64,000 bases of DNA from contig JBFIML010000010.1 of assembly GCA_041611735.1 (NCBI GenBank), positions 26,200 through 90,199 of the forward strand, in the 5' to 3' direction. Source of the stretch: Myxococcota bacterium. Lineage in GTDB: Bacteria; Myxococcota_A; UBA9160; PR03. The notes beneath the pieces are model-generated. The model saw nothing but the letters and a program-made list of their open reading frames with translations. It did no database searches and was not told the DNA's origin. Each line of letters begins with the position of its first letter. Within the stretch, counting starts at the first letter, position 1. A program made the position numbers and the translations under genes. This document shows, piece by piece, positions 1 to 64,000 of this stretch.

Positions 1-1737
1 TGCGGCGATCCGGGCATCCAGTACGACACCACCATCAACCGCTGGAATCCCTGCAAGGCGTCCGGGCGCATCAACGCGAGCAATCCGTGCTCCGAGTACA
101 TGTTCCTGGACGACACGGCCTGCAACCTGGCCAGCCTGAACCTGATGAAGTTCGTGGACGAGCAGGGACGCTTCGACGTGGAGGGATTCCGGCGCACCGT
201 GGCCGTGGTCTTCCTCGCCCAGGAGATCATCGTCGACCACGCCGCCTACCCGACACCCCGCATCGCCCGCAACAGCCATCTGTTCCGGCCCATCGGGCTC
301 GGCTACGCCAACCTGGGGGCGCTGCTGATGGCCTTGGGGCTGCCCTACGACAGCGCCGAAGGCCGCAATCTGTCGGCCTGCGTGACGGCGCTCATGTGCG
401 GCCAGGCGTACCTGACCAGTGCGGAGATCGCCCGGGCCATGGGGCCCTTCCCGCGCTACCGCATGAACCGCAAGCCCTTCCTCGAGGTGGTGGGCATGCA
501 CAAGGCGGCGGCGGAGGCGGTCCCCGCCGCCGGGGTGCCCCAGGCCCTGAGACAGGCCGCTTGCGAGGTGTGGGCGTCGGCGCTCGAGACGGGTCGCCGC
601 TTCGGCTTCAAGAACGCGCAGGCCACCGTGCTGGCGCCCACCGGCACCATCGCCTTCATGATGGACTGCGACACCACCGGCGTGGAGCCGGACATCGCCC
701 TCGTCAAGTACAAGAAGCTGGTCGGGGGCGGTCTGCTGAAGATCGTGAACCGCACCGTACCCATGGCCCTGCGCCGGCTCGGCTACGCGGAGGCGCAGGT
801 CGAGGAGATCGTCCGCTACGTGGACGAGTATGAGACCATCGAAGGGGCTCCCCATCTGGAGGAGGAGCACCTGGCCGTCTTCGACTGCGCCTTCCGCCCG
901 GCAAAGGGCGAGCGCTCGATCCACTGGATGGGCCACCTGCGGATGATGGGGGCCGTGCAGCCGTTCCTGTCCGGGGCGATCAGCAAGACGGTCAACCTGC
1001 CCGAGGACGCGTCGGTCGAGGACGTCATGACCGCCTACGTGGAGGGCGCCAGGCTCGGCCTGAAGGCCCTGGCCGTCTACCGGGACGGGTGCAAGCTGTC
1101 GCAGCCGCTGAACACGGGCAAGGAGAAGCGGCCGGCCCTGCTCGAGGAGGTGCGGCCGGTGCGGCGCAAGCTGCCGGACGAGCGCCGCGCCCTCACCCAC
1201 AAGTTCTCCATCGCGGGCCACGAAGGCTACCTGACGGTGGGCCAGTACGAGGACGGGAGCCCCGGCGAGATCTTCCTGCGCATGGCCAAGGAGGGGAGCA
1301 CGGTCTCCGGACTGATGGACACGATCGCGACCATGACTTCGATCGCGCTCCAGTACGGGGTGCCGCTCAAGGCGCTGACCGACAAGTTCAGCCACACGCG
1401 CTTCGAGCCGGCGGGCTTCACCAACAACCGGGAGATCCCCTTCGCCAAGTCGGTGACGGACTACGTGTTCCGCTACCTGGCGAGCCGTTTCCTGACCGAG
1501 GAGACCCCGGTGCCCGACGAGCAGGAGACCCAGGCCGAGACGGCGGGACTCTTGCCGGCGCGGGAGCACGCACCGCGCCCGGCCGTGGCCGGCGGGTCCG
1601 GTGCCGATGCGCGCACGGGCTACGGCTTCGTGAACCAGGCCGACGCGCCGTCGTGCAGCGATTGCGGCGCGATCATGGTGCGCAACGGTGCCTGCTACAA
1701 GTGCCCGAACTGCGGCGGCACGAGCGGCTGCAGCTAA
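1..1737 (+). CDS. nrdJ: Vitamin B12-dependent (class II) ribonucleotide reductase, 5'-truncated by the window edge
   Basis: Frame is open from base 1 (CGDPGIQYDTTINRW...NASNPCSEYMFLDDTACNLASLNL). It has APTGT and SGAISKTVN motifs, a C-terminal TSCPD-like domain and a CxxC..CxxC zinc ribbon. Confidence 0.95.
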   Translation, partial: CGDPGIQYDTTINRWNPCKASGRINASNPCSEYMFLDDTACNLASLNLMKFVDEQGRFDVEGFRRTVAVVFLAQEIIVDHAAYPTPRIARNSHLFRPIGLGYANLGALLMALGLPYDSAEGRNLSACVTALMCGQAYLTSAEIARAMGPFPRYRMNRKPFLEVVGMHKAAAEAVPAAGVPQALRQAACEVWASALETGRRFGFKNAQATVLAPTGTIAFMMDCDTTGVEPDIALVKYKKLVGGGLLKIVNRTVPMALRRLGYAEAQVEEIVRYVDEYETIEGAPHLEEEHLAVFDCAFRPAKGERSIHWMGHLRMMGAVQPFLSGAISKTVNLPEDASVEDVMTAYVEGARLGLKALAVYRDGCKLSQPLNTGKEKRPALLEEVRPVRRKLPDERRALTHKFSIAGHEGYLTVGQYEDGSPGEIFLRMAKEGSTVSGLMDTIATMTSIALQYGVPLKALTDKFSHTRFEPAGFTNNREIPFAKSVTDYVFRYLASRFLTEETPVPDEQETQAETAGLLPAREHAPRPAVAGGSGADARTGYGFVNQADAPSCSDCGAIMVRNGACYKCPNCGGTSGCS

Positions 1738-1901
1738 GCGGGCGCCGGGAGACTTCTAGGCGGCGTCTTGCAGGGGGGGTAAGGCGCCGCTGGAGCGCGG
1801 AGATTCCCCGTCCTCAGCCCACCGGGCTCTGGATGGGGGTCTCCGCGCTCTTCGTCTGGGCCGGGCTCGCCTCGTGATGGTCCAGGGACCGGGGTACGGG
1901 C

Positions 1902-2303
1902 TCAGTAGACCCAGCGCCCGCCTTGATAACGGAAGATCTCGGTGACGGGGGTGACCGCCGATACCGCGCAGCCCTGGCCGCGGGCCTCCGCGCAGCGGTA
2001 CTGGTGCTCCCGGTAGCGCAGGATCCCCACGTAGGGAGCGACGGCATGCCCGGTCGGCCGCAGCTCGATCTCGTAGTCCGTGCCGTAGTCCCGGTAGGAG
2101 ACGGCGTTGAGGGCCCGCTGCTGCTTCTCCGCAGCGCGCAGCTTGATCATCCACTGCTGCGCGAAGCTCTCGAAGGAGCTGCGGGCCTTCGTGTTCTGGG
2201 AGGCGATCGCGGCGGGAGCCTCGGCTTGGGACGGGAGCGCGGGCAGGGCAAGGACGGCGATGACCAGGGACGCTGCCAGGAGGCGGGTGACGAGCAGGCG
2301 CAT
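1902..2303 (-). CDS. Hypothetical secreted protein (133 aa)
   Basis: Signal-peptide-like N-terminus ending SQA, plausible globular body with two Cys, GGAGG and TAGAAT upstream. Confidence 0.75.
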   Translation of the reverse strand: MRLLVTRLLAASLVIAVLALPALPSQAEAPAAIASQNTKARSSFESFAQQWMIKLRAAEKQQRALNAVSYRDYGTDYEIELRPTGHAVAPYVGILRYREHQYRCAEARGQGCAVSAVTPVTEIFRYQGGRWVY

Positions 2304-2414
2304 GGGCCCTCCATTCTACCCGAAGGTGGCCGTGCGAGGTCTCCTCGGTCAGCCGGCCCCTGGGCTGTAGGCCTCCCCCCACACCGCGGGATCGACTGGC
2401 TGGGGCCCACCGAT

Positions 2415-2430
2415 TGTGATTTCGATCACA
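2415..2430. promoter_or_regulatory. CRP/FNR-family operator
   Basis: TGTGA-TTTCGA-TCACA is an exact TGTGA-N6-TCACA match in the spacer between divergent genes. Confidence 0.75.
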
Positions 2431-2534
2431 CGAGTTGGGCCCGGGGCCCTTGCCGGTGGCCGGCAGCCTGTCCTATCCCCCTCTTTCCGGGCCCCTGACG
2501 CCTGCCTCGAGTCCCCGCTGCCTCCCAAGGAGCC

Positions 2535-3359
2535 GTGGCCGATCCCCTCGCCCTGTGTTTCGTCCGCACCCTGGAGCCGGCCCTGCGCCAGGCGGCGGCG
2601 ATCGCGCGGGCCCTCGAGGGCCGCGTCGCCAACCGCCCGAAGCAGGGCGAGCGGAGCCCCGCCAAGGCAGCCCTGACGCTGGCAGACACGGCGTCCCAGG
2701 AGGCGCTGCTCGTGCCGCTGCTCCAGGACTTCGCGGCGGCCTGTCTGGAGGCGGAGGAGCGCACGCCGAGCGTGGACGCCTTCACGGGGGAGGCGACCGA
2801 GCAGCAGATCGTCGTGGACCCGATCGACGGGACGCTGAGCTTCTACCTGCGGGGAGCCGGTCCGTACGCGGTGATGGCGGGTCTGGCACTGCGGGGCCGT
2901 TACGAGGCGGCGTTGGTGGCGCTGCCGCGCGAGCGCCTGTTTCTGGAGGCGGTGCGCGGCGCCGGCGCCCGGGTGGCGCGGGGCGGCGGGAGCTTCGAGC
3001 CCGCCAGCCTGCCCGGCAGCGGGCGCGAGGTGCTCGTCTCCGACAACCTGCCCGAGGCCGTGGCCGATCGGCTCCGGGGCGAGGGCTACGGGGTGCGCCC
3101 GGCGGCGGGCGGGGCGATCGCCGTGGCGCCCCTGCTTCCCGGCGTGTGTGCAGGCCTGCGCCTGGCGGGGGCCGCCGGCGCCATCAGCCGACGCGGTCGC
3201 ATCGGAGTCCTGATCGCCAGCGAGGCCGGCGCGCTGGTGCGGGGGGCCGCCGGCGCCCCCTTCCCCGAGGCGATCGACGCGCCGGCCCCGGCGCTCCTGA
3301 CGGCAGCCCGCCCCGAGGACCTGGACGCCCTGCAGCGCGCCCTCGACGCCCTCGCCTGA
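2535..3359 (+). CDS. Inositol monophosphatase (FIG) family protein, divergent
   Basis: LTLAD, EAEE and VVDPIDGT motifs plus LIASEAGA; AGGAG RBS before the GTG start. Confidence 0.8.
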   Translation: MADPLALCFVRTLEPALRQAAAIARALEGRVANRPKQGERSPAKAALTLADTASQEALLVPLLQDFAAACLEAEERTPSVDAFTGEATEQQIVVDPIDGTLSFYLRGAGPYAVMAGLALRGRYEAALVALPRERLFLEAVRGAGARVARGGGSFEPASLPGSGREVLVSDNLPEAVADRLRGEGYGVRPAAGGAIAVAPLLPGVCAGLRLAGAAGAISRRGRIGVLIASEAGALVRGAAGAPFPEAIDAPAPALLTAARPEDLDALQRALDALA

Positions 3360-3362
3360 GCC

Positions 3363-5057
3363 CTACATCCCCGTGTAGTCGATCCCCTGGCCGCCCTCCG
3401 GCGGGGTCCAGGTGATGATCTGGTAGGGGTCGGCGATGTCGCACGTCTTGCAGTGGACGCAGTTCTCGTGGTGGATCAGCAGCTTCTTCTTCCCCGCTTG
3501 CTCGTCGTCCGGGACCATCTCGTACACGTGGGCCGGGCAGAAGTGCTCGCAGGGATTCCCGTACTCCTCGCTGCACACGTCGCGGCACAGGTCGGTGTCC
3601 GCCACCACGAGGTGCGACGGCTGGTCGACCTCGTGGGTGGCGCCGCTGTGCTGCACCAGCGTCTCGCGGTCGAAGGTGAGCTTGCGGTCGAACTCGGGGC
3701 GCGGCGGCGTCCGCTCGGCCGCTTCGAGCTGCGAGAGCTTCTTGTAGTGCGCCCAGCCCGGCTGGGTGGCGATGGGATCCAGCAGCCCGCGTCCCCGGGT
3801 GATCATGCGGAAGGGCTGGTTCAGGAAGAAGAAGAGCGCGCCCTTCTCCCACGAGCCGTGGAAGTTGCGGGCCTCCATGTGCTCCTCCCAGGCCCAGCTG
3901 CGCTGATACCGCTCGGCGTAGCCGCCCAGGGTGACGGCACTCGTGTCCTTGGCCCGCAGCGCGTCGACGATCGTCTCTGCGGCCAGCATGCCGGACTTCA
4001 TGGCCATGTGGATGCCGGCGAGCCTTTCCGCGTTGCAGAAGCCCGCCGAGTCGCCCACGATCAGCGCCCCGTCCGCGTAGAGCTTGGGCTGCGCGTACAG
4101 GCCGCCCGCCGGGAGGGCGCGCGCGCCGTACTTCACCAGCTCCGCGCCCTCCAGGAGGTTCCGGATGAAGGGATGCTCCTTGAAGCGCTGCATGGACAGA
4201 TGGGGATTGTTCCACGGGCTCTCGGCGTCCAACATCGTCACGTAGCCCAGGGAGATCTGGGTGTCCTGGATGTCGTACAGCCACATGCCGCTCACGGGCT
4301 TGAACCAGTTCGGCCAGCCCATGCCGTGGATCACGCGACCCGGACGGTGCTTCTTGGGATCGATCTTCCAGATCTCCTTGATGCCGGTCTCGTAGACCTG
4401 GGGGTTGGGTCCCTCGAGCCCGAACTGCTGGATCATCTGTTTGGTGAGCGTGCCGAGTACGCCTTCGCCGAGCACCGTGACCTTGGCGTAGATGTCCATT
4501 CCGGGCTGGAAGTTCGACTTCGGGTTGCCGTGCTTGTCGACGCCCATGTCGCCAATCCGTACCCCGACGACGCGGCTCCCTTCGGTCAGCAGCCTTTCGC
4601 CCGCGAAGCCCGGATAGATCTCGACACCCGCCTGCTCGCAACGCGCCGCCATCCACTGGACCACCTTGCTGATCGAGACCACCGGGTACCCACGCTTGCG
4701 GAACGCCGGCGGGGTGATGGGCGACACGAAGTGGCGCTTCTTCGTGAAGAAGTACAGGTAGTCCTTGGTGCAGAAGTGCTCGATCGGAAAGCCTTCGTCC
4801 CTCCAGCCGGGCACGAGCTCGGCGATGGCGCGCGGGTTCATGACGGCTCCCGAGAGCACGTGCTCTCCCACGGCCGCGCCCTTCTCGATCACCAGGATGG
4901 TGGGCGGCTCGATGGGCTCGCCGCCCTCGCGCTCCACGCGCTCGTTGTGGGCCTGGATCTGGCTCTGGAGATGGAGTGCCGAGGCCAGGGTCCCCGGGCC
5001 GGCGCCGACGAACAGGACGTCGACCTCGAGGCTCTCGCGTTCCACCGGCTGGGACAT
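3363..5057 (-). CDS. Electron transfer flavoprotein-ubiquinone oxidoreductase
   Basis: N-terminal VDVLFVGAGPG FAD motif, HVLSGAVM, GIHMAMKSG, and a C-terminal 4Fe-4S domain (CPAHVYE, NCVHCKTCDIADP, WTPPEGGQG). Start placed at MSQPVERE after GGAGG. Confidence 0.93.
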   Translation of the reverse strand: MSQPVERESLEVDVLFVGAGPGTLASALHLQSQIQAHNERVEREGGEPIEPPTILVIEKGAAVGEHVLSGAVMNPRAIAELVPGWRDEGFPIEHFCTKDYLYFFTKKRHFVSPITPPAFRKRGYPVVSISKVVQWMAARCEQAGVEIYPGFAGERLLTEGSRVVGVRIGDMGVDKHGNPKSNFQPGMDIYAKVTVLGEGVLGTLTKQMIQQFGLEGPNPQVYETGIKEIWKIDPKKHRPGRVIHGMGWPNWFKPVSGMWLYDIQDTQISLGYVTMLDAESPWNNPHLSMQRFKEHPFIRNLLEGAELVKYGARALPAGGLYAQPKLYADGALIVGDSAGFCNAERLAGIHMAMKSGMLAAETIVDALRAKDTSAVTLGGYAERYQRSWAWEEHMEARNFHGSWEKGALFFFLNQPFRMITRGRGLLDPIATQPGWAHYKKLSQLEAAERTPPRPEFDRKLTFDRETLVQHSGATHEVDQPSHLVVADTDLCRDVCSEEYGNPCEHFCPAHVYEMVPDDEQAGKKKLLIHHENCVHCKTCDIADPYQIITWTPPEGGQGIDYTGM

Positions 5058-5092
5058 GGGAACCTCCTCCGGGCAGACGCCGCCCCTGTCCA

Positions 5093-5120
5093 AAAGTAAG
5101 CGAACCGCCCTTCGGGTCAA
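5093..5120 (-). promoter_or_regulatory. Candidate sigma70-type promoter for ETF-QO
   Basis: Minus strand TTGACC-N16-TACTTT about 35 nt upstream of the start. Confidence 0.45.
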
Positions 5121-5158
5121 CCGACCCGGATCCCCGGGGGCCGCCGCGTCGCTGACCG

Positions 5159-6358
5159 TCAGTCGGGATTCTTCTCCGGCACGAGCGTGCTTCGGGAGAG
5201 CACGAAGATCGCGACGGCCGCGCCGAGCAGGACCGCGCCGATGGCGAACGGGGCCCCGGGGCCGATGCGCCCGAAGACGGCTCCGCCCCAGAGTGGCCCC
5301 GCGACGCGTCCAGTCGTCGCCATGGACTGGCTCTCGCCGAGCAGCTCGCCGGCGTGCTCCTGGTGACAGGCGCGCGAATAGAGCGCGGTGAAGGCCGGAA
5401 AGGCGAGTCCGTTGCCCACCGCGATGAGCGGTCCCACCGCGAAGAACCAGGCGTACGAGGGGCACAGGGGGATCAGGGCCAGGCCCAGGGCGGTGGAGGA
5501 AAGGCCCAGGATCACGAGCCGGACCTCGCCGAGGCGATCCGCCAGGCGGCCCACCAGCACGCCCTGCGTGAACGCGATGAAGAGGCCCAGGAACGCAAAC
5601 ACCCGGCCTGCCTCGCGGGTGCCCAGCGCGAAGCGCTCGTGCAGGAACAGGGCGAACATCGACTCGAGGGCGGCGAAGGCCGTGAAGATGTGCAGGAAGA
5701 GATAGAGATAGAGACCGATGCGTCGCTCGTGCACGGCGGTGGCGAGGCGTAGCGGCGTCGGCACCAGCACGCGGGCGAGGCGTCTCCATTCCAGCGGCGC
5801 ATTGCGCGGCGGTCGCGACTCCGGCAGCCGCAGCCAGGCCACCAGCCAGTTGGCCGCCGCCAGGCCCGCCACGGTCCAGAACGGCAGCCGCTCGTGGATG
5901 GCGCCGAGCTCCCCGCCGAGCGCATTGCCCAGCACGAAGCCGAGGCCGAAGGCGGCACCGATCAGGCCCATCCCGCGCGCGCGGTCGGCGGGTGGAGTCA
6001 GGTCCGTGACCACCGCCTGGGCGGTGCCGATGCTGGCGGCGAAGAAGCCGCCCAGCGCTCGCGCGGCGTAGACGGCAACGAGGGTCTCCGCCAGGGCGAG
6101 CACCACGAAGGAGGCGGCCGTCCCGGCCAGGGACACGAGCAGCACGGGCCGGCGCCCGACGCGGTCCGACATCCAGCCCCAGGCCGGCAGGAACAAGAGC
6201 TGGGTCAGGGCGTAGATGGACAGGATCAGGCCCACCTCCAGCGGTGTGGCGCCGAGCCGGGCCGCGTACAGGGGAAGCACGGGGATCAGGACGCTGAACC
6301 CGACGAAGTCGAGCAGGATCGTGACGAAGACGATGCCGAGAGCGCCCCGCAGCTGCAC
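5159..6358 (-). CDS. MFS transporter (TetA/DHA1-like)
   Basis: Motif A (GWMSDRVGRRPVLL), DRARGMGLIGAAFGLGFVLG and about 12 hydrophobic segments. GTG start inferred. Confidence 0.9.
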   Translation of the reverse strand: MQLRGALGIVFVTILLDFVGFSVLIPVLPLYAARLGATPLEVGLILSIYALTQLLFLPAWGWMSDRVGRRPVLLVSLAGTAASFVVLALAETLVAVYAARALGGFFAASIGTAQAVVTDLTPPADRARGMGLIGAAFGLGFVLGNALGGELGAIHERLPFWTVAGLAAANWLVAWLRLPESRPPRNAPLEWRRLARVLVPTPLRLATAVHERRIGLYLYLFLHIFTAFAALESMFALFLHERFALGTREAGRVFAFLGLFIAFTQGVLVGRLADRLGEVRLVILGLSSTALGLALIPLCPSYAWFFAVGPLIAVGNGLAFPAFTALYSRACHQEHAGELLGESQSMATTGRVAGPLWGGAVFGRIGPGAPFAIGAVLLGAAVAIFVLSRSTLVPEKNPD

Positions 6359-6454
6359 GCGTCCCTCCCCCCCGCGTCGGGGAGAAGAGCATGCCACGCC
6401 CACCGGGGCACGGCTCCTGAGGCGCGAGCACCCGGCGCCCCGTATACTGCTTGC

Positions 6455-7426
6455 GTGCGTTCCTTCGAATCGGGCCTCGTGGATCTCGTCCGGGAGTTCC
6501 TGCTCGGTCACGAGCTGCTGAGACGCACCTTCGCTCGCCTGCAGAGCGGTGAGCTCCGCTTCGAGGAGCTGCAGCAGCTCGTCGGGGACAGCGAGGCGAG
6601 CGTCCTGTTCCGGCTGAAGGAGCGTTGCCACGCCCTGTTCCGGCAGGTCGAGGCCGGCGGCGACCCGGCCATGACGCGCGGCGCCCTGTTCGACCTGGCG
6701 GTGGGCTCACTCTTCCACGAAGCCATGAAGCTTCGTGAGAACTTCTACCAGCTCGCCGTGTACGCGCCGAAGGTGGCGGCGCTGCGCAGCCAGGCGGGCG
6801 CGGACGCGGACCGTCTGTTCCAGGAGTTCGAGCGCATCCTGGCCGCCGCCGGCAGCCGCCTGGAGGAGGCCCGCAACGAGACCGAGGCCCTGCTCGACCA
6901 GACCCGCGAGCAGTTCCGTCGGCTCCTGGTGGCGCATCGCTCGAACGGCCTGGTCACGCGCTACCTGCTGGAGAACCGCACGCTGGTGGAGCAGGTGCTC
7001 GGCGACCCGCTCGAGGATCTGCTCGACCAGATCCACGGCGAGGCCATCGAGGGCTATGCCCAGGCCGCGCGCTCCTACCTCGAGAGCGGATACTTCGAGG
7101 AGGCGCGGCACGCCCTGGCCGAGGCCCTGGATCGCGAACCGGGCCGGCCGGAGTTGCGGCGGCTGGCGGCGTACTCCCAGGGCATGGCCGCCTACCTGCA
7201 GGGCCGCTACACGGAGGCCGTCGCCAGCCTCGAGCGCTGGCTCGAGGACGCACCAGCCGCCGAGGCCAAGCCCTTCGCCCAGCTCTCGGCGGCGGCCCTG
7301 TTGCGCCTGGGCCAGCTCGTGGAGGGCTCCGACCAGGCGCCGGCGGCGCCCCGCGCCGCGGAGCTCGCACGACGGCTCCAGGCCCTGCTTGCGCCTCCGC
7401 CCCCGGGAGCCTCCGCGGGCTGCTAG
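6455..7426 (+). CDS. Hypothetical helical protein with C-terminal TPR-like repeats
   Basis: Coding-like frame VRSFESGLVDL...; TPR-like AxxYLExGYFEEARHALAEAL and GMAAYLQGRYTEAVASLE; TATACT 6 nt upstream of the GTG. Confidence 0.75.
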   Translation: MRSFESGLVDLVREFLLGHELLRRTFARLQSGELRFEELQQLVGDSEASVLFRLKERCHALFRQVEAGGDPAMTRGALFDLAVGSLFHEAMKLRENFYQLAVYAPKVAALRSQAGADADRLFQEFERILAAAGSRLEEARNETEALLDQTREQFRRLLVAHRSNGLVTRYLLENRTLVEQVLGDPLEDLLDQIHGEAIEGYAQAARSYLESGYFEEARHALAEALDREPGRPELRRLAAYSQGMAAYLQGRYTEAVASLERWLEDAPAAEAKPFAQLSAAALLRLGQLVEGSDQAPAAPRAAELARRLQALLAPPPPGASAGC

Positions 7427-8172
7427 GCGGCCGCCGCCGCCGGACCCCGCAGCCGGCGCCGGAGCCACAGGCCCCCGCCCACCAACGCCAGGCCGAGGGC
7501 GATCCACTGGGCCTCGGTGAGCTCCGCCGCCACCCGGGGATTGACGCGCCAGAACTCGATCACGAAGCGGCCCGCCGCCGCCAGCGCCAAGTACTCGCCA
7601 AACAGCAGCGGGCTCGTGCGCCGCCGCCGCCACAGCCACGCCGCCACCAGCACCAGCCAGGCGACCTCGTAGAGCTGGGTCGGGTGGACCGGCTCCAGGG
7701 TGGGCGGCGCCCCCTTCGGGAAGGCGACGCCCCACGGCGCGTCGGTCACGCGTCCGTAGTCGTCGCCCACCAGGAAGCACCCGATCCGACCCATGGCCTG
7801 ACCGACCGGGAGGGCCAGCGCGATGCAGTCCGAGAGGGCCTTGAGGGGCAGGCGGTGGACGAGCCCCCCGATGATCCCGAACAGGATCCCGCCCAGCAGG
7901 CCGCCGTACCAGGTAATGCCCTCGCGGGCCAGCAACAGCGAGAGGAAGGGCAGCCCTTCACGCAGGTGGGTGTCGACGGCGAAGTAGAGCTTCGAGCCCC
8001 CGATCCCCCCCACCATCACCCAGATCAGCAGGCTGGTCGCCTTGTCCGGGTCCATCCCCAGCTCGCGCATGCGCCCGGCGGCGATCCAGGTGCCCACCAG
8101 GAACGCCGCGGCGAGCATCAAGCCGAAGGAGCTGATCGGAAAGCCAAAGATCTCGAAGACGACGGGATACAC
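7423..8172 (-). CDS. lgt: Prolipoprotein diacylglyceryl transferase
   Basis: MYPVVF start; GITWYGG, GRIGCFLVGDDYG, HPTQLYE and RFVIEFWR motifs. Confidence 0.95.
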   Translation of the reverse strand: MYPVVFEIFGFPISSFGLMLAAAFLVGTWIAAGRMRELGMDPDKATSLLIWVMVGGIGGSKLYFAVDTHLREGLPFLSLLLAREGITWYGGLLGGILFGIIGGLVHRLPLKALSDCIALALPVGQAMGRIGCFLVGDDYGRVTDAPWGVAFPKGAPPTLEPVHPTQLYEVAWLVLVAAWLWRRRRTSPLLFGEYLALAAAGRFVIEFWRVNPRVAAELTEAQWIALGLALVGGGLWLRRRLRGPAAAAA

Positions 8173-8237
8173 GGGCTGCCGCCCCCCGGTCGGAAGCTAG
8201 GGGAAGGCCAGCAGCGGAACAAGCGAGGAGGACGCCT

Positions 8238-9692
8238 TCAGCGCTCGCCGAGCGTCACGTGGAAGCACGCACCCTGGCCGGGATGGCTCTCCACCCAGGC
8301 GCGCCCGCCATGCACCTCGGCGATCTTCCGCACGATCGCCAGGCCGATGCCGGTGCTGCGCCGCCCGCCGGGGCTCGGCATGCTCTGGAACATGCCGAAG
8401 ATGCGCTCCTGGTGGACGGGCGCGACGCCGCGGCCGTTGTCGCGGACCGTGAGGTGCCAACCTCCTTCCTCCTCCAGCACCTCCACCTCGATCCGGGGGC
8501 TGGCACACGGGCCCATGTGCTGCAGGGCATTCCCGATCAGGTTGGCGAAGATCTGGTAGAGGCGGGTGCCGTCGCAACGCACCAGGGGCGGATCCTCGGG
8601 GATGCGCAGCTCGATGCCGTGCTCGTCCAGCTGCGCCTTGAGCTCCGCATGGAGCCGGAGCAGGGCGTCGCGGGGATCGACCAGCGCGGAGGGCTCCGGC
8701 GCGCCCTCGATGCGCGAGAAGTCGAGCAGCTCCCGGATCAGGGCCTCCATGGTGCGGCCGGCCTCTTCGATGCGCTGCAGGTAGTGCGCACCGGTCTCCC
8801 CGAGGCGTCCGCCGTGGTCCTCGCGTAACAGTCGGGAGAAGCCCAGCACCGAGACCAGGGGGCCGCGCAGGTCGTGGGAGACGACCCGGGCGGTCTCCTC
8901 GAGCTCGGCGTTCTTGCGCTGGAGGTCGCGCTTGAACTCGCGACGCTCTGTCTCGTCGCGCAGGAACGCCACCGCGCCGACGACGGTGAGGTCGGCGAGC
9001 CGCAGCGGGCTCGCGGAGAGGGAGACCCAGATCGTCGTGCCGTCGCTGCAGCGCAGCTCCACCTCCTCGCGTAGGGCGCGATGCTGGGGCTCCAGGGCGC
9101 GTGCCAGCAGGGCGGCGTCGCCGCGGTCCACCAGGAACTGCTCGACGCGCCGACCCCGCACCTCGGCCGGATCCCAGCCGAGCACGTAGCGCACGGCCGG
9201 GTTGGCGTACTCGATGTACCCTTCGCGGTCGGACACCACCACGGGATCGGGCGAGCTGTCGAGGATCGCGCTCAGGTACTCGACCGTGCGCCGGAACTCC
9301 TCCGCCCGGAGCTCCTGGTCCGAACGCCGTCTCACCAGCGCGACGATCGCCCCCTGCCCGCTATCCCGGCCGAGGGGGACCGCCGCGAACTCGACGGTCT
9401 CCACCTCCCCGTCGGGCGTACGCACCTCCACGCGCTCGCTCCAGACCCCGCCCTCCCGATCCAGGCGCGCCCTCAGCGCGTCGCCGTGCTCGGAGTCGAC
9501 CAGGAATTCGCGCCAGAAGCGTCCGAGGAGCGTACGCGAATCGCCACCGGCGCCCAGGATGGAATCGCTCAGCCAGACGATGCGGCCCTCGAGATCCACG
9601 ACGACCACCCCGGGCTCGAGCCGCGACAGCCCCTCGAGCAGGGGCAGCGCGTCGAGTCGGGCGAGCGGCTTCTCCAGGGCGGGGGGCGTCAA
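8238..9692 (-). CDS. Cytoplasmic PAS-PAS sensor histidine kinase
   Basis: Two PAS domains, H-box VSHDLRGPL, N-box QIFANLIGNA, DNGRG and GIGLAIV boxes. Start (TTG) uncertain. Confidence 0.9.
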   Translation of the reverse strand: MTPPALEKPLARLDALPLLEGLSRLEPGVVVVDLEGRIVWLSDSILGAGGDSRTLLGRFWREFLVDSEHGDALRARLDREGGVWSERVEVRTPDGEVETVEFAAVPLGRDSGQGAIVALVRRRSDQELRAEEFRRTVEYLSAILDSSPDPVVVSDREGYIEYANPAVRYVLGWDPAEVRGRRVEQFLVDRGDAALLARALEPQHRALREEVELRCSDGTTIWVSLSASPLRLADLTVVGAVAFLRDETERREFKRDLQRKNAELEETARVVSHDLRGPLVSVLGFSRLLREDHGGRLGETGAHYLQRIEEAGRTMEALIRELLDFSRIEGAPEPSALVDPRDALLRLHAELKAQLDEHGIELRIPEDPPLVRCDGTRLYQIFANLIGNALQHMGPCASPRIEVEVLEEEGGWHLTVRDNGRGVAPVHQERIFGMFQSMPSPGGRRSTGIGLAIVRKIAEVHGGRAWVESHPGQGACFHVTLGER

Positions 9693-9868
9693 TGCTTGCT
9701 TCTCTCTCCCTGCGCGCTCCACGCAGCCTGCCTCGGTGATGTCGCGCTGTGCATCGAGGGGCGCGCCTTCACAGGGACCGGTCCATCCATCACTTCCGGC
9801 CCCTCGGTCTTGGGGGAGCCACGGCAGCGCAGCCACGCGAATCCTATCACACGCCGTCTCGCATCGAT

Positions 9869-9900
9869 GGACAAACAGGGGACAAACGGGGGACAGAGGT
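9869..9900. repeat. Three 11-bp-period direct repeats (GGACAAAC core)
   Basis: ggacaaacagg / ggacaaacggg / ggacagaggt in the divergent kinase-SLT spacer. Confidence 0.6.
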
Positions 9901-10091
9901 TTCTCCCGGATCACGTCGGCTTGGCAAGCGGCCCGCCGCCGATTTCCGCCGGGGGCCCGCCGGGGACTGCACACGAAAGAAGCGACCCTTGTGAGAACCG
10001 TTTGGCCGATGCAATCTCCGAGGCCGGTCCGGGGGGTGAGGCGCCCTGCGCGCCGCGCGCCCCGCCTGCCTGCCCTACGAGGAGGCGACCC

Positions 10092-10667
10092 ATGGACGAC
10101 GCCGCATCGGGGCCGCACGGGGGCCGCATCCGCGGAGGTCCCCTCGCTCTTCTCACCGCCTGCGCCTTCCTGCTCGCCACCGGCGGGGAGGCCCCTTCCC
10201 CGGCGCTGCACCCGGGCGGCGTCGACGAGCGAGCCGCCCGGCTGGAAGCGGCAGACGTGGCGCGCGTGCTCGGGCGCGTGAACCCCACCCTGTCGCAACG
10301 TCAGCTCGCGCGCATCGGGGCGGCGGTGGTGCGCTACAGCGCCAAGTACGACCTCGACCCGGAGCTCGTCACCGCCATCATCCTGGTGGAGAGCAGTGCG
10401 CGTCCGGAGGCGCGCAGCCCCAAGGGCGCCATGGGCCTGATGCAGGTCATGCCCTACTGGCACGCCATGCTCGGGATGGCCGGCAACTCCAGCACGCTCG
10501 AGAGCAACATCGAGGCGGGCTGCCTGATCCTGGCCAGCAACATCCGGCGCCTGGGGGAGGAGGACGGCATCTCCTCCTACTTCTGGGGCTCCCAGATCCG
10601 CGGCCTGGGCTACCTGGAGCGCGTGCGCGCGGCCCGCAGCAGCGTACGCCGCTGGCTCGACTCCTGA
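10092..10667 (+). CDS. Lytic transglycosylase (SLT domain) protein
   Basis: AIILVESS catalytic motif, ARSPKGAMGLMQVMP and NIEAG; GGAGG RBS. Confidence 0.88.
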   Translation: MDDAASGPHGGRIRGGPLALLTACAFLLATGGEAPSPALHPGGVDERAARLEAADVARVLGRVNPTLSQRQLARIGAAVVRYSAKYDLDPELVTAIILVESSARPEARSPKGAMGLMQVMPYWHAMLGMAGNSSTLESNIEAGCLILASNIRRLGEEDGISSYFWGSQIRGLGYLERVRAARSSVRRWLDS

Positions 10668-10704
10668 CTCCTGAACGGGCGGGAAGCTCGCGCGGCGCGC
10701 CAAC

Positions 10705-11556
10705 GTGTCGTCCTCCGTCCGCCGGACGGAATGCCACTTCGAGGCGCCCGACGGGACGCTCCTGTTCCGGCGCGGTTGGCTCCCCGCGGTCGCGCGGCGC
10801 GTGCTCGTAGTCGTCCACGGCCTCGCGGAGCACAGCGGTCGCTACGAAGCCTTCGGGGCCTGGTTTGCGTGCCGGGGGGCCGCCGTGCACGCCTACGACC
10901 AGCGCGGGCACGGGCGCTCCGCCGGGCGACGGGTCCACGTGGAGCGCTTCGCCCAGCTCGTGGACGACCTGGGCGCGTTCCTCGAGCGGGTGCGCAGCGA
11001 GCACGCCGGGCTGCCGGCGACGGTCGTGGGCCACAGCCTGGGGGGCCTCGTGGTGGCGGCCCTTCTCGTCCGCCGGCCTCCGGGGCTGGCGGGCGCCGTG
11101 CTGTGCGCGCCGGCCCTGCCGTCGGGGCGTTCCGTCCCGCTCGGGCGCCGCCTGTGGTTGCAACTGCTGGGGCGTCTCGCGCCGCGTCTGCGTCTGGGGA
11201 TCGGGATCGACGCCCAGGACCTCTCGCGCGATCCCGCCGTGGTGAGGGGCTACCTGGAGGACCCCCTGGTGGAGCGGCGCCTGAGCGCGCGCCTCGCGGC
11301 CGAGATCCTCGCTGCCCGGGCCGGCCTGGCGTCCGCGGGACCCGAGTTCGAGGCACCGCTCCTGCTCCTGCATGGAGAGGCGGACCGCATCTGCCCGTCG
11401 GAGGCGAGCCAGGCCTTCCAGGCCCGCTGCGGCGACGCCGTGGCAACCCTGCGCCTATACCCGGAGCTGCGACACGAGCCCTTCAACGAGCCGGAGCGGG
11501 AGCAGGTCTTCGAGGACGTGCGGGACTGGCTCGAGGGCTTGCAGCGGCCGGCCTGA
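10705..11556 (+). CDS. Alpha/beta hydrolase (lysophospholipase/monoglyceride lipase)
   Basis: HGLAEHSGRY, DQRGHGRS, GHSLGG, HGEADRIC and RHE motifs. Confidence 0.93.
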   Translation: MSSSVRRTECHFEAPDGTLLFRRGWLPAVARRVLVVVHGLAEHSGRYEAFGAWFACRGAAVHAYDQRGHGRSAGRRVHVERFAQLVDDLGAFLERVRSEHAGLPATVVGHSLGGLVVAALLVRRPPGLAGAVLCAPALPSGRSVPLGRRLWLQLLGRLAPRLRLGIGIDAQDLSRDPAVVRGYLEDPLVERRLSARLAAEILAARAGLASAGPEFEAPLLLLHGEADRICPSEASQAFQARCGDAVATLRLYPELRHEPFNEPEREQVFEDVRDWLEGLQRPA

Positions 11557-11627
11557 GGCGTGCCGCGAGCCGGCCCCGGTTGGTCACCCGACGGAGCCTG
11601 GCTACCTTGGCCACGGGGAAGGCGCCT

Positions 11628-12872
11628 TTGCTGCGACGGCTCGCCGCGAGTCTCCTGTTGGCCTGCTGCGCGGCGGGGGCGACCGAGGTCCAGGCCGAGA
11701 CCCTCGTCTTCGAGCCCGGCGAGCGCGCCAGCTGGTCGCTGCGCAACGTGTTCGCCTTCCTGCGTCCCGGCCACTTCTACCGGGCGCGCAGGCTCCACGT
11801 GGAGACGACGCCCCCGGGCGCGACCCTCGACCTCTTCTACGTGCGGTCCGGCTTCCAGAAGCGCTACGAGCAGACCACCGCCCCCGTGGATCTCGTGCTG
11901 CCGCGTTGCATCGAGGCGAGCCCCCGAGATTCGGTCACCATCCGGGCGCTGGCGGACGGCTATCGGCAGACGACGATGCACGTCCGCGTGTGCGCGACGC
12001 CCCGCGAGATGGTCGTGCAGCTCGATCCGCTTCCGAACACGCTGCGGGCCGTGGCCCATACGTACTTCTCCGGACGCGCCTCCCTCGGCTTCCTGTTGGA
12101 CGAGTCGCCCACCGTGCGCCTCCAGGAGGCCGCCGGCGGCTTCAGCGTGATCCTGGCGGAGACGGCGGAGGCGGTGGAGCTGGAAGACGCCCTGCGCGCG
12201 ATCCACAGCCCCCTGGTCGGGCAGGTGGCGGCGCGTCAGCTCGGCGAGGATCTGCTGGTGGAGGTGGAGTGGGCCAACGGCGCCTCGCCGGACGCCGTGG
12301 AGCTGCGCTCGCGCCAGGACCACGACGCCGTGCGCAACCTGTATCGCTACAGCATCGATCTCGTCCCGGGCGATCGGGGCGCGCTCGCGGTGGAGCGGGC
12401 CCGGACGGCCCTGGCGCGCATCGGGCCCGAGGACGTGACCGGGTGTCCGGCGTTCTTCGATGCCGAGCTGCGGGCCGTCCTGGACCGCGCCGCCCTGGCC
12501 CGGGCCCTGCGCCCCCGGGGCGACTTCACGGATCCCTTCCTGCGCGCGGCCCTGCGCCGGCTCGGCGAGATCTCGCCGGGCGGCGTGATCCGACTCGCCG
12601 ACGGCGCCCGCTACCGGCCGAGTGAGCCCCTCGAGCTGGCCGCCGCCGCCAGCGAGGCGGCGCTGGCCGAGGGGTACCTCGCGCTGCTGCGTCGCTTCGT
12701 GGAGGAGCTCGAGCCGGCGCCCTACCGGGTGGAGACGCTGCGCAGCCTGGTGGCTCCGGAGCTCTCCCCCAGCGCCTTCTCGGCGGCAGTGTCCCGCGCC
12801 GAGCAGCGCGAGCTTCGCTGTCGAGGCAGTGCGCGCTCGGAGCGGCGCGACGCCGGTCGCTGGCTCGGCTAA
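11628..12872 (+). CDS. Hypothetical exported protein (~414 aa)
   Basis: Signal-like LLRRLAASLLLACCAAGA...VQA, then a beta-rich region and a helical C-terminus. Start uncertain. Confidence 0.7.
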   Translation: MLRRLAASLLLACCAAGATEVQAETLVFEPGERASWSLRNVFAFLRPGHFYRARRLHVETTPPGATLDLFYVRSGFQKRYEQTTAPVDLVLPRCIEASPRDSVTIRALADGYRQTTMHVRVCATPREMVVQLDPLPNTLRAVAHTYFSGRASLGFLLDESPTVRLQEAAGGFSVILAETAEAVELEDALRAIHSPLVGQVAARQLGEDLLVEVEWANGASPDAVELRSRQDHDAVRNLYRYSIDLVPGDRGALAVERARTALARIGPEDVTGCPAFFDAELRAVLDRAALARALRPRGDFTDPFLRAALRRLGEISPGGVIRLADGARYRPSEPLELAAAASEAALAEGYLALLRRFVEELEPAPYRVETLRSLVAPELSPSAFSAAVSRAEQRELRCRGSARSERRDAGRWLG

Positions 12873-12917
12873 CCTGGTCTTTCCTCGACCCCTTCGCCGG
12901 TTCCGGCGGAGCCTTCC

Positions 12918-13664
12918 GTGAGCAACCAACGCGAGTCGCGGACCGCGGCACGCCTGCGGGCCGACGGCCCGCGCGAGCGCCTCGCCCGCCTCGGTCCGGA
13001 GGCGCTCTCCGACGCGGAGCTCGTGGCCCTGCTGTTGCGCACGGGAGGGGCCGGCCAGGACGTGCTGGAGGCTGCGGACGGCCTGCTCCGCCGCTGCGGG
13101 GGACTGCACGGCCTGGCCGCCGCCGGGCTGCGCGAGCTCGCGCACGGCCCGGACGTCGGGCCCGCCAAGGCCGCCTCGGTCGGGGCGGCCCTCGAGCTCG
13201 GCCGGCGTCTGGCAGCCCGCCGCTTGCAAGCCGGGGATCCCGTGCGAGGCCCCGCGGACGTCTTCCAGCATCTGCACGCGCGCCTGCGCCACGCGCCGAG
13301 CGAACGCTTCCTCGCCCTCCTGCTGGACGGGCGCCACCGGCTGCTGCGGGAGGCTCCCATCTCCCAGGGGACCCTCACGGCCAGCCTCGTCCACCCCCGG
13401 GAGGTCTTCCGACCCGCCCTGCGCGAGGGTGCCGCCGCCCTGGTCCTCGTCCACAACCACCCGAGCGGCGATCCCCGTCCGAGCCCCGAGGACCGGGAGG
13501 TCACCCGACGCCTGGTCCGGGCCGGGCGGCTGCTCGGTGTGCCCGTCCTGGATCACGTGGTGATCGCCGAACGGGGCTTTGCCAGCTTGCGTGAGGAGGG
13601 GGAGGTTTCCGACCCCGCGCCGCCTCCGGCAGGCCGTCAAGTCCCGCCCGCGTCCCGACGATGA
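12918..13664 (+). CDS. radC: RadC/JAB-domain protein
   Basis: PRERL...LSDAELVALLL, VHPREVF, HNHPSGDPRPSPED and LDHVVI motifs. Confidence 0.95.
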   Translation: MSNQRESRTAARLRADGPRERLARLGPEALSDAELVALLLRTGGAGQDVLEAADGLLRRCGGLHGLAAAGLRELAHGPDVGPAKAASVGAALELGRRLAARRLQAGDPVRGPADVFQHLHARLRHAPSERFLALLLDGRHRLLREAPISQGTLTASLVHPREVFRPALREGAAALVLVHNHPSGDPRPSPEDREVTRRLVRAGRLLGVPVLDHVVIAERGFASLREEGEVSDPAPPPAGRQVPPASRR

Positions 13665-13722
13665 GAGCGTCGTGGGCCGGGAGACGGGGTTCCGGCCCGG
13701 AGCCGTCGTCGGGGAGGGCCCC

Positions 13723-14124
13723 ATGGCCCGATCGGGTCGTCGAGCCGAAGCGAGCGCGCGCTTGGGGGCGAGGTCGGAGCGGCGTCAGTCGCCCCGCGCC
13801 CCGCTGGTGGTGCGCGTGGCCTATGCGACCGTGGACGCCTTCTTCACCGAGTTCGCCCAGAACGTGAACGAGGGCGGCCTGTTCATCGAGACCGAGACAC
13901 CGCCGCCCCTGGATACGCGCGTGACCCTGCACTTCCAGCTGCCCGGCAGCGAAGAGCCGCTCTTCGCCGAGGGGCGCGTGGCCTGGTGCCGGGCGCCCGG
14001 GGGCGACGAGCCTCCGGGCATCGGCGTCGAGTTCGAAGGCCTGAGCCTCGCGGCCCGCGCTCGCATCAACGAACTCGTGCGGCGCCTGCGCACGCCCCAG
14101 GCGGACGTGGCGCGCAGCGCCTAG
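13723..14124 (+). CDS. PilZ-domain protein (TIGR02266-like)
   Basis: ERRQSPR, NVNEGGLFI, GRVAW and PGIGVEF motifs. Confidence 0.88.
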   Translation: MARSGRRAEASARLGARSERRQSPRAPLVVRVAYATVDAFFTEFAQNVNEGGLFIETETPPPLDTRVTLHFQLPGSEEPLFAEGRVAWCRAPGGDEPPGIGVEFEGLSLAARARINELVRRLRTPQADVARSA

Positions 14125-14137
14125 GCCCGGCTCGGGC

Positions 14138-14563
14138 TCAGAACGGGATGTCGTCCTCGGGCGGCGGCGTCGGCTCGTCGGACGCGCTGGCCTCGGGCCC
14201 CCGCGCCGGTCGCTCCGCGCCGCCTCCACCGCGCGGTCCACCCAGGAACTGGACGGTCTGGGCCGTGATCTCGGTGGTGCGCCGCTTCTGCCCCTCGCGG
14301 TCCTCCCACTCCCGCGTCTGCAGGCGCCCCTCCACGTAGACGGTGCGACCCTTCGAGAGGTACTGGGCGCACAGCTCCGCCGTCTTCCCCCAGGCGACGA
14401 TCCGGTGCCACTCGGTGCGTTCCTCGCGCTCGCCGTTGCGGTTCGTCCAGTTCTCGGTGGTCGCAAGGGTGAAGTTGACGACGGCCTGTCCGCTCTGCGT
14501 GTAGCGCAGCTCCGGGTCGCGGCCGAGGTTGCCGATCAGGATGACTCTGTTCACGCCTGCCAT
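14138..14563 (-). CDS. ssb: Single-stranded DNA-binding protein
   Basis: [26 protein letters not shown] and C-terminal DDIPF. Confidence 0.98.
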
Positions 14564-14648
14564 GGGTTCTCCGTCGGAGGAAGCGGGGTGGATGGGGGCA
14601 TCATTCCCCTGCGCGAGGCCCGCGTCAAGCGTCCCGTGGGCCCTTGCG

Positions 14649-14678
14649 TTGACAGGCGTTCACGGGCGCCCCTACGCT
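14649..14678 (+). promoter_or_regulatory. Candidate sigma70 promoter for plsC
   Basis: TTGACA-N18-TACGCT upstream of the plsC start. Confidence 0.5.
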
Positions 14679-14716
14679 CTACCGGGCCAGCGGGGGAGCC
14701 TCCGGGAGGGGCCGCC

Positions 14717-15475
14717 GTGATCTACGCCCTGCGCGCGGTGCTCTGCGTGCTCTACACGGTCTTCTGGGCCTCCGTGGCGCTCGGGGCCATGGTCGTCGAC
14801 CGCAGTGGCGAGACGGTGATCTGGATCGGCCGCCGGTGGGTGCGCTGGATCCTCGCCACCTGCCGCGTCCGGATCGAGGTCGAAGGGCTCGAGAACGTCC
14901 CGGAGCGGGCGCCCGTCGTCTTCATGTCCAACCACCAGAGCCTCTTCGACATCGCCGCCCTGGTGCACACGATCCCGGTCTCCTTCCGCTTCGTGGCCAA
15001 GCGGGAGCTCGTGCGCATTCCCATCTTCGGCTGGGCCCTGGCGGTCTCCGGCCACGTGATCGTCGACCGCCACAACCGCGAGAAGGCCGTGCGCAGCCTG
15101 CACCGGGCGGCGGAGCGTGTTCGCGGCGGCACGAACGTGATCATCTTCCCCGAGGGAACTCGTAGCGCCTCCGGTGAGCTCCAGCCGTTCAAGAGCGGAG
15201 GCTTCCACCTGGCCCTCGAGGCTCAGGTTCCGATCCTCCCGGTGACGGTCTCCGGCAGCCAGCGCATCACGCCGAAGCGCTCGCTGCGCATCGAGAGCGG
15301 CACGATCAAGATCGTGTACGGGAAGCCCATTCCCACCCGGGGCCTGGGGGTCGACGACCGCAACGAGCTCAAGGAGCGCGTGCGGGAGGCGATCCTGGCG
15401 GGCTACGACTGGGGCTTCCAGCCACGCTTCGCGCCGCACCGCCAGGCCGCGGCGGCCGTCCACTCCTCCGCTTGA
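14717..15475 (+). CDS. plsC: 1-acyl-sn-glycerol-3-phosphate acyltransferase
   Basis: NHQSLFD, FVAKREL, FPEGTRS and FKSGGF motifs. Confidence 0.92.
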   Translation: MIYALRAVLCVLYTVFWASVALGAMVVDRSGETVIWIGRRWVRWILATCRVRIEVEGLENVPERAPVVFMSNHQSLFDIAALVHTIPVSFRFVAKRELVRIPIFGWALAVSGHVIVDRHNREKAVRSLHRAAERVRGGTNVIIFPEGTRSASGELQPFKSGGFHLALEAQVPILPVTVSGSQRITPKRSLRIESGTIKIVYGKPIPTRGLGVDDRNELKERVREAILAGYDWGFQPRFAPHRQAAAAVHSSA

Positions 15476-15596
15476 CGCCAGGGGGCTCCCCTGTACCCTC
15501 GGCGTGCTCGTCCCGTGGGGGTGGGGGACGTGAAATTCCTTGGCCAGGCATTCCTTTGCGAGGCAGGGCCGTCGAGGGCGTCCGAGAGCGTCCGGC

Positions 15597-18014
15597 ATGG
15601 CTAGCCGCGCCGCACGCCGCGGCCGGGGGGCGGCGGCGTCGGAACGACGCTCCGCCCTGCTCCGTTGGCTCCGCGAGGCCGTCGGCCTCGCCCTGATCGC
15701 CCTGGCGCTGCTCGCCGGCCTGGCCCTCTGGAGCTACGCGCCGGGCGATGCGCTCTTCGAGCTCGTGCCGGTCCGCAACCGGGCCGGCGCCGTGGGGGCC
15801 ACCCTGGCCGGGGTCCTGCGCCAGGGCCTGGGTGTCGTCTCGCTGGTGCTGGCGGGCGTGGCCGCCGTGCTCGGGGGTCGTGTCCTGCTGTCGCGGTGCG
15901 CACCGAGCCCGCGTTTCTGGCTGGGCGGTGCACTCCTGGTGGCCTGCGCGGCGACGCTCCTGGCTGTGGGTCACGTCCTGGCCCCGGCCCGCTTCGAGTC
16001 CGATCTCGGCGGGGCGCTCGGGGTCCGGCTGGCGGCCTGGCAGCGCCCCTGGCTGAGCAGCTGGGGCACGCTCGTCGTCAACGGCCTGGGTGCGGGCGTG
16101 GGGCTGCTCGCCGTGCTCGGCGTCTCGAGCCCGACTGCCTTGCGCGCCGCGGCGGCGGGAGCGGCCGGGCTCGCGGTCCTGGCCCGGCGCGCCCTCGCCG
16201 TCGGCTTCGTGGTCCTGGCGGCCGCGGCCCTGGCGGCGACCGGCCTGGCCCGGGCCCTGGGCCGGCTCGCCGCCGCCGGCGCCAGCGCCCTCGGCGAACG
16301 CTGGCGCGCCTTCGGAGTCTGGCGCGAGCGGCGGGCGCGGCGCGCGCGCGTGGCGGCGATCCGCGTCCCCGACGAGGCGCTGGAGCAGCCGGTGGAGGCG
16401 GTCCTGGAGCCGGCCCGCCCGCGCCCGCGCCGCCGCGACCGCGACGACCCTGCCATCGTGGACCACGCCGCCGAGCGCGAGCCGGGCCGCCCGGCCCGCC
16501 AGGAGGCCTTCGCCTTTCCGGACGGCCGGGCGCGGGGCCCCTACCGCCTGCCCGACGTCGCCATCTTCCAACGCTCGCCGGGCGGCGAGCGCCGCTACGA
16601 CCGCGACAGCCTGATCATGAACTCGCGGATCCTGGAGAAGAAGCTCCAGGACTTCGGCGTGCACGGCCGTGTGGTCACCGTCCACCCGGGACCGGTCATC
16701 ACCATGTACGAGTTCGAGCCGGCCTCCGGGGTCAAGGTGAACCGCATCGTGAACCTGGCGGACGACCTGGCGCTGGCGCTGCGGGCGCTCTCGGTGCGCA
16801 TCATCGCGCCGCTGCCGGGCAAGTCGGTGGTGGGAATCGAGGTCCCCAATGCGGAGCGCGAGGTGGTGGTGCTGCGCGACCTGCTGGAAGCGGAGTCGTT
16901 CCGGTCGAGCCGTTCCAAGCTCACCCTCGCGCTCGGCAAGGACATCTTCGGCAACCCGGTGGAGGCGGACCTGGCCCGCATGCCGCACCTGCTGGTGGCC
17001 GGGGCCACCGGGACCGGCAAGAGCGTGTTCCTGAACGCACTGCTCTGCTCGATCCTCGCCCGGGTCACGCCCGACCAGCTCAAGCTCCTCCTGATCGACC
17101 CCAAGCTCCTCGAGCTCTCGATCTACGAAGGGATCCCGCACCTGATCGCCGACGTGGTGACGAACCCGAAGCGGGCGGCGGCGGCGCTTGCGGGCATCGT
17201 CCACAAGATGGAGGAGCGCTACCAGATGATGGCGGCGCTCGGAGTCCGCAACATCGAGCAGTTCAACGCGCGCGTGGACGAGCAGCTCGCCGACGGTCGA
17301 ACGACGTTCCGCCTGCGACCCCGGCCCGGCGAGACCGAGGCGCGCGAGGCGCCGCTCACGCCCCTTGCCTACATCGTGGTGATCATCGACGAGCTGGCGG
17401 ACCTCATGGTGGTCTCCGCCCGCGACGTGGAGGAGGCGCTCCAGCGTCTCGCGCAGATGGCCCGCGCGGCGGGCATCCACCTGGTGCTGGCCACCCAGCG
17501 GCCGAGCGTGGACGTGCTGACCGGCGTGATCAAGGCGAACTTCCCGGCACGGATTTCCTTCCAGGTCTCGTCGCGCACCGACTCGCGCACGATCCTCGAC
17601 CAGAATGGCGCCGAGCACCTGCTCGGCCAGGGGGACATGCTGTTCCTCCCGCCCGGGACCTCGAAGCTCCAGCGCATCCACGGGGCCTTCGTGTCCGAGA
17701 AGGAGGTGACCGAGCTCGTGGCCTTCCTGCGCGACCAGGGAGCGCCGCAGTTCGACGACACGCTCGTGCGCATGAAGGAGGAGAGCGAGGCGCGCGAGGC
17801 GCGGGGCGAGGACGTGGACGACCTCTACGATCGGGCCGTGGCGCTGGTGGCGGAGAGCCGCAACGCCTCGATCTCCCACGTCCAGCGCCGACTCAAGGTG
17901 GGCTACAACCGGGCTGCCCGGATGATCGAGCAGATGGAGGCGGACGGCATCGTGGGTCCCCAGGAGGGGACCCGCCCGCGGGACGTGTTCATCCGCCCCC
18001 TCGACGTCGAATGA
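15597..18014 (+). CDS. ftsK: DNA translocase FtsK
   Basis: N-terminal TM domain, PHLLVAGATGTGKS, IIDELADLM, LATQRPSVDV and gamma domain QRRLKVGYNRAAR. Start uncertain. Confidence 0.96.
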   Translation: MASRAARRGRGAAASERRSALLRWLREAVGLALIALALLAGLALWSYAPGDALFELVPVRNRAGAVGATLAGVLRQGLGVVSLVLAGVAAVLGGRVLLSRCAPSPRFWLGGALLVACAATLLAVGHVLAPARFESDLGGALGVRLAAWQRPWLSSWGTLVVNGLGAGVGLLAVLGVSSPTALRAAAAGAAGLAVLARRALAVGFVVLAAAALAATGLARALGRLAAAGASALGERWRAFGVWRERRARRARVAAIRVPDEALEQPVEAVLEPARPRPRRRDRDDPAIVDHAAEREPGRPARQEAFAFPDGRARGPYRLPDVAIFQRSPGGERRYDRDSLIMNSRILEKKLQDFGVHGRVVTVHPGPVITMYEFEPASGVKVNRIVNLADDLALALRALSVRIIAPLPGKSVVGIEVPNAEREVVVLRDLLEAESFRSSRSKLTLALGKDIFGNPVEADLARMPHLLVAGATGTGKSVFLNALLCSILARVTPDQLKLLLIDPKLLELSIYEGIPHLIADVVTNPKRAAAALAGIVHKMEERYQMMAALGVRNIEQFNARVDEQLADGRTTFRLRPRPGETEAREAPLTPLAYIVVIIDELADLMVVSARDVEEALQRLAQMARAAGIHLVLATQRPSVDVLTGVIKANFPARISFQVSSRTDSRTILDQNGAEHLLGQGDMLFLPPGTSKLQRIHGAFVSEKEVTELVAFLRDQGAPQFDDTLVRMKEESEAREARGEDVDDLYDRAVALVAESRNASISHVQRRLKVGYNRAARMIEQMEADGIVGPQEGTRPRDVFIRPLDVE

Positions 18015-18739
18015 TCCCGTCCCGGGCGCGTCGAAGGGCCGTGCGCTCGATCCTGCCCCCGTGCCTGGCGATCGCCCTGCTCCTCGTGGCCGCCCCGACG
18101 CCGGCCAACGACTCCGACTCGTCGCCGTCCGGCTCCGGCTGCGCGGAAGCCGCCGCACGCCGGGTCCAGAGCCGTTACGAGGAGATCCGCGACCTCTCCG
18201 CCCGCTTCGAGCAGCGCACCCGCCCGGCTGCCTTCGGAGGCCAGGGCGCGCCCTTCGTGGCCCGGGGGCGCGTCACCCTCGCCAAGCCGGGCCGCATGCG
18301 GTGGGCCTACGAGGCGCCGGAGCCGAGCCTGGTGGTGAGCGACGGCAAGACGGTCTGGGTGTACGACCCCGCCGCCCGCGAGGCCCAGCACCTGCCCCTG
18401 GGCGAGCGTTTCCTCTCGGGCGCCGCGATCCAATTCCTGATCGGCCGCGGCAACCTGCTCGAGGAGTTCTCGGTGAGTTCGCCGGCCTGCGGCGAGTCCC
18501 CGCTGCGCCTCGTGCTGGTGCCGAAGCGGGATGCGCCCTACGAGCGGCTCGAGGTGCGCGTGGAGCCCCGCACCGGCGTGGTGGTCGAGACCGCCGTGGC
18601 GGACCTGCTCGGCAACGTGACCCACGTGGTCTTCGAGGACATGCGCACGAACCAGGACCCCGAGCCGGCCCTGTTCCGCTTCGAGCCGGAGCCGGGCGTC
18701 AAGGTGATCGAGCTGCCGCCGGCACCCGCCAGGCCCTAG
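18011..18739 (+). CDS. lolA: Outer membrane lipoprotein carrier LolA
   Basis: Signal peptide; ARFEQ, KPGRMRWAYEAP, VSDGKTVWVYDP and FRFEP motifs; ATGA overlap with ftsK. Confidence 0.92.
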   Translation: MIPSRARRRAVRSILPPCLAIALLLVAAPTPANDSDSSPSGSGCAEAAARRVQSRYEEIRDLSARFEQRTRPAAFGGQGAPFVARGRVTLAKPGRMRWAYEAPEPSLVVSDGKTVWVYDPAAREAQHLPLGERFLSGAAIQFLIGRGNLLEEFSVSSPACGESPLRLVLVPKRDAPYERLEVRVEPRTGVVVETAVADLLGNVTHVVFEDMRTNQDPEPALFRFEPEPGVKVIELPPAPARP

Positions 18740-19051
18740 GACCCCCCGAACGGAACCATGCAGCCGCGGGCCCTCCCGGGCCGGCGCGTCTCCGCATTCG
18801 GGAAGTCGACTTCCCTCCCGGGGCGGTCTCGCAAGGTTCCGCGCACGCCTCCCGCCTGCCGGTGGATCCCCGACGCTTTCGTCAAGAGGCTGGCTCCTGG
18901 CCCCCAGGCGTTGCCTCACGAGGCGGCAGCCAGGCGGCCCAGATGCGCGTCCCGGCGAAGCCAGCCGGCAGGCGCGCTGGCGGGGGGAGGGCGCCGCACC
19001 CCGCCGCCCCGCTCGCCGGGCGCCTCCGGGCGGCTGGGCCGGCCGTCTCGC

Positions 19052-19079
19052 TTGACAGCAAGACGCGTTCTGATAGACT
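19052..19079 (+). promoter_or_regulatory. Candidate promoter of the Pup-proteasome operon
   Basis: TTGACA-N16-TAGACT with an extended -10 TG, in an AT-richer patch. Confidence 0.6.
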
Positions 19080-19400
19080 CCACGAGGCTAAAAACGATTG
19101 CAATATCGAGGGTTTCGGCGGTTTCTTCGGCGCGGGTGAGAGCGGCCGGTGGGCCTCGGGAGGCGACCGGCCGGCGGCAGCTTCGGTCTTCGAAGCTCCG
19201 GTGGGGACGGTGATGCGGTCCGGCTCGGGCGTTCCCAACACTCGCGCGCAACGCGCGCGCAACTGCGGCGCGCAGCGGCTCGCCACCGGTTCGCTATCCG
19301 GCGATGATGCCTTTCCGGTGCACGGCACGTGGATTGCATCGATTCGTCCCCGAGTGGCGCCACGAGCGGGCGTGGCGCCGGAGCACGGGGAGAGGGCGCG

Positions 19401-21224
19401 ATGAGCGAATTCGATTCGGGCTCGGGCAGGAAGGGCTTCGTTCGGGACGTGATGCGGCGCATCTCGGCCTCGGGGCCCCGCTCAGGCGGAGAGCCGGACC
19501 CCGGGCGTGGCCCGGAGGAGACCCTGGAGGATCTCCTGGACGCGCTGCGGCTGTTCGGCGGGGATTCCAGCGAGTTCCGTCGTCGCTTGGACCGCGTGCT
19601 CGGCGAGTACGAGTCGCTGCGCCGCCGCTACCAGCTCTCCCGCGATCAGCTCGTCGATGCGGAGCGGCAGAACGAGCGGCTGGTCCACACCCTCCAGGAG
19701 GCCAAGCAGCAGATCGAGCTCCTGAAGGAGGAGGTGGAGAAGCTCTGCGCGCCTCCCAACAGCTACGGCGTCTTCACGCGCGCCAACAAGGACGGCACCG
19801 TGGAGATCGTCGTGGACGGCAAGCCCATGCGGGTGAGCGCCCATCCGAAGGTCGATCCCTTCCAGATCGAGGAAGGTCAGCTCGTCGTGCTGAACGAGGC
19901 GTTCAACGTGATCGAGCCGGCCGGCATCGTGACCCGGGGAGAGATCGCGTCGGTGGTCGACCTCCTCGGCGACGGGCGGGCCATCGTGCTCGGCCACGCC
20001 GACGAGGAGCGCGTCGTCACCCTGGCGTCCATCCTGCGCCAGGAGAAGCTCAAGGTCGGTGACCACATCATGATCGATCCGCGCACCCAGTACGCCTTCG
20101 AGAGGATGCCCAAGTCGGCGGTCGAGGAGGTCGTGCTCGAGGAGATCCCGGAGATCACCTACGATCGCATCGGCGGCCTGGACGAGCAGATCGAGATCCT
20201 TCGCGACGCGATCGAGCTGCCCTACCTGTATCCCGAGGCGTTCGCGGAGCACCGTCTCTCGCCGCCCAAGGGCATCCTGCTGTACGGCCCCCCGGGCTGC
20301 GGCAAGACGCTCATCGCCAAGGCGGTGGCGAACAGCCTGGCGCGGAGCATCGAGCAGCGCACGGGTCGGCGCACCGCTGCGTACTTCCTCAACGTGAAGG
20401 GGCCGGAGCTGCTCAACAAGTACGTGGGCGAGACCGAGCACAAGATCCGCGAGGTGTTCAAGAAGGCGCGCGAGAAGGCCAGCGAGGACGTGCCCGTCGT
20501 CATCTTCTTCGACGAAATGGATTCGCTCTTCCGCATGCGCGGATCGGGCATCTCCTCGGACATGGAGGCCACGGTGGTGGCTCAGTTCCTGTCGGAGATC
20601 GACGGGGTGGAGTCGCTGAACAACGTGATCGTGATCGGCGCCAGCAACCGGCAGGACCTGATCGACCCGGCGGTACTGCGCCCCGGACGCCTCGATCTCA
20701 AGGTCAAGGTGCACCGGCCCGACTCCCCGGCGGCGCGCGCCATCTTCGGGAAGTACCTGCTCACCGATCTTCCCTTCCACCCGAACGCGCAGGAGCGCTA
20801 CGGGAGCGATCCGCAGAAGATGGTGGACGGGATGATCGACGACACGATCGAGCACATGTACTCGACGTCGGAAGACAACAAGTTCCTGGAGGTGACGTAC
20901 GCCAAGGGCGAGCGCGAGATCTTCTACTTCAAGGACTTCGCGAGCGGCGCGATGATCGAGAACATCGTGGCGCGCGCCAAGAAGAAGGCCGTGAAGCGCC
21001 TGATCGACCACGGGGAACGCGGCGTCAAGCTCTCCGATCTCCTCGAGGCCGTGCGCGAGGAGTTCAAGGAGAACGAGGACCTTCCGAACACCACGAATCC
21101 GGACGACTGGGCGCGCATCTCCGGCCGCAAGGGCGAGCGGATCATCAACGTCCGGACGTTGATGACGGGGATCAATCGGAACGAGCGCTCGATCGAGAAC
21201 ATCAGCTCGGGTCAGTACCTGTAG
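19401..21224 (+). CDS. arc: Proteasome-associated AAA ATPase ARC/Mpa
   Basis: N-terminal coiled coil ending PPNSYG, OB domains, GPPGCGKT, IFFDEMDS, NEDLPNTTNPDDWARISG, and the C-terminal proteasome-docking GQYL. Confidence 0.97.
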   Translation: MSEFDSGSGRKGFVRDVMRRISASGPRSGGEPDPGRGPEETLEDLLDALRLFGGDSSEFRRRLDRVLGEYESLRRRYQLSRDQLVDAERQNERLVHTLQEAKQQIELLKEEVEKLCAPPNSYGVFTRANKDGTVEIVVDGKPMRVSAHPKVDPFQIEEGQLVVLNEAFNVIEPAGIVTRGEIASVVDLLGDGRAIVLGHADEERVVTLASILRQEKLKVGDHIMIDPRTQYAFERMPKSAVEEVVLEEIPEITYDRIGGLDEQIEILRDAIELPYLYPEAFAEHRLSPPKGILLYGPPGCGKTLIAKAVANSLARSIEQRTGRRTAAYFLNVKGPELLNKYVGETEHKIREVFKKAREKASEDVPVVIFFDEMDSLFRMRGSGISSDMEATVVAQFLSEIDGVESLNNVIVIGASNRQDLIDPAVLRPGRLDLKVKVHRPDSPAARAIFGKYLLTDLPFHPNAQERYGSDPQKMVDGMIDDTIEHMYSTSEDNKFLEVTYAKGEREIFYFKDFASGAMIENIVARAKKKAVKRLIDHGERGVKLSDLLEAVREEFKENEDLPNTTNPDDWARISGRKGERIINVRTLMTGINRNERSIENISSGQYL

Positions 21225-21254
21225 CGGTTCTTCCCGGCTAACCGCGGAGAAGCG

Positions 21255-22739
21255 ATGGCGATCCCCAAGGTGATGGGAACGGAGATCGAATACGGGATCA
21301 CCGTCAAGAACGACCGCGATTTCGACCCCATCTCGAGCTGTGTGCTGCTGGTCAACTCCTACCGGGAGGAGACGGCCGGGCAGATCCTGTGGGACTACGA
21401 CCAGGAGAATCCGCTGGCGGACGCCCGCGGCTTCCAGGTGGAGGGGGAGAAGTACACCCCCAACCAGCAGGAGAACATCGCGCGCAACAAGACGCTCGTG
21501 AATGGGGCGCGCTACTACGTCGACCACGCCCATCCCGAGTACTCCTGCCCCGAGGTCACCAACCCCCGCGATCTGGTCGTGCACGAGAAGGCCGGCGAGC
21601 GCATCGTGGAGCTCTCGCGGCGCGAGGCCAGCCGGGTGCTCCCGCCGGGCAGTCAGATGCTCATCTACAAGAACAACAGCGATCGCAAGGGAAACAGCTA
21701 CGGCTGCCACGAGAACTACTTGATGGACCGCCGCACGTCCTTCAAGCAGATCGTGGAGCATCTGATGCCATTCCTGGTGACCCGGCAGTTGTACACGGGA
21801 GCCGGAAAGGTGGGCAGCGAGAACCGGGCGCAGCCCTGCGAGTACCAGCTCTCGCAGCGTGCGGACTTCTTCGAGACCGAGGTGGCGCTCGACACCATGG
21901 TGAAGCGCCCCATCATCAATACGCGTGACGAACCCCACGCGGACCGCGAGAAGTACCGCCGGCTGCACGTGATCGTGGGCGACTCGAACATGAGTGAGTT
22001 CACGATCTACCTGCGCAACGGCGCCACCGCGATCGTGCTTTCCATGATCGAGGACGGCGCGATCACCCGGGACCTCTCCCTCCACGACCCCGTGCGCGCG
22101 ATCAAGGAGGTCTCCCACGACGTCGCCTGCCGACGCCCCCTCGAACTCGCCAACGGAAAGCGTATGACCGCCGTGCAGATCCAGGCCGAGTACCTGGCCA
22201 TGGCGCACCGCTACGTGGCCGGGCGCCCCCAGGAACCCTGGGTCTCCGAGGTCCTGCAGAAGTGGGAGCGGGTGCTCGACGCCCTGGCCCGGGATCCCAT
22301 GGAGCTCGCCGGCGAGATCGACTGGGTGATCAAGCACGCGATGATCCGGGGCTTCATGGAGCGCAAGGGGCTCGACTGGGGCTCCTCCCAGGTCCAGATG
22401 CTCGACCTCCAGTACCACGACCTGCGTCCCGACAAGGGGCTGTACTATCTTCTGGAACGCCAGGGGAAGGTCGAGCGCATCGTCGAGGACGACCAGATCC
22501 GCCGCGCCATCCACGAGCCGCCCGAGGACACGCGGGCGTATTTCCGGGGCTCCTGCCTCAAGCGCTTCGGATCGGAGGTCTTCGGTGTGAACTGGGACTC
22601 GATCTCGTTCGGCATCGGAGACGAGCCGATCAAGCGCGTCCTCATGGTCGAGCCCCTCAAGGGCTCGAAGACGCACGTGGAGGAGCTCCTGGCCCGGTCG
22701 CCGACCGCGGCGGATCTCGTCCGGAACCTGAGGGCCTGA
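21255..22739 (+). CDS. dop: Pup deamidase/depupylase Dop
   Basis: GTEIEYGI, Dop loop WDY..ENPLADARGF, NGARYYVDHAHPEYS and NWDS motifs. Confidence 0.95.
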   Translation: MAIPKVMGTEIEYGITVKNDRDFDPISSCVLLVNSYREETAGQILWDYDQENPLADARGFQVEGEKYTPNQQENIARNKTLVNGARYYVDHAHPEYSCPEVTNPRDLVVHEKAGERIVELSRREASRVLPPGSQMLIYKNNSDRKGNSYGCHENYLMDRRTSFKQIVEHLMPFLVTRQLYTGAGKVGSENRAQPCEYQLSQRADFFETEVALDTMVKRPIINTRDEPHADREKYRRLHVIVGDSNMSEFTIYLRNGATAIVLSMIEDGAITRDLSLHDPVRAIKEVSHDVACRRPLELANGKRMTAVQIQAEYLAMAHRYVAGRPQEPWVSEVLQKWERVLDALARDPMELAGEIDWVIKHAMIRGFMERKGLDWGSSQVQMLDLQYHDLRPDKGLYYLLERQGKVERIVEDDQIRRAIHEPPEDTRAYFRGSCLKRFGSEVFGVNWDSISFGIGDEPIKRVLMVEPLKGSKTHVEELLARSPTAADLVRNLRA

Positions 22740-22761
22740 TCCAGGGCCCGGGAGAGTCGCG

Positions 22762-23022
22762 ATGCAACGCCACACCAACCCCCCTGCTCGCCCTACCGCG
22801 GGATGGCTTCCGATCTTCGCGGCTGCCGACTCCCAGCAGAAGCAGAAGCCGAGACGCGGCGGTGGCGAGGGCGAGGCCGAGAGCGAGGGCGGCCAGAAGC
22901 TCGCCAAGAAGGGCGAGGAACTCAAGGAAGAGATGGACGCACTGATCGACGAGATCGACGAGGTCCTCGAGGAGAACGCCGAGGAGTTCGTCAAGAACTA
23001 CGTCCAGCGCGGCGGCCAGTAG
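22762..23022 (+). CDS. pup: Prokaryotic ubiquitin-like protein Pup (C-terminal GGQ)
   Basis: DALIDEIDEVLEENAEEFVKNYVQRGGQ matches the Pup C-terminal consensus; lies between dop and prcB; GGAGAG RBS. Confidence 0.95.
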   Translation: MQRHTNPPARPTAGWLPIFAAADSQQKQKPRRGGGEGEAESEGGQKLAKKGEELKEEMDALIDEIDEVLEENAEEFVKNYVQRGGQ

Positions 23023-23053
23023 CCGGCTTCCGGAGACCGAAGAGGGGGGTTCG

Positions 23054-23839
23054 GTGCTCTTCCAGGGCAAGTACGGTGGGTCCAGCTTTCGCGAGCTGAT
23101 CGAAACCGACTTCCCGCAGCTCCTTCCGGCGCTGCGGGGGGAGCCGGGTCGAGCGCTCCCGAGCGTCCCGCACGGCACCACCGTGCTCGCGCTCAAGTAC
23201 GGTGACGGAGTGCTGGTCGGCGGCGACCGACTCGCCACCGAGGGCTACCGCGTCGCCTCCCGAGACATCCAGAAGGTCTACGCCACGGACGCGCATTCCC
23301 TCATCGCGATTTCGGGGGCGGCGGGACCCAGCATCGAGATGGCCCGTCTGCTGCGCATCGAGCTCGAGCACTACGAGAAGATCGAGGGGGAGGCCCTCGA
23401 GCTCGAGGGCAAGGCCAACAAGCTCTCCCAGATGGTGCGTGCCAACCTGCCCGCCGCCATGCAGGGTCTCGTGGTCGTTCCCATCTTCGCCGGCTACGAC
23501 CTGCGCCGGAGCACCGGCCGGCTGTGGAAGTACGACGTGACCGGAGGCCGCTACGAGGAGGCGGAGTACGATGCCTCCGGGAGTGGTGGACTGTTCGCAC
23601 GCGACTCGCTCAAGAAGAGCTGGCGGCCGGGCCTTTCGCGGGAAGAGGCGTTGCGAAACGGCATCCAGGCCCTCGTAGATGCGGCCGACGAGGATCGGGC
23701 CACCGGGGGGGTGGACCTGCTGCGGGGCATCTTCCCCACCGTGAACCTCTGCACCGAGCAGGGCATCGAGGACGTATCCGAAGACGAACTGCGGCGGGTC
23801 TACGAGCAGGCCATGGCTCCGCGGCGCGCTGCGGAGTAG
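23054..23839 (+). CDS. prcB: 20S proteasome beta subunit
   Basis: Propeptide with SSF.., processing site PHG|TTVLAL, GDRLAT, ELEHYEKIEG, SGSGG and AADEDRATGG. Confidence 0.96.
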   Translation: MLFQGKYGGSSFRELIETDFPQLLPALRGEPGRALPSVPHGTTVLALKYGDGVLVGGDRLATEGYRVASRDIQKVYATDAHSLIAISGAAGPSIEMARLLRIELEHYEKIEGEALELEGKANKLSQMVRANLPAAMQGLVVVPIFAGYDLRRSTGRLWKYDVTGGRYEEAEYDASGSGGLFARDSLKKSWRPGLSREEALRNGIQALVDAADEDRATGGVDLLRGIFPTVNLCTEQGIEDVSEDELRRVYEQAMAPRRAAE

Positions 23840-23845
23840 CCGCCC

Positions 23846-24544
23846 ATGTCGATGCCGTTCTACGTCTCTCCCGAGCAGTGGATGCAGGACAAGGCGGAGT
23901 ACGCCCGCAAGGGCATCGCCCGCGGCCGGTCGCTCATCGCCCTGGAGTACCAGGCCGGCATCCTGCTGATCGCCGAGAACCCGTCGAGCTTGTCGAAGAT
24001 CGGTGAGATCTACGATCGCATCGCCTTCGCGGGCGTGGGCAAGTTCAGCGAATTCGACCAGCTGCGCAAGATCGGCGTGCGCTACTGCGACGTGAAGGGC
24101 TACGCCTACAGCCGGGAGGACGTGCGCGCCAAGGCGCTGGCCAACGCCTACTCCCAGGCGATCGGTGACGTCTTCACGCGCGAGCTCAAGCCGCTCGAGG
24201 TCGAGGTGATCGTGGCGGAGGTGGGCAACGACGAGCTGGTGGGTCAGGAACGCAACGCGATCTTCCGCGTGCAGTTCGACGGCAGCATCTCGGACCATGA
24301 GGGCCATTGCGTGATCGGGGGCAGCGTGGAGAACCTCCAGGGCCACCTCCAGGGCCACTACCGCGCTGATCTACCCCTCGGGGAAGCCGTGCGCCTGGGG
24401 CGCGACGCGCTGGCTCAGGCAGGCGGAGGTCACGCGGGGCTCGCCCCCGAGAACCTCGAGGTGTGCGTGCTCGATCGCTCGCGTCCCGGCCGAAAGTTCC
24501 GGCGCCTTCCCGCCGAAGAAGTACGAGGTATGCTAGGCGGCTGA
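23846..24544 (+). CDS. prcA: 20S proteasome alpha subunit
   Basis: MSMPFYVSPEQWMQDKAEYARKGIARGRS, KIGEIYDRIAFAGVG and YSREDV motifs. Confidence 0.96.
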   Translation: MSMPFYVSPEQWMQDKAEYARKGIARGRSLIALEYQAGILLIAENPSSLSKIGEIYDRIAFAGVGKFSEFDQLRKIGVRYCDVKGYAYSREDVRAKALANAYSQAIGDVFTRELKPLEVEVIVAEVGNDELVGQERNAIFRVQFDGSISDHEGHCVIGGSVENLQGHLQGHYRADLPLGEAVRLGRDALAQAGGGHAGLAPENLEVCVLDRSRPGRKFRRLPAEEVRGMLGG

Positions 24545-24574
24545 GGGCCGGGGAAGCCGGCTGCGCCGGAACGC

Positions 24575-25984
24575 GTGGTGCAAAAACGAATCTACGGTCT
24601 GGAGACCGAATACGGGATCATCTTCACGCCCGAGGGCCGCAAGACGCTGCCCGTCGAGAAGGCGATCCGTTTCCTTTTCGAGAAGCTGATCACCACCGAG
24701 CACTTCCTCAACGTCTTCCTCGAGAACGGCGCGCGCTTCTACCAGGACACGGGCTGCCACCCGGAGTACGCCACGCCGGAATGCGCCTCGCCTCGCCAGC
24801 TGCTCGTGTACGACAAGGCCGGCGAGCGCATCCTGGAGGAGCTCCAGGACTACGCCGAGGAGAAGATCCGCGAGGAGCGCATCGCGGGCAAGCTCTCGAT
24901 CTTCAAGAACAACACCGACTTCGTGGGCAACAGCTACGGCTGCCACGAGAACTACCTGGTCGACCGGGATGTAGACTTCTACTACCTGGCCGAGCAGCTG
25001 ATTCCGTTCCTGGTGACCCGCCAGATCTACACGGGTGCCGGCAAGGTCTTCCAGACCCAGGACGGCGTGCACTACTGCATCAGCCAGCGCGCCCAGCACA
25101 TCTACCAGAAGATCTCTGGCACCACGACGAACGATCGCTCCATCATCAACACGCGCGACGAGCCGCACGCGGACCGCGAGAAGTACCGGCGCCTCCACGT
25201 GATCGTGGGCGACTCGAACATGAGCGAATACACGAACTTCATCAAGATCGGGACGTGCGCCGTCGTGCTGCAGATGATCGAGGACAACTTCATCAACAAG
25301 GACTTCACCCTGCGCAATCCGGTGAAGGCGATCAAGGACATCTCGTACGACACCACCTGCAAGCGTCGACTGCGCCTGGACAACGGCCGGGAGTATTCGC
25401 CGATCGAGATCCAGCGCGAGTACTGCGAGATGGCCCAGCGCTACCTGGAGCAGTATCCGGTCAGCGACGAGCTACGCGATTCGGTCGTCGAATGGCAGTA
25501 CGTGCTCGACTGCCTGGACACGGATCCCAACCGACTGTCGAGACAGATCGATTGGGTGATCAAGCGGCAGATGATCGAATCGTACCTGGGGAGCCGGGGC
25601 ACGACCTGGAACGATCCTCGCGTCTTCATGCTCGATCTCCAGTTTCACGACATCCGCGTGAGCCGCGGGCTCTTCTATCTGCTGGAGCGCAAGGAGGCGG
25701 CGGACCGGCTGCTGAACGACGACGAGGTCATGAAGGCCAAGACCGAGCCGCCGCCCGACACGCGGGCCAAGATGCGGGGCGAGTTCATCAAGCTCGCGCG
25801 CCAGAACGCGATCCAGTACGACCTGGACTGGTCGAACATCCGCCTCGGCAACCTGCTCAACGTGCGCGTGATCTGCAACAACCCCTTCGAGACCGATACG
25901 GAGAAGGTCGCGGAGCTGGTGCGGACGATCCAGAAGACGAACCTGCGCAAGACGAGCCTCTCGAAGCTGGTGATCCAGTCGTGA
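24575..25984 (+). CDS. pafA: Pup-protein ligase PafA
   Basis: RIYGLETEYG, NVFLENGARFYQDTGCHPEYATPEC, KNNTD..GNSYGCHENYL, ISQRAQHI and PPPDTRAKMRGEFI motifs. Confidence 0.95.
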   Translation: MVQKRIYGLETEYGIIFTPEGRKTLPVEKAIRFLFEKLITTEHFLNVFLENGARFYQDTGCHPEYATPECASPRQLLVYDKAGERILEELQDYAEEKIREERIAGKLSIFKNNTDFVGNSYGCHENYLVDRDVDFYYLAEQLIPFLVTRQIYTGAGKVFQTQDGVHYCISQRAQHIYQKISGTTTNDRSIINTRDEPHADREKYRRLHVIVGDSNMSEYTNFIKIGTCAVVLQMIEDNFINKDFTLRNPVKAIKDISYDTTCKRRLRLDNGREYSPIEIQREYCEMAQRYLEQYPVSDELRDSVVEWQYVLDCLDTDPNRLSRQIDWVIKRQMIESYLGSRGTTWNDPRVFMLDLQFHDIRVSRGLFYLLERKEAADRLLNDDEVMKAKTEPPPDTRAKMRGEFIKLARQNAIQYDLDWSNIRLGNLLNVRVICNNPFETDTEKVAELVRTIQKTNLRKTSLSKLVIQS

Positions 25985-26361
25985 GCCCGGCGGAGGATCG
26001 CCCGCGGCTCGTGGCCGTCCCCGGGAGCCCGGAGCCGGCCGCGCCGGAGGCCCCGGCCCCCGGGGTGGGGGGCGCTGGCCGCGCTCCCTGGGTGCTGAGC
26101 GCGCTGCTGGCGCTGGCGCTCCTGATCTCCTTCGTGGCCCTGGTGCGCCAGGTCCAGCAGACCCGCGGGCTCGAGGCCCGGGTGGAGGACCTGAGCGCGG
26201 CCCTGGGCGGCGCCGAGGCCGAGATCGAGGCGCGTCGCCTCCACCTGGATGCGGTGCGCGGGGAGGTCACCCGGGTGGGCGAGGCCCTCGGTGCCCTGGC
26301 GGAGCTGGTGACCCGGGACCCGGCGCCGGCCCCCCCCACGCGGCCGCCCGCAGTCGACTGA
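25981..26361 (+). CDS. Small single-pass membrane protein with coiled coil
   Basis: GTGA overlap with the pafA stop; Pro-rich N-terminus, TM segment WVLSALLALALLISFVALV, then a heptad-like helix. Confidence 0.7.
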   Translation: MSPAEDRPRLVAVPGSPEPAAPEAPAPGVGGAGRAPWVLSALLALALLISFVALVRQVQQTRGLEARVEDLSAALGGAEAEIEARRLHLDAVRGEVTRVGEALGALAELVTRDPAPAPPTRPPAVD

Positions 26362-26479
26362 GCCGCCCCCGGGAGCCCGCCCGGGTCCCTCGACTTTCCC
26401 CTCAATCTCTTCCGCCGGCAACCCGATACGTCCCCCGACGGCACGCCCGGGTGGCGCGCCGCCAGCGGAGAGCGCGGCC

Positions 26480-27514
26480 ATGTTCAGCTCGCTCGCGGGC
26501 CTCTTCTCCAACGACCTCGCCATCGACCTCGGCACCGCGAATACGCTGGTGTACGCCCGGGGCAAGGGGGTCGTCTGCTCGGAGCCGAGCGTCGTGGCGG
26601 TCGCCAAGGACCCGAACGGCCGCGGGGAGCGGGTCCTGGCGGTCGGCAACGAGGCGAAGGCCATGCTCGGGCGCACGCCCCACGGCATCCGCGCCATCCG
26701 CCCCATCAAGGACGGGGTCATCGCCGATTTCGAAGTCACCGAGGCGATGCTCCGCTACTTCATCCACCGGGCCCACAACCGCTCCAAGCTCGTACGCCCG
26801 CGCATCGTGATCTGCGTGCCGCCCTGCATCACGAGCGTGGAGAAGCGTGCGGTGCGCGAGTCGGCGCTCTCGGCCGGGGCGCGCGAGGTCTTCCTGATCG
26901 AAGAGCCCATGGCGGCCGCCATCGGGGCCGGACTCGACGTGACTGCCCCCAGCGGGAACATGGTCTGCGACATCGGCGGTGGCACCACCGACGTGGCCGT
27001 CACCTCCCTGGCCGGCATCGTGGCCTCGCGCTCCGTCCGCTGCGGCGGCGACAAGATGGACGAGGCGATCATCCAGTACGTGAAGCGGAAGTACAACGTC
27101 CTGATCGGTGAGCGCACCGCCGAGGACGTCAAGATGACGATCGCCACGGCCTCGCCGCACGGCAAGACCCAGACCATGGAGATCAAGGGGCGCGATCTGG
27201 TGGCCGGCATTCCGAAGGTGGTGGTGGCCACCAGCGAGGAGATCTACGAGGCGCTGATCGAGCCGATCAGCACGATCGTAGAGACCGTGCATCTCACCCT
27301 CGAGCGGACGCCGCCCGAGCTCGCCGCGGACATCGTGGATCGCGGCATCATGCTGGTGGGCGGGGGCTCCCTGCTGCGGGACCTGGACCGGGTGCTACGC
27401 GAGGAGACCAAGCTCCCCATCCTGCGCAGCGACGATCCGTTCACGGCGGTGGTCCACGGGGCCGGCCGGGCCCTGGAGGACCTGGCCCTGCTGCGCCAGG
27501 TGGCCCTGGTCTGA
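26480..27514 (+). CDS. mreB: Rod shape-determining actin homologue MreB
   Basis: DLAIDLGTANT, PIKDGVIADF, LIEEPMAAAIG and DIGGGTT motifs; N-terminal amphipathic helix. Confidence 0.96.
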   Translation: MFSSLAGLFSNDLAIDLGTANTLVYARGKGVVCSEPSVVAVAKDPNGRGERVLAVGNEAKAMLGRTPHGIRAIRPIKDGVIADFEVTEAMLRYFIHRAHNRSKLVRPRIVICVPPCITSVEKRAVRESALSAGAREVFLIEEPMAAAIGAGLDVTAPSGNMVCDIGGGTTDVAVTSLAGIVASRSVRCGGDKMDEAIIQYVKRKYNVLIGERTAEDVKMTIATASPHGKTQTMEIKGRDLVAGIPKVVVATSEEIYEALIEPISTIVETVHLTLERTPPELAADIVDRGIMLVGGGSLLRDLDRVLREETKLPILRSDDPFTAVVHGAGRALEDLALLRQVALV

Positions 27515-27594
27515 AGCCCGGTGCTTCGGTCGGGCGCCTTGCCAGCGGCGTGTCTCGACTCCGATGATCCGCACCGAATCTCTGGGACGGGAAA

Positions 27595-28203
27595 CTAGGG
27601 TCCCATCAGGCCGGCCAGGGCGAGCTGCATGACCAGCGCCACGTCGCCCTCCAGCTGCACCCGTCCAGCCAGAAAGGCCGCCTGGGGCTCGAGCCGTCCC
27701 TCCCGCAGCTCCCGGAAGGTCTCGGCGTCCACGCGGATGCGGGCGTCCGGCTCCGCCGGTGGGGCGACGCCCCCCAGGTGCACCAGGACGCCGAAGCCCG
27801 CCTCGCCGGTCACGTCGACGCGCAGCGTGCCGCGTACCGAGGCGATCCGCTCGACCCGGGACGCGGTGAGCGGAGCCGGGCCGGCCAGACCGGGCAGGGT
27901 CGAGATCAGCGCCAGCGGCTCCTGCTCCATCTCGCCCAGCAGGCGCTCGAAGTCGGCCAGCTCCTGCACGAACGTCACGAACGGCGGTCGTGCCGGCGCC
28001 TCGCCCCCGGACATGTGGCCCGCCTCGATGTTCAGGTAGAAGGTCCCGCCTCCTTCGCCCGCCAGGTCCACGCGAACGGTCGCGGCCAGTTCGCCCAGGG
28101 CCGCCCGGCCCGCGTCGCCGCCGGCCTCCTCGCCGAGCAGGCGGTTGAAGCGCGCCGGCAGGTGCTCGATCAGGAACCGGCGCGGGTCGATCCGGCCACT
28201 CAC
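27595..28203 (-). CDS. SCP2 sterol/lipid-binding domain protein (tandem SCP2-like)
   Basis: GEGGGTFYL, then LEPQAAFLAGRVQLEGDVALVMQL; GTGA overlap with the mltG stop. Confidence 0.8.
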   Translation of the reverse strand: MSGRIDPRRFLIEHLPARFNRLLGEEAGGDAGRAALGELAATVRVDLAGEGGGTFYLNIEAGHMSGGEAPARPPFVTFVQELADFERLLGEMEQEPLALISTLPGLAGPAPLTASRVERIASVRGTLRVDVTGEAGFGVLVHLGGVAPPAEPDARIRVDAETFRELREGRLEPQAAFLAGRVQLEGDVALVMQLALAGLMGP

Positions 28204-29228
28204 GGCGTCCGGCGCCGCTGGAAGCGGTCCACCTTGGCGCTGTGCTCGGCGAAGCTGCGCGAGAAGTCGTGGGTGCCGTCGTTGCGGGACACGAAGTAGA
28301 GGAATTCGCTCTCGGCGGGGTGCACCACCGCCCGCAGGGCCTCCCGGCCCGGGTTCGCGATGGGCGTCGGGGGCAGGCCGGCGATTCGATAGGTGTTCCA
28401 GGGGTTCTCCGCGTCCTCCAGGTGCACCCGGCGCAAGTTCCCGTCGAAGTCGGAGATGCCGTAGATCACCGTCGGGTCCGACTCGAGCCGCATGCCGCGC
28501 TCCAATCGGTTGCGAAACACCGATGCGATCAGCGGCCGCTCGTGCGGTGCGCCGGTCTCCTTCTCCACGATCGAGGCGAGTGTCACGACCTGACGCATGC
28601 CGAGCCCCTGGCGGACGGCCTCCTCGGCGAGCGGGCTCCAGACGCGGTGGAACTGGTCCACCAGCACGCGCACCACGTCGGCGGTGGAGAGACCCCGGGG
28701 CAGCCGGTAGGTCTCGGGGAAGAGGTAGCCTTCGAGGGTCTCGCCCTCGACCCCGTAGGCCGGGGGCGCGGCCGGGTCGCGCACCAGGCGCACGAAGGCC
28801 CGCCGGTCCACGAGCTCTGCCTGCGCCAGGCGGCCCGCGATCTCCGCGGCGGTGAGCCCCTCCGGCAGCACGACCTCGTGGGTCTTCACCGCGCCCCGGG
28901 CGATGCGCCCGAGGATCGCCTCCGACGACATGCGCGGCGAGAGCTCGTACTCCCCGGCCCGCATGCCGCTCTCGTAGCCACGCAGGCGGGCCAGCCAGAC
29001 GACGGCCCGGGCGCTGCGTACGAGGCCCTCCCGCTCCAGCTCGCGCGCCACCGTCCGCAGGCCGGCGCCCGAGCGCACCTCGAAGAGCCGGGCTTCGCCG
29101 CCGGGGTTCCGGGGAGCCACCATGCGGCTCCACGCGAGACCCGCCCCGGTCACCACCAGGAAGACCGCGAGCAGGCCCCCGACCGCGAGCGCCGCGGTGC
29201 GGCGGGCTCTCTCGGCGTCCTCGCTCAC
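28200..29228 (-). CDS. mltG: Endolytic transglycosylase MltG
   Basis: TM anchor; LEGYLFPETY, LASIVEKET, NRLERGMRLESDPT, NTYRIAGLPPTPIANPG and LYFVS motifs. Confidence 0.96.
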   Translation of the reverse strand: MSEDAERARRTAALAVGGLLAVFLVVTGAGLAWSRMVAPRNPGGEARLFEVRSGAGLRTVARELEREGLVRSARAVVWLARLRGYESGMRAGEYELSPRMSSEAILGRIARGAVKTHEVVLPEGLTAAEIAGRLAQAELVDRRAFVRLVRDPAAPPAYGVEGETLEGYLFPETYRLPRGLSTADVVRVLVDQFHRVWSPLAEEAVRQGLGMRQVVTLASIVEKETGAPHERPLIASVFRNRLERGMRLESDPTVIYGISDFDGNLRRVHLEDAENPWNTYRIAGLPPTPIANPGREALRAVVHPAESEFLYFVSRNDGTHDFSRSFAEHSAKVDRFQRRRTP

Positions 29229-29668
29229 GGGTGCTCCGTGCCGGGCGCGGCCCGGCGCGAGCGCTCGAGATGGGTCTGGAGCAGGATCGTCGCGGCCGCC
29301 GCGTCCAGGCGGCCCGGCTCGCGCCGCCGGGTCCCGGCGCCGTCGGCCTCGCGCAGGGCCCGCTCCGCCTCCCGGGTCGTCCAGCGTTCGTCGAGGAGCT
29401 CCACGGGCCGCCCGGTCGTGGTCTCGAGCTCCCGGGCGAAGCGCTCGGCGGCCAGGGCCTCGGGTCCACGGCGGCCGTTCATGTGCATCGGGAGGCCGAC
29501 CACGATGGCCTCGATGGCGCGCTCCTCGACGAGGGCCCGCAGCGCTGCAAGATCCCGGCGCTTGCCGCGCCGCAGGAGCCAGCCCGCGGGGAAGGCGATC
29601 CGACCCGCGGCGTCCGAGACTGCGAGCCCGATGCGCCGGGTGCCGAGATCGAGTCCGAGCAGCCGCAT
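29225..29668 (-). CDS. ruvX: RuvX/YqgF pre-16S rRNA nuclease
   Basis: LGLDLGTRRIGLAVSD, VVGLP, DERWTT and DAAAATILLQ motifs. Confidence 0.95.
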   Translation of the reverse strand: MRLLGLDLGTRRIGLAVSDAAGRIAFPAGWLLRRGKRRDLAALRALVEERAIEAIVVGLPMHMNGRRGPEALAAERFARELETTTGRPVELLDERWTTREAERALREADGAGTRRREPGRLDAAAATILLQTHLERSRRAAPGTEHP

Positions 29669-29728
29669 GCCCAGGGAAAGCTAGTGCAGGGCGTGGCCCC
29701 CCGGAAGGGAGCGCCCCGGGGATCCGGA

Positions 29729-31144
29729 TCAGGCCTGGGGTCCGGCCGACTGCGCACGCTGTCGCAGCGCTCGGCTCGCCGCCTCGCGCACGCGCGCGTC
29801 GCTGCCCTGGGCCGCTGCCTCCAGCACCCGATGCGCGGCTTCCCCGGGCATGTGCCCCAGCGCGGCCACGGCCGCCTCCTGGACCGCGCGCAGTCCGCCG
29901 CGCCACAGCACGCTCTTGCGCTGCAAGAGGGCGGCCAGCGCCGGCGTCGCCTCGGACCGGCCCAGGCGTCCCAGGGCGCGGAGCGTCTCCCGAGCCAGGG
30001 CCGAGCGCCGCTGGCCGACGGCATTCTCGAGCGCCGCGACCAGCGGCCGGATCGCCTCGGGCCGCCGCGTCGCACCCAGGCAGAAGGCGGCCAGGCCGGA
30101 AACGCCCGCCACCGGGCTGTCGAGCGCCTGGGCCAGGACGCGCAGCGCGTTCCCGTCGCCGATCCGCACCAGCGCCTTGGCCGCCTCGCGGCGCAGCTCC
30201 TCGTCGGGGCTGGTCAGGAGCCGACCCAGGGCCGGCACGGCCAGCGGGTTCTGACTCTCGCCAGCCAGCCGCGCAGCCAGGCGCCTCCGGCAGGGCGAGC
30301 CCTTCTCGAGGGCGCGCACCAGCTCGGGGCCCGCTGCGCTCATGGCGATCAGGATCCCCGACAACTGTCCGCGTCCTTCGGCGTCCGTCTCTTCCTGGAG
30401 CCGATCGAGCAGGGGGCGCACCGCCTCCTCGCCGATCAACAGCAGGAGCTGGGCGGCGCGCACGCTCTCGGCGCTGCCTGGGACGCGGGCGCGATCGATC
30501 AGGTCCTCGAATACCGCCGCTTCGGCGGCCATGCGGCGCACGGCCTGGTGCGCCACCGCCCGCTGCGCCGAGGAGCGCCTGGTTCCCTTTCCGGCATGCA
30601 CCGACAGCACCAGAAGGGCGCGATAGGCCTCGTCCGATGCGCCGCTGCGGGCCAAGGCGAGGGCCTGATCGGTCACCGCAGCGGCCAGGTCCGGATAGCG
30701 GGCGTCGTCGCCGCAGTCCTCTAGCTCGCGCAGCCGGGTCAGGAACTCCGAGACCGCCCCGGTAGACGTTGCGGCCGGAGGCTCGGCCCCGCTGGAGGCC
30801 AGCTGCGCCGCGAGCTCCCGCAAGGCGGCCGGCTCCAGGTCCGGGTCGAAGCGCAGGCGATGCAGGCCCCGGGCCGCGAACTCCCGGGCCAGCTCATCCA
30901 GGCGGCCGCGCCCCACCGCCGCATCCGAGCCGCCCAGCCAGAAGGCGCCGCGTCGCACCTCCAGCTCGAGGGGGCCATTGCGCGCGAGCTCCGCCTGCCA
31001 GGCTTGGAAGCTCCGATCCAGCAGCTCGTCCCGGGTCGGATCCCCCTCGGGGTAGTACTGGAGGCCGCGCACGGCCCGCCCGAGCTCCACCAGCAGCGTG
31101 GAGACGTCAGCCGGCGTCCGGGGCGTCGGGGGACCTTGGGACAT
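29729..31144 (-). CDS. HEAT-repeat protein
   Basis: Repeated PBS/HEAT units (AVPALGRLL...RREAAKAL; VREAASRAL) and an N-terminal YPEGDP-type domain. Confidence 0.82.
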   Translation of the reverse strand: MSQGPPTPRTPADVSTLLVELGRAVRGLQYYPEGDPTRDELLDRSFQAWQAELARNGPLELEVRRGAFWLGGSDAAVGRGRLDELAREFAARGLHRLRFDPDLEPAALRELAAQLASSGAEPPAATSTGAVSEFLTRLRELEDCGDDARYPDLAAAVTDQALALARSGASDEAYRALLVLSVHAGKGTRRSSAQRAVAHQAVRRMAAEAAVFEDLIDRARVPGSAESVRAAQLLLLIGEEAVRPLLDRLQEETDAEGRGQLSGILIAMSAAGPELVRALEKGSPCRRRLAARLAGESQNPLAVPALGRLLTSPDEELRREAAKALVRIGDGNALRVLAQALDSPVAGVSGLAAFCLGATRRPEAIRPLVAALENAVGQRRSALARETLRALGRLGRSEATPALAALLQRKSVLWRGGLRAVQEAAVAALGHMPGEAAHRVLEAAAQGSDARVREAASRALRQRAQSAGPQA

Positions 31145-31207
31145 CGGTCCCGGATCGGCTCGCGCGTCTCCTGCCTTGAAAAAGGGGAGCGACGCCTCGA
31201 CGACCCG

Positions 31208-31801
31208 GTGGCCAGGGGGCTACTGTCCCGGCAACGCCCGGCTTCCCCCCGTCGAGGCGCGAACCCATCCTCCGCGGTCCCGAGCGGAGCCGTCATCTCG
31301 AAGCCTGGATCCAGGGCCACGCGTTCGTTCGCCCTCGCCCTCGCCACCGCGGGGGGCGCGGGGCTGGCTCCGATCGCCCCGGGCACGGTGGGGTCGGCGG
31401 TGGGCGTCGTGCTCTTCTGGCCCCTGGCCGCGCTACCGGCTCCGCTCTACGCCCTGACCGTCGCCACCCTCGCCTTCCTCGGGGTCTGGGCGGCGGACCA
31501 GGCGGAGCGCGCCTTCGGCCGCCGCGACGACGGACGCATCGTGATCGACGAAGTGGCGGGGCAGCTGATCGCCCTCTCGCCGCTGGTCTTCCTGGCACGG
31601 CCCCTCGCTTGGCCCTCGGTCGTGACCGCATTCGTCCTGTTCCGGGTGTTCGATGTGTGGAAGCCGGGCCCCGTGCGCTGGGCGGAGCGGGGCGCCGCGG
31701 GCGGGGTGGGCGTGATGCTCGACGACGTGGTGGCGGGGGTCCTGGCGGCCGGGACGCTGGTGGTGCTCCTCGTGCTGCTGCCCGAATACGGGGTCGCATG
31801 A
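31208..31801 (+). CDS. pgpA: Phosphatidylglycerophosphatase A
   Basis: APGTVGS, DDGRIVIDEVAG, FRVFDVWKPGP and GVMLDDVVAG motifs. Start uncertain; homology begins near 31320. Confidence 0.92.
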   Translation: MARGLLSRQRPASPRRGANPSSAVPSGAVISKPGSRATRSFALALATAGGAGLAPIAPGTVGSAVGVVLFWPLAALPAPLYALTVATLAFLGVWAADQAERAFGRRDDGRIVIDEVAGQLIALSPLVFLARPLAWPSVVTAFVLFRVFDVWKPGPVRWAERGAAGGVGVMLDDVVAGVLAAGTLVVLLVLLPEYGVA

Positions 31802-33075
31802 AGGCGGAGATCCTGACGGTCGGCGACGAGATCCTGCGTGGGGAGATCCTCGACTCGAACAAGGCACTGGTCTCGGAGCGGCTGCTCGCCCTGGACGTGG
31901 AGACCGATTTCCACACCTCGGTACGCGACGACCGGGCGCACCTGGCCGACGCCCTGCGGCGTGCCACGTCGCGCAGCGACGTGGTGATCGTCTCCGGCGG
32001 TCTCGGCCCGACCCGCGACGACCTGACCATCGCGGTGCTGGCGGAGACCTTCGAGCGCAAGCTCGTGCTGCACGAGCCCTCGCTCCAGGCGATCCGCGTC
32101 TTCTTCGCACGCCTGGGCCGCCAGATGGCCGAGAACAACGCCAAGCAGGCCCGCTTTCCCGAGGGCGCCGAGGTGTTGCCGAACCCGATCGGGACCGCAC
32201 CGGGCTGCCTGCTCGAGGTGGAAGGCACGCTCTGCTTCTGCTTGCCGGGCGTGCCCCGCGAGCTCGAGCGCATGCTGGACGAGCAGGTGCTGCCGCGTCT
32301 CGCCGCTCGCCGCGGCACCGGCGGGGTCGTGCGCGCCACGCTGCTGCGCACCTTCGGGATCGGCGAGTCGGACCTGGACGCTCGTCTACACGACGTGGGT
32401 CTCGAGCCGGGCGTCACCCTCGGCTTCCGCACCAAGTTCCCCGACAACCTGCTGCGTCCCGTGGTGCGGGCCGCGAATGGCGCCGAGGCGGATGCGAGGC
32501 TCGCGCGCGTGGTGGCCGTCCTGCGCGAGCGTCTCGGTCCCCTGGTCTACGGAGAGGGGGAGACGGAGACGCTCGAGGCGGTGGTGGGACGGCTGCTGCG
32601 CGAGCAGGGGCGCACTCTCGCGGTGGCCGAGTCGTGCACGGGAGGGCTCCTGGCCGAGCGCATCACGGCGGTGCCCGGAGCCTCGGACTATTTCCGGGGT
32701 GGCGTCGTCGCCTATTCGAACGCGGCGAAGACGGCGCTGCTCGGCGTCCCGGCGGAGCTCCTGGAGGGCCACGGTGCCGTCTCCGGGCCGGTGGCGCGCG
32801 CCATGGCCGAGGGGGCGTGCGCACGCTTCGGCGCCGACCTGGCGGTGGCGACCACGGGCATCTCGGGGCCTGGTGGCGGCACGCAGACCAAGCCCGTGGG
32901 CCTCGTCCATCTGGCCCTTGCGCGTAGAGACGCGAGCGACGCGGTCGAGCTGAACATGCCTCTCGATCGGCAGCGCCATCGCGCCCTCACCACCCAGATC
33001 GGCCTGGACTGGCTGCGGCGCACGCTGCTCGGCGTCCCGCTCGAGCTGCCGCGCCTCGGACGGAGAGAGAAGTGA
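31798..33075 (+). CDS. cinA: Competence/damage-inducible protein CinA (NMN deamidase fusion)
   Basis: VGDEILRGEILDSN, GGLGPTRDDLT, LPGVPRE, AESCTGG and TGISGPGGGT motifs. Confidence 0.96.
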   Translation: MKAEILTVGDEILRGEILDSNKALVSERLLALDVETDFHTSVRDDRAHLADALRRATSRSDVVIVSGGLGPTRDDLTIAVLAETFERKLVLHEPSLQAIRVFFARLGRQMAENNAKQARFPEGAEVLPNPIGTAPGCLLEVEGTLCFCLPGVPRELERMLDEQVLPRLAARRGTGGVVRATLLRTFGIGESDLDARLHDVGLEPGVTLGFRTKFPDNLLRPVVRAANGAEADARLARVVAVLRERLGPLVYGEGETETLEAVVGRLLREQGRTLAVAESCTGGLLAERITAVPGASDYFRGGVVAYSNAAKTALLGVPAELLEGHGAVSGPVARAMAEGACARFGADLAVATTGISGPGGGTQTKPVGLVHLALARRDASDAVELNMPLDRQRHRALTTQIGLDWLRRTLLGVPLELPRLGRREK

Positions 33076-33076
33076 C

Positions 33077-33649
33077 GTGGCGGAGCAAGGTCGAAGCCTC
33101 CGCGCCTTCTTCGCGGTGGAGCTCGGCGAGGCGGCACGCCGCGAGGCCGCCGTCCTGGTCCGGCGGCTCGCCCAGCGAGCGGGCGGGGACGGCGTGCGCT
33201 GGGTGCGGCCGGAGGCCTTCCACGTGACGCTGCGCTTCCTCGGCGCCGTGGCGGAGGACCGCGTGCCGCGGGTGGTCCGGGAGGTGCGCGCCGCGACCGC
33301 CCACGTGGCGGGCTTCGCGCTGCGACTCGGCGCCCTGCACGCCTTCCCCTCGCTGCGCCGTGCCCGTGTGGTGGTGCTGGAGCTCGCGCCCCACGAGCCC
33401 CTGGTGGCGCTGGCGGCGGCCGTGGAGGCGGGCGTCGTCGCGGCCGGCTTCGCCCCGGAGCGGCGTCGCTACCGCGGCCACCTGACGCTCGGGCGGGTAC
33501 GCACGGGCCGTCTGCCCGCCCTGGACGACCGCGTCGCCCCCTGCCCCTTCCCGGTGCGCGAGTTCAGGCTCTTCCACAGCCAGCTCTCGCCGCAGGGCTC
33601 GATCTATACCTCCCTCGAGCGGATCCCGCTCGCAAACGCTTCCCCTTGA
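33077..33649 (+). CDS. thpR: RNA 2',3'-cyclic phosphodiesterase (2H family)
   Basis: RAFFAV start and two HxT motifs ([14 protein letters not shown]). Confidence 0.93.
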
Positions 33650-33675
33650 ACGCAACCGAAACAGGAGAACCAGAC

Positions 33676-34761
33676 ATGGCCAACACCGACCGCAAGCCGA
33701 GCGAGCAGACCGCGACCCGGGATACCCAGAAACGCAAGGCGATCCACCTGGCCGTATCGGCCATCGAGAAGCAGTTCGGCAAGGGCGCCATCCTCACCAT
33801 GAGCGAGGACGCCATCGACCGGGACATCGAGGTGATCCCGAGCGGCTCGCCCAGCCTCGACCTCGCCCTCGGCATCGGCGGCTATCCACGCGGCCGGGTG
33901 TTGGAGATCTACGGGCCCGAGTCGAGCGGAAAGACCACCCTCGCCCTGCATGCCGTGGCCGAGGCGCAGAAGCAGGGCGGCGTCGCCGCCTTCATCGACG
34001 CCGAGCACGCCCTCGACGTGGGCTACGCGCGTCGGCTCGGCGTGCACGTGGAGGACCTGCTGGTCTCCCAGCCGGACACCGGCGAACAGGCGCTCGAGAT
34101 CGCCGACGTCCTGCTGCGCTCGGGGGCCGTGGACCTCGTGGTGGTGGACTCGGTGGCGGCACTCGTGCCGCGCGCGGAGATCGAGGGCGAGATGGGCGAC
34201 CAGCAGCCGGGGCTGCAGGCGCGGCTCATGAGCCAGGCCATGCGCAAGCTCACGGGCACGGTGTCGAAGTCGCACGCGACGGTGATCTTCATCAACCAGC
34301 TCCGCATGAAGATCGGTGTCATGTTCGGGAACCCCGAGACCACGTCCGGCGGGAACGCGCTCAAGTTCTACTCCTCCGTGCGTCTCGACGTGCGCCGCAT
34401 CGCCGCCATCAAGAACGGCGAGGAGGTGACGGGGAATCGCACCCGGGTCAAGGTGGTGAAGAACAAGTGCGCGCCGCCCTTCCGGAAGGCCGAGTTCGAC
34501 ATCCTCTACAACCAGGGCATCTCGGTGGAGGGCGACCTTCTGGATCTCGCCACCGAGGACGGCATCGTGGAGAAGAGCGGTTCCTGGTACTCCTACGACG
34601 GGGAGCGCATCGGACAGGGCCGCGAGAACACGCGCCAGTTCCTGAAGGACAACCCCGACGTCTTCGGGCTCATCAGCGAGGCGGTGTACGCCAAGCGCGG
34701 TTTGAAGCGCGCGGTCCCGGTGGCGACGGGGCCCGTGGAGGCGGAGGCCGAGGAGGCGTAG
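33676..34761 (+). CDS. recA: Recombinase RecA
   Basis: [29 protein letters not shown] and [10 protein letters not shown] motifs; AGGAG RBS. Confidence 0.99.
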
Positions 34762-34783
34762 GCGTCGACGAGCCGCGACGGAG

Positions 34784-36256
34784 CTAGAGCGGCTCCCAGC
34801 CGCTGGCGGCCGGAGCCGGGGAGACCGAGGTGGCTGCCCCGGCGGCCGTCACCTGGACGCGCGCCAGAGGGGTGGTCAGCGGGAAGGCCGGCACGGCGAG
34901 AGTGCGGGGGGCGCCCTCCGCGTCCCGGGTCGTGAGGCGGGTCTCCGCTCGTGGGTTGATCCAGAGCGTGAACGCGGCCCGCGGGTCGAGGCCGGCCTCC
35001 ACCAGGCGCTGCTCCAGCTCCGCCGCGTACTCCCCCATCGCGCTGCGCAGCACGAAGGCCGGCACGCGTCGGCTCTCCCGGCAGGTCCCGACGGCGCGCG
35101 CGCGGTCCAAGCGCTTCCACGAGCCCGCTGCCAGGTCCAGCCGCACGGCGCGGCAGCCGCCTTCCAGCCAGCGCAGGTCCAGGGCGGCCGATCCGTCGGC
35201 CGTGATGCGCTCCTGGGGGCGGCCGAAGCGGCCTCCCAGAGAGCAGGCCTCGCCCGGCAACGGCAGGGAGCGGGAGGTGTGGTCCGGCTCCACCACGCGC
35301 AGCCACTCCCGGACCCCTCCGGTCTCCGCATCCGCGCGTCGCAGCAGGACGAACGTGCGGTCTGCCCAGCGCAAGGCCAGCTGGTCGTTGCGGTCGGCGG
35401 CGTCCGGGGCGGGCCGTTCCGGCGAGGCGGTGGGATCGAGCGCCGCGGGCAGCGCCTCGTCCCCGGGACGCCAGAGCACCTCGAGCGGGCTCCCAGGCAC
35501 GATCTCCCGGGGACCCGGTGCCGTGGCGAGGACCAGCGCGCCGGTGGCCGTCCAGGCGAGACGGCGGCCCCGGAGTTCGCTGGTCCGGGCCACCAGCACC
35601 GGCCGGGACCGCTCCGGGCCGAGGCTTGCGAGCCGCACCGCCACGCCTGCCGCCCCTCGCTCGGTCCAGGCCGCGTGACGCCCGTCGGGAGCGAGACTCA
35701 GGTCGAGGACGGGCCCCTGGCAGTTCGCCCCGAAGCCGAGGGTGGCCCGGGCGGTCAGGACGCCGTCGGGAAGGCCCTCTCCGTGGCCAGGCGCTCCGGC
35801 GCTGGCGGTGGGGGTGCCCGCCCCCGGCTCCTCCGGCCGGCAAGAGCCCCTACGGTCCTCGGCGTCGAAGGCCGGCACCAGGGCGATGCGCAGCGGGCGT
35901 CGGGGCTCCAAGACCCGCGGCGGGGAGCAGCGGTAGCCCTCCGCGGAGACCGCCACCACCCGGGTCTCCGTCACGAGCCAGGGCCAGAGCGTGAGACTCG
36001 GGCGCAGCCGGGTCTCGACCCGGAAGCGGCCCGCCGCGTCGCTGTCGGCCTTCCCCTCCCCGAGGATCCGACGCTCGGGCAGCACCTGGTCGTAGCGTCC
36101 CTCATGGCGGACGTGGACCTGGGCCCGCGCCACGGGGCGGCCCGTCCGGGCATCCACCACCACCCCGGAGATCGGGGGGACGACGCGTGCCGGCAGGGGG
36201 GCGCAGGCGAGCAGCAGCCCCCCGGCGAGGCTCCGGAGAACGAGGGTCTTCGTCAT
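34784..36256 (-). CDS. Hypothetical lipoprotein (carboxypeptidase-regulatory-like N-terminal domain, possible propeller-like region)
   Basis: Lipobox LLAC, GVVVDARTGRPVARAQV, and a LSLAPDGRHAAW blade-like motif. Confidence 0.7.
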   Translation of the reverse strand: MTKTLVLRSLAGGLLLACAPLPARVVPPISGVVVDARTGRPVARAQVHVRHEGRYDQVLPERRILGEGKADSDAAGRFRVETRLRPSLTLWPWLVTETRVVAVSAEGYRCSPPRVLEPRRPLRIALVPAFDAEDRRGSCRPEEPGAGTPTASAGAPGHGEGLPDGVLTARATLGFGANCQGPVLDLSLAPDGRHAAWTERGAAGVAVRLASLGPERSRPVLVARTSELRGRRLAWTATGALVLATAPGPREIVPGSPLEVLWRPGDEALPAALDPTASPERPAPDAADRNDQLALRWADRTFVLLRRADAETGGVREWLRVVEPDHTSRSLPLPGEACSLGGRFGRPQERITADGSAALDLRWLEGGCRAVRLDLAAGSWKRLDRARAVGTCRESRRVPAFVLRSAMGEYAAELEQRLVEAGLDPRAAFTLWINPRAETRLTTRDAEGAPRTLAVPAFPLTTPLARVQVTAAGAATSVSPAPAASGWEPL

Positions 36257-36433
36257 CCCGGCTTTCCCGGAGAGTGGTTTCGGCCGGTGGCGGCCGAAAC
36301 CTGAGCCCCCCCGCCGGTCCCGGCCGGGCTCCTGCCGCCCCGGCGCGACGGGCCGGCGGCTCAAGGCAGGGGCCCATCCGGTCGAAAGAACCTCCGGGCG
36401 CAACGCCTTGCGCCCGGAGGGTCCCGCACCGCC

Positions 36434-37606
36434 ATGGCGGAGTTGAACGAGGTCCTGAAGATTGCGTTGAAGGGCGGCGCCTCGGACATCCACATCAAGT
36501 CCGGGCTGCCGCCCATGTTCCGGGTCGATGGCGCGCTCGTCCCGCTGAAGAACGCCGAGCGCCTGCTTCCGGACCAGGTCGAGACCATGGCCCTCTCGAT
36601 CATGAACCCGGTGCAGAAGGCGCGCTTCGAGGAGTCCCGGGAATGTGATCTCGCCTACGGGATCCCGGGCCTCGGCCGCTTCCGCGTCAACGTGTTCCAG
36701 CAGCGCGGCACCATCGGCGTCGTCTTCCGGGTGATCCCCTTCGGCGTGAAGACCATCGAGCAGCTCTTCCTGCCCAAGGTGGTCGAGAACGTCGCCATGG
36801 AGCAGCGGGGTCTGATCCTGGTCACCGGCACCACCGGGTCCGGCAAGTCGACGACGCTGGCGGCGATGATCGATCACATCAACTCGAACCGGACCTGCCA
36901 CATCATGACGATCGAGGATCCAATCGAGTTCCTGATCCGCGATCGTCGATCGCTGGTGAACCAGCGCGAGATCGGCGTCGATACCCAGAGCTTCGCTGCC
37001 GCCTTGCGCGCGGCCTTGCGCCAGGATCCCGACGTCATCCTGGTGGGCGAGATGCGCGACTTCGAGACCATCGAGACGGCCCTCACCGCCGCCGAGACCG
37101 GCCACCTGGTGATGAGCACGCTCCATACACTCGACGCGACGGAGACCATCAACCGCATCATCTCCGTGTTTCCGCCGTACCAGCAGAAGCAGGTGCGACT
37201 GCAGCTCGCCTCGATCCTGAAGGCCGTGATCTCCCAACGGTTGGTGCCGCGGGCGGATGGAAAGGGTCGCGTCCCGGCGCTCGAAGTGCTGGTCTCTACG
37301 GCCCGGGTGCGCGAGTGCATTGGTGACAAGGACCGCACCAAGGAGATCCCGGACGCGATCGCCAAGGGCTACACGACCTACGGCATGCAGAGTTTCGACC
37401 AGTCGCTCATGCAGCTCGTGAAGGGAAACCTCGTCACCTACGACGAGGCCTTGAAGCACGTCTCCAACGCAGACGACTTCGCGCTGCGCTTCCGCGGCGT
37501 GGCCTCCACCTCCGATGGCACCTGGGACGACTTCGAGAAGGAGGAGGAGCCGGCCAAGCCTGCCGCCCAGGCCGCCGCCCCCCCCATCGACATCGAACGC
37601 TTCTGA
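36434..37606 (+). CDS. pilT: PilT/PilU-family type IV pilus retraction ATPase
   Basis: ASDIH, RFRVNVF, GTTGSGKST, TIEDPIE, LRQDPDVILVGEMRD and GMQSFDQSL motifs. Confidence 0.95.
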   Translation: MAELNEVLKIALKGGASDIHIKSGLPPMFRVDGALVPLKNAERLLPDQVETMALSIMNPVQKARFEESRECDLAYGIPGLGRFRVNVFQQRGTIGVVFRVIPFGVKTIEQLFLPKVVENVAMEQRGLILVTGTTGSGKSTTLAAMIDHINSNRTCHIMTIEDPIEFLIRDRRSLVNQREIGVDTQSFAAALRAALRQDPDVILVGEMRDFETIETALTAAETGHLVMSTLHTLDATETINRIISVFPPYQQKQVRLQLASILKAVISQRLVPRADGKGRVPALEVLVSTARVRECIGDKDRTKEIPDAIAKGYTTYGMQSFDQSLMQLVKGNLVTYDEALKHVSNADDFALRFRGVASTSDGTWDDFEKEEEPAKPAAQAAAPPIDIERF

Positions 37607-37709
37607 CGGGGACGTTCTCGACTGACGCACCTGGCTCGGTCGGGGTTCACGGGATGGCCCTCTAGTCGACAGCGTCCCCCCTCCGCTATTCTCGCCTGCC
37701 GAGAGTTCC

Positions 37710-40358
37710 ATGTCCCTCTCCGCCCGCGAGATCCGCGCCAACTTCCTGCGCTTCTTCCAGGAGCGGGGTCACACCGTGGTGCCGAGCGCGGGCCTCGTGC
37801 CCGCGGGCGACCCGACGCTCCTTTTCACGAACGCCGGCATGGTGCCCTTCAAGCGCGTCTTCCTCGGAGAGGAGCCCCGGCCCTACTCGCGGGCCGCCAG
37901 CTCCCAGAAGTGCCTGCGTGTCTCCGGCAAGCACAACGACCTCGAGAACGTGGGCCGTACACCGCGCCACCACACCTTCTTCGAGATGCTCGGCAATTTC
38001 TCCTTCGGAGACTACTTCAAGCACGAGGCCATCGAGTACGCCTGGGAGCTCTTGACCGGGCGATTCGGCGTCGCCACCGAGCGGCTGGTGGCGACGGTCT
38101 TCCGCGAGGACGACGACGCCTGGCGAGTGTGGCGCGAGGAGATCGGACTGCCCGGACAGCGCCTGTTCCGCCTCGACGAGAAGGACAACTTCTGGTCGAT
38201 GGGCGACACCGGGCCCTGCGGTCCCTGCTCCGAGATCCACTTCGACTTTGGACCGAATCCGCATTGCACCAGCGAGCCGTGCACGCCCGCCTGCGAGTGC
38301 GGACGCTTCCTGGAGATCTGGAACCTCGTCTTCATGCAGTACGACCGCGGCGAGCGCGGCACCCTGACACCCCTTCCCAAGCCGTGCGTGGACACGGGCG
38401 CCGGCCTGGAGCGGCTCGCGGCGGTGCTCCAGGGCGTGGGCTCGAATTATGAGACCGACCTCTTCCTGCCGATCCTGGCCCGCGTCCAGGAGCTGGCCGG
38501 CATCGCGCTCGGCGACGACCCGGAGAAGGATGTCTCCATGCGGGTCGTGGCGGACCATGCCCGCGCCGTGGCGTTCCTGATCGCGGACGGTGTCCTCCCC
38601 TCCAACGAGGGCCGTGGCTACGTGCTGCGCCGCATCCTGCGCCGGGCGGCGCGCCACGGCGTGCTGCTCGGGCTCGAGCGCCCCTTCCTCTACCTGGTGG
38701 CCGGCGTCGTGGTGGACGAGATGCGCGATGCCTACCCGGAGCTCGAGGAGCGGCGAGCCTACCTGGGCGACCGGATCCTCCGCGAGGAGGAGCGCTTCCT
38801 CGAGACGCTCTCCAAGGGGCTCTCGCTTCTGGAGGAGGCAGTGCGCCAGGTCAAGGACCGGGGTGCGAAGATGCTGCCCGGTGAGGTCATCTTCCGCCTC
38901 TACGACACCTACGGCTTCCCCCTCGACTTGACCGAGGACATCCTGCGCGGCGAGGGCCTCGGCATCGACCAGGCCGGCTTCGACGCCGCCATGAAGCGTC
39001 AGCGCGAGCGCGCCCGGGCCGCCTGGAAGGGAAGCGGCGCCGAGGGCGTCGAGGAGGTCTACGCCCAGCTGGCGGGACAGCTCGTGAGCACCTTCCGAGG
39101 CTACGAGACGCTGCGCACCCGCTCGGCGATCCGGGGGCTGCTCGTGGACGGACGGCCCGCGGAGACGGCCCGCCGTGGCGACCGTGTGGAGGTGATCGTC
39201 GAGGACACGCCCTTCTATGCCGAATCGGGTGGCCAGGTGGGCGACAAGGGTCGCATCGCCACGCCGGGCGGTCGCATCCGGGTGGAGGACACCCAGAAGC
39301 CGCTCGACGGCTTGATCGTCCACCGCGGGCAGGTGACCGAGGGGGAGGTGCGCCTGGACGATCCGGCCGAGCTCGAGGTGGAGGCTGGAGCGCGGGTGGG
39401 CGCGGTGCGCCACCATTCGGGCACCCACCTGCTGCACGCGGCGCTGCGCGAGGTGCTCGGCCCCCAGGCGGTGCAGCGCGGCTCGCTGGTGGCGCCGGAC
39501 CGCCTGCGCTTCGACTTCACCCACGATGCACCCGTGACGCGCGAGGAGCTCGACCGCATCGAGGACCTGGTGAACGAGTGGATCGAGGAGAACGCGCCCG
39601 CGCGTGTGGAGCACATGCCGTATCGAGACGCGATCGCCTCGGGCGCCATCGCCATGTTCGGCGAGAAGTACGCCGACGAGGTCCGCGTACTGACCTTTGG
39701 AGACTTCTCCCGTGAGCTGTGCGGGGGGACCCACGCGGCGGCCACCGGAGAGATCGGACTGCTCAAGATCGTGTCGGAGGGCGGCGTCGCCGCGGGCGTG
39801 CGGCGCGTGGAGGCCCTGGCGGGGCGCGATGCGCTGCTGCGCCTGCGCCAGCAGGAACGCATGCTCGAGCGGACGGCGGAGCTGCTGCGCACCCCGGTCG
39901 GCGAGCTCACGGACCGGGTGGAGAAGCTCCTGGAGGAGCGCCGCGCCCTGGAACGCGAGATCGAGCAGCTGCGGACGGCCCGGCGCGGGGAGGCGGCGGT
40001 CGACCTGGTGGCGGAAGCCCGGGAGGTGGCCGGCGTGCGGGTGCTCGCCACCCGGGTGGAGGGCGTCTCCAGCAAGGAGCTGCGTTCCCTGGTGGATGCC
40101 CTGCGCGACAAGCTGCGCAGCGGGGTCGTGCTGCTCGCCGCCGCCGAGGACGACAAGGTGAGTCTCGCCCTGGGCGTGACCCCGGACCTGCGCGACCGGC
40201 TGCGGGCCGGTGACCTGGTGCGCGAGGTGGCCGTGGTGGTGGGCGGCAAGGGCGGCGGGCGTCCGGATTTCGCCCAGGCCGGCGGGCGGGACCCCGGGAA
40301 GCTCGACGCGGCCTTCGACCGCCTGCGCGAGCTGGTGGAGCAGGCCGCCGCGCGATGA
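37710..40358 (+). CDS. alaS: Alanine--tRNA ligase
   Basis: LLFTNAGMVPFK, HHTFFEMLGNFSFGDYFK, HSGTHLLH, ELCGGTH and GGKGGGRPDFAQAGG motifs. Confidence 0.99.
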   Translation: MSLSAREIRANFLRFFQERGHTVVPSAGLVPAGDPTLLFTNAGMVPFKRVFLGEEPRPYSRAASSQKCLRVSGKHNDLENVGRTPRHHTFFEMLGNFSFGDYFKHEAIEYAWELLTGRFGVATERLVATVFREDDDAWRVWREEIGLPGQRLFRLDEKDNFWSMGDTGPCGPCSEIHFDFGPNPHCTSEPCTPACECGRFLEIWNLVFMQYDRGERGTLTPLPKPCVDTGAGLERLAAVLQGVGSNYETDLFLPILARVQELAGIALGDDPEKDVSMRVVADHARAVAFLIADGVLPSNEGRGYVLRRILRRAARHGVLLGLERPFLYLVAGVVVDEMRDAYPELEERRAYLGDRILREEERFLETLSKGLSLLEEAVRQVKDRGAKMLPGEVIFRLYDTYGFPLDLTEDILRGEGLGIDQAGFDAAMKRQRERARAAWKGSGAEGVEEVYAQLAGQLVSTFRGYETLRTRSAIRGLLVDGRPAETARRGDRVEVIVEDTPFYAESGGQVGDKGRIATPGGRIRVEDTQKPLDGLIVHRGQVTEGEVRLDDPAELEVEAGARVGAVRHHSGTHLLHAALREVLGPQAVQRGSLVAPDRLRFDFTHDAPVTREELDRIEDLVNEWIEENAPARVEHMPYRDAIASGAIAMFGEKYADEVRVLTFGDFSRELCGGTHAAATGEIGLLKIVSEGGVAAGVRRVEALAGRDALLRLRQQERMLERTAELLRTPVGELTDRVEKLLEERRALEREIEQLRTARRGEAAVDLVAEAREVAGVRVLATRVEGVSSKELRSLVDALRDKLRSGVVLLAAAEDDKVSLALGVTPDLRDRLRAGDLVREVAVVVGGKGGGRPDFAQAGGRDPGKLDAAFDRLRELVEQAAAR

Positions 40359-42400
40359 CGCTTCCCTTCCCGGGTGACCCCTTCGCCGCGCGGCGGCGGA
40401 GAACCTGCCCGGTGCGCATCGGCAACGTGGGCGTGGGCGGGGACAATCCGCTGCGCGTCCAATCCATGACCACCACGAACACCCAGGACGTGGCCGCCAC
40501 GTCGGCGCAGGTGGAGCGCCTGGTGGAGGCCGGCTGCGAGATCGTGCGCGTGACGGCCCCCTCGATCCGCGACGCCGAGGCCCTCGCCGGGATCCGGGCC
40601 GAGCTCGATCGGCGCGGTGTGCGGGTCCCCCTGGTGGCGGACATCCACTTCACGCCGAACGCCGCGCTGCGCGCGGCCGAGCTTGTCGAGAAGGTCCGCA
40701 TCAACCCCGGAAACTACGCGGACAAGAAGAAGTTTGAGGTGCGCGAGTACTCGGATGCGCAGTGGGGCGCAGAGCTCGAGCGGGTGGCCGGGCGCTTCCG
40801 GCCCCTGGTGCGGCGCTGCAAGGAGCTCGGTCGTGCGCTGCGCATCGGCACCAACCACGGCTCGCTCTCGGACCGCGTGCTGAACCGCTACGGGGACACC
40901 CCCCTCGGCATGGTGGAGAGCGCCCTCGAGTTCCTCGACGTGTGCGAGGACGAAGGCTTCGGCGACGTCGTCTTCAGCATGAAGGCGAGCAATCCCCAGG
41001 TGGCGATCCAGGCCTACCGCCTGCTGGCGGCCCGGCTCGAGGAGCGGCGCCCCGGATCGCCCTCCTATCCCTTCCACGTGGGCGTCACCGAGGCGGGCGA
41101 CGGCGAAGAGGGGCGCGTCAAGAGCGCGATCGGGATCGGTGCCCTGCTCGAGGACGGCATCGGCGACACGATCCGCGTCTCGCTCACGGAGGATCCGGTC
41201 AAGGAGGTGCCCGTGGCCCGCGCCCTGGCGCGACGCTACGAGGCACGCTGGGCCGAGCTCGCCGCCGCCGGCCCGGCACGGATCGATGTCGGTGCGCCCT
41301 TCGTGGACGACCCCTACGGCCACGCACGCCGCGCGACCCGGGTCGTCGCCAGCGGGGCGGTCGAACTGGGCGGCGAGCAACCGGTGCGGGTCGAGCTCAC
41401 CCTGGGGCCGGTCCCCGCGGAGCCCGAGGCGGCCGCCGGCGCCCTGGCGGAGGCCCTGGCCCGCCGCCCCGAGCTGGCCTGCGAGGGGCTTCGCCTCGCG
41501 GTCGACGATCCCGCCGGACTCGACGTGGCGGGCCGTCTGGCTGCCGGGCTCGCGGCTCTCGGCCTGCGCGTGCCGCTCCTGGGACGTCTTCCCCTGGCCC
41601 TGGCTGCCCGGGGACCGGGCGAGGTGCCGGGGCTCGTGCGCTGGATCCTTTCCGCCCGGGAGGGAGACCCCCGCCAGGAGCTGCGGGCGGCCGCGCGCGC
41701 TGCCGTGGCCGCGGGCGTCACCGTGGAGTGGTGCTTGACGGGTGCTCCATTCGGGATCGCCGCGGCCCTCGACGCCGTCCTGGCCGCCTCCCGCGAGGCG
41801 GGGCTCGCGACCTTCCTGGTCTCCGCCCGGAGCGCCCGTCCGGTCCACGCGGCGCGTGTGCTGACCGCGCGGCTGCGCGCGGCCGGGCGCGGCGAGATCC
41901 CCGTGGTGCTGCTGCCCGAGGCCGGCGTCCCTGGAGCAAGCCTCGACGCGACGGAGCTCCTCGCCCTCGCCATCGATCTCGGCGCTCCGCTGTGCGACGG
42001 GATCGGCGACGCCGTCGTGGTCCCCGCCGCGGGCGACCCGGCCCGGGCCCTGGCGGTGGCCTATCGCATCCTCCAGGGGGCGCGTCTGCGAACCACCTGG
42101 ACCGAGTTCATCTCCTGCCCCTCCTGCGGCCGCACCCAGTTCGACCTCGAGCAGACCACCGCGCGCATCAAGGCCCGCACCGAGCACCTGAAGGGCGTGA
42201 AGATCGCCATCATGGGCTGCATCGTGAACGGGCCAGGTGAGATGGCGGACGCGGACTTCGGCTACGTGGGCTCCGGGCCCGGGCTCGTGAACCTGTACGT
42301 GGGCCAGGCCTGCGTGGAGCGCCACGTGCCGGCCGACGAGGCGGACGACCGCCTCGTCGAGCTGATCCGCAAGCACGGCCACTGGGTGGAGCGGGGGTAG
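40355..42400 (+). CDS. ispG: 4-hydroxy-3-methylbut-2-en-1-yl diphosphate synthase, long (three-domain) form
   Basis: VQSMTT, PLVADIHF, RINPGN, RIGTNHGSLS, GIGDTIRVSLT, ISCPSCGRT and MGCIVNGPGE motifs, plus a ~250 aa insert. Confidence 0.96.
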   Translation: MTLPFPGDPFAARRRRTCPVRIGNVGVGGDNPLRVQSMTTTNTQDVAATSAQVERLVEAGCEIVRVTAPSIRDAEALAGIRAELDRRGVRVPLVADIHFTPNAALRAAELVEKVRINPGNYADKKKFEVREYSDAQWGAELERVAGRFRPLVRRCKELGRALRIGTNHGSLSDRVLNRYGDTPLGMVESALEFLDVCEDEGFGDVVFSMKASNPQVAIQAYRLLAARLEERRPGSPSYPFHVGVTEAGDGEEGRVKSAIGIGALLEDGIGDTIRVSLTEDPVKEVPVARALARRYEARWAELAAAGPARIDVGAPFVDDPYGHARRATRVVASGAVELGGEQPVRVELTLGPVPAEPEAAAGALAEALARRPELACEGLRLAVDDPAGLDVAGRLAAGLAALGLRVPLLGRLPLALAARGPGEVPGLVRWILSAREGDPRQELRAAARAAVAAGVTVEWCLTGAPFGIAAALDAVLAASREAGLATFLVSARSARPVHAARVLTARLRAAGRGEIPVVLLPEAGVPGASLDATELLALAIDLGAPLCDGIGDAVVVPAAGDPARALAVAYRILQGARLRTTWTEFISCPSCGRTQFDLEQTTARIKARTEHLKGVKIAIMGCIVNGPGEMADADFGYVGSGPGLVNLYVGQACVERHVPADEADDRLVELIRKHGHWVERG

Positions 42401-42939
42401 CCCGGGTTCCGCACCAGGCTGGGTAGCGTGGCGCTGCGGAGGCGCGCGCCTTCCGGGTCGGGCGCGTGAGCTCCCGCCTCGGGTCGCCAGCCGACGAGCT
42501 CCTCGAGGCCCTCGAAGGCGGAGAGGCTGAGCGAGTCGGCCAGCAGCGGGTGGTCGCGCCCCACCACGACGATGGCCATGAGCAGCAGCAACGCCGCCGC
42601 CAGGGCACCCTCGGCGGCGCCCAGGCAACCGCCCGCCAGCCGGTCCGCCAGGGCGAGGCCCGCGGCCCGCACCCCGCGCCGCACGAAGCGTCCGACCCCG
42701 GCCACCCCCGCCACGGTCCCGAGGACGAGAGCCAAACCCGCCACCACGTCCGCCGCCCAGTCGCCCAGCCCCGTGCGGCCCGCCAGCCAGCCGCTGGCCG
42801 GCCCGGTGAAGAGGACGGCCACGACGACGGCGCTCCCGAGCGCGGCCACCGAGAAGACCTCGCGCACGAGTCCGATCCACAGCCCGCGCAGGGCGCCGAG
42901 CCCCACCAGGGCTGCCGCCACCAGGTCGACGACCGCCAC
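42262..42939 (-). CDS. cvpA: CvpA family (colicin V production) membrane protein
   Basis: D....GALRGLWIGLVREVFS and GLALADRLAGGCLGAAEG motifs. The 3' end overlaps ispG convergently. Confidence 0.82.
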   Translation of the reverse strand: MAVVDLVAAALVGLGALRGLWIGLVREVFSVAALGSAVVVAVLFTGPASGWLAGRTGLGDWAADVVAGLALVLGTVAGVAGVGRFVRRGVRAAGLALADRLAGGCLGAAEGALAAALLLLMAIVVVGRDHPLLADSLSLSAFEGLEELVGWRPEAGAHAPDPEGARLRSATLPSLVRNPGYPRSTQWPCLRISSTRRSSASSAGTWRSTQAWPTYRFTSPGPEPT

Positions 42940-42966
42940 CCGTCCCCTCCGCCGGCAGTCTAGTGG

Positions 42967-43494
42967 ATGGACTCCGGTCCGTGTCCTGGATGCCAGGAGC
43001 ACTCGTTCCGGGAGGCGGCTGCGGGTCGCCTTCCCGAACGCCCCATGATCGAGCTCACGCTCCCTTCGGTCCTCGACCGGAGCCCGGCGCCACGCGGCTG
43101 TCACGTGGCTTCGCTCTTCGTGCAGCACGTGCCGGCCGATTGGACCGAGTCGGACTGGAGCGGACAGCGCGAGCCCTTCGCCGACCGCGTGCTCGAGCGG
43201 TTTGACGAGGTCGCGCCCGGCTTCCCGGCGAGCGTGTGCCACCGCGAGGTTCTGGCCCCACCCGATCTGGCACGTGTCTTCTCCCTCACGGGCGGCAACA
43301 TCTTCCAAGGCGCCATGGCGCTGGACCGCTTGCTCTTCCTGCGTCCGCTCCCGGGCTGGGCGCGGTATCGCAGCCCCGTCGAGGGGCTCTGGCTGTGCGG
43401 GGCGGGTACCCATCCGGGTGGCGGCGTGATGGGCGCCTGCGGCCGCAACGCCGCGCGCGCGATCCTGCGGGCCCGGCGTCGCGGCCAGCGGTGA
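42967..43494 (+). pseudogene. C-terminal fragment of a phytoene dehydrogenase-like FAD oxidoreductase
   Basis: PSVLDRSPAP, GGNIFQGAM and GLWLCGAGTHPGGGVMGACGRNAA are present, but there is no N-terminal FAD-binding domain and no room for one. Confidence 0.7.
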
Positions 43495-43505
43495 CGGCGC
43501 GCCGG

Positions 43506-44219
43506 TCAGGCCGTCGGCCGGCCCCCGCCCCGTACGAGCTGCAGGTACATGCGCGCGTCGTCCCGGGCAGGATCGCTCCGCAACACCGCGTGCCAGGCGG
43601 CCACGGCCCGGCCGTGTCGCCCGAGTGTCCACTCGGTGAGCCCGAGCTGGACGGCCGCATCCAGGTAGCGCGGATGGGCCCGGAGGATGCGCTGAAACTC
43701 TCGAATTGCCTGGTGGGGCAGCCCCGCTTCCCGCAGCGCAACGCCGAGACGCTGGCGCACGTCGTGGAAGTGGGGACAGCGGTCCAGGGCCTTGCGGTAG
43801 GCCTCGATCGCCTCGCCGAGCTCCTTCGCCTCCCGGTAGGCGTCGCCCAGGGAGGCCTGGAGGTTCGCGAGCTTCCCCCGCGTCACCGGATCCAGCGGCC
43901 CGTCGGCCCCGTTGCGTCCCGGGGGCGGCTCGGCCACCGCCTCGGCCCGGTCGAAGTCCCCCTGCTGCTCGTGGACCGCCACCAGCGCGAGCCGCGCCTC
44001 GGCGTAGCGCGGGTTGATGCGTAGCGCCTGCTCGAGGCTGCGCGCCGCGGGATCGAGGTCGCCGCGGTGCTCGTGGGCCAGGCCGATCAGATAGTGGACG
44101 TCCGCGAAGCCGGGGCGCGTCCGCACCAGGGGCTCCAGATGGGCAAGGGCCCCGTCCCAGTCGCCGTTCTCGAAGCTGCGTCGGCCGAGCGCAAAGGCCC
44201 GCCGCTCCTCGGTCGTCAT
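43506..44219 (-). CDS. Tetratricopeptide repeat protein
   Basis: Several TPRs (FADVHYLIGLA, ALRINPRYAEARLAL, YRKALDRCPHFHDVRQRLG). Confidence 0.9.
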   Translation of the reverse strand: MTTEERRAFALGRRSFENGDWDGALAHLEPLVRTRPGFADVHYLIGLAHEHRGDLDPAARSLEQALRINPRYAEARLALVAVHEQQGDFDRAEAVAEPPPGRNGADGPLDPVTRGKLANLQASLGDAYREAKELGEAIEAYRKALDRCPHFHDVRQRLGVALREAGLPHQAIREFQRILRAHPRYLDAAVQLGLTEWTLGRHGRAVAAWHAVLRSDPARDDARMYLQLVRGGGRPTA

Positions 44220-44240
44220 GAAACCCCTGAGCGGTTCCCG

Positions 44241-45023
44241 CTATTGCGCAGCCGGGACCAGGTCGGCGGCCGCCTTGGCGACTTCGCTGCCGCCATAGTT
44301 CTCGAGGATCACCTGGAAGATGCGCTGGGCCTCGTCGACGCGGTTCATGCGCGTGTAGCAGGTGCCGAGCTTGTAGAGCGCCTCCGCATCGAAGCCGAGA
44401 CCCGGATACTCCTCGAGCAGGGCGCGGTAGCGCTCCGCCGCCGACGGGTACTCCTCGCGGGCCAGATAGAAATCCCCCACCTGCAACACGTGCTCCGCCA
44501 GCCTCGTGCGCAGCTCCTTCCAGAGGGCCTCGCCCTCGCTGGCGTGGGCCGAGTGCGGGTGCCGGCTCAGCAGACGGTCGAGCTGGTCCAGGGCTTGCCG
44601 GGTGGCGGTCTGGTCGCGCTCGGCGGAGCGGCTTCGTGCGTAGAAGCAATGCGCTGCCTGGTAGATCGCGTAGGGCACGCGCTCGTGCTCCGGATGCAGA
44701 TCCGGGAAGTCGCGGTAGTACGAGAGGGCCTCCTCGTAGCGTTCCTGGACGTAGTAGGCGTCGGCGATGGCGAGCTCGGCGAGCACCGCCTGGTCGCTGT
44801 AGGGGTAGTTGTCGATGATGTCCTGGAAGAGCTGGATGGCCGCCGCGTGGTCCACGGTGCGGAAGAACAGGAAGGTGCGTTTGCCCTCCAGCACCTGGAG
44901 CGCCCGCCGGTGAAGCTCCTCGGCCGTGGGCAGCTCCGCGAGCTCGGGGTCGGGCTGCGTCGAGGCGCAGCCCGGGGCGGCGAGAGCCAGGGCGATCGCC
45001 GCGGTCACCAGTCGTCTCCGCAC
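44241..45023 (-). CDS. bamD: Outer membrane protein assembly factor BamD
   Basis: Lipoprotein-like signal (APGC); YPYS..AELAIADAYY, HPEH.RVPYA, RDQTAT and VGDFY...YPSAAERY motifs. Confidence 0.9.
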   Translation of the reverse strand: MRRRLVTAAIALALAAPGCASTQPDPELAELPTAEELHRRALQVLEGKRTFLFFRTVDHAAAIQLFQDIIDNYPYSDQAVLAELAIADAYYVQERYEEALSYYRDFPDLHPEHERVPYAIYQAAHCFYARSRSAERDQTATRQALDQLDRLLSRHPHSAHASEGEALWKELRTRLAEHVLQVGDFYLAREEYPSAAERYRALLEEYPGLGFDAEALYKLGTCYTRMNRVDEAQRIFQVILENYGGSEVAKAAADLVPAAQ

Positions 45024-45052
45024 GGGCGGCCCTCCTTCTGCAACGGTGGCCG

Positions 45053-45082
45053 AAGCTACCCGACGGCGTCGAAAGGTGTCAA
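45053..45082 (-). promoter_or_regulatory. Candidate sigma70 promoter for bamD
   Basis: Minus strand TTGACA-N18-TAGCTT; a divergent TGcTAGCTT lies on the plus strand near 45086-45094. Confidence 0.5.
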
Positions 45083-45136
45083 TTTTGCTAGCTTTCCGTT
45101 TCCGAACCTGCCCCACCCGCGGGGAAGGAGGTCCCC

Positions 45137-45343
45137 ATGGTCCACGAGTCCCTGCGCAACCTGCGCTTCGATCGACGCCTCCTGCATCGGCGCGGCTGGG
45201 TCTCCCCCGACGAGCACGAGCGCGAGCTGGCCGCGCTTGCCGACGTCTCCGACAAGATCGCTCCGCCCGAGGAAGAATCCGAGGCGGAGGCGGAAGGCGA
45301 CGCCGCCAGCGGGCAGGAGGCGGCGGAGAAGGCGGGCGCCTAG
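45137..45343 (+). CDS. Small hypothetical protein with acidic tail (68 aa)
   Basis: AGGAGG RBS; FDRRLL..RGWVS..E.E..L..LADVSDK core. Confidence 0.75.
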   Translation: MVHESLRNLRFDRRLLHRRGWVSPDEHERELAALADVSDKIAPPEEESEAEAEGDAASGQEAAEKAGA

Positions 45344-45364
45344 ACCCGCTTCAGGGACGGGCTC

Positions 45365-45982
45365 GTGATCAAGGCGAAGCTCGGCGACCGGCTCGACGGG
45401 TGGCTCCAGGCGGGCCTGCCCTTCCTGTTCCGGCACCCCGTCAATCCGAACTGGATCACGGTGCTGGGGACCCTCGTCTCCGGGGGGGCCGCCCTGGCCT
45501 TCGCCCTGGGCGCCTTCGCCTGGGCGGGCATCCTGATCGGTTTCGGAGGCCTGTTCGACCTTCTGGACGGTGTCCTGGCCCGTCACCACGGGCGCGCCAC
45601 GGCCTTCGGGGCCTTCCTGGACTCGACCCTGGACCGCCTGGTGGACATCGCCATCCTGGTCGGGATCATGACGCACTTCGCCGCACGCGGGGACCCCGCC
45701 ACGGTGCTCCTGGCCGGGGTTGCCCTGGCCGCCAGCGTGCTCACCTCTTATGCCAAGGCGCGGGCAGAGCGCTTCGTCCCCGACCTGGGGGGCGGCTTCT
45801 TCGAGCGTGGCGAACGGCTGGCGGTGCTGGCTTTCGGCGGGATCTTGGGCTTTCTGGTGCCGGCCCTGTGGATCGTGGCCGTGCTCGGAGTCGTGACCGT
45901 GGGGCAACGTTTCGTGCTGGCCTATCGGGGAATGGCGCACCTGGACGCGACGGGTCGACGCCAGGTTGGGGAGCATCCGTAG
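45365..45982 (+). CDS. CDP-alcohol phosphatidyltransferase (PIP/AIP-synthase-like)
   Basis: NPNWIT, DLLDGVLAR..GAFLDSTLDR, SYAKARAE and ERGER motifs. Confidence 0.9.
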   Translation: MIKAKLGDRLDGWLQAGLPFLFRHPVNPNWITVLGTLVSGGAALAFALGAFAWAGILIGFGGLFDLLDGVLARHHGRATAFGAFLDSTLDRLVDIAILVGIMTHFAARGDPATVLLAGVALAASVLTSYAKARAERFVPDLGGGFFERGERLAVLAFGGILGFLVPALWIVAVLGVVTVGQRFVLAYRGMAHLDATGRRQVGEHP

Positions 45983-45983
45983 T

Positions 45984-46439
45984 ATGAGCGAGCAGGAGAA
46001 GGACGAGGACGCCGAGCGGGGCTTCGTCGTGATCGATCGACGCGGCCGGTCCGATGAGGAGGGCGACCAGGGGCGGGCCGAAGCGCCGCCGCGGGCCGCC
46101 CCTCCGCCTCCACGCACCGCCGCCCACACGGCGCCCAAGCCGCCCAGCGGCCCCGGCAAGGGGCCGGCCCACGGCCCGCTCCCGCCCCTCGACTTCGCGA
46201 GCTTCGTGCATTCGATCGCCATCTCGGCCCTCCATCAGCTCGGGCTCGTGGCGGATCCGGAGACCGGCCAGACGCCCGCGCCCGATCTCGAGATGGCGAG
46301 CCAGAACATCGACATCCTCCAGATGCTCCAGGAGAAGACGCGTGGGAACCTGGATGCGGAGGAGGGTCGGCTGCTCGAGAGCCTCCTCTACGAGCTGCGC
46401 ATGCGTTACGTGGAGGTGAGGGGATCCGCGGGGCGGTGA
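45984..46439 (+). CDS. DUF1844 family protein
   Basis: GFVVIDRR, LDFASFV, IDILQMLQEKTRGNL and LYELRMRYV motifs. Confidence 0.88.
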   Translation: MSEQEKDEDAERGFVVIDRRGRSDEEGDQGRAEAPPRAAPPPPRTAAHTAPKPPSGPGKGPAHGPLPPLDFASFVHSIAISALHQLGLVADPETGQTPAPDLEMASQNIDILQMLQEKTRGNLDAEEGRLLESLLYELRMRYVEVRGSAGR

Positions 46440-47368
46440 GTGCAGCGGGCGCCGCCGCCGCGGGCGCCACGCTGCTGAGCGCGCCGGCCAAGGTGAACCT
46501 CGGCCTGCGCGTGCTCGGCCGCCGGACCGACGGCTATCACGAGATCGAGAGCCTCTTCGTCCCCGTGGACTGGACCGACGAGCTCGAGCTCGAGCTCGTG
46601 GCCGGCGGTACGGGGGTCGACTTCGCCCTGGCCGGCGACTGTGCGGGCGTGCCCGCCGATGCCCGCAACCTGGCGGCTCGGGCGGCCGCCGCCTTCCTGG
46701 CCGAGAGCCGGGTCCCCTACGGGGTGCGCCTGCGGCTGCACAAGCGGATCCCGGCCGGCGCCGGCCTCGGGGGCGGGTCGAGCGACGCCGGCTCCGTGCT
46801 CCGGGCCCTGGCGACCCGTCTGCCGGGGTACGTCCCGGAGCCGCGCCTGGCCCGCATCGCCTTGTCCCTGGGTGCGGACGTCCCGTTCTTCCTGGATCCC
46901 CGGCCCGCCCGGGTGACGGGCATCGGGGAGGGGATCGAGCCCCTGGAGGGGTTTCCCGCCCTGGTCTTCCTGCTCGCCACCCCCGGGCCGCCGCTGGCCA
47001 CGGCGGCCGTCTACGCCGCCTTCGACCGGGACCCGGGTGCGTTGACGCTCGAGCACAAACGCCTTACTCTGCGCGCGCTTAGCGAGCTGTGGGGGCCCGG
47101 CGGGCGTCTGCGTGCCGAGGTCCTCGCCGGCCTCGTGGCGAACGACCTCGAGCCGGCGGCGCGACGGCTTCACCCGGCGATCGGCCCGCTCCTGGACGAG
47201 CTGCGGGCAGGGGGGGCGCTTGCCGTGGGCCTGTCCGGAAGCGGTCCGACGGTGTTCGGCGTGTTCGAGGAGGCCGCAGCCGCCGAACGGGGGCGGCTTG
47301 GGCTCGTCGCAGGGAGCCCGGAGCTGCGCGTGCGGGTCGCCGCGGCGCTCGCGCGGCCGACGACCTAG
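46436..47368 (+). CDS. ispE: 4-diphosphocytidyl-2-C-methyl-D-erythritol kinase
   Basis: [37 protein letters not shown] and [10 protein letters not shown] motifs. Confidence 0.96.
47042..47070 (+). promoter_or_regulatory. Candidate promoter inside ispE for tRNA-Gln/prs/rplY/pth
   Basis: TTGACG-N17-TACTCT within a locally A/T-rich, codon-atypical patch of ispE. Confidence 0.6.
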
Positions 47369-47389
47369 CCTCGGAGGCGATCTCGATGC

Positions 47390-47460
47390 TGGGGCGTCGT
47401 CTAATGGTAGGACAGCGGCCTTTGGAGCCGTTCATGGAGGTTCGAATCCTCCCGCCCCAG
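47390..47460 (+). tRNA. tRNA-Gln (TTG anticodon), CCA not encoded
   Basis: Acceptor stem TGGGGCG/CGCCCCA, anticodon arm GCGGC-CTTTGGA-GCCGT, T-loop GGTTCGAATCC. Confidence 0.96.
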
Positions 47461-47498
47461 CCCGATCGGAAACCCGTCCCGCGACCGAGGCCAGCCCC

Positions 47499-48437
47499 AT
47501 GAAAGGCATGAAGCTGTTCGCCGGCAACTCGAACGGTCCGCTGGCTCGGGCCGTGGCGGCCTACCTGGACGTCGAGCTCGGCAAGGCCGAGGTCGGCACC
47601 TTCAGCGACGGCGAGGTGAACGTCGAGATCCGCGAGAACGTGCGCGGCATGGACTGCTTCGTGATCCAGTCCACCTGTGCGCCCGCCAATACGCACGTGA
47701 TGGAGCTGCTCATCATGATCGACGCGCTGCGCCGCTCCTCGGCGCTGCGCATCACCGCCGTGATCCCCTACTATGGCTATGCGCGCCAGGACCGCAAGGT
47801 GCAGCCGCGCGCTCCGATCACCGCGAAGCTGGTGGCAGACGTGATCTCGGCGGCAGGCGCCAATCGCCTCCTGTGCCTGGATCTGCACGCGGGACAGATC
47901 CAGGGCTTCTTCAACATCCCGGTGGACAACCTCTACGGCACGCCGGTGCTGCTGCCGGCCATGCGCGAGCGCTTCGGCCGCGAGCTGACCATCATCTCGC
48001 CGGATGCCGGCGGTGTGGAGCGCGCCCGCGCCTACGCCAAGCGCCTGGATGCCCCGCTTGCCATCGTCGACAAGCGTCGCGAAGCCGCCAACGTGGCTCG
48101 GGTGATGAACGTGGTCGGCGACGTGAAGGGGCGAACCTGCGTGCTGGTGGACGACATCGTGGACACGGCCGGGACCCTGTGCCAGGCGGCGGAGGCGCTC
48201 CGCGGGGCGGGCGCCAGCCGGGTCTTCGCGGTGGTCACCCACCCGGTCCTGTCCGGTCCGGCCGTGAAGCGCATCCACGAGTCGCCGCTCGAGGAGATCG
48301 TCGTCACGGATACGATCCTGCTTCGCGACGAGGCCCAGCGGTCGGAGAAGATCCACGTCGTCACGATCGCGCCCATTCTGGGCGAGGCGATCCGGCGCAT
48401 CACCAACGAGGAGAGCGTCAGTTCGCTCTTCGTGTAG
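47499..48437 (+). CDS. prs: Ribose-phosphate pyrophosphokinase
   Basis: [40 protein letters not shown] and [10 protein letters not shown] motifs. Confidence 0.98.
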
Positions 48438-48451
48438 AAGGGGACCCCATC

Positions 48452-49126
48452 GTGGCCGAGACCGGACTGAGCGTCGATCTCCGCGAGCGGAGCGGCAAGG
48501 GCGCTGCGCGCAAGCTGCGTGCGGCGGGGCGCATCCCGGGCGTGGTGTACGGCAAGGGGCGCGCCACCACGCCGATCGCGCTCGATCCGCACGCGCTCGA
48601 CCGTCTGCTCAAGACGAGCGAGGCGGGCCTCAACACCTTGATCGAGCTCACCGTAAACGGGAGAGACGGCCGCACCACCGTCCTCGTGAAGGAGCTCCAG
48701 CGAGATCCCGTGCGCGGGGGGCTTCTGCACGCGGATCTCTACGAGGTGGACCTGACCCGGACCATCGAGGTGGAGGTTCCGATCCATCTGATCGGACGTC
48801 CGCGTGGCGTCGAGATGGGCGGCATCCTGGATCAGACCCTGCGTACGATCGAAGTCGAATGCCTTCCCAGCGACATTCCCGACGAGGTCGAGTTCGACGT
48901 CTCCCATCTCGAGATCGGCGACGTGGTGCACGTGTCCGACCTCCCGATCCCGTCGAACGTGGAGCTGCAGACCGACGCCCACCTGGGCGTCGCCCACGTG
49001 ATCCTGCCGGCGGCAGAGGAGGCGGCCGAGGCCGTGGAGGCCGAGGCGGTCCCGACGGAGGCGGAGGCCGAGGGCGAGGCCGCCGAGGCGGGCGAGACCG
49101 CCGGCGAGGAGAAGTCCGGCGAGTAG
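48452..49126 (+). CDS. rplY: 50S ribosomal protein L25/Ctc
   Basis: GKGAARKLRAAGRIPGVVYG, KELQRDPV and HADLY motifs; acidic tail. Confidence 0.96.
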   Translation: MAETGLSVDLRERSGKGAARKLRAAGRIPGVVYGKGRATTPIALDPHALDRLLKTSEAGLNTLIELTVNGRDGRTTVLVKELQRDPVRGGLLHADLYEVDLTRTIEVEVPIHLIGRPRGVEMGGILDQTLRTIEVECLPSDIPDEVEFDVSHLEIGDVVHVSDLPIPSNVELQTDAHLGVAHVILPAAEEAAEAVEAEAVPTEAEAEGEAAEAGETAGEEKSGE

Positions 49127-49138
49127 GGCCGCCCGGGC

Positions 49139-49735
49139 GTGAAGCTCGTCGTCGGGCTCGGAAACCCCGGGCCCCGTTACGCGGCGACCCGCCACAACGT
49201 GGGGTTTCGCGTGGTGGAGCAGTTCGCCGCGCGCCACGGGATCGCGCTGGATCGCGACCGGGCCCTGCGCGGGCGCTTCGGCCGTGGACGCACGCTCGGT
49301 CTCGACGTGGGCGTCCTCGAGCCCCTCACCTACATGAATCTCTCCGGCCGCTCGGTGCGGGTCGCGCTGCGGGATCTGCCCCTCGAGGACCCGGCCCGCG
49401 ACCTTGTCGTGGTGTTCGATGACGTGGATCTCCCCTTCGGCCGGCTGCGGGTGCGGCCGGCGGGGGGCGCCGGCGGCCACAAGGGACTGGCGGACGTGAT
49501 CGCGCGCGTGCGGCGCGACGACTTCACCCGCTTGCGCTTCGGCGTGGGCCGGGCGCCTCCCGGCGAGGACACCGCCGACTATGTGCTGACCCGCTTCGAT
49601 GCGGCGGAGGAGGCGTTGCTGCCCGAGCGGCTCGAGGAGGCCGCCGATGCCCTCGACGCGATCCTCGCGGACGGCGTGGAGGCGGCCATGAATCGCTTCA
49701 ACGCCGCGCCGCGGGCGGCGAGCGAGGTGAGCTGA
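49139..49735 (+). CDS. pth: Peptidyl-tRNA hydrolase
   Basis: VVGLGNPG..YAATRHNVGF, PLTYMNLSG, GGHKGL and AMNRFN motifs. Confidence 0.97.
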   Translation: MKLVVGLGNPGPRYAATRHNVGFRVVEQFAARHGIALDRDRALRGRFGRGRTLGLDVGVLEPLTYMNLSGRSVRVALRDLPLEDPARDLVVVFDDVDLPFGRLRVRPAGGAGGHKGLADVIARVRRDDFTRLRFGVGRAPPGEDTADYVLTRFDAAEEALLPERLEEAADALDAILADGVEAAMNRFNAAPRAASEVS

Positions 49736-49852
49736 GCCCGACGGCGCCCGGCTCGCACGCCCTCCCGGGAGCCGCTAGAGTGCTCATCCGCCGCTCCGGC
49801 GCCGCGAACGCCCGGTCCGCGGTGTGGCGGCCACGGTGGATCCGGCGGCGCG

Positions 49853-51235
49853 ATGACCAGCGATCAGAACGTGTCGAGCCTGCGTGCGCCGCCCCTGGTG
49901 GTGCGGCTCACCCGACCCTTCCAGCGCTTCGTCCATCTGGAGGCGTCCAGCAGCCTCCTGCTGCTGATCATGACGATCACCGCGCTGGTCTGGGCGAACT
50001 CACCCTTCCATCACGGCTACGAGCACCTGAAGCACCTGCCGCTGAGCCTCGGGGTCGGCGACTTCGAGCTCTCGCTTCCCCTGGAGGCCTGGGTCAACGA
50101 CGCGCTCATGGCCATCTTCTTCTTCGTCGTGGGCCTCGAGATCAAGCGCGAGCTGGTGCACGGCGAGCTCTCGACGCGGGCGCGCGCCATGTTGCCGGTG
50201 CTCGGCGCCCTGGGCGGCATGGTGGTGCCGGCTTCGATCTATGCGGCCATCCACTGGGGAGGACCCGCCCTGCACGGCTGGGGCATTCCGATGGCCACCG
50301 ACATCGCCTTCGCCGTGGCTGCGCTCTCGGTCTTCGGCTCGCGGGTTCCGGCGGGGCTCAAGGTCTTCCTGCTGGCACTCGCCATCGCCGACGACCTGGG
50401 AGCGGTGGCCGTGATCGCCGTGTTCTATACCGCCGATCTGTCCCTGGCCTGGCTGGGGCTGGCCGTGCTCGGCCTGGGCCTCACCTTCAGCATGAACCTG
50501 GCGGGAGTCCGCTCCTACCTGCCCTATCTCCTGGCGGGAGGCGCCGTCTGGCTCGCCACGCTCTACTCCGGCGTGCACGCCACGGTGGCCGGGGTCGCGC
50601 TCGGATTCCTCACGCCGTCGGCGCCGGAGGATCCCACTCAGGAGACGCTGGTGAAGCGCGGCATGGGCGCCGTCGACCGCCTGCGCCGGCTGGTGGCCGA
50701 GCAGGAGGACCACGGGGGCCACGAGCGCCATCGGGTGCTGCGGGAGCTCCAGAACGTGGGGCGTTCGGCGCTCTCGCCCCTCGATCACCTGACCAACCTG
50801 CTCCACCCGTGGGTCGCCTTCGGGATCATGCCACTCTTCGCGCTCACCAACGCGGGCGTGGCCTTCGAAGCCAGCACGCTCGCGGACCCCCAGGCGCAGC
50901 GCGTGGGCATCGCCGTTGCCCTCGGCCTCCTGATCGGCAAGCCGATCGGGGTGAGCCTGTTCAGCTGGGTCGCGGTGCGCCTCGGCATCGCCGAGCTTCC
51001 GCGGGGCGTCACCTGGACCGCGATTCTCGCCACCGGCGCGCTGGCGGGCATCGGCTTCACGGTGGCGCTCTTCATCACGGCCCTCGCCTTCGACAATCCC
51101 CACTTCACGGCCGGCTCCAAGATCGGGATCCTGGGCGCCTCGGCGATCGCCACGCTGCTCGGCGTGAGCCTGCTCTCCCGCGCCCTGCCGCCGCCCGGGC
51201 ACGCGAACGAGATCGGACCCGGCGAGGAGACGTGA
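49853..51235 (+). CDS. nhaA: Na+/H+ antiporter NhaA
   Basis: WVNDALMAIFFFVVGLEIKRE, GWGIPMATDIAFA, LAIADD, GVHATVAG and GIGFT motifs. Confidence 0.96.
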   Translation: MTSDQNVSSLRAPPLVVRLTRPFQRFVHLEASSSLLLLIMTITALVWANSPFHHGYEHLKHLPLSLGVGDFELSLPLEAWVNDALMAIFFFVVGLEIKRELVHGELSTRARAMLPVLGALGGMVVPASIYAAIHWGGPALHGWGIPMATDIAFAVAALSVFGSRVPAGLKVFLLALAIADDLGAVAVIAVFYTADLSLAWLGLAVLGLGLTFSMNLAGVRSYLPYLLAGGAVWLATLYSGVHATVAGVALGFLTPSAPEDPTQETLVKRGMGAVDRLRRLVAEQEDHGGHERHRVLRELQNVGRSALSPLDHLTNLLHPWVAFGIMPLFALTNAGVAFEASTLADPQAQRVGIAVALGLLIGKPIGVSLFSWVAVRLGIAELPRGVTWTAILATGALAGIGFTVALFITALAFDNPHFTAGSKIGILGASAIATLLGVSLLSRALPPPGHANEIGPGEET

Positions 51236-51249
51236 GCGGCACCCGGCTT

Positions 51250-51344
51250 GATTGTCCGTCGATACCCGGGTTTCAAGCTTGAAAAATTTGCCGATTGTAC
51301 GGTTTTTATGACATATTGACCGGGTATTGGCCGGTCTGTAGACT
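51250..51344 (+). promoter_or_regulatory. Promoter/operator of pdxR-pdxST
   Basis: TTGACC-N17-TAGACT (51316-51344), phased ATTGnnCG direct repeats, and the palindrome TTTCAAGCTTGAAA (51271-51284). Confidence 0.7.
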
Positions 51345-51351
51345 GCACGCC

Positions 51352-52839
51352 ATGGAAATCCTGCTGGAGCGCGGTGAGGGGCGCGCCGCGCCCGTCTACC
51401 GCCAGATCGCGGAGCAGATCCGGCACTCGATCGCCAGCGGCCAGCTGGCGGACGGGACGCGGCTGCCGCCGATCCGCGGTCTCGCCCAGCGCCTGGGCGT
51501 CCATCGCGACACGGTGGCTCTCGCCTACGAGGAGCTCGTGGCGGCGGGCCTGGCCGAGGCCACGGTGGGTCGCGGAACCTTCGTGCGCCAGGCGGCGCTG
51601 CCGGCCGAGGCGACGCTCCCCTTCGAGCCTCCGCTCTCGGCACCCATCGAACGCCTGCTCGAGTTCGAACGGGCGCGACCCCGCTACGGCGCGGCAAGTG
51701 AGAGCGTTCCCCTGCACGCGCTGGTGCCCGACCCGACGCTGTTTCCGGTGGACGAGTTCCGTCGCGCGCTCGGCCGCACCCTCACCGAGGGCGGCGCGGA
51801 GCTGCTGCTCTACGGGGGGCCCCAGGGCCATCCGGGCCTGCGCGAGTCCCTGGCGCGGCGCCTGCGGGCGCAGCACGGCATCGAAGCGCGCCCGGAAGAG
51901 CTGGTGATCTGCCAGGGCGCGAGTCAGGGCATCTCCCTGGCCCTGCGCCTGTTCGCCCAGCCGGGCGACGCCGTGGCGGTGGAGGAGCCCACCTACCAGA
52001 ACGTGCTGGGCGCCCTGCTCGGCCTGGGCCTGCGCCCGGTGCCCGTGCCCATGGAGGCCGAAGGGCCCGACCTGGCCCGCCTGGAACAGGTGCTGGCCCG
52101 GCCCGAGGTCAAGCTCTTCTACACCATCCCGACCTTCCACAACCCCCTCGGGACCGTGATGCCCGAGGTTCGCCGGCGGGAGCTGCTGCGCGTGGCCCAG
52201 CGGGCGGGCAAGCCGGTGGTGGAGGACGCCTTCGAGGCGGACCTGCGCTTCGACGGGCATCCCGTTCCGCCGCTGGCGGCCCTGGACCGAGTGGGCCTCG
52301 TGGTCCACCTGGTCTCCTTCTCCAAGTCCCTCTTCCCGGGCTGCCGCGTCGGGGCGATCCACGCCCGCGGGCGGACCATCGAGGGGCTGCTCGCCCTGCG
52401 GCACTCCAGCGACCTGGGCGGCGCACCGCTGCTCCAGGCGGCGCTGGCGGCCTTCGTGGACGCGGGCGGCTACGACCGCCACCTGACGCGCCTGCGCCGC
52501 GTGCTGCGCGGGCGCTGCCAGGCCATGCTCGACGCCCTGGCGCGCGAGCTCTCCGGAGCAGCGACCTGGACCCACCCGGAGGGCGGCTACCAGGTCTGGG
52601 TTGCGCTGAAGGGCGCCATGGACACCAGGGATCTGCTGGCCGACGCCATGCGGGGAGGGGTTCTCTTCGCGCCGGGAGACCAGTTCTACCACGACGGCCG
52701 TCCCTCGAGCGGCCTGCGGCTCACCTTCGCCCAGGCCGACGAGGCTGGGATCCGGCGCGGTGTGGCGGCGCTCGGCGAGATCGTGCGGGTGCGGCGCGAG
52801 GAGCCGAAGGCCACCCACGCGGAGAGCGTTCACGTCTGA
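51352..52839 (+). CDS. MocR/GabR-family PLP-dependent regulator (PdxR-like)
   Basis: GntR HTH (LPPIRGLAQRLGVHRDTVALAYEEL) plus an aminotransferase domain (HNPLG, SFSK); directly upstream of pdxST. Confidence 0.9.
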   Translation: MEILLERGEGRAAPVYRQIAEQIRHSIASGQLADGTRLPPIRGLAQRLGVHRDTVALAYEELVAAGLAEATVGRGTFVRQAALPAEATLPFEPPLSAPIERLLEFERARPRYGAASESVPLHALVPDPTLFPVDEFRRALGRTLTEGGAELLLYGGPQGHPGLRESLARRLRAQHGIEARPEELVICQGASQGISLALRLFAQPGDAVAVEEPTYQNVLGALLGLGLRPVPVPMEAEGPDLARLEQVLARPEVKLFYTIPTFHNPLGTVMPEVRRRELLRVAQRAGKPVVEDAFEADLRFDGHPVPPLAALDRVGLVVHLVSFSKSLFPGCRVGAIHARGRTIEGLLALRHSSDLGGAPLLQAALAAFVDAGGYDRHLTRLRRVLRGRCQAMLDALARELSGAATWTHPEGGYQVWVALKGAMDTRDLLADAMRGGVLFAPGDQFYHDGRPSSGLRLTFAQADEAGIRRGVAALGEIVRVRREEPKATHAESVHV

Positions 52840-52869
52840 GGCGGCGCCCGCCCGCCGGGAGGAGGAGCC

Positions 52870-53799
52870 ATGAGCGAGCGAGGAAGCGGCAACGGCGGAG
52901 GCGACGCCTCCGGCCGGACCACCGCCGAGGCCTTCGAGCTGAAGGTGGGCCTCGCGGAGATGCTCAAGGGTGGCGTGATCATGGACGTGACCACGCCCGA
53001 GCAGGCCAAGATCGCCGAGGACGCGGGCGCCGCCGCCGTGATGGCCCTGGAGCGCGTGCCGGCCGACATCCGCAAGGAGGGCGGGGTAGCGCGCATGGCG
53101 GCCATCGAGGTGATCGAGGCCATCCAGCGCACGGTCTCGATCCCGGTGATGGCCAAGGTGCGGATCGGGCACTTCCAGGAGGCGCGGGTGCTCGAGGCCC
53201 TGGGGGTGGACTTCATCGACGAGAGCGAGGTGCTCACGCCTGCCGACGAGGAGCACCACATCGACAAGCACGCCTTCCGCTCGCCCTTCGTGTGCGGGGC
53301 GCGCGACCTGGGCGAGGCCCTGCGCCGCATCGCCGAGGGAGCGGCCCTGATCCGGACCAAGGGCGAGGCCGGGAGCGGAAACATCGTGGAGGCCGTGCGG
53401 CACCTGCGGCGGGTCGTGGGCGGGATCCGGCAGCTTGCTGCCGTACCCCGGGAGGAGCTGCCCGCCTCGGCCAAGGAGCTGCGGGCAACCCTCGATCTCG
53501 TGCTGCGCGTGGCCGAGAGCGGGCGCCTCCCGGTGCCGAACTTCGCGGCGGGAGGCATCGCGACTCCGGCCGACGCCGCCCTCTGCATGGCGCTCGGTGC
53601 GGAGGCCAACTTCGTGGGCTCGGGCATCTTCAAGAGCGCGGACCCGGAGGCCCGCGCCCGGGCCATCGTCCGGGCCACGACCCACTGGCGGGAGCCGGCG
53701 GAGGTGCTGGCCGCCAGCCGGGGCCTCGGCCGCGCCATGGAGGGCCTGGCCCTGGAGACCCTCGGCGAGGCCGAGCGGCTGGCCAACCGCGGATGGTGA
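52870..53799 (+). CDS. pdxS: Pyridoxal 5'-phosphate synthase lyase subunit
   Basis: [31 protein letters not shown] and [12 protein letters not shown] motifs. Confidence 0.98.
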
Positions 53800-54401
53800 G
53801 CGGAACCGGAGCGGGTAGGCCGACCGTGGGCGTCCTGGCCGTCCAGGGTGACATGGAGAGGCACGCCCGGGCGGTGGAGCGCGCCGGGGGTCGAGCGGTC
53901 CCCGTCCTACGCGAGAAGGACCTGGACGGGATCGACGCCGTGATCCTGCCGGGCGGGGAGAGCACCACCATCTCGAAAGGGATGCAGCGCCTCGGCCTCT
54001 ACGAGCCCCTGCGCGAGCTCGCCCGGGCGGAGCGTCCCCTCCTGGGTACCTGCGCCGGAGCGATCCTCCTGGGGCGCGAGGTGGAGAACCACCCGGTCCC
54101 GACCCTGGGGATCCTGGATCTGCGCGCGGTCCGCAACGCCTACGGCACCCAGGTGGACTCCTTCGCCGCGATGGTGGACCGGGGTGCAGCGGCAGGCTTC
54201 GAAGGGCTGCGTTGTGTCTTCATCCGCGCGCCCCGCCTCGAGGCCCTCGGCGCCCGGGTGGAGGTCCTGGCCCGCGTGGACGGGGCGCCGGTTCTCGTGC
54301 GCGCGGGCCGGGTGCTCGCCGCCACCTTCCACCCGGAGCTCACCGACGACGATCGCGTGCACCGGGCCCTGCTCGATCTGGCGGGAGGAACCCCGGGCTG
54401 A
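53796..54401 (+). CDS. pdxT: PLP synthase glutaminase subunit
   Basis: [35 protein letters not shown] and FHPEL motifs. The alternative ATG start is at 53793. Confidence 0.96.
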
Positions 54402-54593
54402 GGATGCCCTGGGGGGCGGGCGGGCTGGGGGCGCGCTTTGCATTCCCCGTGGCGCTCCGGTATCTCTCTCCCGTCGCGGCTCCGCTCCGGAGCCGCAAGC
54501 CACCTCGGCTCCCTCGAACCCGCCGCCCGCGCTGCGGCGGTCCGGGAGGGAGCCCGGAGCCGGGCCCTCGGCTCCGTCCGTGGGGAGGATTCC

Positions 54594-55124
54594 GTGCGCG
54601 AGTACGAGATCACGTTCATCGTCCAGCCGGAGATCTCCGAGGAGGGTCGCGAAGCCCTGGTGGGGCGACTCGGCAGCCTGCTCGAGAAGGGCGGCGCCAC
54701 CCGCCTCGAGCTGCACGATCACGGCAAGCGCAAGCTCGCCTACGAGATCCGCAAGTTCCAGAAGGGTCACTACCTTACCCTCAACTTCCTCGACCAGGGC
54801 CCCGCCATTCCCGAGCTCGAGCGCGCCCTGCGCGTGGACGAGTCGGTGCTCCGCTACCTGACTGTCCAGGTGTCGGAGGAGATCCAGGACGTGGGAGGGC
54901 GCCGGGCGCATGCCGCCGAGCAGGAGCGCATCCGCAAGGAGCGGGCTGCCGAGCGCGCCGCCCGCGAGGCGGAGGAGCGCGCGGCCCGGGAGGCCGAGGA
55001 GCGGGAGCGCGCGGCCCAGGCCGCGGCCCAGGGGGAGGCCGGTGCGGGCGAGGAGCAGCCCGCTGCGGAGGAGCCGGAGAGCGACGAGGGCGAGGACTCG
55101 GACGCCGAGGCGGTGGAGGAGTAG
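54594..55124 (+). CDS. rpsF: 30S ribosomal protein S6 with long charged C-terminal extension
   Basis: REYEITFIVQP, GKRKLAYEI..GHY and ESVLRYLTV motifs; GGAGG RBS. Confidence 0.95.
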   Translation: MREYEITFIVQPEISEEGREALVGRLGSLLEKGGATRLELHDHGKRKLAYEIRKFQKGHYLTLNFLDQGPAIPELERALRVDESVLRYLTVQVSEEIQDVGGRRAHAAEQERIRKERAAERAAREAEERAAREAEERERAAQAAAQGEAGAGEEQPAAEEPESDEGEDSDAEAVEE

Positions 55125-55127
55125 CCC

Positions 55128-55541
55128 ATGAGTACCGGCGAGAGGTCGGAACGACGTGAGCCTCGGGAGCGCGGTGAAGGCCGGGAGCGGGGCGAAGGCC
55201 GGGAGCGCGGCGAAGGCCGCGAGCGGGACGATGGGCGCGAGCGGGGCGCGGGTCCCCATCGGGGGCTCAAGCAGCGGCTGCGGGCCAAGGCGCGCAAGCG
55301 CGCCCGCAAGGAGGGCAAACGGGTCTTCCTGCGTCGCAAGGTGTGCCGCTTCTGCGCCGACGCCAAGATCGAGATCGACTACAAGGACCCGAAGGTGCTG
55401 CGCTTCTTCGTGACGGAGACGGGCAAGATGATCCCGCGCAGGATCTCCGGAAACTGCGCCCGCCATCAGCGGGAGGTGGCCCACGCGGTCAAGCGCGCTC
55501 GCATTCTCGCGCTGGTTCCGTACTCCGTTCGGTCCATCTAG
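55128..55541 (+). CDS. rpsR: 30S ribosomal protein S18 (Zn-binding type) with repetitive N-terminal extension
   Basis: [41 protein letters not shown]. Confidence 0.95.
55164..55247 (+). repeat. 18-nt coding tandem repeat (RERGEG, ~4.5 copies) in rpsR
   Basis: cgggagcgcggtgaaggc / cgggagcggggcgaaggc / cgggagcgcggcgaaggc / cgcgagcgggacgatggg. Confidence 0.85.
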
Positions 55542-55568
55542 TTCGGTCCGTAAAGCTGGGGAGGGTCG

Positions 55569-56024
55569 ATGCGCCACGTCCAGGTCATCCTGCGCGAGGA
55601 CGTCCCGGACCTCGGGGACGCGGGCGAGCTGGTACGCGTCCGGCCGGGGCACGCTCGCAACTATCTCCTCCCTCAGGGGAAGGCCATCCTGGCCACCGAG
55701 GGAAACCTGCGCGAGGTCGAGCACCACAAGCGCGTGATCGAGGAGAAGCGCGTCCGCGAGCGCACGGCGCTCGAGGCGGAGCGGAGCCGCCTCGAGGGCG
55801 TCGAGCTCGAGATCGCGGCCAAGGCGGGCGAGGAGGGCAGGTTGTTCGGCTCCGTGACGGCCGCCCAGATCGCCGAGCACCTGGCCGAACGAGGGTTTGC
55901 GGTCGACCGACGCAAGATCGCGCTGGCCGAGCCCATCAAGCAGTTGGGCGAGCACGCGGTTGCGGTGCGGCTGCGCCGCGACGTCAACGCCACCCTCAAG
56001 GTGAAGGTCGTTGCGGCATCTTGA
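55569..56024 (+). CDS. rplI: 50S ribosomal protein L9
   Basis: VILREDVPDLG..G..VRVRPGHARNYLLPQGKA, GRLFGSVT and PIKQLG motifs. Confidence 0.97.
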   Translation: MRHVQVILREDVPDLGDAGELVRVRPGHARNYLLPQGKAILATEGNLREVEHHKRVIEEKRVRERTALEAERSRLEGVELEIAAKAGEEGRLFGSVTAAQIAEHLAERGFAVDRRKIALAEPIKQLGEHAVAVRLRRDVNATLKVKVVAAS

Positions 56025-56078
56025 TTCGTTCGTGATATAAGAGAGGGTCCCGGCTCTCACGCGCACGGAGGGGGTGAG

Positions 56079-57560
56079 GTGGCGCGTCGATCACGGGCCT
56101 GGCAGGGCACTGCCGGCGACGCCGGCGGGGGCGCGGAAGTCTTCCGCGGGCGCGTCCCGCCCCACGACATCGAGGCGGAGAAGGCCGTCCTCTCGGCCAT
56201 CCTGATCGACAACCACGCCCTCCACGCCGTGTTGACCGAGGTCAAGCCCGAGGACTTCTATCACCCCGGGCACCGGCTGCTCTACCAGGCCATGATCGCG
56301 CTGAAGGACGACAACCAGCCCGTCGATCTGCATACCCTCTCCGACTGGCTCACGACGCGCAAGCAGCTCGACGAGCTGGGCGGCCCCGTCGCCCTGGCCG
56401 AGATCGCCGACTACGAGGCGACGGCCGCCCACGTAATCCACCACGCCCGCATCGTGCGCGACAAGTCGTTGCGGCGGCGCCTGATCCACGTGGCAACGGA
56501 GATCGTGGAACACGGCTTCGAGCACGCCGAGGCTGCCGAGCGCCTGCTCGACATGGCGGAGTCGCGCATCTTCGAGGTGAGCCAGGAGACCAGTCGTCGC
56601 GTCAGCTTCCGCAGCCTGGGCGACGAGATGCAGGACACCTTCGACTACGTCGAGATGCTGATGAACCGGGGCGGAGAGCTCACGGGTCTTCCCACCGGCT
56701 TCCAGGATCTGGACGAGATGACGGGCGGGCTCCAGCGGGGCGAGCTCGTGATCCTGGCCGCGCGCCCCAGCATGGGAAAGACGGCGCTGGCCCTCAACCT
56801 GGCTCGCAACGCCGCCGTGGACCACGCGAAGAAGGCGGCGGTCTTCTCGCTCGAAATGACCACCCGTTCCCTCGTGCTGCGGCTGCTGGCTGCGGAGGCC
56901 CGCATCGATTTCGCCACCTTCCGCCGCGGCTACATCGCGGTGAACGACCATGCGCGGCTGGTGAACGCCGCCGGCCGGCTCTCGAACGCGGACATCTGGA
57001 TCGACGACTCCGGACTCATCACGGTGCTCGAGATGAAGGCCAAGTGCCGCCGCATGAAGGCGGAGCGCGGCCTCGATCTCGTGGTCGTCGACTACCTGCA
57101 GCTCGCCCATGGCGACGGCAAGTACGAGCGGCGCGAGCAGGAGATCTCCGAGATCAGCCGCAGCCTCAAGGCCCTGGCCAAGGAGCTCGACCTGCCGGTG
57201 GTGGCACTCTCGCAGCTCAACCGCGGCCCCGAGATGCGCGGCGGGGAGCACCGGCGGCCCATGCTGGCGGACCTGCGCGAGTCGGGCGCCATCGAGCAGG
57301 ACGCCGACGTGATCGGCTTCATCTACCGCGACCAGGTCTACAACCCCGACACCGAGGACCAGGGCATTGCCGAGCTGATCCTGGCCAAGCAGCGCAACGG
57401 GCCGACCGGTACCGTGAAGCTGCGCTTCGAGGCACGCTACGCGCGTTTCGACAACCTCTCGCCGCGCGACGACGGCCCGGCCGGTCCGCCGGGCGGGAGT
57501 GGCCGCGCCGGGAGCTTCCAGGGACCCGAAGACGACGCCCTCGAGGAGACGCCCTTCTAG
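56079..57560 (+). CDS. dnaB: Replicative DNA helicase
   Basis: PPHDIEAE, AARPSMGKT, FSLEM, VVDYLQL, ADLRESGAIEQDAD and KQRNGPTG motifs; no intein. Confidence 0.98.
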   Translation: MARRSRAWQGTAGDAGGGAEVFRGRVPPHDIEAEKAVLSAILIDNHALHAVLTEVKPEDFYHPGHRLLYQAMIALKDDNQPVDLHTLSDWLTTRKQLDELGGPVALAEIADYEATAAHVIHHARIVRDKSLRRRLIHVATEIVEHGFEHAEAAERLLDMAESRIFEVSQETSRRVSFRSLGDEMQDTFDYVEMLMNRGGELTGLPTGFQDLDEMTGGLQRGELVILAARPSMGKTALALNLARNAAVDHAKKAAVFSLEMTTRSLVLRLLAAEARIDFATFRRGYIAVNDHARLVNAAGRLSNADIWIDDSGLITVLEMKAKCRRMKAERGLDLVVVDYLQLAHGDGKYERREQEISEISRSLKALAKELDLPVVALSQLNRGPEMRGGEHRRPMLADLRESGAIEQDADVIGFIYRDQVYNPDTEDQGIAELILAKQRNGPTGTVKLRFEARYARFDNLSPRDDGPAGPPGGSGRAGSFQGPEDDALEETPF

Positions 57561-58481
57561 GTGCCGCGTCTCGTGTGGCCGCGTGCGCTCCGGCCCGGCG
57601 GAACCATCGGCATCGCCGCGCCGGCCGGGGCCGTGGATCCGGAGCGGCTGGCGGCGGGGGAGGCGCGCCTGCGCGCGGCAGGCTTCCGCACCGTGCGCCG
57701 CGACGACGTGCTCGAGCGTTGCGGCTACCTGGCGGGCGACGACCCGCGGCGGGCCCGGGAGTTCATGCACCTCGTGGGCGACGAGAAGGTGGACGCGATC
57801 CTCTGCGCGCGGGGCGGGTACGGCTGCGACCGGATCCTCCCGCTGCTCGACCCGGCCCGCGTGCGCGCGGCACGCAAGCCCCTGGTGGGCTACAGCGACG
57901 TGACGGCGCTGCTGCTCTGGCAGCGGCGCCGTGCCGGGCTGGCCGGATTCCACGGGCCCATGCTCGAACGCGAGGCGGGCCCCGCCGCCGACGAGCTCGA
58001 GGCGCTGGTCCGCGCGCTCACGGGCACGGCGCCCGAGCCCGTGGTCCGGCGCGGGCGGCCCGGGGCCGGAGGGCGGGTCGAGGGGCGCCTGACCGGCGGC
58101 TCCCTCACCATGGTGGCCGCCAGCCTGGGAACGCCCTGGGAGGTGGACACGCGCGGCGCCGTCCTGCTGCTCGAGGAAGTGGGAGAGCGCCCCTACCGGC
58201 TCGATCGCCTGATGCAGCAGCTTCGCGCCTCCGGAAAGCTCGAAGCCGCTGCCGGGGTGGGGCTCGGTGCCTTCGTACGCTGCGACGAGTCCGACCCGGG
58301 CTACCCGAGCGGGGCCGAGGTGCTCGAGGAATGCCTGCGGGCCGTGGGCGTGCCGTGGGTGTCCGGACTCCCCTTCGGCCACGCGCACCCGAACCTGGCC
58401 TGGCCCGTGGGTGCCCGGGCCCGGCTCGACGGGCGGAGTGGGGAGCTGCACATTCTGGACGCGGGGGTCGTGAAGCGCTGA
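57561..58481 (+). CDS. ldcA: LD-carboxypeptidase (S66)
   Basis: ARGGYG, GYSDVT, HGPM, LLEEVGERPYRLDR and PFGH motifs. Confidence 0.92.
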   Translation: MPRLVWPRALRPGGTIGIAAPAGAVDPERLAAGEARLRAAGFRTVRRDDVLERCGYLAGDDPRRAREFMHLVGDEKVDAILCARGGYGCDRILPLLDPARVRAARKPLVGYSDVTALLLWQRRRAGLAGFHGPMLEREAGPAADELEALVRALTGTAPEPVVRRGRPGAGGRVEGRLTGGSLTMVAASLGTPWEVDTRGAVLLLEEVGERPYRLDRLMQQLRASGKLEAAAGVGLGAFVRCDESDPGYPSGAEVLEECLRAVGVPWVSGLPFGHAHPNLAWPVGARARLDGRSGELHILDAGVVKR

Positions 58482-58482
58482 C

Positions 58483-59640
58483 ATGAGGCGAGGCCGGATC
58501 CAGCGCAAGCTCGCGCGCATCGATCGCGTCCTCGAGAAGGCGATCGCGGACGCCGAGATTCCCGGAGCGGTGGTGCTGGCGTGCATGTCGCGCGAGGGCG
58601 AGCTGCTGGAGCAGCTGTCCGTGGCGGGTCATGCCGCGTTGCGGCCCGAGCGCATCCCCATGAACCGCGACACCGTCTTCGACCTGGCCTCCTTGACCAA
58701 GCCCCTGGCCACGGCCACGGCGCTCCTGCTCCTGGTGCACGAGCGGGTCCTGGATCTCGACGATCCGGTTGCGAAGCACCTGCCGGCCTTCGGCGAACGC
58801 GACAAGGAGCGTGTCACGATCCGCCATCTCCTGACGCACTCCTCGGGGCTCAAGCCCTGGCGTCCCTTCCACGAGGCGCTGCTCGAGCGCGAGCGCAAGC
58901 GCGGAGAGCAGATCCTGGCCACGCCGGCCGCCCGTGAGGCGATCCTGGAGCGCATCTTCCGCTCGGCGCTGGTGCACGACCCGGGTAGCGCCGCCGTCTA
59001 CGGAGACCTGGACTTCATCGTGCTGGGAGCGCTGGTGGAGGAGGTGACGGGCCAGGGCCTGGACGCCTTCTGCGCCGCGCGCATCTTCCGCCCCCTCGGC
59101 CTGGAGAACACCCGCTTCCTGCCGCTCGAGGACCGGGCGAGCCCCCTGGCCGAGGCCGAGCGCCGGCGCTTCGCGGCCACCGAGAACTGCCCCTGGCGCA
59201 AGCGCATCCTCCAGGCCGAGGTGCACGACCCGAACGCCTGGGCCCTGGGCGGCGTGGCGGGCCACGCGGGCCTCTTCGCTCCGGCCGACGACGTGCTGCG
59301 CTTCGCCCGCACGATCCTCGACGTCTGGCACGGCCGCAGCGAGGCGCTCCCGGCAGAGACCCTGCGCAGCTTCCTGACCCGTCAGGAGCTTCCGCCGGGC
59401 TCCGACTGGGCGCTCGGCTGGGACACGCCCAGCGAGGGCGGGTCCTCCTCGGGCCGGTACTTCTCCCGGCAGTCCGTCGGGCATCTGGGCTTCACGGGCA
59501 CGTCCCTCTGGATCGACCTGGAGCGCGAGGCCGTCGTGGTGCTGCTCACGAACCGCGTGCACCTGGTGGCCAAGAAGAGCCCGTTCAAGCTGCGGGCCCG
59601 GATCCACGATCTCCTCCTCGAGGGGTTCCTGGCCGAATGA
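58483..59640 (+). CDS. Serine hydrolase, beta-lactamase/AmiE-like family
   Basis: FDLASLTK (SxxK), LLTHSSG, VHDPNA..GHAGLF, GHLGFTGTS and LTNRVH motifs. Confidence 0.9.
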   Translation: MRRGRIQRKLARIDRVLEKAIADAEIPGAVVLACMSREGELLEQLSVAGHAALRPERIPMNRDTVFDLASLTKPLATATALLLLVHERVLDLDDPVAKHLPAFGERDKERVTIRHLLTHSSGLKPWRPFHEALLERERKRGEQILATPAAREAILERIFRSALVHDPGSAAVYGDLDFIVLGALVEEVTGQGLDAFCAARIFRPLGLENTRFLPLEDRASPLAEAERRRFAATENCPWRKRILQAEVHDPNAWALGGVAGHAGLFAPADDVLRFARTILDVWHGRSEALPAETLRSFLTRQELPPGSDWALGWDTPSEGGSSSGRYFSRQSVGHLGFTGTSLWIDLEREAVVVLLTNRVHLVAKKSPFKLRARIHDLLLEGFLAE

Positions 59641-61091
59641 ACCAGCCGCAGCACGTCCATTTCGTGGCCATCGGCGGGACCGGCATGGGGTCCCTGGCCG
59701 GGCTGCTGGCCGCCCGCGGCATCCGCGTCACCGGCTCGGATCGCGAGCTGTACCCGCCCATGAGCACGATGCTCGAGCGCTGGGGCATCCCCGTGAAGCT
59801 CGGCTTCTCGCCCGAGAACGTGCTGGCCGAGCAGCCGGATCTCGTGGTGATCGGAAACGCCGTGCGGCCCGACAACCCCGAGGCGCAGGCGGTTCTGGAG
59901 CAGGGCATCCCCCACCTCTCGTTTCCGGACGCCCTCTACACCCTGGCCATGCAGGGCAAGCACCCGGTCGTGGTGACCGGGACCCACGGCAAGACCACCA
60001 CCACCAGCCTGGTGGCGTTCCTGCTCTCCGCCACCGGGCGTGACCCATCCTTCCTGGTCGGAGGCATCGCGCTCGATTTCGAGACGAGCTTCCGGGAGGG
60101 TCGCGGTCCGCACTTCGTGGTGGAGGGCGACGAGTACGACACGGCCTTCTTCGACAAGACGCCGAAGTTCCTCCATTACCACCCGGATACCCTGGTGCTC
60201 ACCTCCATCGAGTTCGACCACGCCGACATCTACCGGGATCTCGAGCACGTGAAGAGCGCCTTCCGGGAGCTCGTGGAGCGCATGCCCAGCGACGGGACCC
60301 TCGTCGCGGCCGTGGCCCATGCAAACGTGGGCGAGCTGGTGCGCGAGGCTCCCTGCCGGGTGGTGGGCTATGCGGTGCAGGCAGACGGGGGCGAGGTGAC
60401 GGGCCCGGACCTGGCCGCCGCCTGGTGGGCCACGAACCTGGAGGCGGACCCGGACGGCACCCGCTTCCAGCTGCACGTGGCCGGGCGCGACCCCTTGGCG
60501 GTGCGCATCCCGCTCCACGGGCGCTTCAACGTGGAGAACGCGGTGGCGGCCCTGGCCACGCTGCGTGTCCTGGGCGTTCCCCTGGGCGAGGCGGTGACCG
60601 CCCTCGAGTGCTTCCGGGGCGTGCGCCGCCGCCAGGAGGTGCGCGGCGAGGCGGCGGGCGTCGTCGTGGTCGACGACTTCGCCCACCATCCCACCGCGGT
60701 GCGCGGCAGCATCCAGGCCCTGCGCGCGCGCTTCTCGGGGCGGCGCCTGATCGCCGTCCTCGAGCCGCGCACCAATACGAGCCGCCGGCGCCTCTTCCAG
60801 GACGACTACGCAGACACCCTGGCGGGAGCGGACCGCATCGTGATCTCGATCGTCCCGGACGAGCCGATCTACAGCGCCACCGGGGAGGTCACCCAGCGCC
60901 TCGACGCTCCCGCCCTGGCCGCGGAGCTGCGCCGGCGCGGGCGCGACGCCGCGGCCCTTCCCGGCGCGGATGCCATCGTGGACGACCTCGCCGCGACCTG
61001 CCAGGCCGGCGACGTGGTCCTCGTGATGAGCAACGGCTCGTTCGGCGGGATCTGGGACAAGCTCCTGGAGCGACTTCGCGCCCGCGGCTAG
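59637..61091 (+). CDS. mpl: Murein peptide ligase (Mpl, MurC-like)
   Basis: IGGTGMG, YPPMS, GTHGKTTT, EGDEYDTAFFDK, DDFAHHPTA, EPRTNT and MSNGSFGG motifs. Confidence 0.93.
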   Translation: MNQPQHVHFVAIGGTGMGSLAGLLAARGIRVTGSDRELYPPMSTMLERWGIPVKLGFSPENVLAEQPDLVVIGNAVRPDNPEAQAVLEQGIPHLSFPDALYTLAMQGKHPVVVTGTHGKTTTTSLVAFLLSATGRDPSFLVGGIALDFETSFREGRGPHFVVEGDEYDTAFFDKTPKFLHYHPDTLVLTSIEFDHADIYRDLEHVKSAFRELVERMPSDGTLVAAVAHANVGELVREAPCRVVGYAVQADGGEVTGPDLAAAWWATNLEADPDGTRFQLHVAGRDPLAVRIPLHGRFNVENAVAALATLRVLGVPLGEAVTALECFRGVRRRQEVRGEAAGVVVVDDFAHHPTAVRGSIQALRARFSGRRLIAVLEPRTNTSRRRLFQDDYADTLAGADRIVISIVPDEPIYSATGEVTQRLDAPALAAELRRRGRDAAALPGADAIVDDLAATCQAGDVVLVMSNGSFGGIWDKLLERLRARG

Positions 61092-61171
61092 GCGCCGGAC
61101 TGCATGCCTCCGCTCGTCGGGCGGCGTGCTAGCGTCGGGACGGCGGGCTGCGGAGTCCTGGAGTGCCGAGC

Positions 61172-61555
61172 ATGACGCGAATCTTCCTCGGCTTGTCCGC
61201 CCTGGTCTGGCTTCCATACGGGCTCTTCTGCTTCTTCCAGCCGGGCTATCTCGAGCAGGCGGCGGGCGTGGTGTCGGCCACGCGCACCGGAACCATCGAG
61301 CTCCGGGCCATGTACGGGGGGCTGCAGGCCGCCCTCGGTGCGCTGGCGGCCGCCGGGGCGCTTCGCCCGGCGCTGGCGCGCCACGCGCTGGTGAGCCTGG
61401 CCGTGGTGTGCGGGGGACTGGGTGTGGCGCGCGGGTGCGCCGCCCTGGCCGTGGGCGCGGCGTCCGGCTACACGGCGTTCGCGCTGGGCTTCGAGTGGAC
61501 ATCCGCGGCCCTGGCCGCCTGGCTCCTGGCGCGAAGACCGGGAGAGCGGCGATGA
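61172..61555 (+). CDS. Small four-helix membrane protein (DUF4345-like)
   Basis: Four hydrophobic segments and an ELRAMYGG motif. Confidence 0.75.
   Translation: MTRIFLGLSALVWLPYGLFCFFQPGYLEQAAGVVSATRTGTIELRAMYGGLQAALGALAAAGALRPALARHALVSLAVVCGGLGVARGCAALAVGAASGYTAFALGFEWTSAALAAWLLARRPGERR
61552..61552 (+). other. ATGA translational coupling between the membrane-protein gene and the methyltransferase
   Basis: ATG at 61552 overlaps the TGA at 61553-61555. Confidence 0.6.
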
Positions 61556-62265
61556 AGCGGTCGGATCGCGACCTCCTCGACACCCAGATCGCGTACTACC
61601 GGGCTCGCGCGCCCGAGTACGACGAATGGTTCTTCCGCCTCGGGCGCTACGATCACGGCGAGGCCCACAAGCGAGCGTGGTTTTCCGAGCTGGCCCGGGT
61701 GGAGGCGGCGCTCGGCGAGGCGCGGCCCGCGGGCCGGGTGCTGGAGCTGGCGTGCGGAACGGGACTCTGGACGCGCCACCTGGCCCGCACGGCCGCATCC
61801 GTCACCGCCGTCGATGCCTCGCCCGAGGTCCTGGAGACGAATCGACGCCGGGTGGCCTCGCCCCAGGTGGAGTACGTCCAGGCCGACTTGTTCGACTGGG
61901 AGCCCCGAGCGCCCTTCGACTTCGTCTTCTTCGGCTTCTGGCTCTCGCACGTTCCCCCTCCGCGCTTCGAGGAGTTCTGGGCGGGCGTGCGCCAGGCGCT
62001 GCGACCCGGCGGCCGCGTCTTCTTCGTGGACAACGCCCGCAACCCTGCCGTCGCAGCTGCAGATCATGCGCTTCCCGCTTCCGGCAGCTTCGTGATGGAG
62101 CGGCGGCTGAACGACGGGCGCCACTTCCGGGTCGTGAAGGTTTTCTACGAGCCCGAGGCGCTCCGAGTGCAGCTCGAGTCACTCGGCTGGCGTGGCCGGG
62201 TCCGCTCCTCCGGCCAGTTCTTCGTGTACGGCAGCCTGACCGCCCGGCCCGCGACAGGCTGCTAG
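61552..62265 (+). CDS. Class I SAM-dependent methyltransferase
   Basis: YYRARAPEYD, VLELACGTGLWT, VTAVDAS and FGFWLSHVP motifs. Confidence 0.92.
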   Translation: MKRSDRDLLDTQIAYYRARAPEYDEWFFRLGRYDHGEAHKRAWFSELARVEAALGEARPAGRVLELACGTGLWTRHLARTAASVTAVDASPEVLETNRRRVASPQVEYVQADLFDWEPRAPFDFVFFGFWLSHVPPPRFEEFWAGVRQALRPGGRVFFVDNARNPAVAAADHALPASGSFVMERRLNDGRHFRVVKVFYEPEALRVQLESLGWRGRVRSSGQFFVYGSLTARPATGC

Positions 62266-62277
62266 GCTTCGCCGATC

Positions 62278-63414
62278 ATGGCGGAGTCGCATGCCCTCGA
62301 TTTCCTGGTCCGGCGGGAGGACCTGCGCCAATGCCGCGTCGCGCCCGCCGCCGAGTCCGACGCGAGCCGGCTCGAGCCGGGCCAGGCCCTGCTGCGGGTC
62401 CACCGTTTCGGCTTCACGGCCAACAACGTGACCTACGCGGTGGTGGGTGAGTCCATGCGCTACTGGGAGTTCTTCCCGGCACCGGCAGGCTGGGGGCGGG
62501 TCCCCGTGTGGGGCTTCGGCGACGTGCTGCGGTCGCGACACGAGCGGGTGGCCGAAGGCGAACGCGTCTTCGGCTACCTTCCCCCGTCGACCCACCTCGT
62601 GGTCCGGCCCGACCGGGCTGGACCCGCCGGGTTCGTGGACGCCTCGCCGCACCGCGCGGCGCTGCCCCCCGTCTACAATCAGTACGTGCGCGTCGCCAGC
62701 GACCCCAGCTACGAGCCCGGCCACGAAGCCGAGCAGATGCTGCTGCGTCCTCTCTTCGTGACCTCCTTCCTGCTCGAGGACTTCCTGGCGGCAGAGGACT
62801 TCTTCGGCGCCCGCACCGTGCTGGTCTCCAGCGCATCGAGCCGGACCGCCATCGCACTGGCGTTCCTGCTCTCCCGCAACCGCACCGGGGAGTGCGAGGT
62901 GGTGGGACTCACCTCGCCCGGGAACGTCGAGTTCGTGGAGGGCCTCGGGTGCTACGACCGCGTGGTGCCGTATGCCGAGATCGCTTCGCTGCCCGCCGAC
63001 CGGCCGGTGGTGATCGCCGACATGGCCGGCAATGCCGAGCTGCGGGGCGCGCTGCACCGCCACTTCGGCGATCGGGTGAAGCACAGCGCCCTGGTGGGGA
63101 TCACCCATTGGGAGCGCACGGATGGGGCGCAGGAGGACCTGCCCGGCGCCCCGCCGAGCTTCTTCTTCGCACCCACCCAGATCCAGAAGCGCGACCGGGA
63201 GTGGGGCCCGGGCGAGGTCCAGAGCCGCATCGCCCGGGCCTGGCGGCCCTTCGTGGCGTTCACGGCTGGCTGGCTCCGTATCGTGCCCGGGCGGGGCCCG
63301 GCCGCCCTGGAGCGGGTCTACCGGCAGGTGCTGGAGGGGCGCTCCCGTCCCGACGAGGGTCACGTCCTGTCGCTGTGGGAGGGCGGGGACGACGAACCGG
63401 GCGGGAGTCGCTAG
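62278..63414 (+). CDS. DUF2855 family protein
   Basis: FTANNVTYA..YWEFFP, PVWGF, RPLFVTSF, SSASSRTA and FFFAP motifs. Confidence 0.85.
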   Translation: MAESHALDFLVRREDLRQCRVAPAAESDASRLEPGQALLRVHRFGFTANNVTYAVVGESMRYWEFFPAPAGWGRVPVWGFGDVLRSRHERVAEGERVFGYLPPSTHLVVRPDRAGPAGFVDASPHRAALPPVYNQYVRVASDPSYEPGHEAEQMLLRPLFVTSFLLEDFLAAEDFFGARTVLVSSASSRTAIALAFLLSRNRTGECEVVGLTSPGNVEFVEGLGCYDRVVPYAEIASLPADRPVVIADMAGNAELRGALHRHFGDRVKHSALVGITHWERTDGAQEDLPGAPPSFFFAPTQIQKRDREWGPGEVQSRIARAWRPFVAFTAGWLRIVPGRGPAALERVYRQVLEGRSRPDEGHVLSLWEGGDDEPGGSR

Positions 63415-63755
63415 TCCGGGCGGAACGTGCCGCGCAGCAGCGCGCGACCGTGGTAGCGGATCTCGGCGATGCTCCCGTTGCGCACGGCCGGCACCTCCCG
63501 TCCGTCCCGGCTGCTGAGCTCGACCCGGCCTCGCCTGCTCCTCACCTCGACTTCGCACACGGACGTGGCGTCGATCACGACCGCGACGCGGGCCCCATCC
63601 GGGACGTCCACGCCCCGGAAGGTGATCTCGAGCTTCTCCTCGCCGTCCTCGAACCGCTTGCGCTCGAGCTCGCCCTTCTCCACCCGGAAGAAGCGCGGCA
63701 AGGGGACCTTGTACAGATCGGCCTCGAACTCCTCGATCTTTCGCCGCCAAGCCAT
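63411..63755 (-). CDS. Hypothetical protein (114 aa, beta-rich)
   Basis: GGAGG RBS and protein-like composition. Confidence 0.65.
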   Translation of the reverse strand: MAWRRKIEEFEADLYKVPLPRFFRVEKGELERKRFEDGEEKLEITFRGVDVPDGARVAVVIDATSVCEVEVRSRRGRVELSSRDGREVPAVRNGSIAEIRYHGRALLRGTFRPD

Positions 63756-63866
63756 GCCTCCGGCATCGGCAGGACGCGGTCCCGCTTGAGCGGCTCGAAG
63801 GGCCGCTTCCAGCGCATGGAGCCTGACGATGGCGCGCGGAACCCGAGGGGCTGCGCGCGGCGAGGG

Positions 63867-64000
63867 CTACTTGCCGCTCTCGTACTTGAAGGAGACCTTG
63901 ACTTTCGCCCGGTACAGGCGCACGCGCCCGTCCTCGAGCTGCAGGTCCAGCTCCTTCACCTCCGCGATCCGCAGATCCCGCAAGCTCTTCGAAGCCTGCT
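63867..64000 (-). CDS. Dodecin family protein, 5'-truncated by the window edge
   Basis: Not in the ORF track. Minus frame reads QASKSLRDLRIAEVKELDLQLEDGRVRLYRAKVKVSFKYESGK*, the dodecin C-terminal pattern. Confidence 0.85.
   Translation of the reverse strand, partial: QASKSLRDLRIAEVKELDLQLEDGRVRLYRAKVKVSFKYESGK

What the first reader, a model, noticed from the sequence alone, without database searches (positions are those of the whole stretch)
19401..25984. Complete actinobacterial-type Pup-proteasome operon in a diderm, Myxococcota-like genome
Seen: arc(GQYL)-dop-pup-prcB-prcA-pafA are contiguous, intact and in the actinobacterial order. They sit between lolA and mreB/mltG, with no integrase or transposase nearby, and by eye share the host's GC-rich codon style. 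The same window carries lolA, bamD, lgt, pilT and a TIGR02266-type PilZ gene. Known: pupylation with a 20S proteasome is characteristic of Actinobacteria and is reported only sporadically elsewhere (e.g. Nitrospirae); many Gram-negative homologous loci use UBact instead. The modifier here is a true Pup (EIDEVLEENAEEFV..YVQRGGQ). Inference: an anciently acquired, functional ubiquitin-like degradation system in an understudied diderm lineage, with unknown substrates.
Basis: partly seen in the sequence, partly recalled or inferred. Interest (0 to 1): 0.85.

Follow-up and report, generated by a model that had tools for sequence, protein, structure and literature searches.

The report
Pup-proteasome operon in uncultured Myxococcota
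An uncultured outer-membrane-bearing bacterium of the Myxococcota carries a complete, intact tag-and-destroy (Pup-proteasome) operon of the kind known from Mycobacterium, inherited as a core trait by its whole class, so it widens a known system and does not add a new one.

Summary
Six contiguous intact genes, arc/mpa, dop, pup, prcB, prcA and pafA (19401-25984, + strand), match the curated models for the bacterial Pup-proteasome system. They lie between lolA and mreB.

It is not a contaminant or a recent insert. Third-codon GC equals that of the neighbours. Contigs of a second study's run bridge both junctions. The order ftsK-lolA-operon-mreB-ruvX-recA recurs in related MAGs, and the operon is complete and ordered in 57 of 59 loci with room for it.

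In a 400-genome sample of the host's phylum, PafA is found in 75 of 77 genomes of the host's class and 0 of 323 in other classes. The 20S beta subunit is found in 72 of 77 and 0 of 323.

PafA and Dop fall outside the actinobacterial clades. Their nearest named relatives are Candidatus Moduliflexus and Entotheonellia.

A conserved sigma-54 -24/-12 element precedes arc. PafA carries a class-invariant C-terminal tail.

Earlier follow-ups of this scan reached the same reading on other genomes.

Verdict: real, probably functional, and a new member of a known kind.

The parts
19323..19338 (+). sigma-54-type -24/-12 promoter element (CGGCACGTGGATTGCA), 78 nt before the arc start codon
   Evidence: locate it. 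An equivalent element scores at least 10 of 12 in 54 of 57 relatives' upstream regions, against 7 of 285 control windows. It is the only conserved block upstream of arc. The genome encodes RpoN and at least 14 strong enhancer-binding-protein domains. Promoter activity is inferred.
19401..21224 (+). arc/mpa: proteasomal AAA+ ATPase with coiled coil, two OB domains, an AAA module, a beta-grasp region and a C-terminal GQYL
   Evidence: TIGR03689 gives 723.1 bits, and Pfam finds Prot_ATP_ID_OB_N, Prot_ATP_ID_OB_C and AAA. It aligns end to end with the PDB chain 7px9 named proteasome-associated ATPase, 632 bits, GQYL included. The ATG at 19401 is supported by a conserved Shine-Dalgarno site and ATGAGCGAGTTCGA in relatives. 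GQYL is kept in 65 of 65 relatives.
21255..22739 (+). dop: Pup deamidase/depupylase
   Evidence: TIGR03688 gives 581 bits against a cut-off of 492.3; its PafA-model score is 428.7. It groups with the class and with an Entotheonellia Dop inside the Dop clade.
22762..23022 (+). pup: prokaryotic ubiquitin-like protein, an 86-aa ORF ending in GGQ
   Evidence: PF05639 gives 72.1 bits and TIGR03687 gives 58 bits. In relatives the C-terminus is GGE in 47 of 71 and GGQ in 24 of 71. The N-terminal part of about 25 aa is variable among relatives, so the start codon is not certain.
23054..23839 (+). prcB: 20S proteasome beta subunit with a propeptide; the predicted catalytic Thr1 is residue 42 of the ORF (HG|TT)
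   Evidence: TIGR03690 gives 293.3 bits. The alignment to the PDB proteasome beta chains 1q5r and 1q5q puts residue 1 of the mature chain at ORF residue 42. The GTG start is not verified.
23846..24544 (+). prcA: 20S proteasome alpha subunit
   Evidence: TIGR03691 gives 290.5 bits against a cut-off of 139.05.
24575..25984 (+). pafA: Pup ligase, with a 19-residue C-terminal extension ending in LSKLVIQS
   Evidence: TIGR03686 gives 542.2 against a cut-off of 551.3, and the Dop model gives 409.4. PF03136 gives 501.6. It aligns over its full length with the PDB Pup--protein ligase 4b0t, 344 bits. The AlphaFold2 model has mean pLDDT 89.9, with the tail 458-469 under 50. The tail is identical in 79 of 79 relatives.
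26002..26361 (+). possible small gene after pafA, a hydrophobic stretch followed by a coiled-coil-like part; whether it belongs to the operon is uncertain
   Evidence: The open frame has a recognisable counterpart just after pafA in 16 of 80 loci (tblastn). It matches no Pfam family. The start codon is not determined.

Best explanation
This is a canonical Pup-proteasome system that is a vertically inherited core trait of a class-level lineage of uncultured, outer-membrane-bearing Myxococcota.

The mechanism below follows from what is established for the mycobacterial system. Nothing here is shown biochemically.

1. Dop deamidates the C-terminal Gln of Pup (GGQ) to Glu.
2. PafA uses ATP to ligate that Glu to lysines of target proteins.
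3. The coiled coils of the ARC/Mpa hexamer capture Pup and thread the substrate.
4. ARC's GQYL tails dock on the alpha ring of the 20S core (PrcA7-PrcB7-PrcB7-PrcA7). The Thr1 active sites of the core, exposed by propeptide removal, degrade the substrate.
5. Dop also removes Pup.

Unlike in Actinobacteria, the operon appears to be transcribed from a sigma-54 promoter. It would then be switched on by an unidentified enhancer-binding protein in response to a signal.

The system entered, or was already present in, the stem of this class. It did not come from within the sampled Actinobacteria.
For: - Identity of the parts: curated-model scores and end-to-end PDB alignments that include GQYL and the HG|TT processing site.
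- Integrity and constraint: no stops in any gene. NG86 dN/dS against 8 relatives is 0.06-0.11 for pafA, 0.02-0.27 for pup, 0.15-0.30 for arc, 0.14-0.24 for dop, 0.16-0.39 for prcB and 0.21-0.36 for prcA. For comparison, mreB gives 0.12-0.24 and recA 0.17-0.27. GQYL is kept in 65 of 65 relatives and GG[QE] in 71 of 71.
- Native to the host: GC3 is 0.86-0.93, like the neighbours. Logan contigs of run X5, from a study other than X2's, cover 18000-19325, 19323-19721 and 25940-26532 with 0-1 differences.
- Vertical inheritance: PafA plus Dop are found in 40 of 41 genomes of the family and order, the window's own genome included. PafA is in 75 of 77 class genomes and 0 of 323 of other classes. 20S beta is in 72 of 77 and 0 of 323. 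The operon is complete and ordered in 57 of 59 loci, and lolA lies upstream in 57 of 57.
- Not from within Actinobacteria (careful IQ-TREE, 48 rows). Class PafA (100/99) joins Moduliflexus (98/92) and lies outside a 15-row clade (99/97) whose 4 named members are all Actinomycetota. Class Dop (100/99) joins Entotheonellia (100/91) and lies outside a 7-row clade (99/96) whose 3 named members are all Actinomycetota (names).
- Sigma-54.
Against: - No biochemical or proteomic evidence exists for this lineage.
- PafA scores 9 bits under NCBIfam's equivalog cut-off.
- The only RNA library that held related words, X19, gave short pieces about 90% identical. These come from relatives, and an RNA library can carry DNA, so expression is not shown.
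- Two of 59 loci break the pattern. L039 has arc and dop in pieces, but ftsK and recA are fragmented there too, so assembly indels are likely. L087 has pafA alone.
- Only 7 of the 22 rows in the two 'actinobacterial' clades carry names, and the sister relation of the PafA clades has moderate support (94/63). The tree is unrooted, so no donor or direction is shown.
- The sigma-54 element is a sequence motif. By itself it is not significant within the window: 3 matches were seen and 3.17 expected. Its weight comes from position and conservation.
- Bpa was not found in the genome, but the control search rang nowhere, so that result is uninformative.
Confidence: 0.88

Rival explanations
1. The operon is a recent horizontal transfer from an actinobacterium, or an assembly or binning chimera, and is not native to this genome.
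For: Total GC of the operon (0.61-0.68) is below that of the flanks, about 0.72. The gene order is the one I recall for Actinobacteria.
Against: GC3 equals the host's. Both junctions are bridged in contigs of two studies. The same flanks recur in 57 of 57 loci for lolA and 49 of 61 for mreB. The operon is class-wide. PafA is 37-48% identical to the actinobacterial representatives and lies outside their clade.
Confidence: 0.02
2. The genes are kept, but the main role is regulatory, non-degradative pupylation, or pupylation-independent 20S proteolysis, and not Pup-directed degradation.
For: PafA and Pup are far more constrained than the 20S subunits: dN/dS is 0.06-0.11 for pafA against 0.16-0.39 for prcB and prcA. 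The genome holds two further Pup-like conjugation loci without 20S genes. The genome also has a third proteasome-family gene on contig C40, which I did not examine.
Against: ARC with GQYL, both 20S genes and pup are co-inherited in one operon in 57 of 59 loci. 20S beta is present in 72 of 77 class genomes. The processing site before the predicted Thr1 is kept.
Confidence: 0.08
3. The system is a relic of a Pup-proteasome that was already present deep in Bacteria and lost in most lineages, not an acquisition at the base of the class.
For: The class clusters with other uncultured diderm lineages (Moduliflexus, Entotheonellia). Further 'PafA2 family' ligases occur in Gemmatimonadota and Tectomicrobia. 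There are 6337 representative clusters with E <= 1e-3 in a 1.84-billion-protein library. The class clades are sister to, not inside, the actinobacterial ones.
Against: PafA was found in 0 of 323 sampled genomes of the other classes of the same phylum. That would need many losses, whereas one gain at the class stem is more parsimonious. The PafA partner (Moduliflexus) and the Dop partner (Entotheonellia) are different lineages, though this may only reflect which representatives carried names.
Confidence: 0.15

Closest known systems
Actinobacterial Pup-proteasome system (Mycobacterium tuberculosis Mpa, Dop, Pup, PrcB, PrcA, PafA; Rhodococcus 20S)
   Same: It has the same six components in the same order. 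ARC aligns end to end with the PDB proteasome-associated ATPase 7px9, including the GQYL tail. PrcB aligns with the proteasome beta chains 1q5r and 2jay, with the same propeptide cleavage context. PafA aligns with the Pup--protein ligase 4b0t. Pup keeps the ligase-binding C-terminus and GGQ. The organism names of the PDB entries are recalled, not printed by the tool.
   Different: The host is an outer-membrane-bearing Myxococcota lineage. The operon is compact and sits between lolA and mreB. A conserved sigma-54 -24/-12 element stands in front of arc; that Actinobacteria lack sigma-54 is recalled, not tested. PafA has an extra 19-residue C-terminal tail that is invariant in the class. No pafB or pafC follows pafA within the operon. 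PafA and Dop branch outside the actinobacterial clades.
Pup/PafA loci of Plesiocystis pacifica (Myxococcota) and Rhodopirellula, described by Iyer, Burroughs and Aravind 2008 (PMC2588565, passages read)
   Same: These are Pup-type conjugation genes in a deltaproteobacterial or Myxococcota-type host.
   Different: According to the paper, those loci have no linked proteasome genes and their ligases carry a four-transmembrane insertion. Here ARC and both 20S subunits are in the operon, and PafA has no such insertion: the model match is full-length and uninterrupted.
Proteasome loci of Nitrospirae and Leptospirillum, and the UBact-type loci of other Gram-negative phyla
   Same: These are complete pupylation-like gene sets with a proteasome in Gram-negative bacteria. 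Iyer 2008 lists nitrospirae and verrucomicrobia. The Leptospirillum paper (De Mot 2007) and the UBact paper (Lehmann 2017) are recalled; I did not see them.
   Different: The modifier here matches the Pup models above their cut-offs. PafA and Dop score far closer to the actinobacterial models (542 and 581 bits) than most other non-actinobacterial 'PafA2 family' representatives do, which score 282-420 bits with little difference between the PafA and Dop models. No UBact profile was available to test.
Candidatus Moduliflexus flocculans PafA and Candidatus Entotheonellia Dop (nearest named relatives outside the class)
   Same: PafA is 61% identical to the Moduliflexus cluster representative and Dop 64% to the Entotheonellia one, with well-supported sister grouping. 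The Moduliflexus-type PafAs also have a basic and aromatic C-terminal extension.
   Different: The tail sequences differ: ...RKRFRFY against ...LSKLVIQS. I did not see the gene neighbourhoods of those organisms.

Membership tests
Bacterial Pup-proteasome system | A Pup modifier: small, matching the Pup family, with a C-terminal GG[QE] | tested here: met
   PF05639 gives 72.1 bits against 27, and TIGR03687 gives 58 against 41.45. The protein ends in GGQ.
Bacterial Pup-proteasome system | PafA ligase: a member of the Pup_ligase family that is PafA-type and not Dop-type | tested here: met
   PF03136 gives 501.6 bits. The PafA model scores 542.2 against 409.4 for the Dop model. It aligns over its full length with the PDB ligase 4b0t. 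In the tree it is on the PafA side, next to the actinobacterial PafA clade.
Bacterial Pup-proteasome system | PafA reaches NCBIfam's equivalog cut-off (TIGR03686, 551.3 bits) | tested here: not met
   It scores 542.2 bits, 9 bits short. Of the 41 genomes searched, the window's own included, 9 reach the cut-off, so the class straddles it.
Bacterial Pup-proteasome system | Dop deamidase/depupylase | tested here: met
   TIGR03688 gives 581 bits against 492.3. It sits inside the Dop clade (99/98).
Bacterial Pup-proteasome system | ARC/Mpa ATPase with a coiled coil, tandem OB domains, one AAA module and a C-terminal GQYL | tested here: met
   TIGR03689 gives 723.1 bits against 504.75. Pfam finds the OB_N, OB_C and AAA domains. 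The alignment to 7px9 runs to the last residue, GQYL.
Bacterial Pup-proteasome system | Bacterial-type 20S alpha and beta subunits, the beta with a propeptide and an N-terminal Thr after processing | tested here: met
   TIGR03691 gives 290.5 bits and TIGR03690 gives 293.3 bits. The mature PDB beta chains start at ORF residue 42, HG|TT.
Bacterial Pup-proteasome system | Pupylation, depupylation and Pup-dependent degradation activity | not testable with these tools
   This needs biochemistry or proteomics.
UBact-type conjugation loci of Gram-negative bacteria | A modifier of the UBact type and not the Pup type | not testable with these tools
   I found no UBact profile in the libraries I used, and the UBact definition is recalled only. 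The modifier does pass both Pup models, which argues for Pup.
Membrane-anchored Pup ligases (Plesiocystis/Rhodopirellula type, Iyer 2008) | A four-transmembrane insertion in the ligase and no linked proteasome genes | tested here: not met
   PafA matches the models without an insertion. The proteasome genes are adjacent. The defining features are taken from PMC2588565.

The most novel reading that the evidence does not exclude
The Pup-proteasome is not an actinobacterial speciality. It is shared with a separate, old diderm branch made up of this Myxococcota class, Moduliflexus and Entotheonellia, and that branch is sister to all actinobacterial systems. In this branch the system has been rewired in three ways. 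It is under sigma-54 and enhancer-binding-protein control. Its ligase carries an invariant basic and hydrophobic C-terminal tail that tethers it to the membrane or to a partner. In this genome it also works beside two further, proteasome-less Pup-like conjugation systems with unrecognised modifiers, one of which has its own ARC-like ATPase. Together these would form a small pupylation network, not a single degradation pathway.
Probability: 0.2. Interest if true: 0.65.

Novelty: new member of a known kind. Interest (0 to 1): 0.4.

Why it matters
Reviews of the field still describe bacterial proteasomes as an actinobacterial feature. I read passages of PMC6466877 and saw the abstract of PMC4254994 in a search listing.

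Here the complete system is a core, strongly constrained trait of a whole class of environmental Gram-negative bacteria. It has a different transcriptional logic (sigma-54) and a ligase more conserved than RecA or MreB.

This gives three things:
- a second, independent lineage in which to ask what pupylation is for;
- a test of whether the system predates Actinobacteria;
- natural variants (the PafA tail, GGE against GGQ Pup, extra Pup-like loci) for structure-function work.

The gain is incremental. The parts and the mechanism are textbook, public annotation already names these proteins, and this scan has reported the same operon in several sister genomes.

Tried and rejected
- Literature. 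'pupylation' plus 'Myxococcota' gave 0 papers. 'UBact' as a whole word gave 21 papers, none on this lineage. A six-term search (pupylation, several phyla, horizontal gene transfer) gave nothing relevant in the 20 papers listed. For 'Myxococcota', 'proteasome' and 'prokaryotic ubiquitin-like protein', the only paper holding all three was a 2024 review. I read its one Pup/UBact passage, which says nothing on this. PMC7203096 holds its UBact passages beyond the 300,000 characters kept, so I could not read them. Subscription-journal papers (De Mot 2007, Lehmann 2017) are not in the library.
- Naming representatives.
- The search for homologous proteins with PafA returned almost only the class itself and a group 61-70% identical. 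It gave no named Actinobacteria, so it did not help the tree.
- Bpa (PF10759) found no match in the own genome, but it also rang in none of the 14 control genomes, so this is uninformative.
- The 658-nt lolA-arc gap has no conserved DNA or peptide apart from the sigma-54 element. No Rfam family matched at E <= 0.1 in 17500-27600. A sigma-70-like site at 19052-19079 is not position-conserved in relatives.
- The RNA run X19 gave only pieces about 90% identical, 107-220 nt long, so there is no evidence of expression of this organism's operon.
- The AlphaFold2 model of PafA placed the invariant tail at low confidence (pLDDT under 50) and gave no clue to its function.
- I did not run a complex prediction. 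I do not claim a specific binding partner for the tail, and the textbook pairs would pass by likeness to solved structures.
- The first FastTree of 135 rows put win_PafA on the Dop side of a midpoint root. I set it aside in favour of the mixture-model tree on 48 rows.


Full report
**What is there.** The window is G000:C10:26200-90199 of a 4.09-Mb, 118-contig genome with 72% GC and 95% estimated completeness.

Between 19401 and 25984 on the + strand lie six contiguous open frames separated by 6 to 31 bases. Each matches the curated model for one part of the bacterial Pup-proteasome system:
- arc/mpa: TIGR03689, 723 bits.
- dop: TIGR03688, 581 bits.
- pup: PF05639, 72 bits, and TIGR03687, 58 bits.
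- prcB: TIGR03690, 293 bits.
- prcA: TIGR03691, 290 bits.
- pafA: TIGR03686, 542 bits. This is 9 bits below the equivalog cut-off and 133 bits above its Dop score. PF03136 gives 502 bits.

Alignments to solved structures add detail:
- ARC runs end to end along the proteasome-associated ATPase of entry 7px9, including the last four residues, GQYL.
- The mature beta chains of entries 1q5q and 2fhg begin at residue 42 of the PrcB ORF, after HG|TT, the expected autoprocessing site.
- PafA aligns over residues 3-450 with the ligase of entry 4b0t.
- An AlphaFold2 model of PafA is confident, with mean pLDDT 89.9 and pTM 0.90.

**Surroundings.**
- Upstream are ssb, an acyltransferase, ftsK and lolA (18011-18739). 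A 658-nt stretch without coding signal follows.
- Downstream are a small open frame (about 26002-26361), mreB (26480-27514), an SCP2-domain ORF, mltG and ruvX on the minus strand, then pgpA, cinA, ligT, recA, a PilT-family ATPase and alaS.
- No integrase or transposase family appeared among the 31 ORFs scanned in 100-42400.

**Native or foreign.**
- Total GC drops to 0.61-0.68 in the operon, against about 0.72 around it. GC at third codon positions is 0.86-0.93, the same as the neighbours' 0.83-0.95. The dip therefore reflects the amino-acid make-up of conserved proteins, not foreign codon use.
- Logan contigs of run X2 cover 18000-19702 and 25940-26758 with 1-2 differences.
- Contigs of run X5, from a different study, cover 18000-19325, 19323-19721 and 25940-26532 with 0-1 differences. 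X2 may be the sample of origin and does not count as independent.

**Host and distribution.** The best 80 are 80-94% identical and all are MAGs. Their titles break down as follows:
- 68 are titled Myxococcota, Deltaproteobacteria, delta proteobacterium, Myxococcales or Myxococcaceae.
- 8 are titled Spirochaetales or Spirochaetaceae.
- 4 carry other names.

One of the 'Spirochaetaceae' records has 'MYXO' in its isolate name, so I take these as mislabels. That is my inference.

I mapped the window's proteins onto these 80 loci:
- The operon is complete and in the same order in 57 of the 59 loci with at least 5.6 kb before pafA.
- lolA lies upstream in 57 of 57 loci with room for it.
- mreB lies within 5.5 kb downstream in 49 of 61.
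- The two exceptions are L039 and L087. In L039, arc and dop appear in pieces, but so do ftsK, lolA and recA, which points to indel errors of the assembly. In L087, pafA stands alone.

Using the held GTDB genomes:
- PafA and Dop are found about 3 kb apart in 40 of 41 genomes of the family and order, the window's own genome included. The one miss is 70% complete.
- In an even sample of 400 other genomes of the phylum, PafA (E <= 1e-60) is in 75 of 77 genomes of the host's class and 0 of 323 of the other classes.
- The bacterial 20S beta subunit (E <= 1e-30) is in 72 of 77 and 0 of 323.

These are samples. 'Not found in those searched' is the correct wording for the other classes. The 1e-60 threshold would also miss divergent ligases such as the Plesiocystis type.

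**Constraint.** Against eight relatives, NG86 dN/dS values are:
- pafA 0.06-0.11
- pup 0.02-0.27
- dop 0.14-0.24
- arc 0.15-0.30
- prcB 0.16-0.39
- prcA 0.21-0.36
- mreB 0.12-0.24 and recA 0.17-0.27, for comparison in the same loci.

Synonymous distances are compressed by the extreme GC3, so absolute values are rough and the ranking is the useful part. The ranking may also be slightly biased, because the loci were picked by PafA similarity.

In amino-acid identity, PafA (80-94%) exceeds RecA (69-82%) and MreB (75-86%) across the loci. Among the relatives, ARC ends in GQYL in 65 of 65. Pup ends in GGE in 47 of 71 and in GGQ in 24 of 71.

**Origin.** A HMMER search of 1.84 billion cluster representatives with PafA gave 6337 hits at E <= 1e-3.
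- The nearest full-length representative outside the class is 61% identical, and its cluster contains Candidatus Moduliflexus flocculans.
- Named actinobacterial PafA representatives are 36-48% identical: Ilumatobacteraceae 48, Dermatophilus 42, Actinomycetales 37 and Actinomycetaceae 38, and 36-47% for the same four (names).
- The nearest Dop representative is 64% identical, and its cluster contains a Candidatus Entotheonellia protein.

I built a mixture-model IQ-TREE (LG+C20 by PMSF). It has 48 rows: the window's PafA and Dop, 42 representatives picked across the clades of a first 135-row FastTree, and PafA and Dop of two divergent class members. The four divergent paralogues of the own genome were left out.
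- Class PafA (100/99) joins Moduliflexus (98/92) and one unnamed row (96/84).
- That group stands beside, with 94/63 support, a 15-row clade (99/97) whose four named members are all Actinomycetota.
- Class Dop (100/99) joins the Entotheonellia row (100/91).
- That pair stands beside a 7-row clade (99/96) whose three named members are all Actinomycetota.

So neither enzyme nests within the sampled Actinobacteria. Most rows are unnamed and the tree gives no root within PafA or Dop, so I cannot say who gave the system to whom.

By model scores, the window's enzymes and those two relatives are much closer to the actinobacterial families than the other non-actinobacterial 'PafA2 family' representatives. 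Those score 282-420 bits, with little difference between the PafA and Dop models.

**Regulation.** Earlier notes of this scan on sister genomes mention a sigma-54 promoter, and I tested that here.
- At 19323-19338 the window reads CGGCACGTGGATTGCA, which matches TGGCACG-N4-TTGCW in 11 of 12 specified positions. It lies 78 nt before the arc ATG.
- Alone this is not significant: 3 matches with at most 1 mismatch occur in the window, and 3.17 are expected.
- In the regions from -400 to +60 of arc, 54 of 57 relatives have an element scoring at least 10 of 12. Only 7 of 285 random windows from the same loci do.
- In 55 of 57 relatives the element lies within 200 nt of the start. When the sequences are anchored on it, it is the only conserved block. 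A Shine-Dalgarno site (GAGGAGAGGG-like) and ATGAGCGAGTTCGA follow 60-160 nt downstream, which also fixes the arc start at 19401.
- The genome encodes RpoN (444 bits against a cut-off of 277) and at least 14 strong Sigma54_activat domains.

Promoter function and the activator remain inferred.

**Differences from the actinobacterial system.** Besides host and promoter, PafA carries 19 residues beyond the end of the PafA model, ...QKTNLRKTSLSKLVIQS.
- The last eight residues are identical in 79 of 79 relatives.
- The Moduliflexus-like and other intermediate PafAs (62-66% identical) also end in basic and aromatic tails: ...RKRFRFY, ...NFKYGYLL, ...NMRKFFF.
- The named actinobacterial representatives examined, and those that look like them, lack this tail; P0004, P0012 and P0013 stop shortly after the conserved DPF...LI..L segment.
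- The structure model gives the tail low confidence.

A basic stretch followed by hydrophobic residues resembles membrane-targeting or docking peptides. That comparison is my recollection and speculation, and it is untested.

The Pup ORF has a variable N-terminal extension of about 25 residues that many, but not all, relatives share.

**What it most likely does.** From the established mycobacterial mechanism: Dop converts Pup-GGQ to Pup-GGE. PafA ligates it to target lysines. ARC binds Pup, unfolds the target and feeds it to the PrcAB core, on which it docks through GQYL. Dop also reverses the tagging. Every component, motif and processing site needed is present and under purifying selection. 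Activity, substrates and the inducing signal are unknown.

**Known or new.**
- Pup and PafA outside Actinobacteria were described in 2008, including in the myxobacterium Plesiocystis. There they come without proteasome genes and with membrane-inserted ligases (PMC2588565, passages read).
- Proteasome-linked loci in Leptospirillum and the UBact loci are known to me from memory only.
- Public annotation already labels the class's proteins 'Pup--protein ligase' or 'PafA2 family protein [Myxococcota bacterium]'.
- I found no paper in the searchable library that links pupylation or Pup with Myxococcota.
- Field reviews still speak of an actinobacterial feature (passages, abstract listing).
- Earlier follow-ups of this scan reached the same conclusion on at least seven other genomes.

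I therefore rate it a real, well-supported new member of a known kind, of moderate interest.

**Beyond the finding.** The same genome has two more loci of the Pup-ligase family.
- On contig C88: a sigma-70 region-4 protein, a Dop-like gene, a 68-aa ORF ending in RQRGGQ, and a PafA-like gene.
- On contig C42: a weak JAB-like gene, an ARC-like ATPase with proteasomal OB domains, a Dop-like gene, a 65-aa ORF ending in LQTGGQ, a PafA-like gene, and a histidine kinase.
- Neither locus has 20S genes. Neither small ORF matches Pfam's Pup model at E <= 0.01, and their likeness to Pup is limited to the last 18 residues or so.
- Such extra matches are sporadic among relatives: pairs in G012 and weaker or fragmentary matches in G035, G029 and G021 of the 40 relatives, and a match in G300.

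These loci look more unusual than the operon itself and deserve their own follow-up.

Noticed in passing
own genome, contig C88:438-5768 (locus L100): This is a second Pup-like conjugation locus without proteasome genes. It holds a sigma-70 region-4 protein, an unknown ORF, a Dop-like gene (510 aa), a 68-aa ORF ending ...FLAQNRQRGGQ, and a PafA-like gene (523 aa). An ArsR-type regulator follows. The ligases score only 215-238 bits on the PafA and Dop models. The small ORF does not match Pfam Pup at E <= 0.01.
   Followed up: partly
own genome, contig C42:27287-34956, minus strand (locus L099): This is a third Pup-like locus. It holds a weak Prok-JAB protein, an ARC-like AAA ATPase with proteasomal OB domains (557 aa), a Dop-like gene (537 aa), a 65-aa ORF at 30445-30642 ending ...FLRDLLQTGGQ, a PafA-like gene (544 aa), and a histidine kinase. 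It has no 20S genes. Such extra matches are sporadic among relatives.
   Followed up: partly
window 25928-25984 (last 19 codons of pafA): PafA has a C-terminal extension beyond the family model. Its last 8 residues, LSKLVIQS, are identical in 79 of 79 relatives. Related non-actinobacterial PafAs end in other basic and aromatic tails. The tail is modelled at pLDDT under 50. Its function is unknown.
   Followed up: partly
window 26002-26361 (+): A small open frame sits between pafA and mreB, with a hydrophobic segment followed by a coiled-coil-like part. A recognisable counterpart lies in the same place in 16 of 80 loci. It matches no Pfam family.
   Followed up: partly
window 19052-19079 (+): A sigma-70-like site, TTGACA-16-TAGACT with a TG, matches 10 of 12 positions and lies about 320 nt before arc in the lolA-arc gap. 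It is not conserved by position in relatives.
   Followed up: partly
window 22762-22860 and the pup ORFs of loci L016-L095: Pup ends in GGE in 47 and in GGQ in 24 of 71 relatives. Many Pup ORFs carry a variable N-terminal extension of 20-30 residues before the AA[DE]SxQKQK start seen in the short forms, so the true start codons are uncertain.
   Followed up: partly
proteins P0008 and P0052 (representatives near the class's PafA in the first tree): Two PafA-type proteins of 669-677 aa carry an N-terminal ECF sigma-factor domain, a fusion of sigma factor and Pup ligase. Their organisms are unnamed.
   Followed up: no
own genome, contig C40:9994-10503: This is a third match to the Proteasome family (76 bits), besides prcB and prcA. 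It is possibly hslV, but I did not examine it.
   Followed up: no
loci L039 and L087: In L039, arc, dop, ftsK, lolA and recA are all split into pieces in different frames, which suggests indel errors in that assembly and not gene decay. L087 has pafA without the other five genes upstream.
   Followed up: partly
window 18000-27600, run X19: A metatranscriptome library holds many short contigs about 90% identical to arc, dop, pup, prcA and pafA. They come from relatives, not from this organism, and may include DNA carry-over. This is no evidence of expression here.
   Followed up: partly
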